Positions 1-64,000 of a stretch of 64,000 nt of DNA are shown piece after piece. The DNA is from Paramoeba atlantica (lineage: Eukaryota > Protista > Discosea), in NCBI GenBank assembly GCA_977017575.1, contig CDRNVI010000151.1, positions 62,001 to 126,000 on the forward strand. Reading direction: 5' to 3'. Within the stretch, counting starts at the first letter, position 1. Each line of letters begins with the position of its first letter. The notes beneath the pieces are model-generated. The model was given only the letters and a program-made list of their open reading frames with translations, was not told the DNA's origin and did not search any database. Both the position numbers and the translations under genes were made by a program.

Positions 1-336
1 TTTCTTTCTTTCTTTTCTTTCTTTTCTCTCTTTTCTCCCCTCTCTTCTCTTCTCTCTTCTACCTTCTCGTTTTTCTCTTTCTCCCCTTCTTTCTTCTTAC
101 TTTCCTTTTCAGACGAGATAGAAAAAATTGGAGAAAATAATGCAACACCAGAGATTAAATCTGATGACCCTCCTCCTCCTCCAGATCTCTCTTCTTTCTA
201 TCTCTCTCCTCTCTCTTATCTCTCTCCTTCTTCTGTTTCTCCTTCCTCTCCTTCTTCTCTTCCTTTTCCTTCTCGTCATCCTTTTCCGCTTTCACAACCC
301 CTTCTTTGTTCTCTTTTTCCTTCTCTTTTTGAGGAA

Positions 337-3300
337 GTGAAAGAAGAGAGAGAAGAGAGAGAGGGAGAAGAAAAAGAAAAGAGAGCAGAAAGAGAGAGAG
401 AAGAGAAGAGACAATATTCTTATTACAACATTTTTCGTGGGATTTTCACTTTCCTTTCAAAAAGAGAAAAGAGAGAAGAAGAAAGAGATGAAGAAGAGAA
501 AAGAGAAGAGAGAAGAAGAAAGATAAAAGAAATGGTGGATAAATGGTGGGAAATTGCCAAATTGTATCGAGAAATTGATCTTCATACAGTATCAGAGAAA
601 GAAAGAGAAAAAGAGAAAGAGAGAGAAAGAGAGAAGGAGAAAGAGAAGGAGAAGAAAGAGAAAGAGAAAGAGAATGAAAAAGAAAAAGAGAAAGAGAAAG
701 AGAAAGGAGAGGGGGAGAAAGAAGAAGGAGAGAAAGAAGAAAGGGGGATTACTTCTGGGAGACCAAAGAGAGAAGGAGTCCAATCGAAATATTCTTCTCT
801 CTCTTCTCTGTTTTCTCACAAAAGTAAGAAAGAGAAGGAGAAAGAGAAAGAAATAGAAAAAGAAAAGAGAAATGAAAAAGAAGAAAAAGAAAAAGAAAAA
901 GAAAAAGAAGAAGAAGAGTCAAAAAGAATTATCCTAAGATCAAAAAGATTATGGAGCCAAAGATATCGACCAAGAAGATGGGATCATGTTGTTGGTAATC
1001 ATCTTTCTGTTGATCGCTTGAGATCTTGGCTTTTGCAATGGTCTTCTTTTGTAGAAGGTTTTTTCTTCTTTTTTTTTTTTGAAAGATTAGTTTCTTTTTG
1101 GTTTTCTTTTTATTTTTTTTATTTTATTTATTTTATTTATTTTATTTATTTTATTTATTTTATTTATTTTTTTATTCATTTATTCATTACTTATTATTCA
1201 TTTTATTCAATTTTCAAAAGGAGGTACAAAAAATACTTTACCATTTGTAAAATGTTTCATTCTCATCGGCCCAAACGGTTCAGCCAAGTCCGCAACAATC
1301 TCCGCCTGTGCAGCCTCTTCTTCCTCTCCCTCTTCTTCTTCTCTCTCTCCCTCTCTCCTCCCTTCTTCTCCCCCTCTCCTCTCTCCCCCGCCCTTTCCTC
1401 TCTCCCCCCCACCATCTCCTTCCCTCTCTCTCAAAACAGACCCAAAACACAACCAACCTCCTTCCTCTCTCTCCTCCTCTCTCTCCTCCTCTCTCTCCTC
1501 ATCTTCTCTCTCCTCCTCCTCTCTCTCCTCCTCTTCTCTCTCTTCTTCCTCTCTCTCTTCTTCCTCTCTCTCTTCTTCCTCTCTCCTTCCCACAAAACAA
1601 GAAATGAGAGTATTAGAAGTGCACGCTGGGATGAACAGAAGTGGAAAATATTTGTTGACTCAAATCGTCGAGGCAACTCAGAGTAAGAAGATTGAAAGAT
1701 TATCTAATAGTGAAGAGAGTCCCTCTTCTTCTTCTTCTCTTTCTTCTTCTTCTTCTTCTTCTTCTTCTTCTTCTTCTTCCTCTCTTTCTTCTTCTTCTAC
1801 TGCTTCGCTTTCCTCTTCTTCGCTTTTGTCTTCTATTTCTGCTTCGAATCCTCTTTCTTCTGGGGATGGTTCTGAGAAAAAGGTTCTTTTCTTTTCTTTT
1901 TTTCCTTCTTTCTTTTCTTCTGTATGAATAATTTAATCTTTTTAGACTATTCGATTGAAGTTTATATTTCCATCTGATTCTTCCTCCTCCTCTTCTTCCT
2001 CCTCTTCTTCTTCCTCTTCTTCTTCCCCTTCTTCTTCCCTCTCCTCTTCCTCTTCACCTCCGATTCCTGAACCGCGGGGACCGAAACAAAAAACCCTCAA
2101 TTTTCTTCAGAAATCGAAACAGCCACAAGAACAACAACAACAACAAACACAACAACCACAAGGAAAAGGAAGACGAGCAAAGCAATCAAAACTCTTTCAA
2201 CAAGAACAACAATCACAACCATCACAACAATCACAACCAAAGAGAAATTCAACAAGAAAAGGGAAAACTTGTCAAATGACTCTCCAAACAAATCTAACAA
2301 ATTCACAATCTATTGAAGTTACAAGACCTGTTTCAAGTTCACAAAAAGAGAAAATAGAAAAAATTCCTTCTCAAAAGAGAAAGAGACAAAAACGAACCAC
2401 TTTAAAAGAAACCAAAATAGAAACAGAGCAAGAAAAAAAAGAAAAAGAAAGAAAAGAAAAAGAAGAAAAAGAAAAAGAAAAAGAAAAAGAAAAAGAAATC
2501 TTTGGAAACACAAAAGTTCGAGCAAAAAACAATCAAATTATTGTATTCGAAGAAATTGATATCTTTTGTCCTCGAACTGATCTCGGATTTTATCCTGCTC
2601 TTTCTTCTCTCATCTCATCTACCAAAAGTCCTTTGATATTGACTTGTAATCATGTAAGATTTCTTCTCCCTTTTCTCTTCTCTCTCTCTCTCTCTTCTCT
2701 CTTCTCTCTTCTCTCTTCTCTCTTCTCTCTTCTCTCTCTTCTCTTTGTTCTCTTCTCTTCTCTTCCTCTTCTAACCATTTTATCTCTCTCAGATAAACGG
2801 AGAAATCGAGAAACTCTTTGAAACAAAAGGATGTACTTCTCTCCAGTTTAAAAAACCTGATCTTTTTCATCTCTTTTCTCTTCTTGTTTCTGTTCTTCTT
2901 GTTGAGGTTTTTTATTTTTTTATTTATTTATTTTTTTATTTTTTTTATTTTTTTTATTTTTATTTTTTTTTATTTTTTTTTTATTTTTTTTATTTTTTAT
3001 TTTTTATTTATTTTTATTTCTTTTTATTCTTTTATTTTTCTTTTTTGGTTATTATTTGAATTTAATTTTCTCATTTTATTTCTCATTTTCCATTTATTCA
3101 TTTCTTTTTCTCCAGGGGAAAGTGGTATCATTTCAAGATCTCTTTCGAACAATCGTTTGGTATCGATCGAATCTCCAATCTCTTTTTCATTTAATTCAGG
3201 TTCAAAAAAGAGAAGAAGATAAGAAGAGAGAGACAGAGACAGAGAAAGAGACAGAGAAAGAGAGAGAGAAGATAATTTTGCTTTATTCTAAAAATAACAA

Positions 3301-4725
3301 AAAAAAAAAAAACAGTTTTGGACAGAAAATAACAAACAAACATTTTATCATCTCGCTTCTTCTTCTCTTTCTTCTCTCTCTCCCTCTCTCTCTCCCTCTC
3401 TCTCTCCTTCTCTCTCTCCTTCTCTCTCTTCTCCCTCTCTCTCTCTCTCCTCTCTCTCTTTTGATTGTGTAATTGGAGTGGGAGATTATACTTCTTCTTC
3501 TGGCGGGTTTTGGTCTCTTCTTCTCTCTTCTTTTCCCCATCTACTTTCTTTTTCTTCTCAAGAGGAGAGAGAAGAAGAAGAAGAAGAAGAAGAAGAAGAA
3601 GAAGAAGAGAGAGAGGGAGAGAAAGAAAGAGAGAAAAGAGAAAAGAGAGAGAGAAGAGAAGAAGAGAGAGAGAAGAGAAGAAGAAAGGAATTGGAGAAAG
3701 CTGTGGAGATTGTTTGGTGTGTTTATGGTTCTGATGTTTTTTTTGATAATTATTTGTTGTTGTTCTCTCCTCCTTATCTTCATCAGGTTTTTTTTTTCTT
3801 CTTATTTTTTGTTTTTATTTTTGTTTTTTATTTTGTTTTTTATTTTTGTTTTTTATTTTTATTTTTATTTTTATTTTTATTTTTATTTTTGTTTTTGTTT
3901 ATTCATGTATCTGGTTAATAGGGACTGTGGATCACCCCAAAACAACAACAACAAGTTCCCACTTCCCCAACATTTTCTTCTTTCACTTCTTCTCCAACTC
4001 TTTCCCCTCTCTCTTCTCCCTCTCCCTCTCCTCTCTCTTCCCCCTCTTCTCTCACACAACAAGCGAGAAATTCTTTGAAAGCAATAACAGAACTTGCAAA
4101 ACTTTCCAAATCTCTTTCTGATACTGATCTCTTCTACAAAGAAGAGAGAGAAGAGAGAGAAGAAGAAGAAGAAGGAGAAGGAGAATGGGGAGAGAGAGAA
4201 GAGAGAGAGAGAGAGGGAGGAGTTGTATCAGAGTTGGTTTCTTTGGTTGGAGTGAAGAGTTTCTTTCTTTCTTCGAAAGAGTTTCGGTCTCTTTCTAGAG
4301 AGGGAGAAAAGAAAGAGAGAGAAGATTTAATGAAAATAGAACAAAAAGAAGATTTTTCATTCTCTTCTTCTTCTTCTTCTTCTTCTTCTTCTCTCTCTTC
4401 TCCTCTCTCTTCTCTCTTCCCAAAATGGACACCCCACCCCCTCGATCATCCAACACAATTTCAAAGAAAAAAACACTCCCAACAAACAAAACAAACCCTC
4501 TTCTCTCTTCTCTCTCCCTCTCTCTCTCCCCTCTCTCTTCCTGTTTTCTCTTCTCTTTCTCTTTCTCTTTGCGAGATGGTGAAAGGGGGAGTGAGAGTTG
4601 GTTATGGAGCTGGGAAGAGAAGAGCAAGAAAGAAATCTTTTCTTCATCCTGATGTTTATGGTTGGGGGATTGATGAAGTTGGTTTAATGAAAATATCAAA
4701 GATTTCTTCTTTTAACAATATTTAA
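337..4725 (+). CDS. ATAD5: ATAD5/ELG1-like RFC-family AAA+ ATPase (PCNA unloader), multi-exon, probably 5'-partial
   Basis: LWSQRYRPRRWDHVVGN...LRSWL (~950-1035); Walker-A-like LIGPNGSAKS (~1262-1291); VLEVHAGMNRSGKYLLTQIVEATQS (1610-1685); IVFEEIDIF...GFYPALSSLISSTKSPLILTCN (~2540-2650). Exon limits and ends approximate. Confidence 0.75.
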
Positions 4726-4836
4726 ATAATTTGAAAAGAAAACAATTTTGGATATTCTTTTTTTATTATTTATTTAAATAAGAATAAATGAAAAGAAATT
4801 TTACATTCAAAAGAATATTTTTTTTTTTACTTTTTT

Positions 4837-7800
4837 TTAAATAAAACCATCATTTCTTTTGGTGAATTTAGGTTTTGTTTTGGGAGAAAGAGGAGTAGCT
4901 TGTAAAAGAGAATCATTTGTTTGTACTTCCCCCTCTCCCGACAACCACAAAGGATTTTCCTTTTCTTTTTCTTTTTCTTTTACTCTTTCTTTTTTTTGTG
5001 ATTTTGATCTTCGAGATTTAGGGTTTGTCCTTGTTCCTTTTGAGAGAAGAGACTTTGATTGTCCATAAATTGGTTCTGTTGATATTGTTGTTGTTGTTGA
5101 ATTTGGTTGTCTTTGATTTGGAGGAGAAGGAGTTGTTGGAGTTGAGGGTGTAATTATCGTTAGGGGTGGAGTTGTACTTTTTGTTGGAGGAGTTGGTGTT
5201 TGTGTAGATGTTTGTGTTGCTGTTGGAATTGTTGTAGAAAAAGAAGGAGAGTGAGTTTTCCATTTCGGAGAAGTTCTGTTTCTTTCAACTTCTTCCGTTG
5301 ATTGCTCTTGGTGTTGATTCCTCAAATAGAAAGAAGTAAGATTATCCAATCGAAAATCCGCCAAGTTAGGACGTTTTCCAGTTGGCTTAGTTTTTCGTTT
5401 CTTCTCCTCTTCATCCATTTGGGGGGCTTCTTCTCCTTTCAAAATTCTCATCTCTCGATGAATTTTGAGACAAACTTCTTCATCATCAACAAACAACATC
5501 AACTCATCAACTACCATATCGACTAGATCAGCACCAAGAATATGATTTTCGGCAAATGGTTCAACCCATTTCGTTCCAGCAACTTGACCAACCCAATTAC
5601 AAACCTCACCCACAGACCAAGTGGATGGATCTTCTTGAGCAACTTGGGAAAGTCGTCGAATTCGACTTCGTTCTCGAAGTTGTTTTAAACCAACACTGAC
5701 ACTCTCTGTTGCTTCCCAAACATTCGAAACATTTGGATTTGGAGATCGAGGACCTTTCGTTCCTACAACTTGGCGACTTGGAGATCGGGGAGCAGGGCGG
5801 GAGTGAATGGTTGATCTTCTTGGGGAGATTGATGCTGCGACTGGGGCTGATTGTGAGTGTGAGGGAGAAGAAAAAGGAGATGAAGATGGCGATGGCGATG
5901 GAAAAGGTGGTGAAAGTGATGGTGCGGGTGTCGATGAAGATGTTGGTGTTGATGAAGACAAACTGAATGAAGATGAAATTGATGAAGATGAAGAAGATGA
6001 GGGGGGAGAAGAAGAAGACAATGGTGGTGTTAATGTTAAAGGTGAGGGAGATAAAGATGATGCAGAAGAGGCAGACGGTCTGGATTTGACTGTGGATGAA
6101 GTAGTCGGAGAGAGAGAAAGAGAAGAAGAGGGAATAGAGGAAGCTGAGGGTAAAGAAGAGCAAGAAGAAGAAAAAGAATTTGATAAAGATAAAGCGGAAC
6201 TCTCAGGAGAATGGGAAGTACACAAAAAAATATCGTCACAAGAGAAAGACTCGCTCGTCCCGATTGCTGCTGAACGTTTTTCAAACTCAGAAATCCTTTT
6301 CTTTGCTTCAGCCAACTTTGCTTCAAGTTCATCCACCTGAGCAAGCAATATTTTTTCTCTTTCCTCATGATCTTTTTCACGGAGCAAAAAACGTTTTTCT
6401 TCTTGAATTAACTCAGCGATTACCATTTCAGGATCTTTTGAATCCACTCGCCTTGACCACAAAGACAACTCTTTTTCTGAAAAAACAGGACACGAATAGA
6501 TCAAAGCAATAATGGCTGGGTTGGGTTGGAGATTGGAAAAAGATCCCTTCTGACAAAAAGAAATATCAAAGATAATATCTGCAAGCCGAATCCGCTTCGA
6601 AAAATTGACTAAATGTCCAATCTTATCAGGATTCCCATCATTCAAAAAGAGAAGATCTTTCTGATACATCCCCAAATACGGAATACAAGGCGGGATAACA
6701 CCATCCATTATCTCCCTCAAATTTTTGAAATTCCTCTCAAAAGTTAACTTCATTTCAAGATCTTTCAAAATGGCCATGACCTCAGGAGAAACTTCTTTCA
6801 AAGTTTTGGTCATACGAGCGATAAAAGAAGCAGTAACCCCAGACAAAATCGCCTTGACACATTGAAAATTTTGTTGGTTATAAAGAAGCTGAGCAATCTC
6901 CACCATCTTTTCAATAATTTCCACACGATCCTTCAAACGCGCCTTTGTAACGATTTCTCGCGAGGCCCAACTCGACAATCGATTAAACAAATCAACCAAC
7001 TCCGAAATATTCTCAAACTCTTCCAAAGCTTGTTTTCCTTTCAACCACGCAAAGTGCTCATGTTCCCTCAATTTCTTAAAAATCGAAAAAGCATAACAAG
7101 TCAAAGTATCAGAGATTTCAGAAGCACTCAAATCCGCGAAATCGAGACAACCCCCTCCCTCAATCCCCTCTCCCCCCTTCCAATGATTTGTGACATTCTC
7201 CAAACCAAGTTGAGAAAACCAAATCCTTGCACTGTTCACTTCATCTGAAAGTTGACGAAAATGGGTTCGATGTTGAGCGGAGGGGCTCGATTCAAGATAT
7301 ACTAAAAAGGGCTGAAATTCTTTGACTGCTTCTTCTTTGCTCTCTCCCCAATCTCTATCATAATGTGACATCCACCAATCAGAAAAGAGTTCAACAATTA
7401 ATGTCGAGATTTGGGGGTTTGTTTCATCACGGTAGCGAGAACAGAGTGTTTGAACAAGTTCTTTGGGAGTTGAAAAAGTTCTGAGGGTCAAAAAGAATAC
7501 TCGACGGAATTTTGGGTTCCCTTGTGATGGATGTAACAAAACATCAAGCAAACAAGAAAGAGAAGCAGCTTTAATCTCCGGAATCTTTTGACTTCGAAGT
7601 GATTCTTCATCTTCATTCAAATGACTTCTCAATCCAGCAAGAGAAGAAGGGTCAACTCCTTTAACAATAGGTCCTTTTTTTCGTTGTTGTTGTTGTAGTT
7701 GTTGTAGTTGTTGTTGTTGTTGGGGATCGGGGAGTTGGGAATATTGAATGTCTGCTCCTACTTTAACCATGGATTTGTTTGAAGATCCTGTTCCAACAAA

Positions 7801-8613
7801 GTCCAGAAATCCCATTGCATTTTGGTGTTGGCGTGGTTCTTCAGCAGGTGGAACTACGAAATAAAATGATTTATGGAAATTGAAAAAATGGATTTTTATG
7901 TGGAAATATAGATATATATATATTGTTTGGGATTTAAAAGAGAAGAGAAGAAGAGAAGAAAGGAAACCTTGATCGAGAAAGTTCAGAAAACCAACAGCAT
8001 TTCCTGTTTGACTGGATTGGGTTGAAGAAGGAAGATCTTAAAAAAGGAAAGAAAGAGATGAGAAAAAAGAAAGAAAGAAAAAGAAAGAAAAAGAAAGAAA
8101 AGAAAAAAAAGAAAGAAAAGAAAAAAAACAAAAAAAACCTTGAAATTCAGTTCCATCAAGAGGAGGAGACAAAAATTCTGAAGCAAGAGCAGAAGAAGAG
8201 ACAGGTGATCTCCGTCTTTCAGGAGGGGAAGTACAAGCGTAAGGGGAAGAAAAAGTGGCAGATGGTTGAGTTTTGGGGGGAGAATTAGAAGAAGAAGAAT
8301 GAGAAAAAGAAGAAGAAGGAGGAGGAGAAGGAGAAGAAGAAGAAGGAGAAAATGGAGAAAAAAGTGTTTTTTCAAAATCAAATTTCTCAGAATTCAAGAA
8401 ATTATTTTTCGAAATTCTTTCATTTCTTTTCTCGCTCTTTCCACTCGAAAAGGTTCGAACTCTCTTTGTTTGAACAGAAACCATTCCTGGAGGGAGAGAT
8501 TGTCTTATTTGTTGTTGTTCTTGTTCTTGTTGTTCTAGTTGGACCTGCTTGTTGTGTAGGATTGTTGCTGCTGGGGCTGTTGTTGTTGCCTCGAGCCCTC
8601 GAGGGTTTCTCAC
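4837..8613 (-). CDS. RasGEF (REM + CDC25 domains) with coiled coil, Ser/Pro-rich linker and SAM-like domain; paralog 1
   Basis: ORF 4837-7815: FRRVFFLTLRTFSTPKEL (REM), FNRLSSWASREIV, QNFQCVKAILSG, PCIPYLGMYQKDLLFLNDGNPD, VNFSKR (CDC25), WSVGEVCNWV (SAM). Small upstream exons with GT/AG at about 7960-8030 and 8140-8613; true start uncertain. Confidence 0.9.
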
Positions 8614-9133
8614 TCTGAGGTTTCGTTCGCAAACACTAAAAAGAAAGAGAAAGTTTAGAAAGAAAGAGGGAGAGAGAGAAAGAAAGAAAGAAAGAGAAAA
8701 GAGAGAGAAAGTTGAAGAACCGACTCATCACGAAAAACGGCCGAGCGAAAAAGGAGAAAAAGTCCCAAAATCAAAGAGGGAAAGGAGGAAAAATCTGAGA
8801 TTCCTTAAAAAAAAAAGACAGTAAAATAAAACTTTTTTCCCTTTTTCAGATGTGTAAATCAACTTTAAATGGTCGCTCTATTTTTTTTTAATGAATTTTG
8901 CTGAAAATGATTTCTTCAACAAAATTTCTTTTTGACAGTTTTTCATCGTTTTTTTTTTTTCCTCTTTTTCCTCTCCTCTTGTCTTTCTTGTCAACTCAGT
9001 TGTCTTTCTTTTTGTTTTGTTGTCTTAATTAAAACTTCCAAGAGTTTCAAACAATTCAACAACATTCCCATTTCCCACTCATCTCTTTTTCAATCCATCA
9101 CCCCATTCACTTTTGTCTTGATTTTGAAGAAAC

Positions 9134-12100
9134 ATGGCAGCTTCGTCTTCCTCTTCTTCTTCCTCTTCCTCTTCTTCTTCCTCTTCCTCTTCTTCCTCCA
9201 ATGGACGATCCTCTGAATTGTGTGTGAATCAGTATGAAGATGAAATTGTCGATTATGTTATGGTATCCTTCTCTCTCTCTCTTTTCTCTCTCTCTTCTCT
9301 CTCTTCTCTCTCCTTTTCATTTCTCATCTTTTCAAAACTCTGGTTTTTTTTATCTTTAATTTTATTTTATTTTCTAAAAATGTGAAACAACAGGATCATG
9401 ATGTTACAATCATCCATGGTGATACAGGATGTGGAAAATCAACTCAGATCCCCCAAGTTTTACTCTTTTGTTTCTCATTTTGTTGGTTTTCTTTTTTAAA
9501 AATCTCTTTTTTTTTTTTCTTTTCAAGATTCTCTATCGAAGACTGTGCCAGAAGAAAGGAGAATCAGGTTCTTTTCGAAAATGATCACAATAGAATTTTG
9601 AAAGGAAAAAAAGGAAAAAGGAAAAAAGGAAAAAAAGAAAAAAGGAGAAAAGGAAAAAGAAAAAAGGAAAAAGGAAAAAAGAAAAAAGAAAAGAAGAAAA
9701 GAAAAAAGGAGAAACGGAAAGGAAAAAGGAAAAAAGGAGAAAAGGAGAAAAAAAAAAGAAAAAAAGAAAAGAACATTTCAAATTCAAAAAACAATTTTTC
9801 AGTGTTAATCTCAATCCCAAGACGCGTGGCCGTTGTATCATTAGCTTGCCGTGTTGCATTTGAGATGCACTCCGAAGTTGGAGATCATGTTGGCTATGAA
9901 ATTGGCCAACAGGTTCATTTTTTTTTTATTTTATTTTTTTGAATTCTCTCTTTTCTTTCTCTCTTTTCTTTTCTCTTTTTTTTTTCTCCCTTCTTTTCTC
10001 TCTTTTCTCCTTTCACACACACACATTTGACTTTTTTGAATAATCCTTTTCTTTTTGTTGTTGTTGGAAAAAACAGTCTGTGTCAACATCAAACACCCAA
10101 GTTCTCTTTTCGACAACTGGAGCGGTATTAGAACGATTACGAATGGTTGGAGAAGATTTCTTACTCAAGTACAGAATTCTTATCTTTGATGAAGCACATG
10201 AAAGAAGTGTGGAGTCTGATATTTTGATGCTTTTTGTTCGGCAACTTTATTCGAAATGCAGTTCTCTTAAAGAAAGGGAATTTAGAATTGTTTTGATGTC
10301 TGCGACCGCAGATTATAAGCGATATCGACAATTCTTTGAACATGAAGGGCTGAGTGTTAAAGATTTTGCAATCTCTCTTCCACCATCTCATCATGTCGAG
10401 TCTTTCTTTCTTGACCACCTCCCAGATTTCATCACCGAAAAGACATCAAACAGACCAAAACTGGAAAAAAAAGTCAAAGAATTCAAAGAAACAAACGAAA
10501 AAATGATCAAGTTGATGAAACAACACATCGAGATCCCAAACCCCTCCATCCCGCTCGAACCGCCAAGACCAAGATTGTTCAGCTACCCATTTTGGAAATA
10601 CATTTGCCAATTCATCGATTTGATACACAGAGCTGATCCAAATCGAAGAAATTGGATTTTGGTTTTCTTGCCCACTTTCAGGACCATTTCAATTTTGATG
10701 GACCAATTGAGGAAGCATGTGGCTGCGAATCAGTGGTCTGGTCAGGTTCAGCTTGTTACCATTCATGGTATGATTGATTTTCGGGAGGATTTGAAGTTGA
10801 TTGAGGCTGAGAAGAGTAAGAGGTGTTTTTTTTTTTTTTTTTTTTTGTTTTTTTTTTTTTTTTGTTTTTTTGTTTTTTTTTTGTTTTTTTTTTTGTTTTT
10901 TTTTTTTTTTTTGTTGATTTTGTTTGTTTTTTTTTTTTTCTTTCTTTTTTTTTTGGGTTTGAGGAGGGGGAGAATTCTCTTTTCTCTTCTCTTCTCTTCT
11001 CTTCTCTTCTTTTCTCTTCTTTTCTCTTCTTTTCTTCTCTTCTTTCCTTCTCTTCTTTCCAATTTTCTCACCCCATTTTGTAGAAATATTATTTTGGCAA
11101 CAAATATCGCTGAAACCTCACTTACGATCTCTGGATTAAAATATGTTATTGACCCTTGTCTCTATATTCAAGTTCCTTTTCTTTCTCATTTTTTTATAAA
11201 AATATTTCATTTTATATTGAATAAACAGTAATAATAAAATAATTAATTAAAGAAAAAAAAAATATTATTTAATTATTGTCTCACAGAGTGAATGGACCAG
11301 AGAAACTAGAGAATTAAAATTTCCGTTAAGTTGGATTTCGAAAACTCAGTTAGTTCAAAGGTTTAATTTTTTTTTTATTTTGAATAATATTTTATTTTTG
11401 AGTAATCTTTTATTTTCTTCAAAATGAATCGAAAGAAAAAAAAATAAAATAAAAAAACTTTGGAGCGAAAAATATAAAAAGAGATTCATTTTAATTGTTC
11501 AACAATCTTGAATTAATAAATAAATAAATAAATAATAAATAAATAAATAAATAAAAAAATGATTCATTCAAATTCATTCTTTTATCTTTTACAGAAAAGG
11601 AAGAACTGGCCGAACTTGTAATGGATATGCATTTCACATGGTTCCACACGATTTATATGATCATTTTCGCCATTATGAAGTTCCAGCAATTAAAAATTCT
11701 TCTCTTGAAATCGAAGTTTGTTTTCTGTTTTTTTCTATTTTTTTGTAAATGATTTTTTTTTTCAGAAATTTTTCTCTTCATTTATTTTTTTTTTGTTCAG
11801 AATACAACTCAAAACTAACTCAAAACTCTTTCTTTTCTTTTCTTTTTTTTTTAAAAAAAAAGGTGCTCCACACAATTGCTTCAAAATCAGCTTTACTCCA
11901 ATCCCCAGATCTTCTCCACGAAGCAATGGATTTCCCCGCTCGCGAAACCATCGCAGCCGCAATCGCAACACTCTTCTCTCTCGGACTTATCAAGGACTCA
12001 AAAAAGACAAAATCGAGATTTCAATGTACTTTAAAAGGGTCTCTGATTTCCTCTCTCCCTTTAAGTATTGAGCAAGGACTCGCCATTTTAGTGGGGGGGC

Positions 12101-13964
12101 AATTGGGCATGTTGAAGGAAGCAGCTATCATTGCTGCTCTTGGTAATCACAAATCGAGTGTAATTTCTGTTGATATCTGTGCCCCAACATCCGAGCAAGA
12201 GAAACTTTTCGAAAAATATGGGTTTGAGAAGGAGAGGCTTCCTCCCTCTTTAAACACAAATCCATACGTTATTGCTAGTCTTCACGCTTATCTTTATTGG
12301 GACTCTTGTTGGAATCGATCAAGTGCGACACGAATGCCTCATTCTCTGAGTTCTATTTCTGAACAGTGGGGTATCCCTCCAGAAGAGGAAAAATGGTGTC
12401 GTGAACATCATTTGAGTGCACATATTCTTGGGGAGGTGCGATCAGTTGTCCACACAATATTAAGTATTCTCTCTCGATATCACTTTCGATTTGATACATT
12501 GAAAGTTGACAAGGATTCTTCTCTTCTTTCAAAGAACGAGAATTCTTATCCAACCTTCGGCAGGATTACTCCTGGGTTAAAAGAAGTACACATATGCAGA
12601 CTTCTTCAAGATGATCTTGAATCAAGTCTCCCAATTGCTGAATTTAGTTGCCCCATTTGCCTCAACCCATTTTTCCGTTCTACTCCTTGTTCTCTCCTTC
12701 CTTGTCAACATTACTTTTGTTCTTCTTGCATCACGAGCTGTGCGGAAGTGTCACCAGTTTGCCCAATATGCCAAGCAGAGTTACCTCCATCTATCACCGA
12801 AATCTCTCCACTGATCATACTTAAAGCAAAATTCGACGAGATCTTGAGCGTTCAAGGGAAATCAAAATTGTCAGTTTGTAAGAAAGAGTTTTATGCTAAT
12901 TTAAAGGCTTTCTTTACAAATATGAATCTGGATAAAATCGGTTTGATTTTGTGTGTTCCTGATTATGTACGGGAAAAGTTGATCTCATCAACCTCAGTTC
13001 TCCCAAAAAAACCTGCTCCATTTCTTTCGCTCCCCTTGAATTCATTTCCTTCTCTACCTCCAGATCCCTCTCCTTCTCCCTCTCCTTCTCCCTCTCCTTC
13101 TCCTTCTCCTTCTCCCTCTCCTTCTCCTTCTCCTTCTCCTTCTCCTTCTCCTTCTCCTTCTCCTTCTCCTTCTCCTTCTCCTTCTAAATTTGCTCCTTCC
13201 GACATCTTAGGTCAAATGTTGAATATTTCATTTGCTGACATTACTATTATTAAGCCAACGTGCACTTTACATTTGAGGGGGAAATGTACTCGAGGTGCTA
13301 TGTGCAACTTTTCTCATAACCTTGAAGGTTTTTCTTCAGACACCCCCTCTTCTTCACACACCGTCGGATCAGTTCTTTCTTTTGTGGACCCAATTTCCCC
13401 AACAATTATGCCCATGCCAGAAGATCCCATTGAGTACTCAAAATATAATCATATTTTGGTATTAGATGAACCAAATCTCGCTTGGTCAAATATAATTCTC
13501 CACAAAAAGAGCAAAGATTGTCACATTTTCGTCAATCCTCAAGAGAGTCTTTACCAATTACGATCTCTTGAAGTGGATTATATTTACACAAGAAAGGAAT
13601 TGGAAGAACAAGGACATGTTGTTATCTCAAAACCATTTGATTTTAGCAATCCCTCCACCGAGTTTTGGAACTCTCTACTCAAGCATTGGGGAGAAAAGAC
13701 AGAAATTGATTGCGAGGAAAATTGGGCTGATATTTTAGAGAAACAAGAACAAGGAAAAAGAGTTGGTATTATGCTCAGTTTTCCCTATGTTCCTCATACT
13801 GTTTTAACATCTTGGGAAAATTCGAGATTAATTGCCCATTTCTTTCTTCTTTGTCAAAAAGTGATTCGGTTTTTTCCTGAGATTCGAGATGTGGATGTTC
13901 ATGTTACTCTTCATTCTGATCAATTTTATCTTTGGAATGTTGCTCGAACTGCTGAGGTTTTTTT

Positions 13965-13995
<31 letters not shown>

Positions 13996-14247
13996 GTTTT
14001 TATTTTTGTTTTTTTTTCTCTTATTTTGAAATCGTCTTCTTTTTTAAAGAAAACAAAATTCGTTTTTTTGTTGTTTTTCTTCTTTTTTTTTGTGACTAAT
14101 CAAAGATTCTCTTTCCTTTGCCAGGCATATGGTTTTGAGTTAGATTCAATTCATCGTTTTGATGCAATTGATCCAAAATACAGGCTCAAAGCTCGGAATG
14201 TTGATGCTACAACTTGTAAAACCTTTTCTTTTCGACGGTGGCATTAA
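9134..14247 (+). CDS. DEAH-box RNA helicase with RING finger, CCCH finger and C-terminal Rossmann-like (DUF2431-like) region; multi-exon
   Basis: GDTGCGKSTQIPQ, PRRVAVVSLA, IFDEAHERS, LMSAT, LVFLPT, ILATNIAETSLTI, QRKGRTGR (split by an intron); RING CPICLNPFFRSTPCSLLPCQHYFCSSC...CPIC; CCCH CTLHLRGKCTRGAMCNFSH; VHVTLHSDQFYLWNVARTAE. Confidence 0.85.
13068..13184 (+). repeat. (TCTCCT/TCTCCC)n microsatellite encoding a (Ser-Pro)n linker in the helicase
   Basis: About 19-20 near-perfect hexamers, in frame, translating to PSPSPS... between the RING and CCCH domains. Confidence 0.9.
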
Positions 14248-14527
14248 CCTTCTTAACTTTTTTTTTGTTTTTTTTTGAAAGAGAAATTGATATTTTTTTC
14301 TTTTCAAATATGATTTTAAACCAACTTGAAACAACCCTTGTCCAAATCTTTTCGAGATCAAAACAAGTTTTGATTCTTTGTTCTTTTTCTTTTCTTGAAA
14401 AAGGGAAACTTTTTTTCTTAAAAAACTCATTTTCTCATTTTCTTGAGAGAACCATAATATAATGATTTATTGTCATAAATAATAAAAAAGATTCAATTTT
14501 TAAAAAATGAACAAAGTTGTTTGAAAA

Positions 14528-17500
14528 TTAATTAAAACTGTAATCAGAAGGGGGGGATTTTGCTCGAGATGATGAAGATTTTTGTTTTGGGTTGAGAGGT
14601 CTTTCTCGAATTGGGGAATGAAAACGATATTCTGAAGAAGAAGAAGAAGATTTAGAACTAGAAGAGGAAGAGGAAGAAGGAGAGGGAGAGAGAGAACGGT
14701 GTTGGGAAGGAGAAGGAGATATTGCGCGTGAACGAGAGGGAGAATGAGAACGAGAAGGAGAATGGGAACGAGAGGGGGGCTGAGAATAAGAATGAGAGGT
14801 TGGAAGAGAAGGGGGAGGGTAAGTGGGAGGGGGGAGAAGAGAAGGAGATACTGGACGAGTTAGTGTTGGCGATGGGCATGATGTAGAGGGGGAAGAGAGA
14901 GAAGGAGAGGACGATGATGATGATGAAGAAGAAGATGATGAAGAAGATGATGATGAAGAAGAAGATGATGAAGAAGAAGATGATGAAGAAGATGATGAAG
15001 ATGATGAAGAAGAAGATGATGAAGATGATGATGAAGATGAAGATGAAGACGAAGACAAAGACAAAGACAAAGATGATGAAGAAGAGGAAGGAGAAGGAGT
15101 GGGAGAAGAAGACGAAGAAGACGAAGACAAAGACGATGAGGAAGAAGAAGGGGAAGAGGAAGAAGAAGGGGAAGAGGAAGTTGAAAAGAAAAGAGAAGAA
15201 CAAGAAGAGGAACAAGAAGGATCAAGTTGTCGAAGATTCGAAGAAGATAAATAAGAATATTCAAAGAGACTTGCATGTGTTTTTGGATCTAGTTCTGAAA
15301 GAGAGCTATCTCTCAAACTTCTATAACTTTCTCTTAAAAGAGATGAAGTGTGAAAGTCAAATTTGTAGTCAGCCATCGGATCGGTCTTTTTCTTTTTCTT
15401 TCTAAACTGAGACTTAATTCGTTTAATTTCTGACCTTTTCTTTTCTCGAGCAAGCTCTTTTTTCTTTTCCTCTTTTTTCTCCTCGTCTTCATCACCCCTC
15501 TCCTCCTCTTCCTCTTCTTCTCGCCCCTCTCCTCTCTTATCTTGTTGTGACTGATCCCAACGATTTTTGAGATCCAAAACACTTTCGTATAAAAGACGAC
15601 AAAGGTCTTCATCATCAACAAATAGTTTCAATTCTAAGAGACCCATCTCCACCAAATCAGAACCTACAATCAGAGAGAGAGAAAGGGAAGAATTAAGAAA
15701 AATGGCAACAAAAAGGGGAAGATAACAAGAAAAAACTCAAAAGAAAAAGAAGAGATGTCTCCCCAAAAAACGAGAAAAGAAAAAGCACAAAAGTTAAAAA
15801 AAGAAAAGAAAAAAAAATCCTCAACCTAAAACATGGAATTTGGAGAAAACAGAAACCCACTCCTCACCAATTGTATCTTCAATCCATTGACATACTTCTC
15901 CAACACTCCATTTGGCAGGATCAAGAATCGCTTCATTTTCAGAAGAAACATAATAAGTATAAAGTACCCTCGATCCCATCTCTTTTTTCTCCATTCTCTT
16001 GGATTTTTTCTTTCCGTTTCTTTTTGGTGTCTCTTTCTCGTCTGATATTTGTGCTTTTTCTTGATCTTCTTTCTTTTCTCCTTCTTTTTCCCCTTCTTCA
16101 TCACCTTTTTTCTTATCTTCATCTTTTCCCTCCTCTTGTCCACTTATATCATCCCCCTTTTCTAATTCTATTTCCCTTTCTTCACCTTTTTCTTTTCCTT
16201 CAACTTCTTTCTTTCCCTCTTCTTTTTCTTTATTTCCTCCCGTATCTTCTCCTTCTCTTTTTTCTTCATCATTTCCTCGCCCTTCTAAAATTGCAATTCT
16301 CTTCTTCGCTTCCGCCAACTCTTCTTCCAATTTTTTAATCTTTTGAACAAACTCATTCTCTCTTTCGAGTTGGTCAAGTTCACCTTGTACCAATTGTTCA
16401 ATCACCAATTCTGGATCTTTTGGATCAACTCTTCGGGACCAAGAATGAAGCTCTTTCTCTTCTAAGATTGGGGAAGAAAACAACCAGGCAATTACTTTTG
16501 GGTTCGCAGCCAAACTGTAGTCTTTCACACGACAAAGTCCAGCATCGAGGATTACTTCAGCAATTCTCATTCTTTTTGAAAAGTTAATTAAATCACCATT
16601 GACCGTATCTGGATTGCCATCAGAAAGAAATAAGATATCTTTTTGATAAATTCCGAGATAAGGGATACAAGGTGGCGTAGATTTGTCAATTAACTCTCGA
16701 TAACTTTTAAAATTTTTCTCGAAACTGAGTTGTTGTTCCAATTCCTTCAATTTAGCTAAGGACCCAACAGAAACTTCCTTTAACGTTCGATTCATCCTCA
16801 CAACCCAAGATGAGGTCAAAGCAGAGACAAGGGCAGATAAACATTGAAAGTTTTTCATCGAAAAAAGAAGGGAACCTATTTCAACCATTTTCTCAAATGC
16901 TGCCACTCTGTCTTTCAATCTCACTTTGGTAACAATTTCTGATGAACCCCACGCAGCAACTCGATTGTACAAATCCACAAGTCGGTTAATATTCTGATAC
17001 TCATCTTCACTGGCCTTTTTTCCTTTTAACCAGGCCAAGTATTCGCGATCCTTCAAATTCTTAAAAAGTGAGAAGGCAAAGAGAGTTAAAGTCGAAGCAA
17101 TCACATCCGCAGGCCAAGAATTCAAATTAAAATCCCCACTTTCACACTTCCCAAGTTTAAACCGATCCTCGCCCGAAAATGGAAACATCACCAAGTTTCT
17201 CGAACAGAGAGGTTCTCTTGTTGGAGACTGAATTTCATCTTCGAGTCGAGACCCTTGTTCTTGAATTGTTCGATTCGCAGAGGACTTTAAAGTTGAAGAA
17301 AAAGAGAGCAATTTCTGCTTCAACTCATTATTCTCCCAATCAAGCTGAAAATAGTCTCCGATCCAATCACACAACACTTCAATAGTCTGGTTCTGAGAGA
17401 CAGTGGTCGCCGTCCCATCTTTCAAATTGGTTTCTTCAAGATAAGACGAAGTAAGAAGATCAAAGAAATCTTCTGAGGAACATATTGTCGGGAGCATTAA

Positions 17501-17842
17501 TAAGAAGGCTCTACGATATTTTAATGTTCCTTGTACATTGGAGCAAAGAATTTGAACAAGGCGACGGAGAGAACCTCCTCTCACTTCAGGAATACCCTTA
17601 CTTCTGAGTTCAACTTCTCCTTTGTTCAAATTCAATCGAAGACAGTCAATTGTTTCGAACTGTTGGGTTGATTCTTCAGAAAGAAAAGCAGAAAGAGCAT
17701 CGTCCATCAACCCAAATGTTGAGGTAAGAATTAAGTTACTCGGGGTGCTCTCACTTTTGAGGGAAGTTGGAAGAAGAAAGTAGAGAAGATCATCTTCATT
17801 GATGTAGCATGCAGTTGGTTCCTCATTGCTGGTTGAAACCAA
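14528..17842 (-). CDS. RasGEF (REM + CDC25) with coiled coil and SAM-like domain; paralog 2, 5' end uncertain
   Basis: Exons about 15821-17842 and 14528-15660: YNRVAAWGSSEIV, KNFQCLSALVSAL, PCIPYLGIYQKDILFLSDGNPD, INFSKR. SAM WSVGEVCQWI...HVLG|SDLVEMGLLELKLFVDDE is split by an intron and is colinear with paralog 1. Confidence 0.9.
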
Positions 17843-18575
17843 ATCTAAGAGACCCTTTGCTGCGGAAGTTGACCCTTCGATTGTGAGACCAATTTTTTCT
17901 GTGAGTGTTGAAGAAAACCCAGGGGCCGGTTTCGTTTGTTGTTCATCAGAAGTCTGTTTTTCATTTTGGTTTCAGAGTGAGGAACAGGATAAACGATGAG
18001 AGAGGAATTGAGGATTTTATAAGGAAATTAATCAAAGAAAAATCAAAAACCAATGGGGGTCTTCGTTTCGAACCCTTTTTGGGAGACCAGAAAGTTCCTT
18101 CCTCAGACTCTTCCTGGCGATTCTTCCTGTTCGAGAGAAATTAAGAGAACAGAAAGGGACAATGAAAAAAAAAATGAAAATGAAAACCGTGATTCTTGAG
18201 CCATCAAAGAAGAGCAAAAAAGAAGAGCAAAAGAACAAACAAGAGAGAAAAAAACTGAAAAAGGAAACCAACAAAAACAACAACACAAAAGAACTCCCCT
18301 ACCGCAAAGGTGTTGTAAAATGAAAAAGTCGTTGCTGTCAAAAAGGGCGCAAACGCGACAATCGCGAATTTTTTGGGTTATTTTTTGAGTATTTCTCGAT
18401 CCTGCTTATTTATTATGTCGTTTCATGCCACATCATTCTTTGTGGATTCCCATGAAATTGTGAGAAGAAAAGACAGTTTAAAGTCAAAAGTTCTCAGGAA
18501 AGAAGAGAGTCTTCAGTGTGACCCTTTTTTTCCTTTTCATCTTTGTTCATCCTTTTTTTTTTTGGATTTTGTGCC

Positions 18576-21022
18576 TTAACCTTGTGACATGTCCCCCGAA
18601 TACATTCTCTGAAACCTCGATCGAATCTGGAAGAGTAAACGCATTGCCAAGCATGATTCGTCCAACGTTCCCTCTGTACATTCAATTGAGTCACCATCAG
18701 TCGTTTGCTTAAGGGAATAACTGGGAATCCGTTTCCCAAACAAAATGACCACAATCACCATGACTCCCAAAGATACGCCCAAACCGACCCACTTACCATA
18801 CCACTGCAACCCAAATGGCAAATAGCCAAAGAGAGCGGCGATAACGGCCATGGTGACTGCATAAGGAGCTTGAGTAATCACATGATTGATAATCGAGCAA
18901 CCGGAGAAAGAAGCAGAAAGAATAGTCGTATTTGAAACAGGAGAGCAATGATCGCCAAACGAGGCTCCAGATAAAACTGAAGCTAAAACAGCAACAACAA
19001 CACTCATATCACCTGGTTCAGACAACCCCCACGTAAGAGGAACTGCGAGAGGATGAACAATTGCCATTGTTCCCAGCGATGTTCCAGTCGAGACAGAAAT
19101 CACAGCGGAAAGAAAGAAGGTGATAAGAGGTAGATAGTGAACATCAATTGAATCACCAATTAAGTTAACCAGAAAATCTCCAGTATGTATGGCTTTGCAA
19201 ACATTTCCAATCGACCAAGCAAAAATGAGAATCAGATTGTTGAACACCATCATCTTACAACCAGCAACCCAAACAGAGACAGCTTTTTCCAAAGAAAGGA
19301 TTTTTTGAGCCATCAAGAAAAGAGCGGTCAAAATACTACATAAGAATGATGCCCAAAGGAGAGTATCTCCTGAAGAGGAATGAGCGTAAATTGGACCAAT
19401 CCCGTTCAGCATCAAAATCTCCTCATCAAGAGATTGAACAGTTTCAGGATCTCCACGATCAATAGCTTCTTCAAGTTGGTCGTTCAGGTCATCTCGAAGT
19501 CGTTCAACCGTATTTATCCCACTCACTGTTATTCCCACAAGAACCATTCCTACCAAAACCAAGAGGGGAAGAACAGCATTCCACCATTTTTTTGTAATAT
19601 CGTCTGGAGGAACAAGTATTGGATCAATCTCATCTGCAAGTGTCTTTTCTTCAACTAAGATGGGTTCTTCTTCATCATCTTCTTCACGTTGAGAAGGGTA
19701 TTCATCTTCAGGTTCCGTATTTTGACTTGCTGAAGGAGAACGTAGTAGTAGTTGACCACGCTTCTCAAGTTCAAATTGATACATTGGACCAAAATCAGTT
19801 CTCGTGGCAGACATAAGAGGAAGTAAAAATACAATGAGAATTGGATAGAGACGGAAAGGGATTGATTCATAGAGGGCAGTAGTCGCTTCATAAGGGACGT
19901 CCAAATAATTAAATAGATCGGAAATTAGTCCAACCTCATAACCAAAGAGAGCAGAAATCGGAATCAAAACAGAAACAGGAGAAGCAGTAGTATCAAGAAT
20001 AAAAGCCACCTTCTCTTTGGAGACTTTTAATTTCTCCGCAATTGGTTTCAAGCTTACCCCACACAACAGAATACTCATTAATGAACTTAAAAAGAGAAAA
20101 ACACCCATCCCCCACCCAAAGAGAGTCATTTTACGAGTTGTGTTGATGTACTTACTCGACTTCTCAGCAAATTGTTCAATACCACCAGAAAAAATCACCA
20201 ATCCAATCACACCACCAATGAAAAAAAGATAAAGAAACATTGTAGCATTGAAAGCAGATGTCATTGAGTCAACTAAAAATTGGGTGGAGGAGGTATAAGC
20301 GCTAACTGGGTTGTAGTTGTTCAGCAGAAAGGAGCCAAGGAAAATTCCAAGAAAAAGTGATAAGAGGACCTTTTTTGTGATAAGAGGAGAAAAAACACAA
20401 GTTTAGTCATCATGTGAAAAAAAAAAAAAACTCTCGCGATCTCTTCTCTCTTTCAAAAAGAAAAAGAAAAAGAAAAAAGAAAAGAAAAGAAAAGAAAATT
20501 CTTAGATAATTTTTACACAACCTGCCGTGTAATTATCGCAAAAGATACAGCAACGAAAGGGGGAAGAAGACTCAACCAACCGTCCAACACTCGAATTGGC
20601 AAGAAAGAAGGATCAATTCCCTCCAACAAAATTTCAACTTCAATCTCTTTTAAAGAAGTGGAAAAAGGACCAATTGAAGAACGAAGAACAAAAACAGAAC
20701 CCCCTACAACCCCTGTAAGATTCCCTTCCTCTTCTACAACTTTCTTCCCTTCTTCTCCCATTCGAATGACGTACGGTACAGTTGATGGCCACAAAATTGC
20801 TTCTTCTGTCTCTCTTTCCAGCCCATAAAAACAAGAGAAAGAAATAAGAAATTCAAAGGGAACATTTTTCAACAAAACATCATTATAAGTGGAAGGAGAA
20901 TGAGAGACATCAAACGATCCAACTACGTCATACTCGCCACTCTCTTGCTGTCCACAAACCAAAGAAATCTCAAGAAGAGAGAAGAAGAAAAAAGAAAAAA
21001 ACAAATTTCTTAAGAGATTCAT
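18576..21022 (-). CDS. NhaC-family (Na+/H+ antiporter / amino-acid transporter) membrane protein with N-terminal signal peptide; 2 exons
   Basis: GTSLGTMAIVHPLA, LSGASFGDHCSPVSNTTILS, HVITQAPYA, FILDTTASPVSVLIPIS are NhaC-family motifs. Splice AIITRQ|VLLSLFLGIFLG across a GT-AG intron at about 20369-20517. Confidence 0.85.
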
Positions 21023-21380
21023 CTGTGGAACAAACATTTGATCAAATATCTGATCAAAAAAAAAGGAAGAAGAGAGGAAGGAGAGAGGAGGGACAGAGAG
21101 AGGAAAGAACAGACGGGGCGATCGAGCGGACAAAAACAAAAAAAAAAGGATGGTGTCCCTCACTTTTGAGCAAAAGGACACAATATTTCCATTGACACAA
21201 TGTGTTGTGTTGTGTGTTTTGTTTGGTTATGATGCTGGGGTCATGGATCTTGAATTTTTTTCCCCCTGATTTGTGGGGTGAAAGCACTTGTGCAATGGTT
21301 TGACTATGTTATTATGGAACGAAAGACGAATAAAAATTGTTGGTTTAATTTGTGAACCACACAAATCCTCCTTTTTTGTT

Positions 21381-23232
21381 TTAAAAAAAGTCTTTCTTAG
21401 TGTCCTCACTTTCCCCACAACCAAGACTCTCCCCGCATGTTGCACAATTCTTTCTTTGTTGGATTACAGCTTTCTTCAAAACCTCAATCTCCTTCTTTGC
21501 ATCTGCATCAATCTGTTCTTCGAGTGCAAAAGTCTTTGCTAATCCTCCGCCAGCTGTCTCTCTATAAGCTACCATAATATCCTCTCCTGTTAGCTTCAAT
21601 GTTAACACAACTTCATCATATGAAACGAGATGTCGTCCATCACCCATCAGAGCATAATCCGCAACATCCAATGCACGAGTAGTCGCAAACGCGCAACGTT
21701 CGATGCAAGGAACTTGGACGAGCCCTTCAACAGGATCACAAGTCATTCCAAGATGATGTTCAATAGCCATTTCAGCAGCATGTTCAACTTGAGATGGTGT
21801 ACCACCAAGCAACTGAACCGCGGCTCCAGCGGCCATTGCACATCCCGTTCCAATCTCTCCCTAGAGAATCAAATTTTAGATTAATGACCAAAAAGTATAA
21901 TTTTTGTTATCCGTAATCCTACACTCTTATCAACAAAGAAGAAAAAAACCTGGCAACCCACTGTGGCTCCTGAAATGGAAGCGTTGGTTTTCATAATATT
22001 GCCAATCACCCCTGCTGTCGCTAAAGCATCGATGATATCATCTCGAGTGATGAATGGATTTGTTTCCATCAAATATCTCAACGTTGCTGGAACAACAGCA
22101 CAAGAACCGCAAGTTGGAGCTGTGACAACTCGCCCCCCACTCCCATTTTCTTCTGCAACTGCAAGCGCATAAGCGAAAGCAATTTGACGAGAAGGTGGAC
22201 CCTTCATGCGTTGGGCACGTCGAAAACTAAAAGAATATCAATAAACTTTCTGGAAACAAGACTTGGAAAAAAAACAATGGAAAAGGGGGGAAAAAAAGGA
22301 GAACGTTGCAGCAGCTTTTCGAGGATATTTTAGTGGTCCAGGAAGGCAACCGGTTGTTGCTAAACCTCGATCAACTGATTCCATCATTGCGTCCCAACAA
22401 GCACCAAGATGTTCTCGAATAGAATCGCCTTCGATTTCAAAAACAAGAGCACAAATTGGTGATCCCTGTTCTCGTGTCCACGAGAGGATTTGATTCATGG
22501 TGTATACATGATAAACATCATAGATCGTTCCTTGTTTGGTTCCTGGAAAATGAAATCAGGAATGACTCGGTCATTTTTTTTTTTGTAAAAAGAGATCAGC
22601 AAAACAAGTAAAAGAAAACCTGGAGGTCCACCTTCAGAGTCTTCATCCACAACAGATCCACCTCCAACTGAATAACAGGTGTACGAGTCGAGGACTTCCC
22701 CTTTTTCTCCAATTGCTTTAAAAATCATTCCATTTGTATGAAGTGGTAAAGTTTCATGCTTCTGCCAATCAATCGTTACATCTGAACCACTCGGCAATCC
22801 ACCAATAATTGCAATATCAGTCAAATGTCCCTTTCCTGTCGCAGCAAGAGAACCATACAAAGAAACAACAAATGTTTTATGGTTTGGATGTCGTTCAGCA
22901 AATCGTTCAGCAGCTCTTCTTGGTCCCATTGTGTGAGAAGAAGAGGGTCCAAGCCCAATTCGATAAAGTTTCTTTAGAGATTGCATTCCTCCTGTTTCTG
23001 GTCTTTTTGGAGGGAACGTTTCATATTCAATTTGAAGATCCTGCAAAAATGTTTTCGAGTGTCAGGAAGAGTGAAAGAAAGAAGAAAAGAAAAAAACAAG
23101 GACTGGGCGACTAAACAAAGAAGACTGAGCTCTTTGAAATTTTTGGATCAAAACAGTTTTCTGTCCAGCAGCATGTACTTTTCCAAGATGAAAAAATTGT
23201 TGAGTTGAAAGGGCTTTCTCTTCATCATCCAT
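21381..23232 (-). CDS. sdaA: Iron-sulfur-dependent L-serine dehydratase, single-chain (SdaA-like), multi-exon, with N-terminal extension
   Basis: MQSLKKLYRIGLGPSSSHTMGP, YGSLAATGKGHLTD, YSVGGG, AVAEENGSGGRVVTAPTCGSCAVVP, NASISGATVGCQ, EHHLGMTCDPVEGLVQVPCIER; the Cys ligands are retained. Confidence 0.9.
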
Positions 23233-23399
23233 AATCAGCCTCTCAACACAAAATAAAAACAAAAACAAAAAGAAAGGAAAAGAAATCCGAAAGAAAACCA
23301 AAAGAAATCTCACAAAAACAAGGGTGTTTTTGCAGTGGACTCTCCAACGCTCTTCCCTTTCTCTTTCTCTTCTCTCTCTCTCTTTCATTTTTCTTTACA

Positions 23400-26300
23400 A
23401 TGGGAGATTTTGGAAGACAAAAAGCGAGGGTGTTATCCCAACCACAACCCTCTTTCTTTTCCTCTTTTCTCCATTTTTTCTCTCCCTGTTCTCTTTTCTT
23501 TTGGTTTTCTTTTTGTTTTTTTGTGTTTGTGGGGATTGTGAAAAGAGTGATTGGTTTTCTTTTTGCTCCAAAACGTTCTTTGAAGAACAAAAAGAAGATT
23601 GCTGTTATTGGAGGTTTTCTTTTTCTCTTTTTCTTTTTGCTTCTTCTTCTTTCTGTTTTTTTTCTCTTTCTTCTTCTTTTTTATCTTGTTTGTTAAACCA
23701 TCACACCACATTTTCTGACCATAGGTGGTATCGCTGGTTGTTCGACCGCTTGGAGTCTCTCCAGGTTTCAATTCAGAGACTCTTTCAAATAAAATTGAAA
23801 GAAAAGAGAATAAGAAAAGAGAATAAGAAAAGAGTTAGAGGAAAGAAAAGTTGAGGGAGATGAAAAAAAGGGGTGGAAGAGAAAAAGGCTGATTTTGATT
23901 TTGATAGGAGTGGCTTTGATGTTGTATTGTATGAATCACGTAATTCTCTTGGTGGAAATGCCAAGGTTACTTTATCTTTTTGAAAAAGAAGAAAGTTTTT
24001 TATTATTGATTGTGTTGTTGTTGTTTGTGTTGTCTTATGTGTGTGTGTTGTTTTTTTATGTTGGCTTGTGTTTTATTCTCTTGTCTTGTCTTGTCTTGCA
24101 TTGCATTTTGTCTTGCATTTTACTTTTTGTGAACACATGGTGTTTTTTGTTGTATTGGGTTGTTCTCAAACAACAAGAGGACTAATCTCTTTCCAAAAGA
24201 CTCATAATTGGTCTGCCACCGAAAAACAAGAAGAAGAGGAAGAAAAAAAAGAAGTAATCACAGGATTAAGTGTATTGGCATGGCCATCAAAATATTTTCA
24301 TAATTATGCTGCCCTTTTGAAAGAGATTGGGATTGATGATTGTCAAGTTCGTTTGCCTTTTGCTCTGAGGGATCCTGATTTTACTGATTTTTTTCATGGA
24401 GAGTTTGTATTTTGTTTGGATTGTTGTTGTTGTTGTTTTTGTTGTTGTTGTTTTTGTTGTGTGTTTTTTGTACACGTTGTTGTGTTTGTACTTTTTTTTC
24501 CTATTTTTTCATTGATTTTTCTTTCTCTCATTTCTTTAAAAGAGAGCCAGAAGAGTATCTCAAACCAGATTTAGATCGATGGAAAAGGCTTGTTAATTCT
24601 GTTCGATCTGTCAATGTATTCTTGACTGGTTTTTTCTTTTATTATTCTTTTTTTGATGCAAAAAAAAAAAAAATCAAGAAGAGAGAAGAGAAAGAAAAAA
24701 AGATAGTGAAAAGAAAAAAAAAAAATCTCAAAACTAATTCAAAATCAAAATAAAAGGTGAATCATCATCACTCTATGCATATTCAGCATTAAACCCGTTC
24801 AACATTCTCCCCCTAAAATTCACAGCCTGCACTCTCTTCCGAATTTCCGTCCCCTTTTGGGAGAGTGTAATAGTCCCAATTTATAGCAGTTCTTTTTTGA
24901 CTAAAAATATTGAGAGTCTTCCGTGTTCAATTCTGCCCGCTGTCGATGATATGATCCCTTTAAATGGCGTTCCTTCTATGCGGACTTGGACCGCTAATTC
25001 TCGTCATGTTTTTGAGAGGTTGTGCCGTTCTGTTACTGTTAAGACTGGTCATGCTGTTTTGGAGGTTTTTGTTTTGTTTTTTTTTTTTTTTGTTTTTTTG
25101 TTTTAATTTTTTTTGTTTTGTTTTTTTTTAATTTATTTTTATTTTTATTACTCGTTCTGTGATTTTCATTCTTCTGATTCTTTTTTTCCTCCGCTTTCTT
25201 CTATTCTCTTCTCTTTTCCTCTCCCCCTCTTCCCCCCCCCCCTCTCTCTCCTTCCCTTCTCTCTCTCCAAACAAAAGGTCCGCCCAATAAAACAATCCGA
25301 TGGATCTTACACCCAAATGGTAAGAGACGTCACAAATGATTTTGATTTTTTTGACAATGTTGTTTTTGCTTGTTCCGCTGATTTTGCTATTCGTGCTATT
25401 CGTGAGCCTTCTCTTCTTCAGGTTTTTTTATTTTTGAGAAAAGGAGAGAGAAGAAGAGAAGAAGAGAAGAAGAGGGTAGAGAGGAAGAGAAGAAGAGAGG
25501 AAGAAGAAGAGAGGAAAGGAGAAGAGAAGAAGAGAGGGAGAAGAAGAGAAGAGAATAGAAAAGAGAAAGTTTTTCTTTAATTTTTTTAAACATTTGAATT
25601 GATTAGTCTCGTATTTTGTCGAATATATCTTATGTTGATGATCATGATCATACATTTTCGAAAGGAATTATTCACAGGTTTTATTATTTATTTATTATTT
25701 ATTATTTATTCTTTTTATTCTTTTTATTCTTGTTATTCTTGTTATTGTTATTGTTATTGTTATTGTTATTGTTATTGTTATTGTTATTGTTATTATTATT
25801 TTTTATTATTACTATTTTATTTCTTTTGTTTTTGGTTTTTTTCTTTTCTTTTTTCTTTTTTTTTATTTGTTTTTGTTTTTGTTTTTCTTTCTTTCTTTCT
25901 TTCTCTCAATGATTTCCCCTCTTTTGATTGAATAATTTCTCTCTTCTCTTCTTTTCTTTTCTTTCACAGAGATTCGTCTGTTATTCCAGAGGATTTGAGA
26001 GAAGATTTAATTAAAGGATATTCAAATTATGTTCATATTTTTTTTTGTCAGATTCTTTTTTCTTTTCTTTTTTTTCTTTTCTCTTCTCCTCTTTCTCTTC
26101 TCTTTTTTCTTTTTTCTTTTTTCTTTTTCCTTTTCTCTTCTCCTCTTTCTCTTCTCTTTTTATTCCTAAAAAATAAAAAAAAAAAAAGGTGCGAATTTAT
26201 AGAGAACCTTCTAAGAAAAGAGGACATCTTGGTAAAGTCTTTTCTTATGAGAATACATTCATTTTGTCTTGGGTTCCTGGTTTGTGATCTTCTTTTCTCT

Positions 26301-27386
26301 TCTCTCTCTTCTCCCTTCTCTCTTCTCTCTTTTTTCTTCCTTTTCTCCCTTTTCTTTTCCTCTCTTTCCTCTCTTTCTTCTTTTCTTGATTTCTTCTCTC
26401 TCCTCATTTTTCTCTCTTCCCTCTCTTTCTCTCTTTTGATAATTTTGATTGGCAGCGATTCAAGGGGAAAAAGAACCAATGCTCATTACATATGATAGCC
26501 AGCATGAACATATTGATAACGTTCAGGTTTTGAGATTTTCTTTTTCTCTTTTCTTTGTTTTCTTTCTTTGTTTTCTCTTTTTTCTTTTCTTTCTCAAATA
26601 ATAATATGAAAAATATGAAAAATATAAAAATAGGAAAAATAAAGAAATAAAAGAGAAAAAAAAAAAGAAAAGAAAAACAAATCAAATTAAAAACAAAAAA
26701 AAAATAATAATAATAATAATAGGGAGAAGTATCAAACATGAGAGCACACCCAGATTTATCACTGTCAAATTTATTATTGGCTCAATCGATTGGGTTGATT
26801 CAAGGTGATTTTGGTCTTTATTATTGTGGTTCTTTTACTACTCCTGGTTTGTTTTGTTTTTTTTGTTTTTTTGTTTTTTTTTGTTTTTTTGTTTTTTTGT
26901 TTTTTTGTTTTTTTGTTTTTTTTTTGTTTTTTTTGTTTTGTTTTTTGTTTTGTTTTTTGTTTTGTTTTTTTTTGTTTTTTTTTGTTTTTTGTGTTTTGTT
27001 TTTTTTTGTTTTTTTTTATCTCTGATAATTTTTTGTTTTCTTTTTTAATGAATTTCTCATATTCATTAAAATTTCTAATGAAAAGGAAATGGACATGATT
27101 TATCTTTGCTCTCTGGGCTCATTGTGGCCAACGCACTTGGCGCTCCTTATCCATTCTCAAGTAATCAAGGTTCTTCTCTTTTTCTCTTTCATTTTTTTGT
27201 TTTCGCTTTCAAAAAAAAAGAAAAGAAATAAAACAAAAAAAAAAGGAAGAAAAAAAAAATCAAAAACATAAAATTGAAAAGAAAAAAGAAAAGTAATAAA
27301 AGAAATAACAAAAAGAAAATTAAACTTTTCATTTCACAGCTGCTGTGAACGATTTCCGTCAACTTCGAGGGTTAATGCACCTTTAA
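23400..27386 (+). CDS. FAD-dependent (amine-oxidase-like) oxidoreductase, many small exons
   Basis: Spliced KIAVIG|GGIAGCSTAWSLS dinucleotide-binding motif (23595-23760); VLAWPSKYFHNYAALLKEIG; FDNVVFACSAD; GLYYCGSFTTPG|NGHDLSLLSGLIVANALGAPYPF; stop TAA at 27384-27386. Confidence 0.7.
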
Positions 27387-28082
27387 ACAACAATTCCATT
27401 TTTTGGAAAATGAAAAAAGAGTTTTTTTTTTGTTCAAAAAAAACAAAATGTCGAAAAAAAGGAAAAAAAAAGGAAAAAAAAAGGAAAAAAAAAATTGAAT
27501 CTCTTGCAAAAAGAAGAAGAATAAAACTAAAAAGCGATTTGTTGTTTTGTTTTTGTGTTTCAGTTTCTTGATTTGCGAATTTTTTTTCCCTTTTTTACAA
27601 GATGTTTTCATTTTCCAAAAAACAAAAGTGTGGGAAAGTCTCCTTCCTCTTTTTCCTTTCCTTTTTCTTTGTTTCTGAAAAAAGTCTTTCTTTCAAAAAA
27701 AAAAAAACTGATGGGAAAATGGTCGAAAGTGTTGCTTCGAACTTTTAAAAAGAAAGAGGGGTACAAACAAAACTTCTGAACATCCAATTGGAGTACGATC
27801 ACGAAAGTGTTCCAATTTGAATAGAATTATCTGGCAAACAAACCACTCAACAAAAAAAAGATGAAACAAGAAAAACAAAAAACCTTTATTCATTGAATGA
27901 GTTTGAAAAAAGGAAGGAGATAAGAGATAGGAGAAAGAGAGGGGGAAAAAAAATTGGAGACTTCTCGATTATGCGTGTCATCCTTGTGCAGGGGAAGATT
28001 TCTTTTTGATCCGGTCGCATTTTGCCACACACCCAAAACCAAAATTTTTCCCGTTGTCGAAAAGGCACGTGTGAACCCAAAC

Positions 28083-33365
<5,283 letters not shown>

Positions 33366-33664
33366 GCATTTAAATATTGTATCATAAATATTTTATTTCT
33401 TTTACTTATCTTTGTTTCTTTTGGCTCATTCCTCTCTTTGTTCTTCTTCAAATTCAATTCTTAAATCTTTTTTTCTTGTTTCTCTCTTCATTCCTCGCCT
33501 CTTCGGTCTCCCCCAAACAATGAGTCTTTTTTAATGAGGAACACATCTTTTAATTTCCAAAAACGGATTTTGTATTTTCTTGTTTTCTTGCTCTCTTGTC
33601 GTTCTTGACTAAAACTGGGGAAAAGTGGGGAGCTAGAAAAGAAGGAGAAAGAGGGGTCAAGAAT

Positions 33665-34003
33665 ATGTCAAACGACCCTGTTGGATCATGCTCGTGTTCT
33701 TGCGAAGGTGGTACGGACTGTTGTTTCTGTTTGTGGTGCGACTTCTTTGATGAGACATTGGAATCGGAACGAGAGGATGATTCTGGTTTTGTTCCTGGGT
33801 GCACCTTTTGTGTTGTTTGTCTCTTTTTTTTGTGGGTTCCCATGGGTTTGTGTGGATCAATTCAGAGTTTGTACGACCTCATCTCTTGCAAATGTGTCGT
33901 TTGGAAATGTTGGGGTGATTGTTGTGGTTGTTGTCATGGTTGTTGTAGTTGCTGTCCTTGTTGTAAACCAACTCCTCCCCCAAGAGAAATGACAGAGAAG
34001 TAG
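33665..34003 (+). CDS. Small cysteine-rich putative membrane protein (112 aa)
   Basis: MSNDPVGSCSCSCEGG...CTFCVVCLFFLWVPMGLCG...WGDCCGCCHGCCSCCPCCKPTPPP: one hydrophobic stretch and a Cys-rich tail. Family not recognised. Confidence 0.45.
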   Translation: MSNDPVGSCSCSCEGGTDCCFCLWCDFFDETLESEREDDSGFVPGCTFCVVCLFFLWVPMGLCGSIQSLYDLISCKCVVWKCWGDCCGCCHGCCSCCPCCKPTPPPREMTEK

Positions 34004-34193
34004 AGAGGTTCATTTATTAAAAAGGGGAAGGAGATCTCCTTTCTCCCCTCTCAAGTCGAGCCTGTTTGGTGCTCTTTAATCATGCTTGACGGAATCCAAT
34101 CAACAACATTTGTTTTGATTGCATTCCAGATAAGTTTTGATTGCATTCCAGATAATATCAAATCCTCTTCTGTCTGTTCTTCTCCTCTCCCTT

Positions 34194-34530
34194 CTGATGC
34201 CTTGAGGCTCTCTTCCAACCTTCATTCCTTGGAATGGAAGCTGCTGGTATCCACGAGACCTCTTACAACTCCATCATGAAGTGTGATGTCGATATTCGAA
34301 AAGATTTGTACGGAAACGTTGTTCTTTCTGGAGGTACCTCTCTATGTTCCCCGGTATTGCCGTCTTCTCTTTCCACTTTCCAACAAATGTGAATTTCCAA
34401 GGAGGAATATGATGAATCAGGTCCCTCAATTGTCCACTGCAAGTGCTTCTGATCATTTAAATATTGTATCATAAATATTTTAATTCTCAAACTTATCATT
34501 TTTTTTGTTTGTTTCTTTTTGACTCATTCC
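34194..34530 (+). pseudogene. Degenerate copy of the actin 3' end including 3' UTR
   Basis: Near-identical to 33000-33430, but with an internal deletion of roughly 110 nt (ggtattgccg joined to tcttctctttccact), a 2-nt insertion (acctctctatg) and a TGG>TGA change. Confidence 0.9.
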
Positions 34531-34841
34531 CTTATGTTTCTGCCATAAGCCAATCACTTTCGTTTGGAACGAAGCTTCGAGTTTGAGGCAAAACTTGCTG
34601 CAATAGTGTGGTGTCCTAATCATTTAATGGTGTCCCTGTTCTTTTTTGTTATTTGAGTTTTGTTTCACTGTGAGGTTTTTTTTTGACAGGGCACTTTTTT
34701 TCTCGTTCTCGTTCGCTTCATTTCCGATAAGAAATTCCTTTGAGATTATGGTTCCCAAACACCCTCTCTTGACAAGTTCAAAAAAAGAAATGGATTTGAA
34801 AGATTTACTGAAAAGAAACAATGGAGTTCCAACAAAAAAAA

Positions 34842-36638
34842 TCAAAAACGCCCCTTAAAAGACACCAAAGGGACACCATCGCTGCGACGTTTGGGTGAGA
34901 AAAAATCAAAAGAAAATATCGAAAAAATAAAGAAGATGAACCTTTTAAAATTGGAGAAAAGAAGAGAGTTGAAACCAATGTGGTTGGACTGGTTGTAACC
35001 ACTTTCCTTTATTCCTCCACCTTCCTGAAGGTGTCTTGCTAATATCCCATCTGCAATACAGTCACAAATGTCTGAACCATGGTGAGAAGCATGAAAATGG
35101 AATGATATCTGCGGAAACTTATTTGTCCTTGGAGGTCTCATGATGGGCTGCAACATCCGTGCCAGAAAAGCTAATCCAAAGATCCCATGACAAAAAGACA
35201 AAGTCAGGGTCGTGTTTGTCGCGACTTGATTCAGCAAAAATGTTGATGTAAGCTCGGTGTAAACCATTAATCATCTTACTGACACCAGTTTGGTGTTCCA
35301 CCTTTTCTGCAAGTGTTTTTCCGTACCTCAAAACAAGAATATGACACTCCAGTGATTCACACTTTGCTGAACACTACAAACTTTGAAAAGTCCATCGTCA
35401 CAACAACACCATTGGGAATTGAATCATCTTTCAGAGCTTGGAGAATGTACCGTTTGAAATCTTGTTGATCCTGTGCAATCTTCTTGTGGTTTTCATAACC
35501 TATTTTTTGATGTTCAGAAAGCTGTTCAGGACTAAACCTGAGTTGATGACAATATGGACAAGAATCACATTTTGAAACGTGACTCCTTTTCGTTTCTTTC
35601 TTCACAAATTTTCGGATCGATGTTCGACTGACTTGAAGTTGGTGATTCTCAAGCAAAAATTGCTGGATTTTAAAAAAAAGTTCTTTGTCAGTAAAATATT
35701 GGAGTCGATCTTTCTGACCTGATTTCACAGGAAGAATTTCGTTGAAATAATCCATTAATATCTCCTTGTAAGCAGCCAGCTTCGTTTCCCTTCTTGCTGA
35801 AGAGATTTCTTGTTCAGCTGTCCTCTTTGCAATTCGGATAATTTTGGATGAAATCCCCACAGTTTTTTGATTACAAAATTCTGGAAGCTCATTGCTTATC
35901 CTTTTTACGAGCAAGTTTCTTACTTCTGGAAGATGTGAAGTCTCAGAGACAATGTTTGAACAAAATTGTCCCACTTTTTCTCGAAATTTGTTTGTTTCTC
36001 TTACTTGTACTTCCAAAGCAGTGATCTATTTTGAATATTCAATTTAGTTTTATTGTTGTGTTTAAGAGAGAAAAAAATCGGAAACCTTGAAGAGAAAGAA
36101 TCTCACCATCCTCATGGAGTTGTTCCTTCTGGGGAAAGAGGACCTCTCTTTTCAATGGCTCTCTCCTGGTGGAGGTATTCCAGAAATCCCCATCAAGATC
36201 ATCATTCTCTACCTTCTTTCTCTTTCTTTTTCGAATTGAAGAAGTGGCCCAACCTGGTTCCAGCAGAGGCTCTTTGCTGACCCACAAGAGATCAATCCCA
36301 CCTGAATTATCTGTCCATTCTAAATATCTTCTCTCTCCCTCACTTGTCTCAACAACAACTCCCTGTTTGACAACCTTTCCAAGAATTGAGCCCAAAGAAA
36401 ATGCCTGCACCAAGGCTCTGAGGAGTTTCTCACGTTGGACTTCTTCTGTTTCATTCTCGTCTGGTTTTTTGGGACACCGTTTCATATGTCGACTGCGGTT
36501 GTCTGACCGAGAAAACTGTTCACTTTTGAAGCAATAGGACTTGGTTTCCTTATTCTTGCACCAAGGGCAGGTTGGGGTTTCAACACCCACCACACACTTC
36601 TGACAAAAAACAAAACTTGTCAAACAAACCATCACCAA
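34842..36638 (-). mobile_element. Degenerate DDD/E-type DNA transposase (Sola-like) with an upstream zinc-finger exon or ORF
   Basis: KCDSCPYC...HKKIAQDQQ...VVVTMDFSK, YINIFAESSRDKHDPDFV, FHASHHGSDICDCIADG resemble the CxxC / DF / HGKxxCD motif series; CPWC...RSRHMKRC finger upstream. Frameshifts or stops separate the segments; no convincing TIR found. Confidence 0.55.
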
Positions 36639-36795
36639 CCCAAAACCAACTGAAAAAAGGCTTGCATTTTTTAGAGCACTATTTATTGGAGGCTAAAAAA
36701 CCGCCCAGACGCCCAACAGCCATTTTTTGAGTGCCCTCCGAAAAAAAAACTTCACCTGCAATTTCGAGAAGAGAAGAGAGAAAAGAAAAAGAGAA

Positions 36796-39700
36796 ATGGC
36801 AGCTCCTCCACCACCACCACCACCAGGACCAGGAGGAAAAATAGGGGGGCCACCTCCTCCTCCTCCTCCTTCTTCTTCTTCTTTAGGGGGGAAAAAGAGT
36901 ACAGGGAAGAGCCTTTCTGATGTTCTTTCTCTTGCTAAGAATCGTTCTGAGACGGCTGGTTTGTTTTTTTTTGTTTGTTATTTGTTTTGTTTTTTTTGTT
37001 TTGTTTTTTGTTTTGTTTTTTTTTTGTTATTTGGTCTTTGGAAAATTTTGTGTGAGTTTGGTACCAAGTAAAAAAGAGAGAGAGAAAAAAGCAAATAAAT
37101 CCACAAAAATAAGTTCAGGGAACTCTTTTGACAAGAATACCTGCTTTCAAACAATAAATAATCAAAGAAAATCAAAGAAAAGAAATAAAATAATAAAAAT
37201 AGGTTCAGAAAACTCTTCGACAAGAACATCTGCTATTTTTAAATAAATAAAATAAAGTAAAATAAAAAATAGATTCAGAAAACTCTCCGACAAGAACACC
37301 TGCTATTATAAAATAAATAAAATTAAATTAAAATAAATTAAAATAAATTAAAATAAATAAAATAAAATAAAATAAAATAAATAAAAATAGATTCAGAAAG
37401 CTCCTCGTCAAGAACACCTGCTATCCTCCGTGGTGAACAGGTCCTTTTTTTCTTTTTTTTTTCTTTTTTTTTTTCTTTTTTTTTTTTCTTTTTTTTCTTT
37501 TTTTTTCTTTTTTTTCTTTTTTTTCTTTTTTTTTCTTTTTTTCTTTTTTTCTTTTTTTCTTTTTTTCTTTTTTTCTTTTTTTTCTTTCTTTGTTTTTTCT
37601 TTTTTTCTTGTCTTTTTTTCTTTTTCTTTCCTTTTATTTCTTTTCTTTTTGCTTTATTTCTTTTCCTTTTATTTCTTTTTTCTTTTCTTTTTTTTCTTTT
37701 TCTTTTTTCTTTTTTCCTTTTCCTTTTCCTTTTCCTTTTCTTTTTTCTTTTCTTTTTTTCTTCACCTTTCTAAAAAAGAAATTTAGGCTTTTGCTCCTCG
37801 GCCTGAGCATGGCCATGCAGGCCTTTTTAATCAAGGTTTCTTTCTTTCTTTTCGATTTCTTTTCGATTTCTTTTTTTCTTTTTTTTCTTTTCTTTTTCTT
37901 TTTCTTTCTTTCTTTTTTCTTTTTCTTCCATCTCTCTGAATTTTTTTTTACAAGATAACAAAAAAGAAAAAAAAGAAAAAGAAAAAAGGAAAAAGAAAAA
38001 GAAAAAAAAGAAAAAGAAAAAAGAAAAAAGGAAAAAGAAAAAGAAAAAGAAAAAAAAAAAGAAAAAAAGAAAAAAAAGAAAGAAAAAAAGAAAAAGAAAA
38101 AAAAGAAAAGGAAAAAATTAAACAACTTTTCAAAAAAAAAAAAAGGGTCAACTTGTTACATGAACAGTTTATTACAAGCTTTGTACATGACTCCTTCTTT
38201 TCGTGATGCTCTTACTTCTTGGCGTACTGGTAAAGGTTTTTTTTTTTTGTTTGTTTTATTTTTTTTTGTTTATTTTGTTTATTTTGTTTATTTTATTTAT
38301 TTTATTTATTTTATTTATTTTATTTATTTTATTTATTTTATTTATTTTATTGATTTTATTTATTTTATTTATTTTATTTATTTTATTTATTTTTTTTATT
38401 TTTTTTATTTTTTTATTTTTTTTATTTCTTTCTTTCTTTTTTCTTCTTTTTTTTTTGAGAGTAATTGGAGAAAGAAGAAGAAGGTACCATTTGCAAATAA
38501 GCTTTATTCTTGTTTGTTGGACCAACCTTTTTACACATTTTATACACTCTTTTTCTTTTCAAATAAACCTTACTCCTCTCCTGACCGTTGGATCTCTCCT
38601 CCTCTCTTTCTTTCTTTGGCTTTGTTTGTTGGCTCTCCTTTCAGAAGAGTTTTCTGAGGAAGCTGGGCGGGAGGGAGGGGGTACCTTCTTCTTCTTTCTC
38701 CAATTCCTATCAGATCTGTTCTTCGGATTCTCAGATCTCCAGGAATTGGTTCTATCCAGAAGAAGGTACCATTTGCAGATTAGCACGTTCATCCTCACGA
38801 AAACTCGATCTTAATCTTTCTCTTTCCTTCTCTTCTTCGATTCTCGATTCTTTTTCTACACCTGCTGCTCCGTCGTTGTATTCAATTCGCTCGCAGAGTT
38901 CTCCTCCTCTTGTGATTTTTCCACCATTGATTATTTCCATCACCAGGTCTCCTTGTAGAAACTCTTCCGAGGTTTGACGAGGGGGCAATAAAATCCTCAT
39001 AGTGTTTTCGAGCAACTGATATTGTGTCCCCCCAGTTTCCCATCGCATCAAGTAGCGCCTCGTTATATCCAGCTCTTCGACCCGCCATTCTTCCTGTCTT
39101 CCCCATCGATATCCTGGTGTTATGTTCCGCTCAAGGATGTCTTTTCGAATTTCGAGCTCCTTGAAGAGTGATGCAATTCTCGAGCTCAGTGTTGTTGGGG
39201 CCATGGGTTTTTCCATCTTCTCACAGACAAACCACGGATCATTTCTTTTGTACATTTCCACTTGTTCCGTTCCAATCTTCGATTTCTGTAGTTGTTGTTC
39301 CCACTTTCTATTTTGCTGTTGGGGGTTTCGGTCTTGTTGTACTTCATATCCTCCTCTTCCTCTTCCTCCTCTTCCTCCTCTTCCTCTGCCTCCTCGACCA
39401 AATCTATCGCCTCGAAAGCCACTATCAGCGAAAGAAGAGCTTCCGAATCGCGAGTAATCTGTTCTCTCCCGACTCAAAGCTCGAAGAGCCTCTTGTGTGT
39501 TGCCCGTGCGCTTCGTCGATGTGTTTCTACTTCTTTCACTCCTTGTCTTCTTTTAATTTCTTCTCTTACAATTTTTCTCTTTTCCAGATCTGTAGTCTTA
39601 CTACGAACCACCAGTATCAGGAAATTTCGCGGGATGTTTTCTTCTCCAGCAAGGAGGGAGAACTGTGCCAACAAGGTTTCCTCATACATGGTCCTCTGAC

Positions 39701-41694
39701 ACTCCGCCATCGTTGTTGTAATCACCTCAGTCAACTCAGACAAGCTGACTGCATCAGAACTTTCATTGCTCATCAAGTCAATCGCTTGACGGATTGGTTT
39801 CAGTGCGTCATACATTTTCTTCGTACCATTATGTCGAGCAGCTGCTTCACCTTTTGTTCCGATTGCACCCTGAGGCATCTCGATAAAGTTGTCGAAAATC
39901 TCCTCATCGTGTCGTTTTTCAATCTTCTTTGATGTTTTCTTGTAGTCTTTTTGAATCTCCTATGCCTTTTCTTCTGGTTGAGGAATCTTCAAATTTCTTC
40001 CGCCAATCAGAATTTTGTCATCTAGATCTTCGTCGACAATATTGTCCTCTTCGAAAAATACGACCAATCCTGGGTAATCTCCATCGTGATCCAAAATCTC
40101 AGCGATATATTCGTTCGCTTCCATCAGAGACTCACCCATAACCGCCGCCTGCATTCGCTCCGCAGCATCTTTTGGTCTTTTCCCTTTCTCCTTTCTCTCT
40201 TCTTCTTTCAGTTTGCGGTAGAGCACTCGAAATTCGTGTTCGTCCATCCTGAGGTGGTCTCCGCCAACAAACAAGAAAGCCAAAGAAAGAAAGAGAGGAG
40301 GAGAGATCCAACGGTCAGGAGAGGAGTAAGGTTTATTTGAAAAGAAAAAGAGTTGGTCCAACAAACAAGAATAAAGCTTATTTGCAAATGGTACCTTCTT
40401 CTGGATAGAACCAATTCCTGAAGATCTGAGAATCCGAAGAACAGATCTCTTTTGTTTTTCTTTTTTTTTTGTTTCATTTTATTACCTTTTATTCTTTTTA
40501 TTTTTAATTTCTTTTTAGTTTTATTATTATGATCATTATTTCTTTTTCTTTCTCATCCTTTCTAATTTCGATTCACAAAATCAATAAACTAATAACTACT
40601 TGGTTATCTACAACAGAAATTGAAGAGAAAAATCTTTCTCGGTGTATTCCTTACCAATTTCAACGTCTCTTTGCTCGCTTAAAGGTTCTTCTTTCCTTTT
40701 TCATTCAGTCAAAAAAAGAAAAGAGAAAAAAGAGAAAAAAGAAAAGAGAGAAAAGAGAGAGAAAAGAGAGAGATGAGAGAGAAAAGAGAGAGAAAAGAAG
40801 AAAGAGAATTGTTGAATAAAAAAGAAAAGAAGAAGAAAAAAAAACTAATTTAATTGAAAAACAAAAAAAAAAAAAAAAAGTTTTCATCAAAAGCGTCAAT
40901 TAATACAAAAGATATTACCCGAAGTTTTGGGTGGGAAGGTTCTGATATTTTTCAGCAACAAGACGCAAATGTACACAGTTTTTTAATATTATTATTATTA
41001 TATTATTTTTATGTATTATTTTATTTATTATTTATTTATTATTTATTATTATGATTTATGTTTATTGAATATTGTTATTGTAAATTAAAATAAGATATTA
41101 CTTGAAGTTTTTGGGGGGAAGGTTCTGATATTTTTCAACAACAAGATGCAAATGTACACAGTTTTTTTTTTGATTATTATTATTATTATTATTTAATTAT
41201 TTGTTATTATTATTCATTTATTATTATTTATTATTATTTATTTATTATTTGTTCTCTCTTTTCAAAATAGAGATTTTGGAGTTTTATTTTTTTTTGTCTA
41301 AACATCATTCCTAAAATAGGAATTGAGACTTGTTTTATTTGATGCTTTAGAAAAGAGTTTTGATCATTATAAAACTTCTAATGTCATTGATACCCTCTTT
41401 CGCGGTAATTTTTTCCATATTTAATGAAAGATTTCTTTAAAAATGAATTCTTTTCTTTAAAACCAAAAAAAAGAAAGAAATCTAAATAATGTTAAATAAA
41501 TAAATAAATAAAATTATAACAAAAAACAAGAACTGTGAGCAATGTAAGGAAATGCAGTTCATGTAGTCACGAAAAGAAAACACCAGAACCATATTTAGAT
41601 TTAAATTTAAATTTTTCTTTTAAAAATGAATTCTTTTCTTTTCACAACAAAACAAAAAATTAAAGAAATCAAAATAATGGTAAATAAATAATGG

Positions 41695-41742
<48 letters not shown>

Positions 41743-44700
41743 ACAAAAAAACAGGAAGTGTGAACAATGTAAGGAAATGCAGTTCGTGTAGTCACGAAAA
41801 GAAAACACCAGAACCATATTTAGATTTAAATTTACCTGTTCGGGGAATTGGTTCTCTTGAAGAAAGTCTTTCTCTTTTTCTTCAACAGGAAAAATTGGAA
41901 GGTGTTTTGTGTTCTGGTAATTTGTTTTTGTTTTGTTTTTTTGTTTTTTTTGATTTCTTTTTTATTATTATTTCTTTATTTTGTTTTGTTTGGTTATCTT
42001 ATTTGATTGGTTATTCTTTATTATTTATTCTTTTTTATTTCTTTATTTGTTCAATCATTCTTTATGAGCCTTTTTCGTTTGTGATTTGTGTAACCATAAA
42101 AAAAAATAGAATGTGACAACCGGTGTGATGCAGATTTAGGAATTCAAATTTCCTCAGTCCCAACTGTCTTAACTCTCTCTCTTCGGTTTGTTCTTTTCAA
42201 GAAAAACTTTTATTCAATAAATAATAAATAAATAACAGATAATAAATAAATAAGAGAAATAAATAAATAAGAGATAATAGATAATAAATAATAAATTAAT
42301 AACTAAATAAATAAATAAATAAATAAATAATAAACAAAACAAAAAAGGCGGTTTGATTACGACACAATAACATGGAGAAGAGTAAAGCTAGGACATCGAG
42401 TCTCTTTTCCATTCTCATTGGATATGTCCCCTTTCATCACAACTGAAACAAAAACTTCTTCTTCTTCTTCTTCAAATGAAAAAGAGAATTATATCTATGA
42501 ACTTTTTGGTGTTTTGATCCATTCTGGTGGTGCTATGGGAGGTCATTATTATTCTTTTATGAGAGATCTCGAGAGTGGTTTGAGTTTCTTTTTTTTCATT
42601 TTTTTTTTGTTATGATCATTTGTTTATCTCATCTTCCTTAAACAAAATAACTAAAAAATGATTTTTACAAAAATAATAATTAAAAATAATAAAAATAGGA
42701 AAATGGTTGTCTTTTGATGATGCAAATGTGCGGCTCATTTCTGAGGAAGATATTGAGGTAAACAACCAAACAAACAAACAAACAAAAAAAAAATACAATT
42801 CTTTTCTTCATTCAAATTGATTCCATCCATCAACAATTTTAATAATAATAAGAAGAAGAAGAAGAAGAATAATAATAATAACCATTTTTTCATTTCTTCA
42901 AAAGAGCGCATTTGGAACAAGCGAAGGATCAAAAGGGAGCAGCATCACAGGAGGGGGGACGACAACAGAAGCGGGGAGAAAACCTGGTCGGAGAATGGGG
43001 TGTGCTTATATGTTGGTTTATCATCTTCGTCACAAGATTCCCAAGAAGATGTCTTCTCCTCAGGTTTTTTTTTTGTTTTGTTTTTTTTTTTTTGTTTTTT
43101 TTTTTTTTGTTTTTTTTTTTTTGTTTTTTTTTTTTTGTTTTTTTTTTTTTTGTTTTTTTTGTTTTTGTTTTTTTGTTTTTTTGTTTTTGTTTTTAAATGA
43201 ATGTAAAATTTGAGGAAAAATTTATTCACAAGATAAAAAAAATAGTATCCACCTGATGTGATGTCTGAAGTGAAAGAAGAGAATTCGGTCTTTGAAAAAG
43301 AAAAAGAGGAATATGAAATTCGCCGTGATACTGTTCATGTTTGTTCCAAAAAAAAAACTTATTTATATCATTAATTATCCATACATACTTATTCTAATAA
43401 AACAACAGTTGAAAGTGTTTGTTACGGGGAAAGAAAGAGAGAGAATTGTGGGAGTTTATAATAAACGAACCGTGAAAGAAGGAATTACTGAAATGTATAA
43501 GGATTGTGCCCAAAATGATCTGATTGATCCTGATTTGGTTTGTTTTTCATTTTGTCGTTTGATTTTTTTATTTGAAAAACTGTTTTTCTTTTTGATGGTT
43601 CAAATCAAATAATAAGAGAAGAATGATTAAAAATGATTTTTTTAAAAAAAAAATTAATTCAATCATTAATAATAATTTATTAATAATAAACAGACTCCAC
43701 AAGATTGTGTGAGATTAAGGGACTATAATGCATCAACCAACACCCCAGGAAAAGCATACAATTCTTCAGATGATCGAAATATCCTTCAGGCTGGATTTGT
43801 TTCTATGCGTACTTTCTTACTTGAAGTATTTCTCATCTTTTTCTCTCTCTCTCTCTTTATTTTAATTTTTTTAATTTCACAATTGAATATTCTTATTAAA
43901 TATTCTTTTCATTTTCTTTTTAACCAATTTGATTGAGAAACAAAATGTTAACTTTTAATTCAAAGGTAAAAGGAAAAGATGAAGATTTTCCAGAAGTTCA
44001 AGCACCACAAGTAACAATTAAAGTCCGAAAATACAATGAATCGGGTGACTCTCTTGATCCCATTATTATTCTCTCTCTTCCTTCGGACGCTCCTCTCCTT
44101 CTCCTTCGAGGTAATATTTTTGTTTAATATTTTTGAGTGTACATCAACTATTTTAGAGAAAGAGAGAAAAGATAAACAGATTTTCATCTTTTTTTCATTT
44201 CATTTTTTCAACAAATTTCCATTTTTTAATTATTTCTTATTTATTTTTTAAACTACCAACATATTCATAGAAACATTGGCGGAAAATAAAGACATCAATA
44301 TCCCAGTTGCAAAACAGAGACTCGTTCGTATTCGAGAGAACGATTGCAGTACCGAAACTATTGCGGTTTTGTTTTTGTTTTTGTTTTTGTTTTTGTTGGT
44401 TGATTCAGAAGATTTTAATAGAGAGAAAATAGGGTTGTGATGAGATGACTCTTGAGTCTCTTGGAATTGGATTTGCATTTTCGGTATATGTTGAATCCAT
44501 TCTTGAAGGAAAACCCTCAGGTTTTATTTTTACCTCTCTTTTTTCTTCTTCTTCTGCACCTTTTTTCTTGTTGTTCTCATGCTAGGTATTCCCAATAGGA
44601 CTTTTAGAGTACCTCGAAGGACAAAAGCACATTATTGAAATCCAATACAGTAATGATACTGATAAACAAAAAGATCAAGGAATGAAAATTCTTCTTATTG

Positions 44701-46298
44701 ATGATCGAAAGACAATTCGTGAGCTTAAAGGAGCTCTTTCAGCTGAAACTGGTGTTGCAACAAACAAGGTTTTCTTTTTCTTGTTGCTTTTTTTAGTTGA
44801 TTCTACGACTCAGTCTTTGGTCCATTCTTAAACATTGTGAAATCAGTTTTTGTTGTGCCGAAGAGGACTCAAGGCTGAGTATAAAAATGGTGATTTGAGA
44901 TTATGTGATGCAGGTCAGATCATCTTTCTCCTCCCTCTCTTTGTCCAAAGTTCTTGTCTTTAATTAAAACATCAGATATCTTCAGTGGAATGCAACTCTC
45001 TATGATTGCTGGGCAACCACTGGGCAGTAATCAATATAAATTCAAAGTTTTCCTCTACAACCCACCAAAAGAATCACCCAAAAAATCCGAGGAACTTTTG
45101 CCATCACCATCACCTCCGCCCACAACGACACCTTCTCCATCTCCAGCAGATGGGTCACCAGGAGGACCTCCCCCACCACCAAGTGGACCTCCTCCGCCGC
45201 CTAGTGGACCCCCTCCACCACCAATTGGAGGTGTTGCGGCGAAATCTCTCGAGTTTACTATGTTGGGTGAGGCGGTTATTGATATTGGAATGACTGTTGA
45301 TGAAGTGAGGAATGAGATGAGATCTCAAGAGTATGGCGAGAAGGTTCCTCAGTTTTTCAGACTTCGAGAAAAATGTACGTTTTATTTTTCTCTCTTTTCC
45401 TTTCCTCTTTTTTTCTTTCTTTCTTTCTTTTCTCTTCCTTATTCTTTTGTTTCTCTTATTCACGAGTGTCAAAAAAGTGGGACAACAAATGGGTCAAGTA
45501 TTGAAAGGAGGGGCATTATTTGGTTCACACTACAAAAACATGAGGAGTGGAATGGAACTTGCCGTCCAAGGTCTCTCTTCAGATGACCACCTCGGCCCAG
45601 AAGATCTCCTGGTTTCTGCTCGTCAGGTTTCTTTTCATTCATCGTTACACAGAATTTCAACTTTTTGTATTCATCCTTTTGGATGCAGTGGTTGCCAGAA
45701 GATTGGAAATTAGGAGATAGAATCGAAGAAATTGTTTTGGAGGATACAGCGACAGTACAAGATTTGAAAGAGCGCTTCTCTTTAATCTTTGATATCCCTC
45801 TTGCATTCATTGCCATAGCTCGTCCTGGTCGTGCGATCTCTCCTTTCCAGGTAAAACTTTTGAGAGTCAGAGAAATGAAAAAAAAGAAACTCACCTTTTG
45901 GAGGATAGGTTGCAACAGCAAACTGGGACCCAATGGAAGATCTGATCTTGACAGGATCACCTTGGTACATGAAGGTCTTTTTCTTTTTCAAAAAAAAAAA
46001 TCAAAATGAATCAAGCTCTTAACTGAAAAAAAAAAATAGAGTGGAGATGCAATTGTTGTCAAGGATCGCCGTCATAAAGATAAACATGAGGTGGTTTTTT
46101 TAAAAACTTATTCCAAATTATCCTTTCAACAACAACAAAAAAAAATTCAAATCAGATCTTGTTTGTTTGAGGTCTTGTTAATTAACAAAGGCAAAACAGA
46201 TTCCAGTTTCAATGATGAGAGAGACAGGAGTCACAATTACCACTGATTTTGAAGAACAACTTCGACTTGCTGAACAACTCTCTCTTGCTGAACAATAA
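36796..46298 (+). CDS. Ubiquitin-specific protease, USP47/USP7-like, many exons
   Basis: Cys box GLFNQ|GSTCYMNSLLQALYMTP; IPYQFQRLF; SFGWEGSDIFQQQDAN|EL; EPYLDLNL; His box YELFGVLIHSGGAMGGHYYSFMRD; WLSFDDANV; Pro-rich N-terminus; stop TAA at 46296-46298. Confidence 0.85.
38457..40448 (-). mobile_element. Internally deleted DIRS1-like retroelement in a USP intron
   Basis: Inverted terminal repeats at 38476-38633 and 40263-40402. Internal complementary region at 38680-38777 matches both termini. Gag-like ORFs at 39474-40247. Frameshifted YR C-terminal remnant (KPMAPTTLSSRIASLF; HNTR...GNWGDTISVARKHY). No RT/RNase H. Confidence 0.8.
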
Positions 46299-46361
46299 AA
46301 TTGTTTTAGAGAGAAAAGAGGAAAACCATAAAACTCATAAAGTTTATAATTCGAAAAATAT

Positions 46362-47514
46362 CTATGGAGCGACTGAAGTTGGAGTTGAAAGTGAAGGGGG
46401 AGAGGAGGATGAAGAAGAGGAAGAAGAAGAAGAAGAGGAAGGAGATGAGTCAGAAGGTGGGAGCTGACGAAAGATGGATTCAACATGTGGATCAGATTGG
46501 TTCCGTTGGAGAAGCCATTTTCGAAGACTCGTCAAATAGTCTATATTTTTTCCAGAAGGCCCTGTATTTGAATTTGAGAAATTTGAGAAATAATTCCTTT
46601 CTTTGTTCTTTCTTCTATTTTTTTTCCAGAAATCATTCCCACCAAAAAAAAAAAAGAAGAACCTCGAGCAATTGCGATCCGTGAGGCAATCACAGAGTCT
46701 TCAACATATCCAGTATAAGATTGATTTGATTGAGCTAAAAAGAAGAAGAGAAAAATTAAGTTTTTCAAAGAAAGAATGTTCTTGTTTGACTCAAAGAACA
46801 AAAAAGAAGAAAGAAAAGAAAAAAAAAAACACACATCGAAAAAATAAAACAACAAACCCTGAGAAAAATAAACAATCGCCTTTCCAAACTGTTTTGTTCC
46901 ATCCAAAGAATAAACTTGTGTGGCAGTTCGAGTATAGCCATTCTTTTCCCGAAAATCAAGCATTGGAAGAATCTTTTCCAATTTTTTGAGCCGATAACAC
47001 ATCCCAACAACAGAACCATTCTCCTCCTTCTTGTGAATGTGGTGGATATCTGGATGATCATCTCTCAAAAGAACAACAACATATCCTGGCTCTTCTGGGA
47101 CTCCCCTGTTATTTTGTTTTCTTTTAATTTACTTGTTTTATTCTCTCTCTCTCTCTCTGGTTAGTTTTTTCTTCTTTTTCTTTCTATTTTCTGTTTATTT
47201 TCCTGTTCATCACGAGAAAGAGAGAGAAAAACATGAGGACCGGTGATCAATAGAATGTTGCCAAAATCGCCGATTAAAACCCTGAATTTTTGCAGGAAAG
47301 CTTTCGAGAATCTCTTCTTCATCACAAGGAGGTTTCCAGACTGTACCAACCAAAGAAATCAAAAAAAAAACTCGAACCATTCAAAAAAAAAATGAAAAAC
47401 TGAACCAATAGAACCGTATCCAAAGACAAGTTCAATCCCAGAATACTCAACAGAGGGATCAACACTGGCAGTGGTCCAGCACCCATCTGGAATCTTTCCC
47501 CATTCTGAACTCAT
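46362..47514 (-). CDS. CHAC: ChaC-family glutathione-specific gamma-glutamylcyclotransferase, multi-exon
   Basis: LVFGYGS, DHR, LDFREKNGY, IAIAR|GPSGKNIDYL are ChaC hallmarks; ATG at 47514, stop TAG at 46362-46364. Confidence 0.85.
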
Positions 47515-47690
47515 CACAAATCCCAAACAAGAACAAACAAGAACAAACAAGAACAAACAAGAACAACTGAGAACAACTGAGAACAAAAAAAAAGAAAACA
47601 CTTTTCGCAAAACGAAAAATGTCGTCGAAAAATCGTGAGAGGTTTCTGACTTTCTGATTAACTCAAAAATAAGCCTTCTTTCTCACAAAT

Positions 47691-47763
47691 GCTTTCGTGG
47701 CTCAGTCGGTAGAGCGTCAGTCTCATAATCTGAAGGTCGTGAGTTCGATCCTCACCGAGAGCA
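47691..47763 (+). tRNA. trnM: tRNA-Met (CAT), elongator type
   Basis: Acceptor stem GCTTTCG/CGAGAGC, D arm GCTCAGTCGGTAGAGC, anticodon loop CTCATAA, T loop GTTCGA, followed by an oligo-T Pol III terminator. Confidence 0.95.
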
Positions 47764-47883
47764 TATTTTTTTTCATTTTTTCATTTTTTCTTTTTTCGTT
47801 TTCGTTTTTTTGCAACAATCTCTTTTTTCAAGTTTTCTTTTTCTAAATTGTGAATTGTTCAAAGCAAAATTTTGAGGGGAAAG

Positions 47884-48583
47884 TTATATTTTTTGTGGAA
47901 GTTTGTCACTCTTTTGGTTCAATTCATTCCTCTTTTCTTTTTTTCTTTTGTTTTTGTTTTTGTTTTTCTTCTTGTTTTCTTCTTGCTTTGTTTCCTCGTT
48001 TTGGTTCATCTTGTTTTCTTGTGGAGGTCCTCCTCGGTTGTCTTCTTCCACAAGAAATGAATAAATCACATAAACGACGAGAATGGAATTTACCACAACA
48101 ACCCCAACCACAGCCGCAGCAACTAAAAAAGAGATTTGTCAAAAACTGAAAGAGAGGAGGAAGAAAAGAGAGAGAGAGAGAGAGAAAAGACAAACCTTTT
48201 CTTTGAAAATCAGAAAAAGAAGATGGGAGAAAGTTCAAAGTTGCCAAGACAGCAGCAATTGGGAGAAGGAACATTGAAATTGCGACAAACGCCAACTTTC
48301 GAATGACTTTGAGATTTTCTGGTTTTGATTTGAGAATATTCCAACCAGATCGCAAATCAGTTTGCTTTGGATCATCTTCAGAAGGAGGAGGGAAAATAGA
48401 TAAAGACACTTTGTAAGGAACCGACACGGGGACTGAGACAGGAGGGACTAGAGAAGGGGTGGGGAGAAACCCTTGAACAATTTTCTTCTGTTCCTCAGTC
48501 TGTTTGAGAACAACTGGCGGTTGTTGTTCATCATCTTCAATTGTTTGTGGTTCTTCTTTTTTTCCCTTCCTTTTTCTTCCCAT
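47884..48583 (-). CDS. VMA21-like V-ATPase assembly factor, 2 exons
   Basis: Two TM segments, VIRKLAFVAISMFLLPIAAVL and VGVVVVNSILVVYVIYSF, in the VMA21 pattern; Lys-rich C-terminus; divergent from PRP8 across 327 bp. Confidence 0.6.
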
Positions 48584-48910
48584 TCTCACACTCCAACAAC
48601 AACAAAAAAAAAAGAAAAAAGAAATGGTGTCTTTCGAGAAAAGCTCGAAAATGGACACCATTTTTTTCGAAACGAAAAACTAACTTTTCAACATAGCCTT
48701 TTTTGAAAAGTAGTAAAGTACTTTTTATTATGTAGGTCATTTTAAAAAGTAAAAGTAAAATAAAGGATTATTTGATCAAGAAAATCAAGCATAAAATGCT
48801 TATGAAAAAGACAACCCTTAAAAGTAACTGTAGTACGAACGACTTTTTCGTTTCTTTTCTTTTCTGTTCTCTTGTGTTTGGACCGTGTTTGGTTTTTCTG
48901 GTGTGAAACC

Positions 48911-51900
48911 ATGAGTTTTCCTCCACCGGGTATCTTCCCCCAACCTGGTCAACAACAACAACAACAACAACCCCCACCTCCTCACCTTCAACAACAACAA
49001 CAACAACCCCCACCACCCTCTCATCAACCACCACCGCCAAAACAAGAACCCCCCCCTCACTTTACGAAAGATTTGTTAGAAGAAAAGAAAAAGAAATGGG
49101 CGCAACTCAACGCAAAACGTTATTGTGACAAAAGAAAGTTTGGATACGTTGAACCACAGAAGGAAGACATGCCCCCTCAACATCTTCGAAAGATCATTAA
49201 AGATCATGGGGATATGTCAGCAAAGAAATTTCGCCACGACAAACGAGTTTACCTGGGTGCTTTAAAGTATGTTCCTCATGCCATTTTTAAATTGTTGGAG
49301 AATATGCCTATGCCTTGGGAAGAAGTTCGAGATGTAAACGTTTTGTATCACATGACTGGTGCGATCACATTTGTCAATGAGATTCCTTGGGTTGTCGAGC
49401 CGATTTATATCGCCCAATGGGGAACAATGTGGATGATGATGCGAAAAGAAAAGCGAGATCGTCGCCACTTTAAGAGAATGCGGTTCCCCCCTTTTGATGA
49501 TGAAGAACCTCCCCTTGACTATGGTGAAAACATTTTAGATATTGAACCTGTTGAGGGAATACAAATGGAGTTGGACCCTGATGAAGATGAGCCTGTTTAT
49601 GAATGGTTTTATGATCACCAACCTCTCAAGCGCTCAAAATTAGTCAATGGCCCAAGCTACAAGCGATGGAAATTGACTGTTCCCATCATGTCCACTTTAT
49701 ATCGATTGGCTGGGCAACTTTTGAGTGATCTGACGGACCCAAATTACTTTTATTTATTCGATTTGAAATCTTTCTTCACTGCAAAAGCGTTGAATATGGC
49801 GATCCCTGGAGGTCCCAAGTTCGAGCCACTTTTTCGCGATATTGAAGCTCAAGATGAAGATTGGAATGAGTTCAACGATATTCACAAAATTATTATTCGA
49901 CACCCAATCCGGACTGAATCTCGTATTGCGTTTCCCTTCCTTTACAATGATCGACCTCGCAAAGTATTCGTGACCCCTTATCATCATCCATTGGTCTGTT
50001 ACATGAAGACTGAGGATCCAAACCTTCCTGCCTTCTTCTGGGACCCTTTAATTAACCCAATCCCTGGTATGAAGTCATCACGGGCACTTACAGAATTTGA
50101 GGAAGAACTTCTTGAGGGTGAAGAAGATGATTTCAGCCTTCCAGAGGACGTCGAACCTTTCTTAATTGATACACCTTTGTTTTCTGGCAACACAGCGGCT
50201 GGGATTGCTCTCTACTGGGCTCCTCATCCTTTTAATGAGCGTACAGGCCATATGCGACGAGCGTTGGATATTCCTTTGGTGAAACCGTGGTTCCTTGAAA
50301 GGTGTCCTCCAAACCAACCTGTTAAAGTCCGAGTGAGTTATCAAAAACTTCTCAAGTGTTATGTCCACAATTGCTTAAAGAAGAGACCTCCGAAGTCTTT
50401 GAAGAGAAGAGCTTTGTTCAAATCACTCAAAGTAACAAAGTTCTTCCAGACAACTGAAATTGATTGGGTGGAGGCTGGACTTCAAGTTTGTCGACAAGGG
50501 TATAACATGTTGAATCTTTTGATCCACCGAAAGAATTTGAACTATCTTCACTTGGATTATAACTTTATGTTGAAACCCATCAAGACACTGACTACGAAAG
50601 AAAGAAAGAAGTCTCGATTTGGGAATGCGTTCCATCTCTGCAGAGAGATCCTTCGTTTGACCAAATTTGTTGTTGATTCGTATGTCCAATATCGTCTTGG
50701 GAATCTCGATGCTTACCAATTAGCTGATGGTCTCCAATATATCTTTGCTCATGTTGGACATTTAACGGGAATGTATAGGTATAAATATCGATTGATGAGA
50801 CAAATTCGAATGTGTTTCGACCCGGAGACGCCCGTTATGATGGCGAACGGTACAACCAAAGCAATCAAGGATGTCGAGGTTGGCGAGGAGGTGATGGGCG
50901 ACACGTTAACGTCACGAAAGGTTGTTGCCAAGGCAGATGGTCTTGCGCAAATGTACCGTGTTACTTACGATAACAAAGGGGACAAATCTGCGTGGGATGA
51001 CGAGGGTTCGAGCTCATCGTTTGTCTGCAACGGGCCGCATCAGCTCGTTGTTATTGTCAAGTCCGACTTGCACATCGATACCACCACAGATATCCTACGC
51101 GTCACGTACTGCAAGATGGTCCAGGATGATAATCTTGGTTTTGAGGTGCCACTTCTTACTGCCCTGCAGTTCGCCGTCAACCCACATGCATATGACATGG
51201 AGCCCAACGCAAAAGCCAAGGCCAAGGTTGCCGCTGAAACCAAGGCTCATGAGCTTCAGGTCCTGGGTTACAAAACCGCCCTGACCCACCTGGCCAAACA
51301 AGGGCAATTTCGTGTGCTCGTGCCCAAGGCAAACCGACCGGAGGGTGCGGATGCCAAGGACTTCGCCTTCACCTACTCGTACAATCGCACTGGGGGCCAG
51401 TACTATTTGACCAGAGAGAAGGCTGTTGCTGCGAGCGAGAAGTTTTTTGCCTCATGCAAGGCGGAATTGGTGTGGGAACCCACAGTCGAGCAGTGGTTGC
51501 GTTTCGAGGAACAGTATCCGAGGCGTGCTAAAAAGTGCAAGATGGTTCGTGTTGGCCGTCCATCCGCAATCACGAATCCACCTGTGAAACTCTTGTCAGA
51601 TCTCGTGCGCGAGTCGATCAAGCAGGTTGCGGACAATCACGGACCACAGCCAAAAGTGAGTTTGGAGAACGCCATTCCCAAGCTGGCTTTCCTCGTTGGC
51701 GTGTGGCTTGGTGCTGGTCACAACAAGTCACCGTCAATCTACATGGTCTTAAATGAGGAGACCAGGTCCTTCTACAATGGATTGCAGCAAATTACCGACG
51801 ACCTTGGTCTCACTATTGGAAAGCGCACCATGAGCAACGATCCAAAGCATGCCCACCTCTGCCACGAGTGGTATGTGACATTCTCCTCTGCGAGTAAATC

Positions 51901-54900
51901 GAGGAAGCGTAAAGGAATGAGCGAAAATAATCTTGGAAATTGCACCCAACAGAACGTCTTATGTGTCCTACTCAAGCGCCTCGGGTTCTACGAGGTTTCT
52001 AACAAACACCTCTCAGAGGAGGTCATCCTCTCCGTGGTCTGTGACAGCCAAGAGGTGCGAGGTGCGCTTTTAGCGGGCCTGATTGATACTGACGGCCATC
52101 TTGAAATGAACAGAATGTGGCGCATCACGCAGAAAGACCATGATGCAAACGGAATGCATCACAAATCCATTCTTGACCTCGCTCATCGAACTGCACTCTC
52201 ATTGGGCCTTCACTCTTCACGTTGTAGGGCAAAGAAGGTGTATAAGTCGACACTGAGGGGCAAACCTCTCGCATCAGGCATTATGGGAGGAACGTGCATC
52301 ACAACCCCACCAGTGAATGACCCTATCTCCAAATTCATCCTTACTGACTACAAGCGCATCACGGAGAGCAGCCACAATATGTTGCGATCGGATCGTAACC
52401 GCCAGCTGTACAGGTTCAAGGTGTCCAAGATGGACACACCAGAAGGTCCATATGTTGGTATCCAAGTCGAAGGTGAGAACGAGCGATTCCTCCTTGGGGA
52501 CCATGTGAGCGTGCACAACTGTAAAGATCTTAAGCATTTGATCTACTATCGCTTCAACACCGGTCCAGTTGGAAAGGGTCCTGGTTGTGGATTTTGGGCT
52601 CCAGGTTGGCGTGTATGGCTCTTCTTCCTTCGTGGTATTGTACCTTTATTAGAAAGATGGTTGGGTAATTTGCTTGCTCGACAATTTGAAGGTCGTCACT
52701 CCAAAGGAATTGCGAAGACTGTTACGAAACAACGTGTAGAAAGTCATTTTGATTTAGAGTTGCGAGCTGCTGTGATGCATGACATTCTTGATATGATGCC
52801 TGAGGGTCTCAAACAAAACAAGTCTCGAACGATCTTACAGCATTTGAGTGAGGCATGGCGATGTTTTAGTCCTTCTACGCCCGTACGAATGGCTGATGGG
52901 ATGACCAAGAAAGCTGGTGATATTGTGAAAGGTGATCTCGTCCTTGGGAGTAAGGGTCAAGGGCTTCCAGTTCTCCATACAATGAATGGTCGTGATCGAA
53001 TGTATCGTGTGGATCTCCTTCCTGATGGTGTTAATGAAGGAAATGATCCCAATTGGAACTTTGAGGAAGATGGATTTGTGTGCAATAGCAGACACGAACT
53101 AGTCCTTGTCAATCCGCAGCTTGGTGGAGTTTCCATCAACCACAATGCGACCCGTCGTGTGTTTGAGGTGCATTCTGCTGGTCTTGTTCCGTACAAAGGT
53201 CCTGTTCCAATTGAAAAACACCTTGGTCATATTTGCAGAACGTTTTCCTATTCAGAAAATATGTACAGATCCTTGAAGGCGAGCAAGGATGCTGCTGAAG
53301 CTGAGGCCAAATACTTGAAAGAATCTGGGGCATCCAATGTACGTGTGCAGGTGAACTATAAGCGCGGTTGTGTAAGTGTGTCTGTTGCTTCCCTCAATGG
53401 TGCAGTCAGGAAGCACTCTGGAACCTTTCGTTTTGGAGTCTCTAAACTAAATGGGACGACAGACACCGATCGAATCTTTGCAGGAGAAGCAGCTGCGAAG
53501 GCTGCTGCTGAGAGTTATGTGGTTGATTGTGCCAAAATACCAGCGATGTGGAGTGTTAGTGTGGAAGACTATCTTGCCTACTGCAAGGCCCATCCCCAAC
53601 ATGCTGATCGCTTGCGCATGGTGTTCTGTGATCAAATTGAGTTTCCACGTGTCATCCACCTGCAGAAACAATTTTATAATGTTGATGACCTCCTCAATGA
53701 TATGTATGCTTCCAACTTGCTTCCTCATGCAACTGCTGCTGATGTGGCCTATTTACTTGGGCTGCACTTGGCTGATGGTAAGAAAGGACATGCAAAGTTC
53801 TTCTTGGGTCTTCATGAGAAGAAGATCATCGATTACCTTGTGGCCATTGCTCCTACATTTGGCATGGTGGCAACATTGGAGAAGCCAGTGACCAACTGTC
53901 AGCCTGTCTATCTTTCTGGGTGTGATTTCCGTGTTCCTAACTCACGTAAACGTAACACACTACTCTCCCTATTCTGTCATCTGGGGTATGGCATTGATGA
54001 TACTAAAAAAGTGAGTGGAAAACTGTGGAAAAATATCGTCTTGCAGGACTCTACCTTCCGCCGTGCTGTGCTTGCTGGTCTCATTGATGGTGACGGAACC
54101 TACCAGATTGCGCATCGCAACTGTGACAAACCTCATGGATATGGATTTGTTCAAGGGGTTGATAGTGAGTATTCAAAACATCATGAAGATATTATGTTCC
54201 TTGTGAGGGATATTTCCAGAAGCCTTGGTCTCAATTGCTTTATTTTCCGCCGTTCAAACGGATATCCTGCTGACCGAGTACGTCTGACATGCAACATCAC
54301 TGGTGATGGTGTCCACCTGATTCCGTGCAAAGAGAAACCTTTAATGAAGCATGAGTGCAGTGAGAACCCGTCTCGTTTCCGTGGTTATGTTCAATTTAAA
54401 GTCACAAAGGCCAGTGAGAATGGGCCCTACTGTGGATTTCAGCTGGAAGGCTCACCACTTTTCCTCTTGAAGAACTGGTTGATTGCCCATAATTGTTTTA
54501 AAGCTAACATCCCTTGGAAGGTTCCAGGATTGCCCATTGCCATTGAAAATATGATTCTTCGATATGTGAAGAGTAAGGCAGATTGGTGGACCAATGTTGC
54601 GCATTATAATCGTGAGCGAATTAGGCGAGGTGCCACTGTCGATAAAACTGTTTGCCTCAGCCCAGACACCGAGGTGCGTATGTGGGACGGTTCAGTGCGT
54701 ACCATGACTGAAGTAAATGTTGGTGATCTCCTCGTTGGTGATGACAGTACACCCCGCACTGTAATTGAGCGGTGGACTGGCATGACGGATGTCATGTACG
54801 AGATCAATCAGCACAATGGCATGACATATCGTTGCACAGGGAAGCACCAGCTCGTGGCGAGATTGTCGGGCTGCAAGCAGCAGTGTTATGTGGACAAGCG

Positions 54901-57900
54901 TTCGGGCAAATGGTGTGTTGAGTGGTGGACTGTCGAGAACAAATGCCTGATGCGGAACTATGGTCCCAAAGCATTCAACACTGAGGAAGAGGCGCGCAAC
55001 TTCCTGGTGACCAAGCCAACAATTACTACAGGTGAGTTGGCTGAACTGTGTGTCGAGGATGTGCACAACCAATTCAAGTCAATTCGTTCGCATGTCTTTG
55101 GTGTGCGTGTTGGTGTTCACACAGACAGAGCTAGCCACAACCACCCACTACTCCTCGAGCCATACATGCTGGGCCTGTGGCTGGGTGATGGCACGACGTC
55201 TGGGCGCCCAATGGTGACAACAAACGATGAGGAGATTGTGATGTACCTCAAGGGCTTTGCGAAACGACTCAACCTCTCAGTCAAGGCTCAGGAGAGTGGA
55301 CGAATCGGTGAGACAGATAACAAGTTCTTCTCCTACTACCTTGCCTCCCCACATGGGCAGCCCAACCAATTTCTGGAAGCGCTCAGGCACTACGGTGTTC
55401 TGCACAGCAAGTGCATCCCAAATGACTACATGGGTGCATCACGTGCCGACCGCCTCTCACTGCTCGCTGGTTTCCTGGATTCCAACGGGTGGGTGCACAA
55501 GGACAAGTTCCCAAGAGAGGAATACATTACCTATGGACTCTCCTTCTCGCAGGGTACCAATCACAAAGACCTTCTGTATGACTTCTCTGACCTGTGCCGC
55601 TCACTCGGTTTTGCCGGCTGTGAGGTCCGCCAGTACACCGCAGGTGTGCGAAAATTGAGGAAGCGCAAGAAAGATAATGTGGAGATGATGCGATGGCAAT
55701 TCGTAGCCTCAGGCCCCACATGTCACGATGTGCCAACACTGTTGGAGCGCAAACGCGTGCCCACTGATGCGTGTTGGCGCGACACAACATCAGGCATCCC
55801 CAGCAAGTTGGAGTTGTCGAAGATAGAGGCACTGGAACAACCATATGTGGGTGTCACAGTGAGCGGTGCGAATCATCGATTTCTCCTGCGGGACTACACT
55901 GTAACCCACAACTGCAAGAAGAATCTTGGACGTTTAACACGATTGTGGCTCAAAGCTGAGCAAGAACGCCAACATAATTATTTGAAAGATGGGCCATATA
56001 TTAGCGCTGAGGAAGCCGTGGCTATCTATACAACTACTGTTCATTGGCTTGAGAGCCGAAAGTTTTCTCCAATCCCTTTCCCTCCTTTGAATTACAAACA
56101 TGATACAAAGTTATTGATTTTAGCGTTGGAGAGGCTGAAGGAAGCTTATTCTGTGATGGCTCGATTAAATCAGTCCCAAAGAGAAGAACTTGGTTTGATT
56201 GAACAGGCTTATGATAACCCACACGAAGCTCTTAGTCGGATTAAACGTCATTTACTAACACAACGTGCCTTTAAAGAAGTTGGAATTGAATTTATGGACT
56301 TGTATAGTCACTTGGTGCCTGTTTATGATGTCGAACCTTTAGAAAAGATTACTGACGCGTATTTAGACCAGTATCTATGGTACGAGGCTGATAAGAGGCA
56401 CCTCTTCCCTGGTTGGATCAAACCTGGAGATTCTGAACCACCTCCTTTGTTGGTCTACAAATGGTGCCAGGGGATTAATAACTTACACAATGTGTGGGAT
56501 ACATCCAATGGTGAGTGTGTTGTGATGCTTGAGACGAAGTTAGAAAAGATTTATGAAAAGGTTGATTTGACACTGTTGAATCGTTTATTACGTTTGATTC
56601 TCGATCACAATATCGCCGATTACATTACAGCGAAGAATAATATTGTGATGAATTACAAAGATATGAATCATACGAATTCATATGGGTTGATTCGTGGTCT
56701 GCAGTTTGCTTCTTTTATCGTTCAATTCTATGGTTTAGTTTTGGATCTTCTTCTTTTGGGTTTGACTCGTGCTTCTGAAATTGCTGGTCCTCCTGAAATG
56801 CCCAATGATTTCCTCACGTTTCACAGCTTGGTCATGGAAACCAAACACCCCATTCGACTCTATTCTCGTTATATTGATCGCATCCACATTTGTTATCGTG
56901 TGACACATGACGAAGCTAAAGAGTTGATTCAACGATATCTGACAGAGCACCCTGATCCGAATAACGAAAATATTGTTGGGTATCCAAACCGAAAATGTTG
57001 GCCGCGTGATTGTCGGATGAGGTTGATGAAACATGATGTGAATTTAGGAAGAGCTTTGTTCTGGGATCTGAAGAATCGGTTACCCCGTTCTGTGTCGACT
57101 ATTGAGTGGGAGAACTCTTTCGTGTCGGTATACAGCAAAGATAACCCTAACTTATTATTTAATATGTGTGGGTTTGAGGTTCGGGTCTTACCAAAGATGA
57201 GAGCTATTAATGAATCGTTTACAAACAAAGATGGAGTCTGGAATCTTCAAAACGAGAGTACAAAAGAACGGACTGCTCAAGCATTTTTGCGAGTTGATGA
57301 AGAGAGTCTGAAAAGGTATGAGAACAGAGTTCGAATGATTTTGATGGCTTCTGGTTCCACTACCTTTACTAAGATTGTTAACAAGTGGAACACATCTTTG
57401 ATTGGTCTGATGACCTATTTCCGTGAAGCTGTCGTTCACACACAAGAATTGTTGGATCTATTGGTCAAGTGTGAAAACAAAATTCAGACTCGTATTAAAA
57501 TTGGGTTGAACTCAAAGATGCCTTCTCGTTTCCCTCCTGTTGTCTTCTATTGCGTCGCGCCAAACACACCGGTGAGGATGGCTGATGGCTCAGAGAAGGC
57601 AATGGGCAACATCGAGCTTGGTGAGTTGGTCCTTGGTGACGATGGTGGCATCCGGACTGTTGCACACATCCATTCTGGAAAGGCACCACTCTACCGTGTT
57701 GCACTTGCGCACAATAAGATGGACAACTTCCTCTTCAATGACTCAGCATTCGTCTGCAATGGCAATCACAAGCTGGTCATCTCGCTCATCAAGGACGAGG
57801 CATCAAATGGTCTCCGGATCGACACAACAGGTGACATGAACTCAGTGAGGGGTTCCATTGGCTGCCGCTTCCTCACACTCAAGTTCGACCCTCACCTTGG

Positions 57901-60900
57901 CGCTGAGCGGCCATATGAGGTTGAATGCTGTATCAAGTGGAATGTCAACAACTTCGCGCGCCTGATCAAGGAGAAAGGGTATGATGTCTACAACACTCGT
58001 GCTGAGGCAATTGCTGCTGCGGAGGAGATGCAGAAGACGATGTCAGTGACTGAGTGGCACGTCTCAACAAGTGTCTATCTTGAATATGAGCGTGGTGTGA
58101 GGGAGGGCCGGGGCTTGCACATCCCACTCAAGATGCGGTATGGTGCCTCCATTGAAGAATGGCCTGTCCGGAGCTTGTGGAGACCGTCACTCACCGACAT
58201 CATCAATGAGGGCATTGCGATAGTGGGGCTTGTGGGTGTGACTGTGACAGCGGAGCAGATGGCTTGGATGATTGGCCTGTGGCTTGGTGGTGGCACTGCC
58301 AAGGAGACAAGGATCTCTGTGGGTGATGACGACTGGCCTGAGCTGAAACCAAAGTTTGAGGAGTTTGGTGCTGCGTGTGGGCTAAAGATCAACCACACAT
58401 CAGATCCACAAGAGAGGTGCGGGCGGGTGACGCTTGAGCCAATCGAGAAGAGGACAAACTACAAGCTCAACCTCTTGAACATTGTGTTGTCAAATCTGGG
58501 ACTCTTGGAGGAGAAGCAGGTGAGCACCAGGACAGAGGAGATTCTGATCACAGAGAGTGGCAACGTGCGGCGCTCCCTCATTGCCGGCCTCATCGACTCA
58601 GACGGTTTCGTCCGCCATGACGTCAACACTGACAGGCCCAAGGGCTACACATTCACACAGTCAATCCGTGCGAACCACGAGTCAATCCTACACCTCTTCT
58701 ACATCATCTCACGCTCACTTGGGTTGATGACGTTCACGCGTAAATATGTTGTCAAGGATACAACACAAGAGTTGAATGGCAGAGCAGAGACAGGTGCCAA
58801 GTGCTGGATGCGTGGAGATATCCACATTGCGGGTGATGTACACATGTTGCCAGTGGCGCTCTCGAAGAAGAAGATCGACCAACCAACATTCCAGCATAAT
58901 CGCCAGGTGCGCACGTTCGAGATCACCAAGGAGACTGAGGACGGTGACTATGTCGGCTTCGCAGTGGGCGAGGGTGAGTCGCCTCTCTTCTGTCTCGGTG
59001 ACTTCCTCGTGACGCACAATACTCCAAAGGAGTTGGGAGGTCTTGGGATGTTGTCGATGGGTCATGTGTTGATTCCTCAGTCCGATCTTCGGTATGCCAA
59101 ACAAACTGATATTGGGATCACCCACTTCCGATCTGGTCTTAGCCACGAAGAAGGACAATTAATCCCTAACTTGTATCGTTATATCCAACCTTGGGAGATG
59201 GAGTTTATTGATTCCCAAAGAGTCTGGGCGGAATATGCCTTGAAGAGACAAGAGGCAAATGCGCAAAATCGGCGATTGACTTTAGAGGATTTGGAAGACA
59301 GTTGGGATAAGGGAATTCCTCGAATCAACACTCTCTTCCAAAAGGATCGACATACTCTTGCCTATGACAAGGGTTGGCGAGTCAGAACAGACTTCAAGCA
59401 GTACCAATTGTTGAAAAATAACCCTTTCTGGTGGACTCATCAACGTCACGATGGAAAACTTTGGAATTTGAATAATTATCGAACTGATATGATCCAAGCG
59501 TTGGGAGGTGTCGAAGGTATTTTGGAACATACTTTGTTTAAGGGAACCTACTTTCCGACATGGGAAGGTCTCTTTTGGGAGAAGGCGTGCTTCCGCATCG
59601 ATACTGAGTTGATGCTCGCCACTGGGGAGACTATTTTGGCAAAAGATGTCAAAGTAGCTACTCTTCTCATGGGGGATGATGGAACACCGAGGAAAGTTGC
59701 AAAGGTTGTGAATGGAATCGACAGATTGTATGAAATTTCTTTCACTGGTCACGAAAGCGAGCCATTGGTTGTCACTGGAAACCACATCTTATGTCTTAAA
59801 GCAAGTTCGAGTTTGGATGATGATGATTCGATAAATATTAAAAAAGGAGAGATAATCGAAATGACTGTTGAAGAATATCTTGCATTGCAACCAATTGTTC
59901 AAAGGCTTTTACGACTTTACCGGGCATCTTCTATTCCATTCAATACTGAATGCACGCCGGATAAGATGCTTGTTGATCCATACTTTTTGGGACTATGGTT
60001 AGGTGATGGCATGCATCTCAGTGAAGACAAAGAGAACATTCGGACTGATCATGGTAAGAAAAATCCATTACTCGACGATCTGCGTTCGTTACAATTGATT
60101 CCACCTGCGGGAGAGAGGTTAAAAGGACCGGAAGTTGGTATGAAACATATCCCAGATATTTACAAGTTTGCAAGCGAAGAAACTCGCCTGCAGGTACTGG
60201 CTGGCTTACTCGACAGCGACGGATGCCACAATGATGATCGCAGAATTGTTTATGTATTCACACAATCTGATCGTTTGTGGCACAAACGGCTCTTTGAAGA
60301 TACTGTTTTTCTGGCTCGAAGTCTCGGTTTCAGCTGCTGCCCTATTAATCTCGAAGATGTGGGTGAAAAAGAGATTTTAGGAGGACGAATGTGTGAAACT
60401 GGAAACACTTTAAGACTGCAGATATTCGGTGATATCAATAAAATTCCGGTGAAACTCAACCGAAAAATGGCGCGCGAGAGAATAACGACTGCTGCAGATT
60501 GGCGCACACATAGCATTGGATCGATTCGTCAACTCGAGAAACCTGAACCTTTTGTTGGTTTCTTGGTTGATGGCAACAAGCGTTTCTTGCGCGCAGACTT
60601 CTTGGTCACACACAACTCTGGTTTTGAAGAATCCATGAAGTACAAGAAATTGACAAATGCACAGCGCTCTGGTTTGAATCAGATCCCTAATCGACGATTC
60701 ACATTATGGTGGTCTCCAACTATTAACAGAGCGAATGTGTATGTTGGATTTCAAGTCCAGCTTGATTTAACTGGTATTTTCATGCACGGAAAAATTCCTA
60801 CTTTGAAGATTTCTCTCATTCAAATTTTCCGTGCCCATTTGTGGCAGAAGATACATGAGAGTATCGTTATGGATCTTTGTCTCCGAGATGACCAAATGAT

Positions 60901-63900
60901 TTTGGCCGCTGATGGGAGCCACATCACTGCAGGAAACGTTACAGAGGGAACCATGTTGGTTGGCGAAGATGGTGCTCCTCGTAGAGTAGTTGCTATTCAT
61001 AAAGGAGAAAGTCCAGTGATGTATCATTTCCATCCTCGGAAGCTTCGAAAGGGTGACACTGCACAGCAAGGATTCGTCTGCACCCCAAATCATATTGTTT
61101 GTTTGAGGTTACCAAAACCTGTTATCCAAAGGAGATCAAACCCAACATCTGTAATTGTGCGGTATCCAGAAATATTGATGAAAGTTGAATTTGACTTTCC
61201 GACTTTCCAAATGAAAGAGAAGAGGTTCTCAGTGGATCCCACTCAGTTTGGTGCGCTCTCTCACAATCCCCAGGAACGTTGTAAAGACTCAGCCGACAAA
61301 TTCATGGACGAAGCGAGGAAGAAGGGTTGTAAAGTTCAGTTGGTTCACTTAAAGTCACAGGAAAAGTATGTTGTAAAAATTTCTGATGCACCTGCTGAGA
61401 GTGACTTGAATGTTGGTTCGATTGGATTTTCTTACAGAAACCATTATCGCTCAGGTGTCCCTTCGATTGATGATGCTGAAAGGGAGGCTGTGTTATTTTT
61501 GGATTCGCTCGAGAAGGATGTTGTATGGGAGGTGACTGCCAAAAATTACTTTGATTGGGCTCAATCTTCCTCCTTGCACAAGGAATGCCGATTATATCTG
61601 AAACCGACAGTATGTACCACATGGGAAGATGATGTGACTCTAGCTAGAGAGTGGTCTCAACGATCTGGGCTCTCTTTGCACGAACTTGGCTGGCTCTTAG
61701 GATTGTGGCTTGGTGATGGGAAAGCTGATGACACCCGAATTACCCTCGACATGAGCAAAGATCTGGCTTCATTTGAGCGTCTGAAATCTCTTGCTGAGAA
61801 AATGAAGCTCTATGTAGTTATCCCGCCTCAGTTTGACAGCCAAATGGCTATTGAAGATCGATCTCAACTTGTTCTTTTGAGTACAAGCCCTTCTTCACGA
61901 AATGTAAAAACAGCAAACATCTTCTGGAACATTCTCAGTGCGTTTGGGGCAAATACTCCTGGAAAACGTTTGACTCAGGGATCTATTCAAAAATTTGTCC
62001 AATCGCCAGAGCAGTTCCGTCTTGGTCTCCTTGCTGGTCTTATTGACTCAGATGGTACTCTCTCTACGAGTGAAGAACGACATCGACACTATGTATTCAG
62101 CCAGTATCTTGGTCATGTAGAGATCGTAGAGCTTGCCCAGCGCGTTGCTTCGAGTATTGGAGCTCGTGCCAATGTTACTCAAGTAGATTATGTTGATCGG
62201 CGCACAAAGAAGAACCATTCCCGTAAAGACCTTATCATTGGGGGAACAGCGAAGCTATTGGAGTTGGACTGTGCGATTCTTTCAAAGAGACTTCCTCGTG
62301 ATAGTTTTGATCGTCCATTTGTTCAAGATCCTTCAGTCAGGTGCTTTGACGTTAACCAAATCAGAGGTGGTTCATTTACTGGATTCCAATTGGATGACAA
62401 TGGCCCTAATGCACGATTTCTTCTTGCAAATGGAATTTCTACACACAATTGTCAAGTGTTTGACCAAGAACTTGATGCATTGGAGATTGAGACTGTGCAA
62501 AAGGAGACCATCCATCCCCGAAAGAGCTACAAGATGAATAGCTCTTGTGCTGATATCTTGTTATTTGCTTCGTACAAGTGGCAAGTCTCTAAACCTTCCT
62601 TATTGATGGATGGAGGGGATACATTTGAAGGAACAACGACGAAATATTGGTTGGATGTGCAACTTCGTTGGGGAGATTATGATTCGCATGATATTGAGAG
62701 GTATTCTCGTGCTAAGTTTTTGGATTATACGACTGATAATCTCTCTCTCTATCCTTCTCCAACTGGGTGTCTTGTTGGAGTTGATTTGGCGTATAACTTG
62801 TACGCTTCCTACGGAAATTGGTTCCCTGGATGTAAACCACTGATCCAACAAGCTTTGGCCAAAATTATCAAAGCAAACCCAGCTTTGTATGTCCTTCGTG
62901 AGCGTATTCGAAAAGGTCTTCAACTGTATTCTTCTGAGCCAACTGAACCATACCTGACTCCTCAGAATTATGGAGAGCTGTTCAGCAAGCAGATTATTTG
63001 GTTTGTGGACGACACAAATGTCTATCGGGTCACAATTCATAAGACTTTTGAGGGTAACTTAACCTGCTTCCCAGCGGATGATCATCAGATCTTGACTGAG
63101 CATGGCTTCTGGTTCTTGTCACAAGTGCTGGAGCATTTTGAAACACACGAGACACTCAGTGTTGGCTGCTATGTGGAAGGTGTGCTTGAGTACCATGACA
63201 TCACCCGCGCGGATGTCACAATTCAGGAAGGCTCACATGATTTGGTCAGCATGGTCTCAGAGAAGACTAAGCGCAATGGTAGAGGTGGATCAACTCGTGT
63301 TATGTCTGCCGATAATGTGGACATTGCACCCACTTCGAACCATCGCATGCTGCTTCGTGTGGGCCGAACAGTGGGCCACCGAGAGTGGCCAGGTAGCAAG
63401 AAAACTCCCCCGCCACTTGAGGTCCATCTTGCTGGTTCTGTACTTGAGAAGGGCCAAGCAGACGATACTGTTGTCGCTCAGTTTTTGGCACACTTCAGTG
63501 AAGGAGAGAAGGTGACTTGTGCTGACCTTCCATTTGCTCAGGCTCTGGATCTGAGAACTGGTGATGAGGTGGATGCATTCTTGGAGCTCTATGGCTATTG
63601 GGTGGGTGATGGATATCTCAACATTAACGCCAAAGCCATTGCATTTGCGCCCAAGAAGGTCAATGATTGGGATTATCTGGATGCCCTCTTTGAGCGCCTG
63701 GAGCGTGTTCTGCCAGAAATCACGCATGAAACTCACCGTGGTGGAGTCCAGATTGCTGCCCGCCCACCAATCCTGGAGTGCAACAAGCCTGCTGGACGTG
63801 CTGCAGCGCCTCGTGTTGGAGAACGCCAGCGTTTGTACCACATTTCCAAATCTGAATGGTTTGACTATTTTTACCATGAGTATGGGCACAAATATGTTGG

Positions 63901-64000
63901 TGGTCCCAATGAGGCCCAGAAACGTCTTGATGGTACTTATCCACCAGACGCTGAGAACACAAACTCAACCAAGTTGTTCTGGTACTGGGTTTGGAAGCGG
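48911..64000 (+). CDS. PRP8: Pre-mRNA splicing factor PRP8 precursor with at least 7 inteins; 3'-partial
   Basis: KRVYLGALKYVPHA, RFGNAFHLCRE, YRFNTGPVGKGPGCGFW, SRFPPVVFY|TPKELGG, EGLFWEKA|SGFEES, FEGNLT. All 13 junction codons checked share the ATG frame, and the ORF track lists no other ORF in that frame, consistent with one ORF open past 64000. Confidence 0.99.
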   Translation, partial: MSFPPPGIFPQPGQQQQQQQPPPPHLQQQQQQPPPPSHQPPPPKQEPPPHFTKDLLEEKKKKWAQLNAKRYCDKRKFGYVEPQKEDMPPQHLRKIIKDHGDMSAKKFRHDKRVYLGALKYVPHAIFKLLENMPMPWEEVRDVNVLYHMTGAITFVNEIPWVVEPIYIAQWGTMWMMMRKEKRDRRHFKRMRFPPFDDEEPPLDYGENILDIEPVEGIQMELDPDEDEPVYEWFYDHQPLKRSKLVNGPSYKRWKLTVPIMSTLYRLAGQLLSDLTDPNYFYLFDLKSFFTAKALNMAIPGGPKFEPLFRDIEAQDEDWNEFNDIHKIIIRHPIRTESRIAFPFLYNDRPRKVFVTPYHHPLVCYMKTEDPNLPAFFWDPLINPIPGMKSSRALTEFEEELLEGEEDDFSLPEDVEPFLIDTPLFSGNTAAGIALYWAPHPFNERTGHMRRALDIPLVKPWFLERCPPNQPVKVRVSYQKLLKCYVHNCLKKRPPKSLKRRALFKSLKVTKFFQTTEIDWVEAGLQVCRQGYNMLNLLIHRKNLNYLHLDYNFMLKPIKTLTTKERKKSRFGNAFHLCREILRLTKFVVDSYVQYRLGNLDAYQLADGLQYIFAHVGHLTGMYRYKYRLMRQIRMCFDPETPVMMANGTTKAIKDVEVGEEVMGDTLTSRKVVAKADGLAQMYRVTYDNKGDKSAWDDEGSSSSFVCNGPHQLVVIVKSDLHIDTTTDILRVTYCKMVQDDNLGFEVPLLTALQFAVNPHAYDMEPNAKAKAKVAAETKAHELQVLGYKTALTHLAKQGQFRVLVPKANRPEGADAKDFAFTYSYNRTGGQYYLTREKAVAASEKFFASCKAELVWEPTVEQWLRFEEQYPRRAKKCKMVRVGRPSAITNPPVKLLSDLVRESIKQVADNHGPQPKVSLENAIPKLAFLVGVWLGAGHNKSPSIYMVLNEETRSFYNGLQQITDDLGLTIGKRTMSNDPKHAHLCHEWYVTFSSASKSRKRKGMSENNLGNCTQQNVLCVLLKRLGFYEVSNKHLSEEVILSVVCDSQEVRGALLAGLIDTDGHLEMNRMWRITQKDHDANGMHHKSILDLAHRTALSLGLHSSRCRAKKVYKSTLRGKPLASGIMGGTCITTPPVNDPISKFILTDYKRITESSHNMLRSDRNRQLYRFKVSKMDTPEGPYVGIQVEGENERFLLGDHVSVHNCKDLKHLIYYRFNTGPVGKGPGCGFWAPGWRVWLFFLRGIVPLLERWLGNLLARQFEGRHSKGIAKTVTKQRVESHFDLELRAAVMHDILDMMPEGLKQNKSRTILQHLSEAWRCFSPSTPVRMADGMTKKAGDIVKGDLVLGSKGQGLPVLHTMNGRDRMYRVDLLPDGVNEGNDPNWNFEEDGFVCNSRHELVLVNPQLGGVSINHNATRRVFEVHSAGLVPYKGPVPIEKHLGHICRTFSYSENMYRSLKASKDAAEAEAKYLKESGASNVRVQVNYKRGCVSVSVASLNGAVRKHSGTFRFGVSKLNGTTDTDRIFAGEAAAKAAAESYVVDCAKIPAMWSVSVEDYLAYCKAHPQHADRLRMVFCDQIEFPRVIHLQKQFYNVDDLLNDMYASNLLPHATAADVAYLLGLHLADGKKGHAKFFLGLHEKKIIDYLVAIAPTFGMVATLEKPVTNCQPVYLSGCDFRVPNSRKRNTLLSLFCHLGYGIDDTKKVSGKLWKNIVLQDSTFRRAVLAGLIDGDGTYQIAHRNCDKPHGYGFVQGVDSEYSKHHEDIMFLVRDISRSLGLNCFIFRRSNGYPADRVRLTCNITGDGVHLIPCKEKPLMKHECSENPSRFRGYVQFKVTKASENGPYCGFQLEGSPLFLLKNWLIAHNCFKANIPWKVPGLPIAIENMILRYVKSKADWWTNVAHYNRERIRRGATVDKTVCLSPDTEVRMWDGSVRTMTEVNVGDLLVGDDSTPRTVIERWTGMTDVMYEINQHNGMTYRCTGKHQLVARLSGCKQQCYVDKRSGKWCVEWWTVENKCLMRNYGPKAFNTEEEARNFLVTKPTITTGELAELCVEDVHNQFKSIRSHVFGVRVGVHTDRASHNHPLLLEPYMLGLWLGDGTTSGRPMVTTNDEEIVMYLKGFAKRLNLSVKAQESGRIGETDNKFFSYYLASPHGQPNQFLEALRHYGVLHSKCIPNDYMGASRADRLSLLAGFLDSNGWVHKDKFPREEYITYGLSFSQGTNHKDLLYDFSDLCRSLGFAGCEVRQYTAGVRKLRKRKKDNVEMMRWQFVASGPTCHDVPTLLERKRVPTDACWRDTTSGIPSKLELSKIEALEQPYVGVTVSGANHRFLLRDYTVTHNCKKNLGRLTRLWLKAEQERQHNYLKDGPYISAEEAVAIYTTTVHWLESRKFSPIPFPPLNYKHDTKLLILALERLKEAYSVMARLNQSQREELGLIEQAYDNPHEALSRIKRHLLTQRAFKEVGIEFMDLYSHLVPVYDVEPLEKITDAYLDQYLWYEADKRHLFPGWIKPGDSEPPPLLVYKWCQGINNLHNVWDTSNGECVVMLETKLEKIYEKVDLTLLNRLLRLILDHNIADYITAKNNIVMNYKDMNHTNSYGLIRGLQFASFIVQFYGLVLDLLLLGLTRASEIAGPPEMPNDFLTFHSLVMETKHPIRLYSRYIDRIHICYRVTHDEAKELIQRYLTEHPDPNNENIVGYPNRKCWPRDCRMRLMKHDVNLGRALFWDLKNRLPRSVSTIEWENSFVSVYSKDNPNLLFNMCGFEVRVLPKMRAINESFTNKDGVWNLQNESTKERTAQAFLRVDEESLKRYENRVRMILMASGSTTFTKIVNKWNTSLIGLMTYFREAVVHTQELLDLLVKCENKIQTRIKIGLNSKMPSRFPPVVFYCVAPNTPVRMADGSEKAMGNIELGELVLGDDGGIRTVAHIHSGKAPLYRVALAHNKMDNFLFNDSAFVCNGNHKLVISLIKDEASNGLRIDTTGDMNSVRGSIGCRFLTLKFDPHLGAERPYEVECCIKWNVNNFARLIKEKGYDVYNTRAEAIAAAEEMQKTMSVTEWHVSTSVYLEYERGVREGRGLHIPLKMRYGASIEEWPVRSLWRPSLTDIINEGIAIVGLVGVTVTAEQMAWMIGLWLGGGTAKETRISVGDDDWPELKPKFEEFGAACGLKINHTSDPQERCGRVTLEPIEKRTNYKLNLLNIVLSNLGLLEEKQVSTRTEEILITESGNVRRSLIAGLIDSDGFVRHDVNTDRPKGYTFTQSIRANHESILHLFYIISRSLGLMTFTRKYVVKDTTQELNGRAETGAKCWMRGDIHIAGDVHMLPVALSKKKIDQPTFQHNRQVRTFEITKETEDGDYVGFAVGEGESPLFCLGDFLVTHNTPKELGGLGMLSMGHVLIPQSDLRYAKQTDIGITHFRSGLSHEEGQLIPNLYRYIQPWEMEFIDSQRVWAEYALKRQEANAQNRRLTLEDLEDSWDKGIPRINTLFQKDRHTLAYDKGWRVRTDFKQYQLLKNNPFWWTHQRHDGKLWNLNNYRTDMIQALGGVEGILEHTLFKGTYFPTWEGLFWEKACFRIDTELMLATGETILAKDVKVATLLMGDDGTPRKVAKVVNGIDRLYEISFTGHESEPLVVTGNHILCLKASSSLDDDDSINIKKGEIIEMTVEEYLALQPIVQRLLRLYRASSIPFNTECTPDKMLVDPYFLGLWLGDGMHLSEDKENIRTDHGKKNPLLDDLRSLQLIPPAGERLKGPEVGMKHIPDIYKFASEETRLQVLAGLLDSDGCHNDDRRIVYVFTQSDRLWHKRLFEDTVFLARSLGFSCCPINLEDVGEKEILGGRMCETGNTLRLQIFGDINKIPVKLNRKMARERITTAADWRTHSIGSIRQLEKPEPFVGFLVDGNKRFLRADFLVTHNSGFEESMKYKKLTNAQRSGLNQIPNRRFTLWWSPTINRANVYVGFQVQLDLTGIFMHGKIPTLKISLIQIFRAHLWQKIHESIVMDLCLRDDQMILAADGSHITAGNVTEGTMLVGEDGAPRRVVAIHKGESPVMYHFHPRKLRKGDTAQQGFVCTPNHIVCLRLPKPVIQRRSNPTSVIVRYPEILMKVEFDFPTFQMKEKRFSVDPTQFGALSHNPQERCKDSADKFMDEARKKGCKVQLVHLKSQEKYVVKISDAPAESDLNVGSIGFSYRNHYRSGVPSIDDAEREAVLFLDSLEKDVVWEVTAKNYFDWAQSSSLHKECRLYLKPTVCTTWEDDVTLAREWSQRSGLSLHELGWLLGLWLGDGKADDTRITLDMSKDLASFERLKSLAEKMKLYVVIPPQFDSQMAIEDRSQLVLLSTSPSSRNVKTANIFWNILSAFGANTPGKRLTQGSIQKFVQSPEQFRLGLLAGLIDSDGTLSTSEERHRHYVFSQYLGHVEIVELAQRVASSIGARANVTQVDYVDRRTKKNHSRKDLIIGGTAKLLELDCAILSKRLPRDSFDRPFVQDPSVRCFDVNQIRGGSFTGFQLDDNGPNARFLLANGISTHNCQVFDQELDALEIETVQKETIHPRKSYKMNSSCADILLFASYKWQVSKPSLLMDGGDTFEGTTTKYWLDVQLRWGDYDSHDIERYSRAKFLDYTTDNLSLYPSPTGCLVGVDLAYNLYASYGNWFPGCKPLIQQALAKIIKANPALYVLRERIRKGLQLYSSEPTEPYLTPQNYGELFSKQIIWFVDDTNVYRVTIHKTFEGNLTCFPADDHQILTEHGFWFLSQVLEHFETHETLSVGCYVEGVLEYHDITRADVTIQEGSHDLVSMVSEKTKRNGRGGSTRVMSADNVDIAPTSNHRMLLRVGRTVGHREWPGSKKTPPPLEVHLAGSVLEKGQADDTVVAQFLAHFSEGEKVTCADLPFAQALDLRTGDEVDAFLELYGYWVGDGYLNINAKAIAFAPKKVNDWDYLDALFERLERVLPEITHETHRGGVQIAARPPILECNKPAGRAAAPRVGERQRLYHISKSEWFDYFYHEYGHKYVGGPNEAQKRLDGTYPPDAENTNSTKLFWYWVWKR
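50813..52519 (+). mobile_element. PRP8 intein 1 (569 aa), site RQIRM|CKDLKH, after extein residue 634
   Basis: Starts CFDPETPVMMANG; block B FVCNGPH; LAGLIDADG motifs GVWLGAG and LAGLIDTDG; ends VSVHN, +1 Cys. Confidence 0.97.
52862..54493 (+). mobile_element. PRP8 intein 2 (544 aa), site SEAWR|CFKANIP, after extein residue 748
   Basis: Starts CFSPSTPVRMADG; block B FVCNSRH; GLHLADG and LAGLIDGDG; ends LIAHN, +1 Cys. Confidence 0.97.
54653..55912 (+). mobile_element. PRP8 intein 3 (420 aa), site VDKTV|CKKNLG, after extein residue 801
   Basis: Starts CLSPDTEVRMWDG; block B YRCTGKH; GLWLGDG and LAGFLDSNG; ends TVTHN, +1 Cys. Confidence 0.97.
57551..59020 (+). mobile_element. PRP8 intein 4 (490 aa), site PVVFY|TPKELG, after extein residue 1347
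   Basis: Starts CVAPNTPVRMADG; block B FVCNGNH; GLWLGGG and IAGLIDSDG; ends LVTHN, +1 Thr. Confidence 0.97.
59588..60616 (+). mobile_element. PRP8 intein 5 (343 aa) at the classical fungal PRP8-a site FWEKA|SGFEES, after extein residue 1536
   Basis: Starts CFRIDTELMLATG; block B VVTGNH; GLWLGDG and LAGLLDSDG with shortened spacing; ends LVTHN, +1 Ser. Confidence 0.97.
60878..62449 (+). mobile_element. PRP8 intein 6 (524 aa), site IVMDL|CQVFDQ, after extein residue 1623
   Basis: Starts CLRDDQMILAADG; block B FVCTPNH; GLWLGDG and LAGLIDSDG; ends ISTHN, +1 Cys. Confidence 0.97.
63065..64000 (+). mobile_element. PRP8 intein 7 (at least 312 aa, cut by the window end), site FEGNLT|(predicted TKPING), after extein residue 1828
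   Basis: The conserved PRP8 sequence FEGNLT is followed by CFPADDHQILTEHG; block B PTSNHRM; first LAGLIDADG-like motif ELYGYWVGDG. C-terminus not visible. Confidence 0.9.

What the first reader, a model, noticed from the sequence alone, without database searches (positions are those of the whole stretch)
48911..64000. PRP8 precursor carrying at least seven inteins, hidden from the ORF track
Seen: one frame from 48911 past 64000 in which conserved PRP8 sequence is broken seven times by Cys...His-Asn insertions of 569, 544, 420, 490, 343, 524 and at least 312 aa, with +1 residues C, C, C, T, S, C (seventh predicted T). Inteins are 3202 of 5030 codons (~64%). Roughly 500 aa of PRP8 lie beyond the window, so there may be more. 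Established: PRP8 is an essential core spliceosome protein, and the FWEKA|SGFEES site is the known fungal intein site. As I recall, multi-intein PRP8 genes have been reported in a few protists (e.g. Anaeramoeba), so novelty must be judged site by site. Inference: all seven must splice before any spliceosome works, in a very intron-rich genome; sites 1-3 lie within 167 extein residues.
Basis: partly seen in the sequence, partly recalled or inferred. Interest (0 to 1): 0.93.

Follow-up and report, generated by a model that had tools for sequence, protein, structure and literature searches.

The report
Seven-intein PRP8 gene in an amoeba
An uncultured marine amoebozoan encodes its essential spliceosome protein PRP8 as a roughly 5,700-residue precursor interrupted by seven self-splicing inteins; this is real and exceeds the published record of five, but unreported fungal PRP8 genes already in GenBank carry eight to ten.

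Summary
From 48911 to 64000 there are 5,030 codons with no stop, against 134-368 stops in the other five frames. PRP8 sequence is interrupted at seven points by inserts of 569, 544, 420, 490, 343, 524 and at least 312 aa. A second, noisier public copy of the locus shows that intein 7 ends ...VVGN|T, that 538 aa of uninterrupted PRP8 follow, and that the total is exactly seven. I1-I6 are VDE/PI-SceI-like inteins. I7 belongs to a family that Pfam and PDB sequence searches miss; its nearest complete homologue models as a HINT plus LAGLIDADG fold, and relatives sit in DNA polymerase B of giant viruses with pandoravirus-sized genomes. The host is an amoebozoan. Its closest relatives (PRP8 90.5% and 86.9% identical) have no inteins, so the seven were probably gained in this lineage. 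All seven sites are occupied in other database PRP8s, so no site is unique, but three (S1, S3, S7) lie outside the published a-g scheme. Seven exceeds the literature record (five, Anaeramoeba) but not GenBank (Mycoemilia 10, Dimargaris 8-9). The 'very intron-rich genome' claim is not supported. Verdict: a new member of a known kind, of moderate interest.

The parts
48911..50812 (+). Extein 1 (aa 1-634): PRP8 N-terminus, PRO8NT domain and PROCN profile positions 3-210; ATG at 48911
50813..52519 (+). Intein I1, 569 aa, site S1 QIRM|CKDL (human M604|C605). Cys1, block B NGPH, ...VHN|C. Endonuclease motif 1 has Ala at the catalytic Asp position. GC3 0.61.
52520..52861 (+). Extein 2 (114 aa): PROCN 211-324
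52862..54493 (+). Intein I2, 544 aa, site S2 EAWR|CFKA (human R718|C719; literature site b). Block B NSRH, ...AHN|C. Both endonuclease Asp present. GC3 0.41.
54494..54652 (+). Extein 3 (53 aa): PROCN 325-377
54653..55912 (+). Intein I3, 420 aa, site S3 DKTV|CKKN (human V771|C772). Block B TGKH, ...THN|C. Endonuclease motif 2 reads DSNG (Asn at the catalytic Asp position). GC3 0.62. Only one other PRP8 with this site was found.
55913..57550 (+). Extein 4 (546 aa): end of PROCN, RRM_4, U5_2-snRNA_bdg 1-108 (human 772-1317)
57551..59020 (+). Intein I4, 490 aa, site S4 VVFY|TPKE (human Y1317|T1318; one of the two Capsaspora sites e/f). Block B NGNH, ...THN|T. Endonuclease motif 1 reads LGGG (Asp lost). 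GC3 0.65.
59021..59587 (+). Extein 5 (189 aa): U5_2-snRNA_bdg 109-133 and U6-snRNA_bdg 1-64
59588..60616 (+). Intein I5, 343 aa, site S5 WEKA|SGFE (human A1506|S1507; classical site a). Block B TGNH, ...THN|S. Both endonuclease Asp present. GC3 0.39.
60617..60877 (+). Extein 6 (87 aa): U6-snRNA_bdg 66-152
60878..62449 (+). Intein I6, 524 aa, site S6 VMDL|CQVF (human L1593|C1594; site d of Monier 2013, 87 aa after site a). Block B TPNH, ...THN|C. Aligns to PI-SceI with D218 and D326 equivalents present. GC3 0.37.
62450..63064 (+). Extein 7 (205 aa): endonuclease-like region and start of PRP8 domain IV (RNase H-like), profile positions 1-40
63065..64000 (+). Intein I7, first 312 of about 467 aa (cut by the window end), site S7 GNLT|TKPI (human T1799|T1800). 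Cys1 (CFPADDH), block B TSNH, LAGLIDADG-like LYGYWVGDG. In L001 it ends ...SRPVVVGN|T. No Pfam or PDB sequence hit. GC3 0.49.

Best explanation
This is the single-exon PRP8 gene of an uncultured marine amoebozoan. It is translated as one precursor of about 5,720 aa: 2,366 aa of extein plus about 3,357 aa of intein, so roughly 59% of the precursor is intein. Seven class-1 inteins, each starting with Cys and ending with Asn before a Cys, Ser or Thr, excise themselves by protein splicing and ligate the eight extein pieces into a normal PRP8. I1-I6 are VDE/PI-SceI-type inteins with a nested LAGLIDADG homing endonuclease. I7 belongs to a divergent intein family (CFPxxDH ... VVGN|T/S) that is shared with DNA polymerase B of pandoravirus-sized giant viruses and with other PRP8 sites. 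The seven are unrelated invaders, 22-38% identical to each other, and each is closest to inteins at the same site in other organisms. They were most likely acquired by homing or horizontal transfer after this lineage split from intein-free relatives. Shown here: the open frame, exact boundaries, catalytic residues, domain and fold identity, site sharing, intein-free relatives, and foreign composition of I1, I3 and I4. Inferred: that all seven splice, that I2, I5 and I6 still have active nucleases while I1, I3 and I4 are crippled, and that viruses were vectors.
For: The frame is open for 5,030 codons against 134-368 stops in the other frames. Exteins continue the PRP8 profiles and human PRP8 without loss at all junctions. 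I1-I6 hit Hom_end_hint at 1e-11 to 1e-25, plus Hom_end/LAGLIDADG. Cys1, the block-B His, terminal Asn and a C/T/S +1 residue are present in all seven, and I6 aligns to PI-SceI with H79, D218 and D326 equivalents. The I7 family conserves C1, T90 and H93; the AF2 model of the 54%-identical S7 intein of P0003 (pLDDT 81, pTM 0.83) matches TliVMA and PI-SceI inteins at E=7e-11 and 3e-10 and I-DmoI. A second independent assembly (L001, 99.8% identical) has the same architecture and supplies the end of the gene. No canonical splice-site pair could excise any insert exactly. The same seven sites are occupied by inteins in other PRP8s and the allelic rule holds. The closest PRP8s (90.5% and 86.9% identical) are intein-free.
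Against: There are no RNA or protein data, so splicing competence is inferred from residues only. The last ~155 aa of I7 are known only from a noisy copy with a frame break, and the fold test was done on a homologue, not on the window's I7. I7 has Gly rather than His before the terminal Asn; this is conserved in the family but is a departure from the canonical HN. Single-copy status of PRP8 is unproven. The three compositionally foreign inteins are the ones with damaged nuclease motifs, which does not fit a simple 'recent arrival = active nuclease' story.
Confidence: 0.92

Rival explanations
1. The inserts are removed from the RNA as unusual in-frame introns, not from the protein.
For: The genome does have at least one split gene, actin, with 3.9 kb between its two coding parts. 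No expression data exist.
Against: About 9.6 kb of insert sequence stays in frame without a stop (P about 1e-78). The inserts encode recognisable HINT and LAGLIDADG domains with conserved catalytic residues. No GT-AG, GC-AG or credible AT-AC pair can excise any insert exactly. Homologous inserts at the same sites are annotated within proteins of many unrelated organisms.
Confidence: 0.02
2. This is a dead or dispensable PRP8 copy, and the working spliceosome uses a separate intein-free paralogue.
For: Single-copy status was not tested against a whole genome, and intein-free PRP8s exist in close relatives.
Against: A decaying copy would not keep 5,030+ codons open, nor keep its exteins about 83% identical to animal and chytrid PRP8 and 90.5% to its nearest relative. 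The search scored on the N-terminal extein found no intein-free protein above 86% identity besides the window's own model. Extein codon usage matches the host genes.
Confidence: 0.04
3. The structure is an assembly chimera that stitched inteins from different organisms or viruses into one PRP8 contig.
For: Three inteins have clearly different base composition from the flanks. The source is metagenomic, and the ENA copy is error-rich.
Against: Two separately held assemblies share the identical order and junctions over 17.4 kb at 99.8% identity. Every junction is in frame and codon-exact at a known intein site. The compositional steps coincide exactly with intein boundaries, as expected for mobile elements rather than random mis-joins.
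Confidence: 0.01

Closest known systems
Anaeramoeba ignava BMAN Prp8, five inteins (Gallot-Lavallee et al. 2023, PMC10710043)
   Same: It is a multi-intein PRP8 in a free-living protist. It shares sites a, b, d and e with this gene. The inteins are of mixed origin, with links to Nucleocytoviricota inteins and non-allelic spread.
   Different: It has five inteins, not seven. The host is a metamonad, not an amoebozoan. Its fifth site (AKWK|TAEE) is empty here, while S1, S3 and S7 are not reported there. That paper states that four was the previous maximum per protein.
Kickxellomycotina PRP8 proteins in GenBank (Mycoemilia scoparia 6,458 aa; Dimargaris spp. 5,502-6,000 aa; Coemansia spp.)
   Same: They show the same phenomenon at higher dose: 10, 9, 9 and 8 inserts with C...HN|C/S/T boundaries. 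S1, S2, S4, S5, S6 and S7 are shared with this gene.
   Different: The hosts are fungi. Many of their sites are empty here (extein positions 576, 647, 906, 960, 1295, 1320, 1453, 1487, 1574, 1655, 1904). I found no paper describing them.
P0003, an unnamed 5,028-aa PRP8 from JGI metagenomes (seven inteins)
   Same: It shares six of the seven sites (S2-S7), including the only other S3 intein found. It also has the closest I7 relative, at 54-55% identity.
   Different: Its exteins are only about 73% identical and branch far from Amoebozoa. S1 is empty and site c is occupied. Its S3 and S5 inteins are mini-inteins of 173 and 143 aa.
PI-SceI (VMA1-derived endonuclease) and the fungal Prp8 site-a inteins (Cne Prp8 intein, 6MX6)
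   Same: I1-I6 share the Hom_end_hint and Hom_end architecture, the FxCNxxHxLV block B, the ...FLLxxxxVxHN C-terminus, and LAGLIDADG motifs aligned to D218 and D326.
   Different: Identity is only about 25-30%. The host sites differ, except for I5. I1, I3 and I4 each lack one catalytic Asp.
Inteins in DNA polymerase B of giant viruses with 1.84-2.47 Mb genomes (pandoravirus-sized; P. salinus polB is reported to carry two inteins, PMC6950457) and in Rpb2 of a giant-virus MAG
   Same: They are 42-43% identical to I7 over about 280 aa. They share the CFPxDDHE start, the TxNH block B, the LAGLIDADG motif and the ...VVGN end, with Ser instead of Thr at +1.
   Different: The host genes differ (polB, Rpb2). 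The viral copies are GC-rich (GC3 0.67-0.82, against 0.49 for I7) and about 50-100 aa longer.
Capsaspora owczarzaki PRP8 (three inteins, sites b, e, f; Monier et al. 2013, PMC3749507)
   Same: S2 and S4 are shared. Its third intein is of the I7 type (CFPAEDHE...).
   Different: That third intein sits at AKFLDY|T, 112 extein residues upstream of S7, and that site is empty here.

Membership tests
PRP8 (spliceosomal pre-mRNA processing factor 8) | Full domain set in order: PRO8NT, PROCN, RRM_4, U5- and U6-snRNA-binding regions, domain IV (RNase H-like), JAB/MPN, PROCT | tested here: met
   Domains through domain IV are in the window. JAB and PROCT are in the downstream part of L001. Colinear matches to human, yeast and other PRP8 cryo-EM chains have E=0.
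Intein (class 1, protein splicing) | In-frame insertion at a conserved point of a host protein, with host sequence continuous once the insert is removed | tested here: met
   All seven junctions are codon-exact, and the Pfam profile coordinates and human PRP8 numbering continue across them.
Intein (class 1, protein splicing) | N-terminal nucleophile (Cys or Ser at position 1) and block-B His (TxxH or NxxH) | tested here: met
   Cys1 is present in all seven. Block B reads NGPH, NSRH, TGKH, NGNH, TGNH, TPNH and TSNH. The His is an invariant column and aligns to PI-SceI H79.
Intein (class 1, protein splicing) | C-terminal His-Asn followed by Cys, Ser or Thr at +1 | tested here: met
   I1-I6 end in HN with +1 C, C, C, T, S, C. 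I7 ends Gly-Asn with +1 Thr. This is read from the noisy L001 copy but is identical in the five S7 homologues, the five site-647 relatives and five viral relatives. The penultimate His is therefore absent in I7. As I recall, some active inteins such as Ssp DnaE also lack it.
Intein (class 1, protein splicing) | HINT fold | tested here: met
   I1-I6 are above the Pfam Hom_end_hint gathering score. For the I7 family, sequence profiles find nothing, but the AF2 model of the 54%-identical homologue matches solved inteins at E 1e-10 to 1e-7. For the window's own I7 this is by homology.
Intein (class 1, protein splicing) | Actual excision and extein ligation | not testable with these tools
   This needs proteomics or a splicing reporter.
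LAGLIDADG homing endonuclease (PI-SceI type) | Two LAGLIDADG motifs, each with its catalytic acidic residue (PI-SceI D218 and D326; the catalytic role is recalled from the literature) | tested here: inconclusive
   Met in I2, I5 and I6. Not met in I1 (Ala) and I4 (Gly) at the D218 position, nor in I3 (Asn) at the D326 position. In I7, motif 1 is intact but motif 2 lies beyond the window in the noisy copy. Activity itself was not testable.
Published Prp8 intein sites a-g (Monier 2013; Green 2018, 2019) plus the Anaeramoeba site | Same insertion point as a named site | tested here: inconclusive
   By mapping the species named in the papers: S5 = a; S2 = b (Batrachochytrium, Capsaspora); S6 = d (87 aa after a); S4 = one of Capsaspora's e/f. 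S1, S3 and S7 match none of a-g. Site c (Spizellomyces) is at LEVH|, g (Acytostelium) is at AFHL|, the other Capsaspora site is at AKFLDY|, and the Anaeramoeba site is at AKWK|. The papers give the sites only in figures that I could not read, so the assignment is indirect.

The most novel reading that the evidence does not exclude
All seven inteins were stacked into PRP8 after this amoebozoan lineage split from relatives whose PRP8 is 90.5% identical and intein-free. At least one (I7) was exchanged with amoeba-infecting giant viruses, whose polB carries the same intein family, and the process is still running: three nucleases look intact and three inteins are compositionally un-ameliorated. 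If so, this lineage and its Tara Oceans relatives form a natural system in which the stepwise, virus-fed build-up of an intein stack in an essential gene could be ordered and followed as presence/absence polymorphism in wild populations.
Probability: 0.3. Interest if true: 0.7.

Novelty: new member of a known kind. Interest (0 to 1): 0.55.

Why it matters
PRP8 sits at the catalytic centre of the spliceosome. A precursor that must complete seven independent protein-splicing reactions is an extreme test of how much selfish-element load an essential gene tolerates: if each intein spliced at 90% efficiency, only about 48% of chains would mature (my arithmetic). This locus adds the first amoebozoan example I could find with more than two PRP8 inteins. 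It has intein-free close relatives for comparison, a mix of host-like and foreign-looking inteins, and a direct sequence link between a PRP8 intein and giant-virus polB inteins. The wider by-product may matter more to specialists: public databases already hold PRP8s with 7-10 inteins and about 20 distinct insertion sites, well beyond the 7-8 sites and five-intein maximum in the literature I could search.

Tried and rejected
- **Viral scans for I1, I3 and I4** found nothing. The method needs near-exact peptide words, so this says only that IMG/VR holds no close viral copy.
- **Pfam and PDB searches on the I7 family**, by sequence and by profile, were blank. Only the fold comparison worked.
- **First extein tree** left the window in an unresolved Amorphea polytomy and could have been read as 'not Amoebozoa'. 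Adding intein-free PRP8s resolved it.
- **'Chloroparvula japonica' label** on the nearest transcript was considered as evidence for a green-algal host and rejected. That sequence groups inside Amoebozoa with 95-100% support, is only 74.8% identical to Chloropicon, and the window carries RasGEF genes. It is probably a culture contaminant.
- **RasGEF homologue search for host identity** gave no named relative above 28% identity.
A 101-aa cluster member gave only a partial locus.
- **Recent intragenic duplication of inteins** was rejected: they are only 22-38% identical pairwise.
- **Exhaustive I3 search** found 8,625 relatives but none above about 42% identity, so no donor was identified.
Full report
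**Observation**

Translating the window from 48911 in its own frame gives 5,030 codons without a stop. The other five frames of the same 15 kb contain 134-368 stops each, and their longest open run is 224 codons. From base composition, the chance of 5,030 open codons is about 1e-123. The ORF lister reports nothing of 200 aa or more here, because the frame runs off the window.

I set boundaries by the conserved PRP8 flanks.
- Exteins: 634, 114, 53, 546, 189, 87 and 205 aa.
- Inserts: 569, 544, 420, 490, 343, 524 and at least 312 aa.
- +1 residues: C, C, C, T, S, C.

Every number in the finding is exact. With the inserts removed, the PRP8 Pfam profiles continue without loss across each junction. 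The pieces align colinearly to human PRP8 chains. In human numbering the sites are S1 M604|C605, S2 R718|C719, S3 V771|C772, S4 Y1317|T1318, S5 A1506|S1507, S6 L1593|C1594 and S7 T1799|T1800.

**The rest of the gene**

The window's own gene model is in the protein collection as a 3,495-aa fragment on a 75.6-kb ENA metagenome contig. That contig (L001) is not the same sequence as the window.
- Over 17.4 kb it is 99.8% identical, with 28 gap openings and 5 mismatches, mostly single-base insertions.
- These break its PRP8 into many called fragments.
- The window's frame stays open across every difference, so the window is the cleaner copy, and L001 is an independent witness of the same architecture.

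Beyond the window, L001 shows intein 7 continuing through one frame break and ending ...SRPVVVGN|TKPINGAIF. This is followed by 538 aa of uninterrupted PRP8 (domain IV, JAB, PROCT) and a stop. The total is therefore seven inteins. Extein length is 2,366 aa, I7 is about 467 aa, and the precursor is about 5,720 aa, of which about 59% is intein.

**What the inserts are**

I1-I6 each exceed the gathering score of Pfam Hom_end_hint and carry Hom_end/LAGLIDADG matches.

All seven begin with Cys and have a block-B His, reading NGPH, NSRH, TGKH, NGNH, TGNH, TPNH and TSNH. I1-I6 end His-Asn. I6 aligns directly to PI-SceI, which lets the key residues be transferred:
- The block-B His corresponds to H79.
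- The motif-1 GDG Asp corresponds to D218.
- The second Asp of DSDG corresponds to D326.

On that basis I2, I5 and I6 keep both nuclease Asp residues. I1 (Ala) and I4 (Gly) lack the first, and I3 (Asn) lacks the second. That D218 and D326 are the catalytic pair is recalled from the PI-SceI literature. The conclusion that three nucleases are crippled is an inference.

I7 is different. Neither it nor five homologues at the same site hit any Pfam intein family or any PDB sequence, even as a profile. The family nevertheless conserves Cys1, the TxNH block, a LAGLIDADG-like LYGYWxGxG motif and the ...VVGN end. An AlphaFold2 model of the closest complete member (P0003 S7 intein, 54% identical) has pLDDT 81 and pTM 0.83. 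It matches the TliVMA intein (E=7e-11), PI-SceI (E=3e-10), PI-PfuI and, for its middle domain, I-DmoI, at about 10% sequence identity. The family is thus a divergent HINT plus LAGLIDADG intein with Gly instead of His before the terminal Asn.

**Rivals**
- RNA-level removal has no sequence support. No canonical splice-site pair can excise any insert exactly, and 3,202 insert codons staying open by chance has P about 1e-78.
- A dead copy is contradicted by the open frame, the high extein conservation and host-like extein codon usage.
- A chimera is contradicted by the second assembly.
- A second, intein-free paralogue cannot be excluded. A search scored on the N-terminal extein, which admits normal-length PRP8s, found nothing above 86% identity other than the window's own model.

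**Host**

An extein-only tree that includes intein-free PRP8s places the window in a 100%-supported clade with two unnamed or mislabelled sequences. That clade is sister to Clydonella (97%) within Amoebozoa, together with Acanthamoeba and Acytostelium (95%).

One clade member is labelled Chloroparvula japonica (MMETSP1310). It does not group with green algae and is only 74.8% identical to Chloropicon, so I read it as an amoeba contaminant of that culture.

The other two sequences in the clade bear on how the inteins arose.
- The closer one is a Tara Oceans metagenome scaffold (L010). Its PRP8 is 2,344 aa, 90.5% identical, intronless and intein-free. Its protein sequence is identical around six of the seven sites.
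- The transcript relative is 86.9% identical and is also intein-free.

With Clydonella and Acanthamoeba intein-free too, seven gains in the window's lineage is the most parsimonious history. This is an inference.

The window's two RasGEF genes have no named relative above 28% identity, consistent with an unsequenced lineage.

The 'very intron-rich' claim is not borne out. PRP8 is intronless over about 17 kb, and neighbours include uninterrupted ORFs of 562-992 aa. Only actin is visibly split.

**Origins of the inteins**

The seven are 22-38% identical to each other, so they are not recent intragenic copies. Where allelic homologues were found, each intein's best match lies at the same site in another organism:
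- I2: 41% to Coemansia, 36% to Capsaspora.
- I4: 43% to unnamed protists and to Capsaspora.
- I5: 44% to the Chloropicon cluster.
- I6: 46-48% to the Chloropicon cluster and an oomycete-like cluster.
- I7: 55% to P0003.

I1 matches allelic Glomeromycotina inteins only weakly (28%).

I3 has one allelic partner, a mini-intein in P0003. It has no relative above about 42% among 1.84 billion representatives. Its nearest relatives lie in Rpb1, topoisomerase IIA, SNF2 and DEAD/ResIII helicases.

The I7 family has 42-43% identical members in DNA polymerase B of five giant-virus genomes of 1.84-2.47 Mb, and a 30% identical one in Rpb2 of a giant-virus MAG. As I recall, those genome sizes are those of pandoraviruses, which infect amoebae, and P. 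salinus polB is reported to carry two inteins.

Composition separates the inteins into groups. Host genes have GC3 of 0.28-0.40 (actin 0.52) and the exteins 0.40.
- I1, I3 and I4 have GC3 of 0.61-0.65 (z = 9-11) and clearly worse codon fit.
- I2, I5 and I6 are host-like.
- I7 is intermediate.

The viral I7-type copies are GC-rich. The foreign-looking inteins are also the ones with damaged nuclease motifs, which a simple homing-cycle model does not predict. I leave this unexplained.

**Comparison with what is known**

The literature I could search recognises seven Prp8 sites, a-g, plus one more in Anaeramoeba. It states that A. ignava Prp8, with five inteins, exceeds the previous maximum of four per protein. 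No paper combines inteins with Kickxellomycotina, Dimargaris, Coemansia, Mycoemilia or Zoopagomycota, or reports six or more inteins in one protein.

The databases say otherwise. Aligning long PRP8s to my extein gives the following counts of inserts with intein boundaries:
- Mycoemilia scoparia: 10
- Two Dimargaris species: 9 each
- D. cristalligena: 8
- An unnamed JGI metagenome PRP8: 7
- Coemansia species: 4-6

Across this set there are about 20 distinct sites.

All seven of my sites are occupied elsewhere at the same residue. The numbers of other occupied proteins are S1 10, S2 15, S3 1, S4 21, S5 86, S6 9 and S7 5. Mapping the species named in the papers gives S5 = a, S2 = b, S6 = d and S4 = one of Capsaspora's e/f. 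S1, S3 and S7 fall outside a-g. The two papers disagree on which motif is b and which is d. Batrachochytrium and the '87 residues downstream of a' statement support b = EAWR|C and d = VMDL|C.

**Verdict**

This is a real, well-formed seven-intein PRP8. It is a new member of a known kind rather than a new kind. It is above the published record but below what already sits unreported in GenBank.

Its particular value lies in four things: the amoebozoan host, the intein-free near relatives, the compositional layering of the inteins, and the giant-virus link of I7.

As I recall, S7 falls in the beta-hairpin of the RNase H-like domain, a known hotspot of prp8 alleles. I did not test this.

Noticed in passing
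Proteins P0010, P0011, P0012, P0031 (NCBI: Mycoemilia scoparia, Dimargaris xerosporica, D. verticillata, D. cristalligena): PRP8 proteins of 5,502-6,458 aa carry 8-10 inserts with intein boundary signatures. This is more than any intein count per protein in the literature I could search, and apparently undescribed.
   Followed up: partly
Extein coordinates of this gene: 199, 576, 634, 647, 748, 801, 906, 960, 1295, 1320, 1347, 1453, 1487, 1536, 1574, 1623, 1655, 1716, 1828, 1904: About 20 distinct PRP8 intein insertion points are visible in the retrieved database proteins, against 7-8 published.
   Followed up: partly
P0209 / P0321 (EukProt EP00211 'Chloroparvula japonica', MMETSP1310); locus L002: This PRP8 transcript groups inside Amoebozoa as sister to the window, not with green algae. 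It is probably an amoeba contaminant of that culture transcriptome.
   Followed up: partly
window 28313-28567 and about 32496-33365 (+): The actin gene is split. The first 85 codons and the remainder lie 3.9 kb apart. I could not place a canonical GT..AG junction that restores the conserved Trp, and a TGGCATCAC (W-H-H) copy lies 22 nt upstream of the CATCAC that is in frame.
   Followed up: no
window 47690-47764 (+): A tRNA-Met (CAT) gene lies 1.1 kb upstream of the PRP8 start codon.
   Followed up: no
window 4837-7815 (-) and 15821-17842 (-): Two RasGEF genes occur as long single ORFs. The best named homologues are only 25-28% identical (Anaeramoeba, Physarum, Arcella), while an unnamed ENA protein is 71% identical.
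   Followed up: partly
L001 (ENA ERZ24900291 ctg3911l) versus window 46556-64000: The public copy differs from the window by 28 gap openings and 5 mismatches in 17.4 kb. Gene callers therefore split its PRP8 into many fragments, which shows how such giant precursors get lost in noisy long-read metagenome assemblies.
   Followed up: yes
window 50813-52519, 54653-55912, 57551-59020 versus 52862-54493, 59588-60616, 60878-62449: The three GC3-rich, foreign-looking inteins (I1, I3, I4) are the ones that each lack a LAGLIDADG catalytic Asp. The three host-like ones (I2, I5, I6) keep both. This is the opposite of the simple homing-cycle expectation.
   Followed up: partly
L008 1253-8449 and L009 617-9049: Giant-virus polB (two inteins) and Rpb2 (at least two inteins of different types) carry members of the same Pfam-invisible CFPxxDH...VVGN intein family as I7. 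The same family also occupies PRP8 site YYRFN|TGP in Coemansia, Mycoemilia and Auxenochlorella, and AKFLDY|T in Capsaspora.
   Followed up: partly
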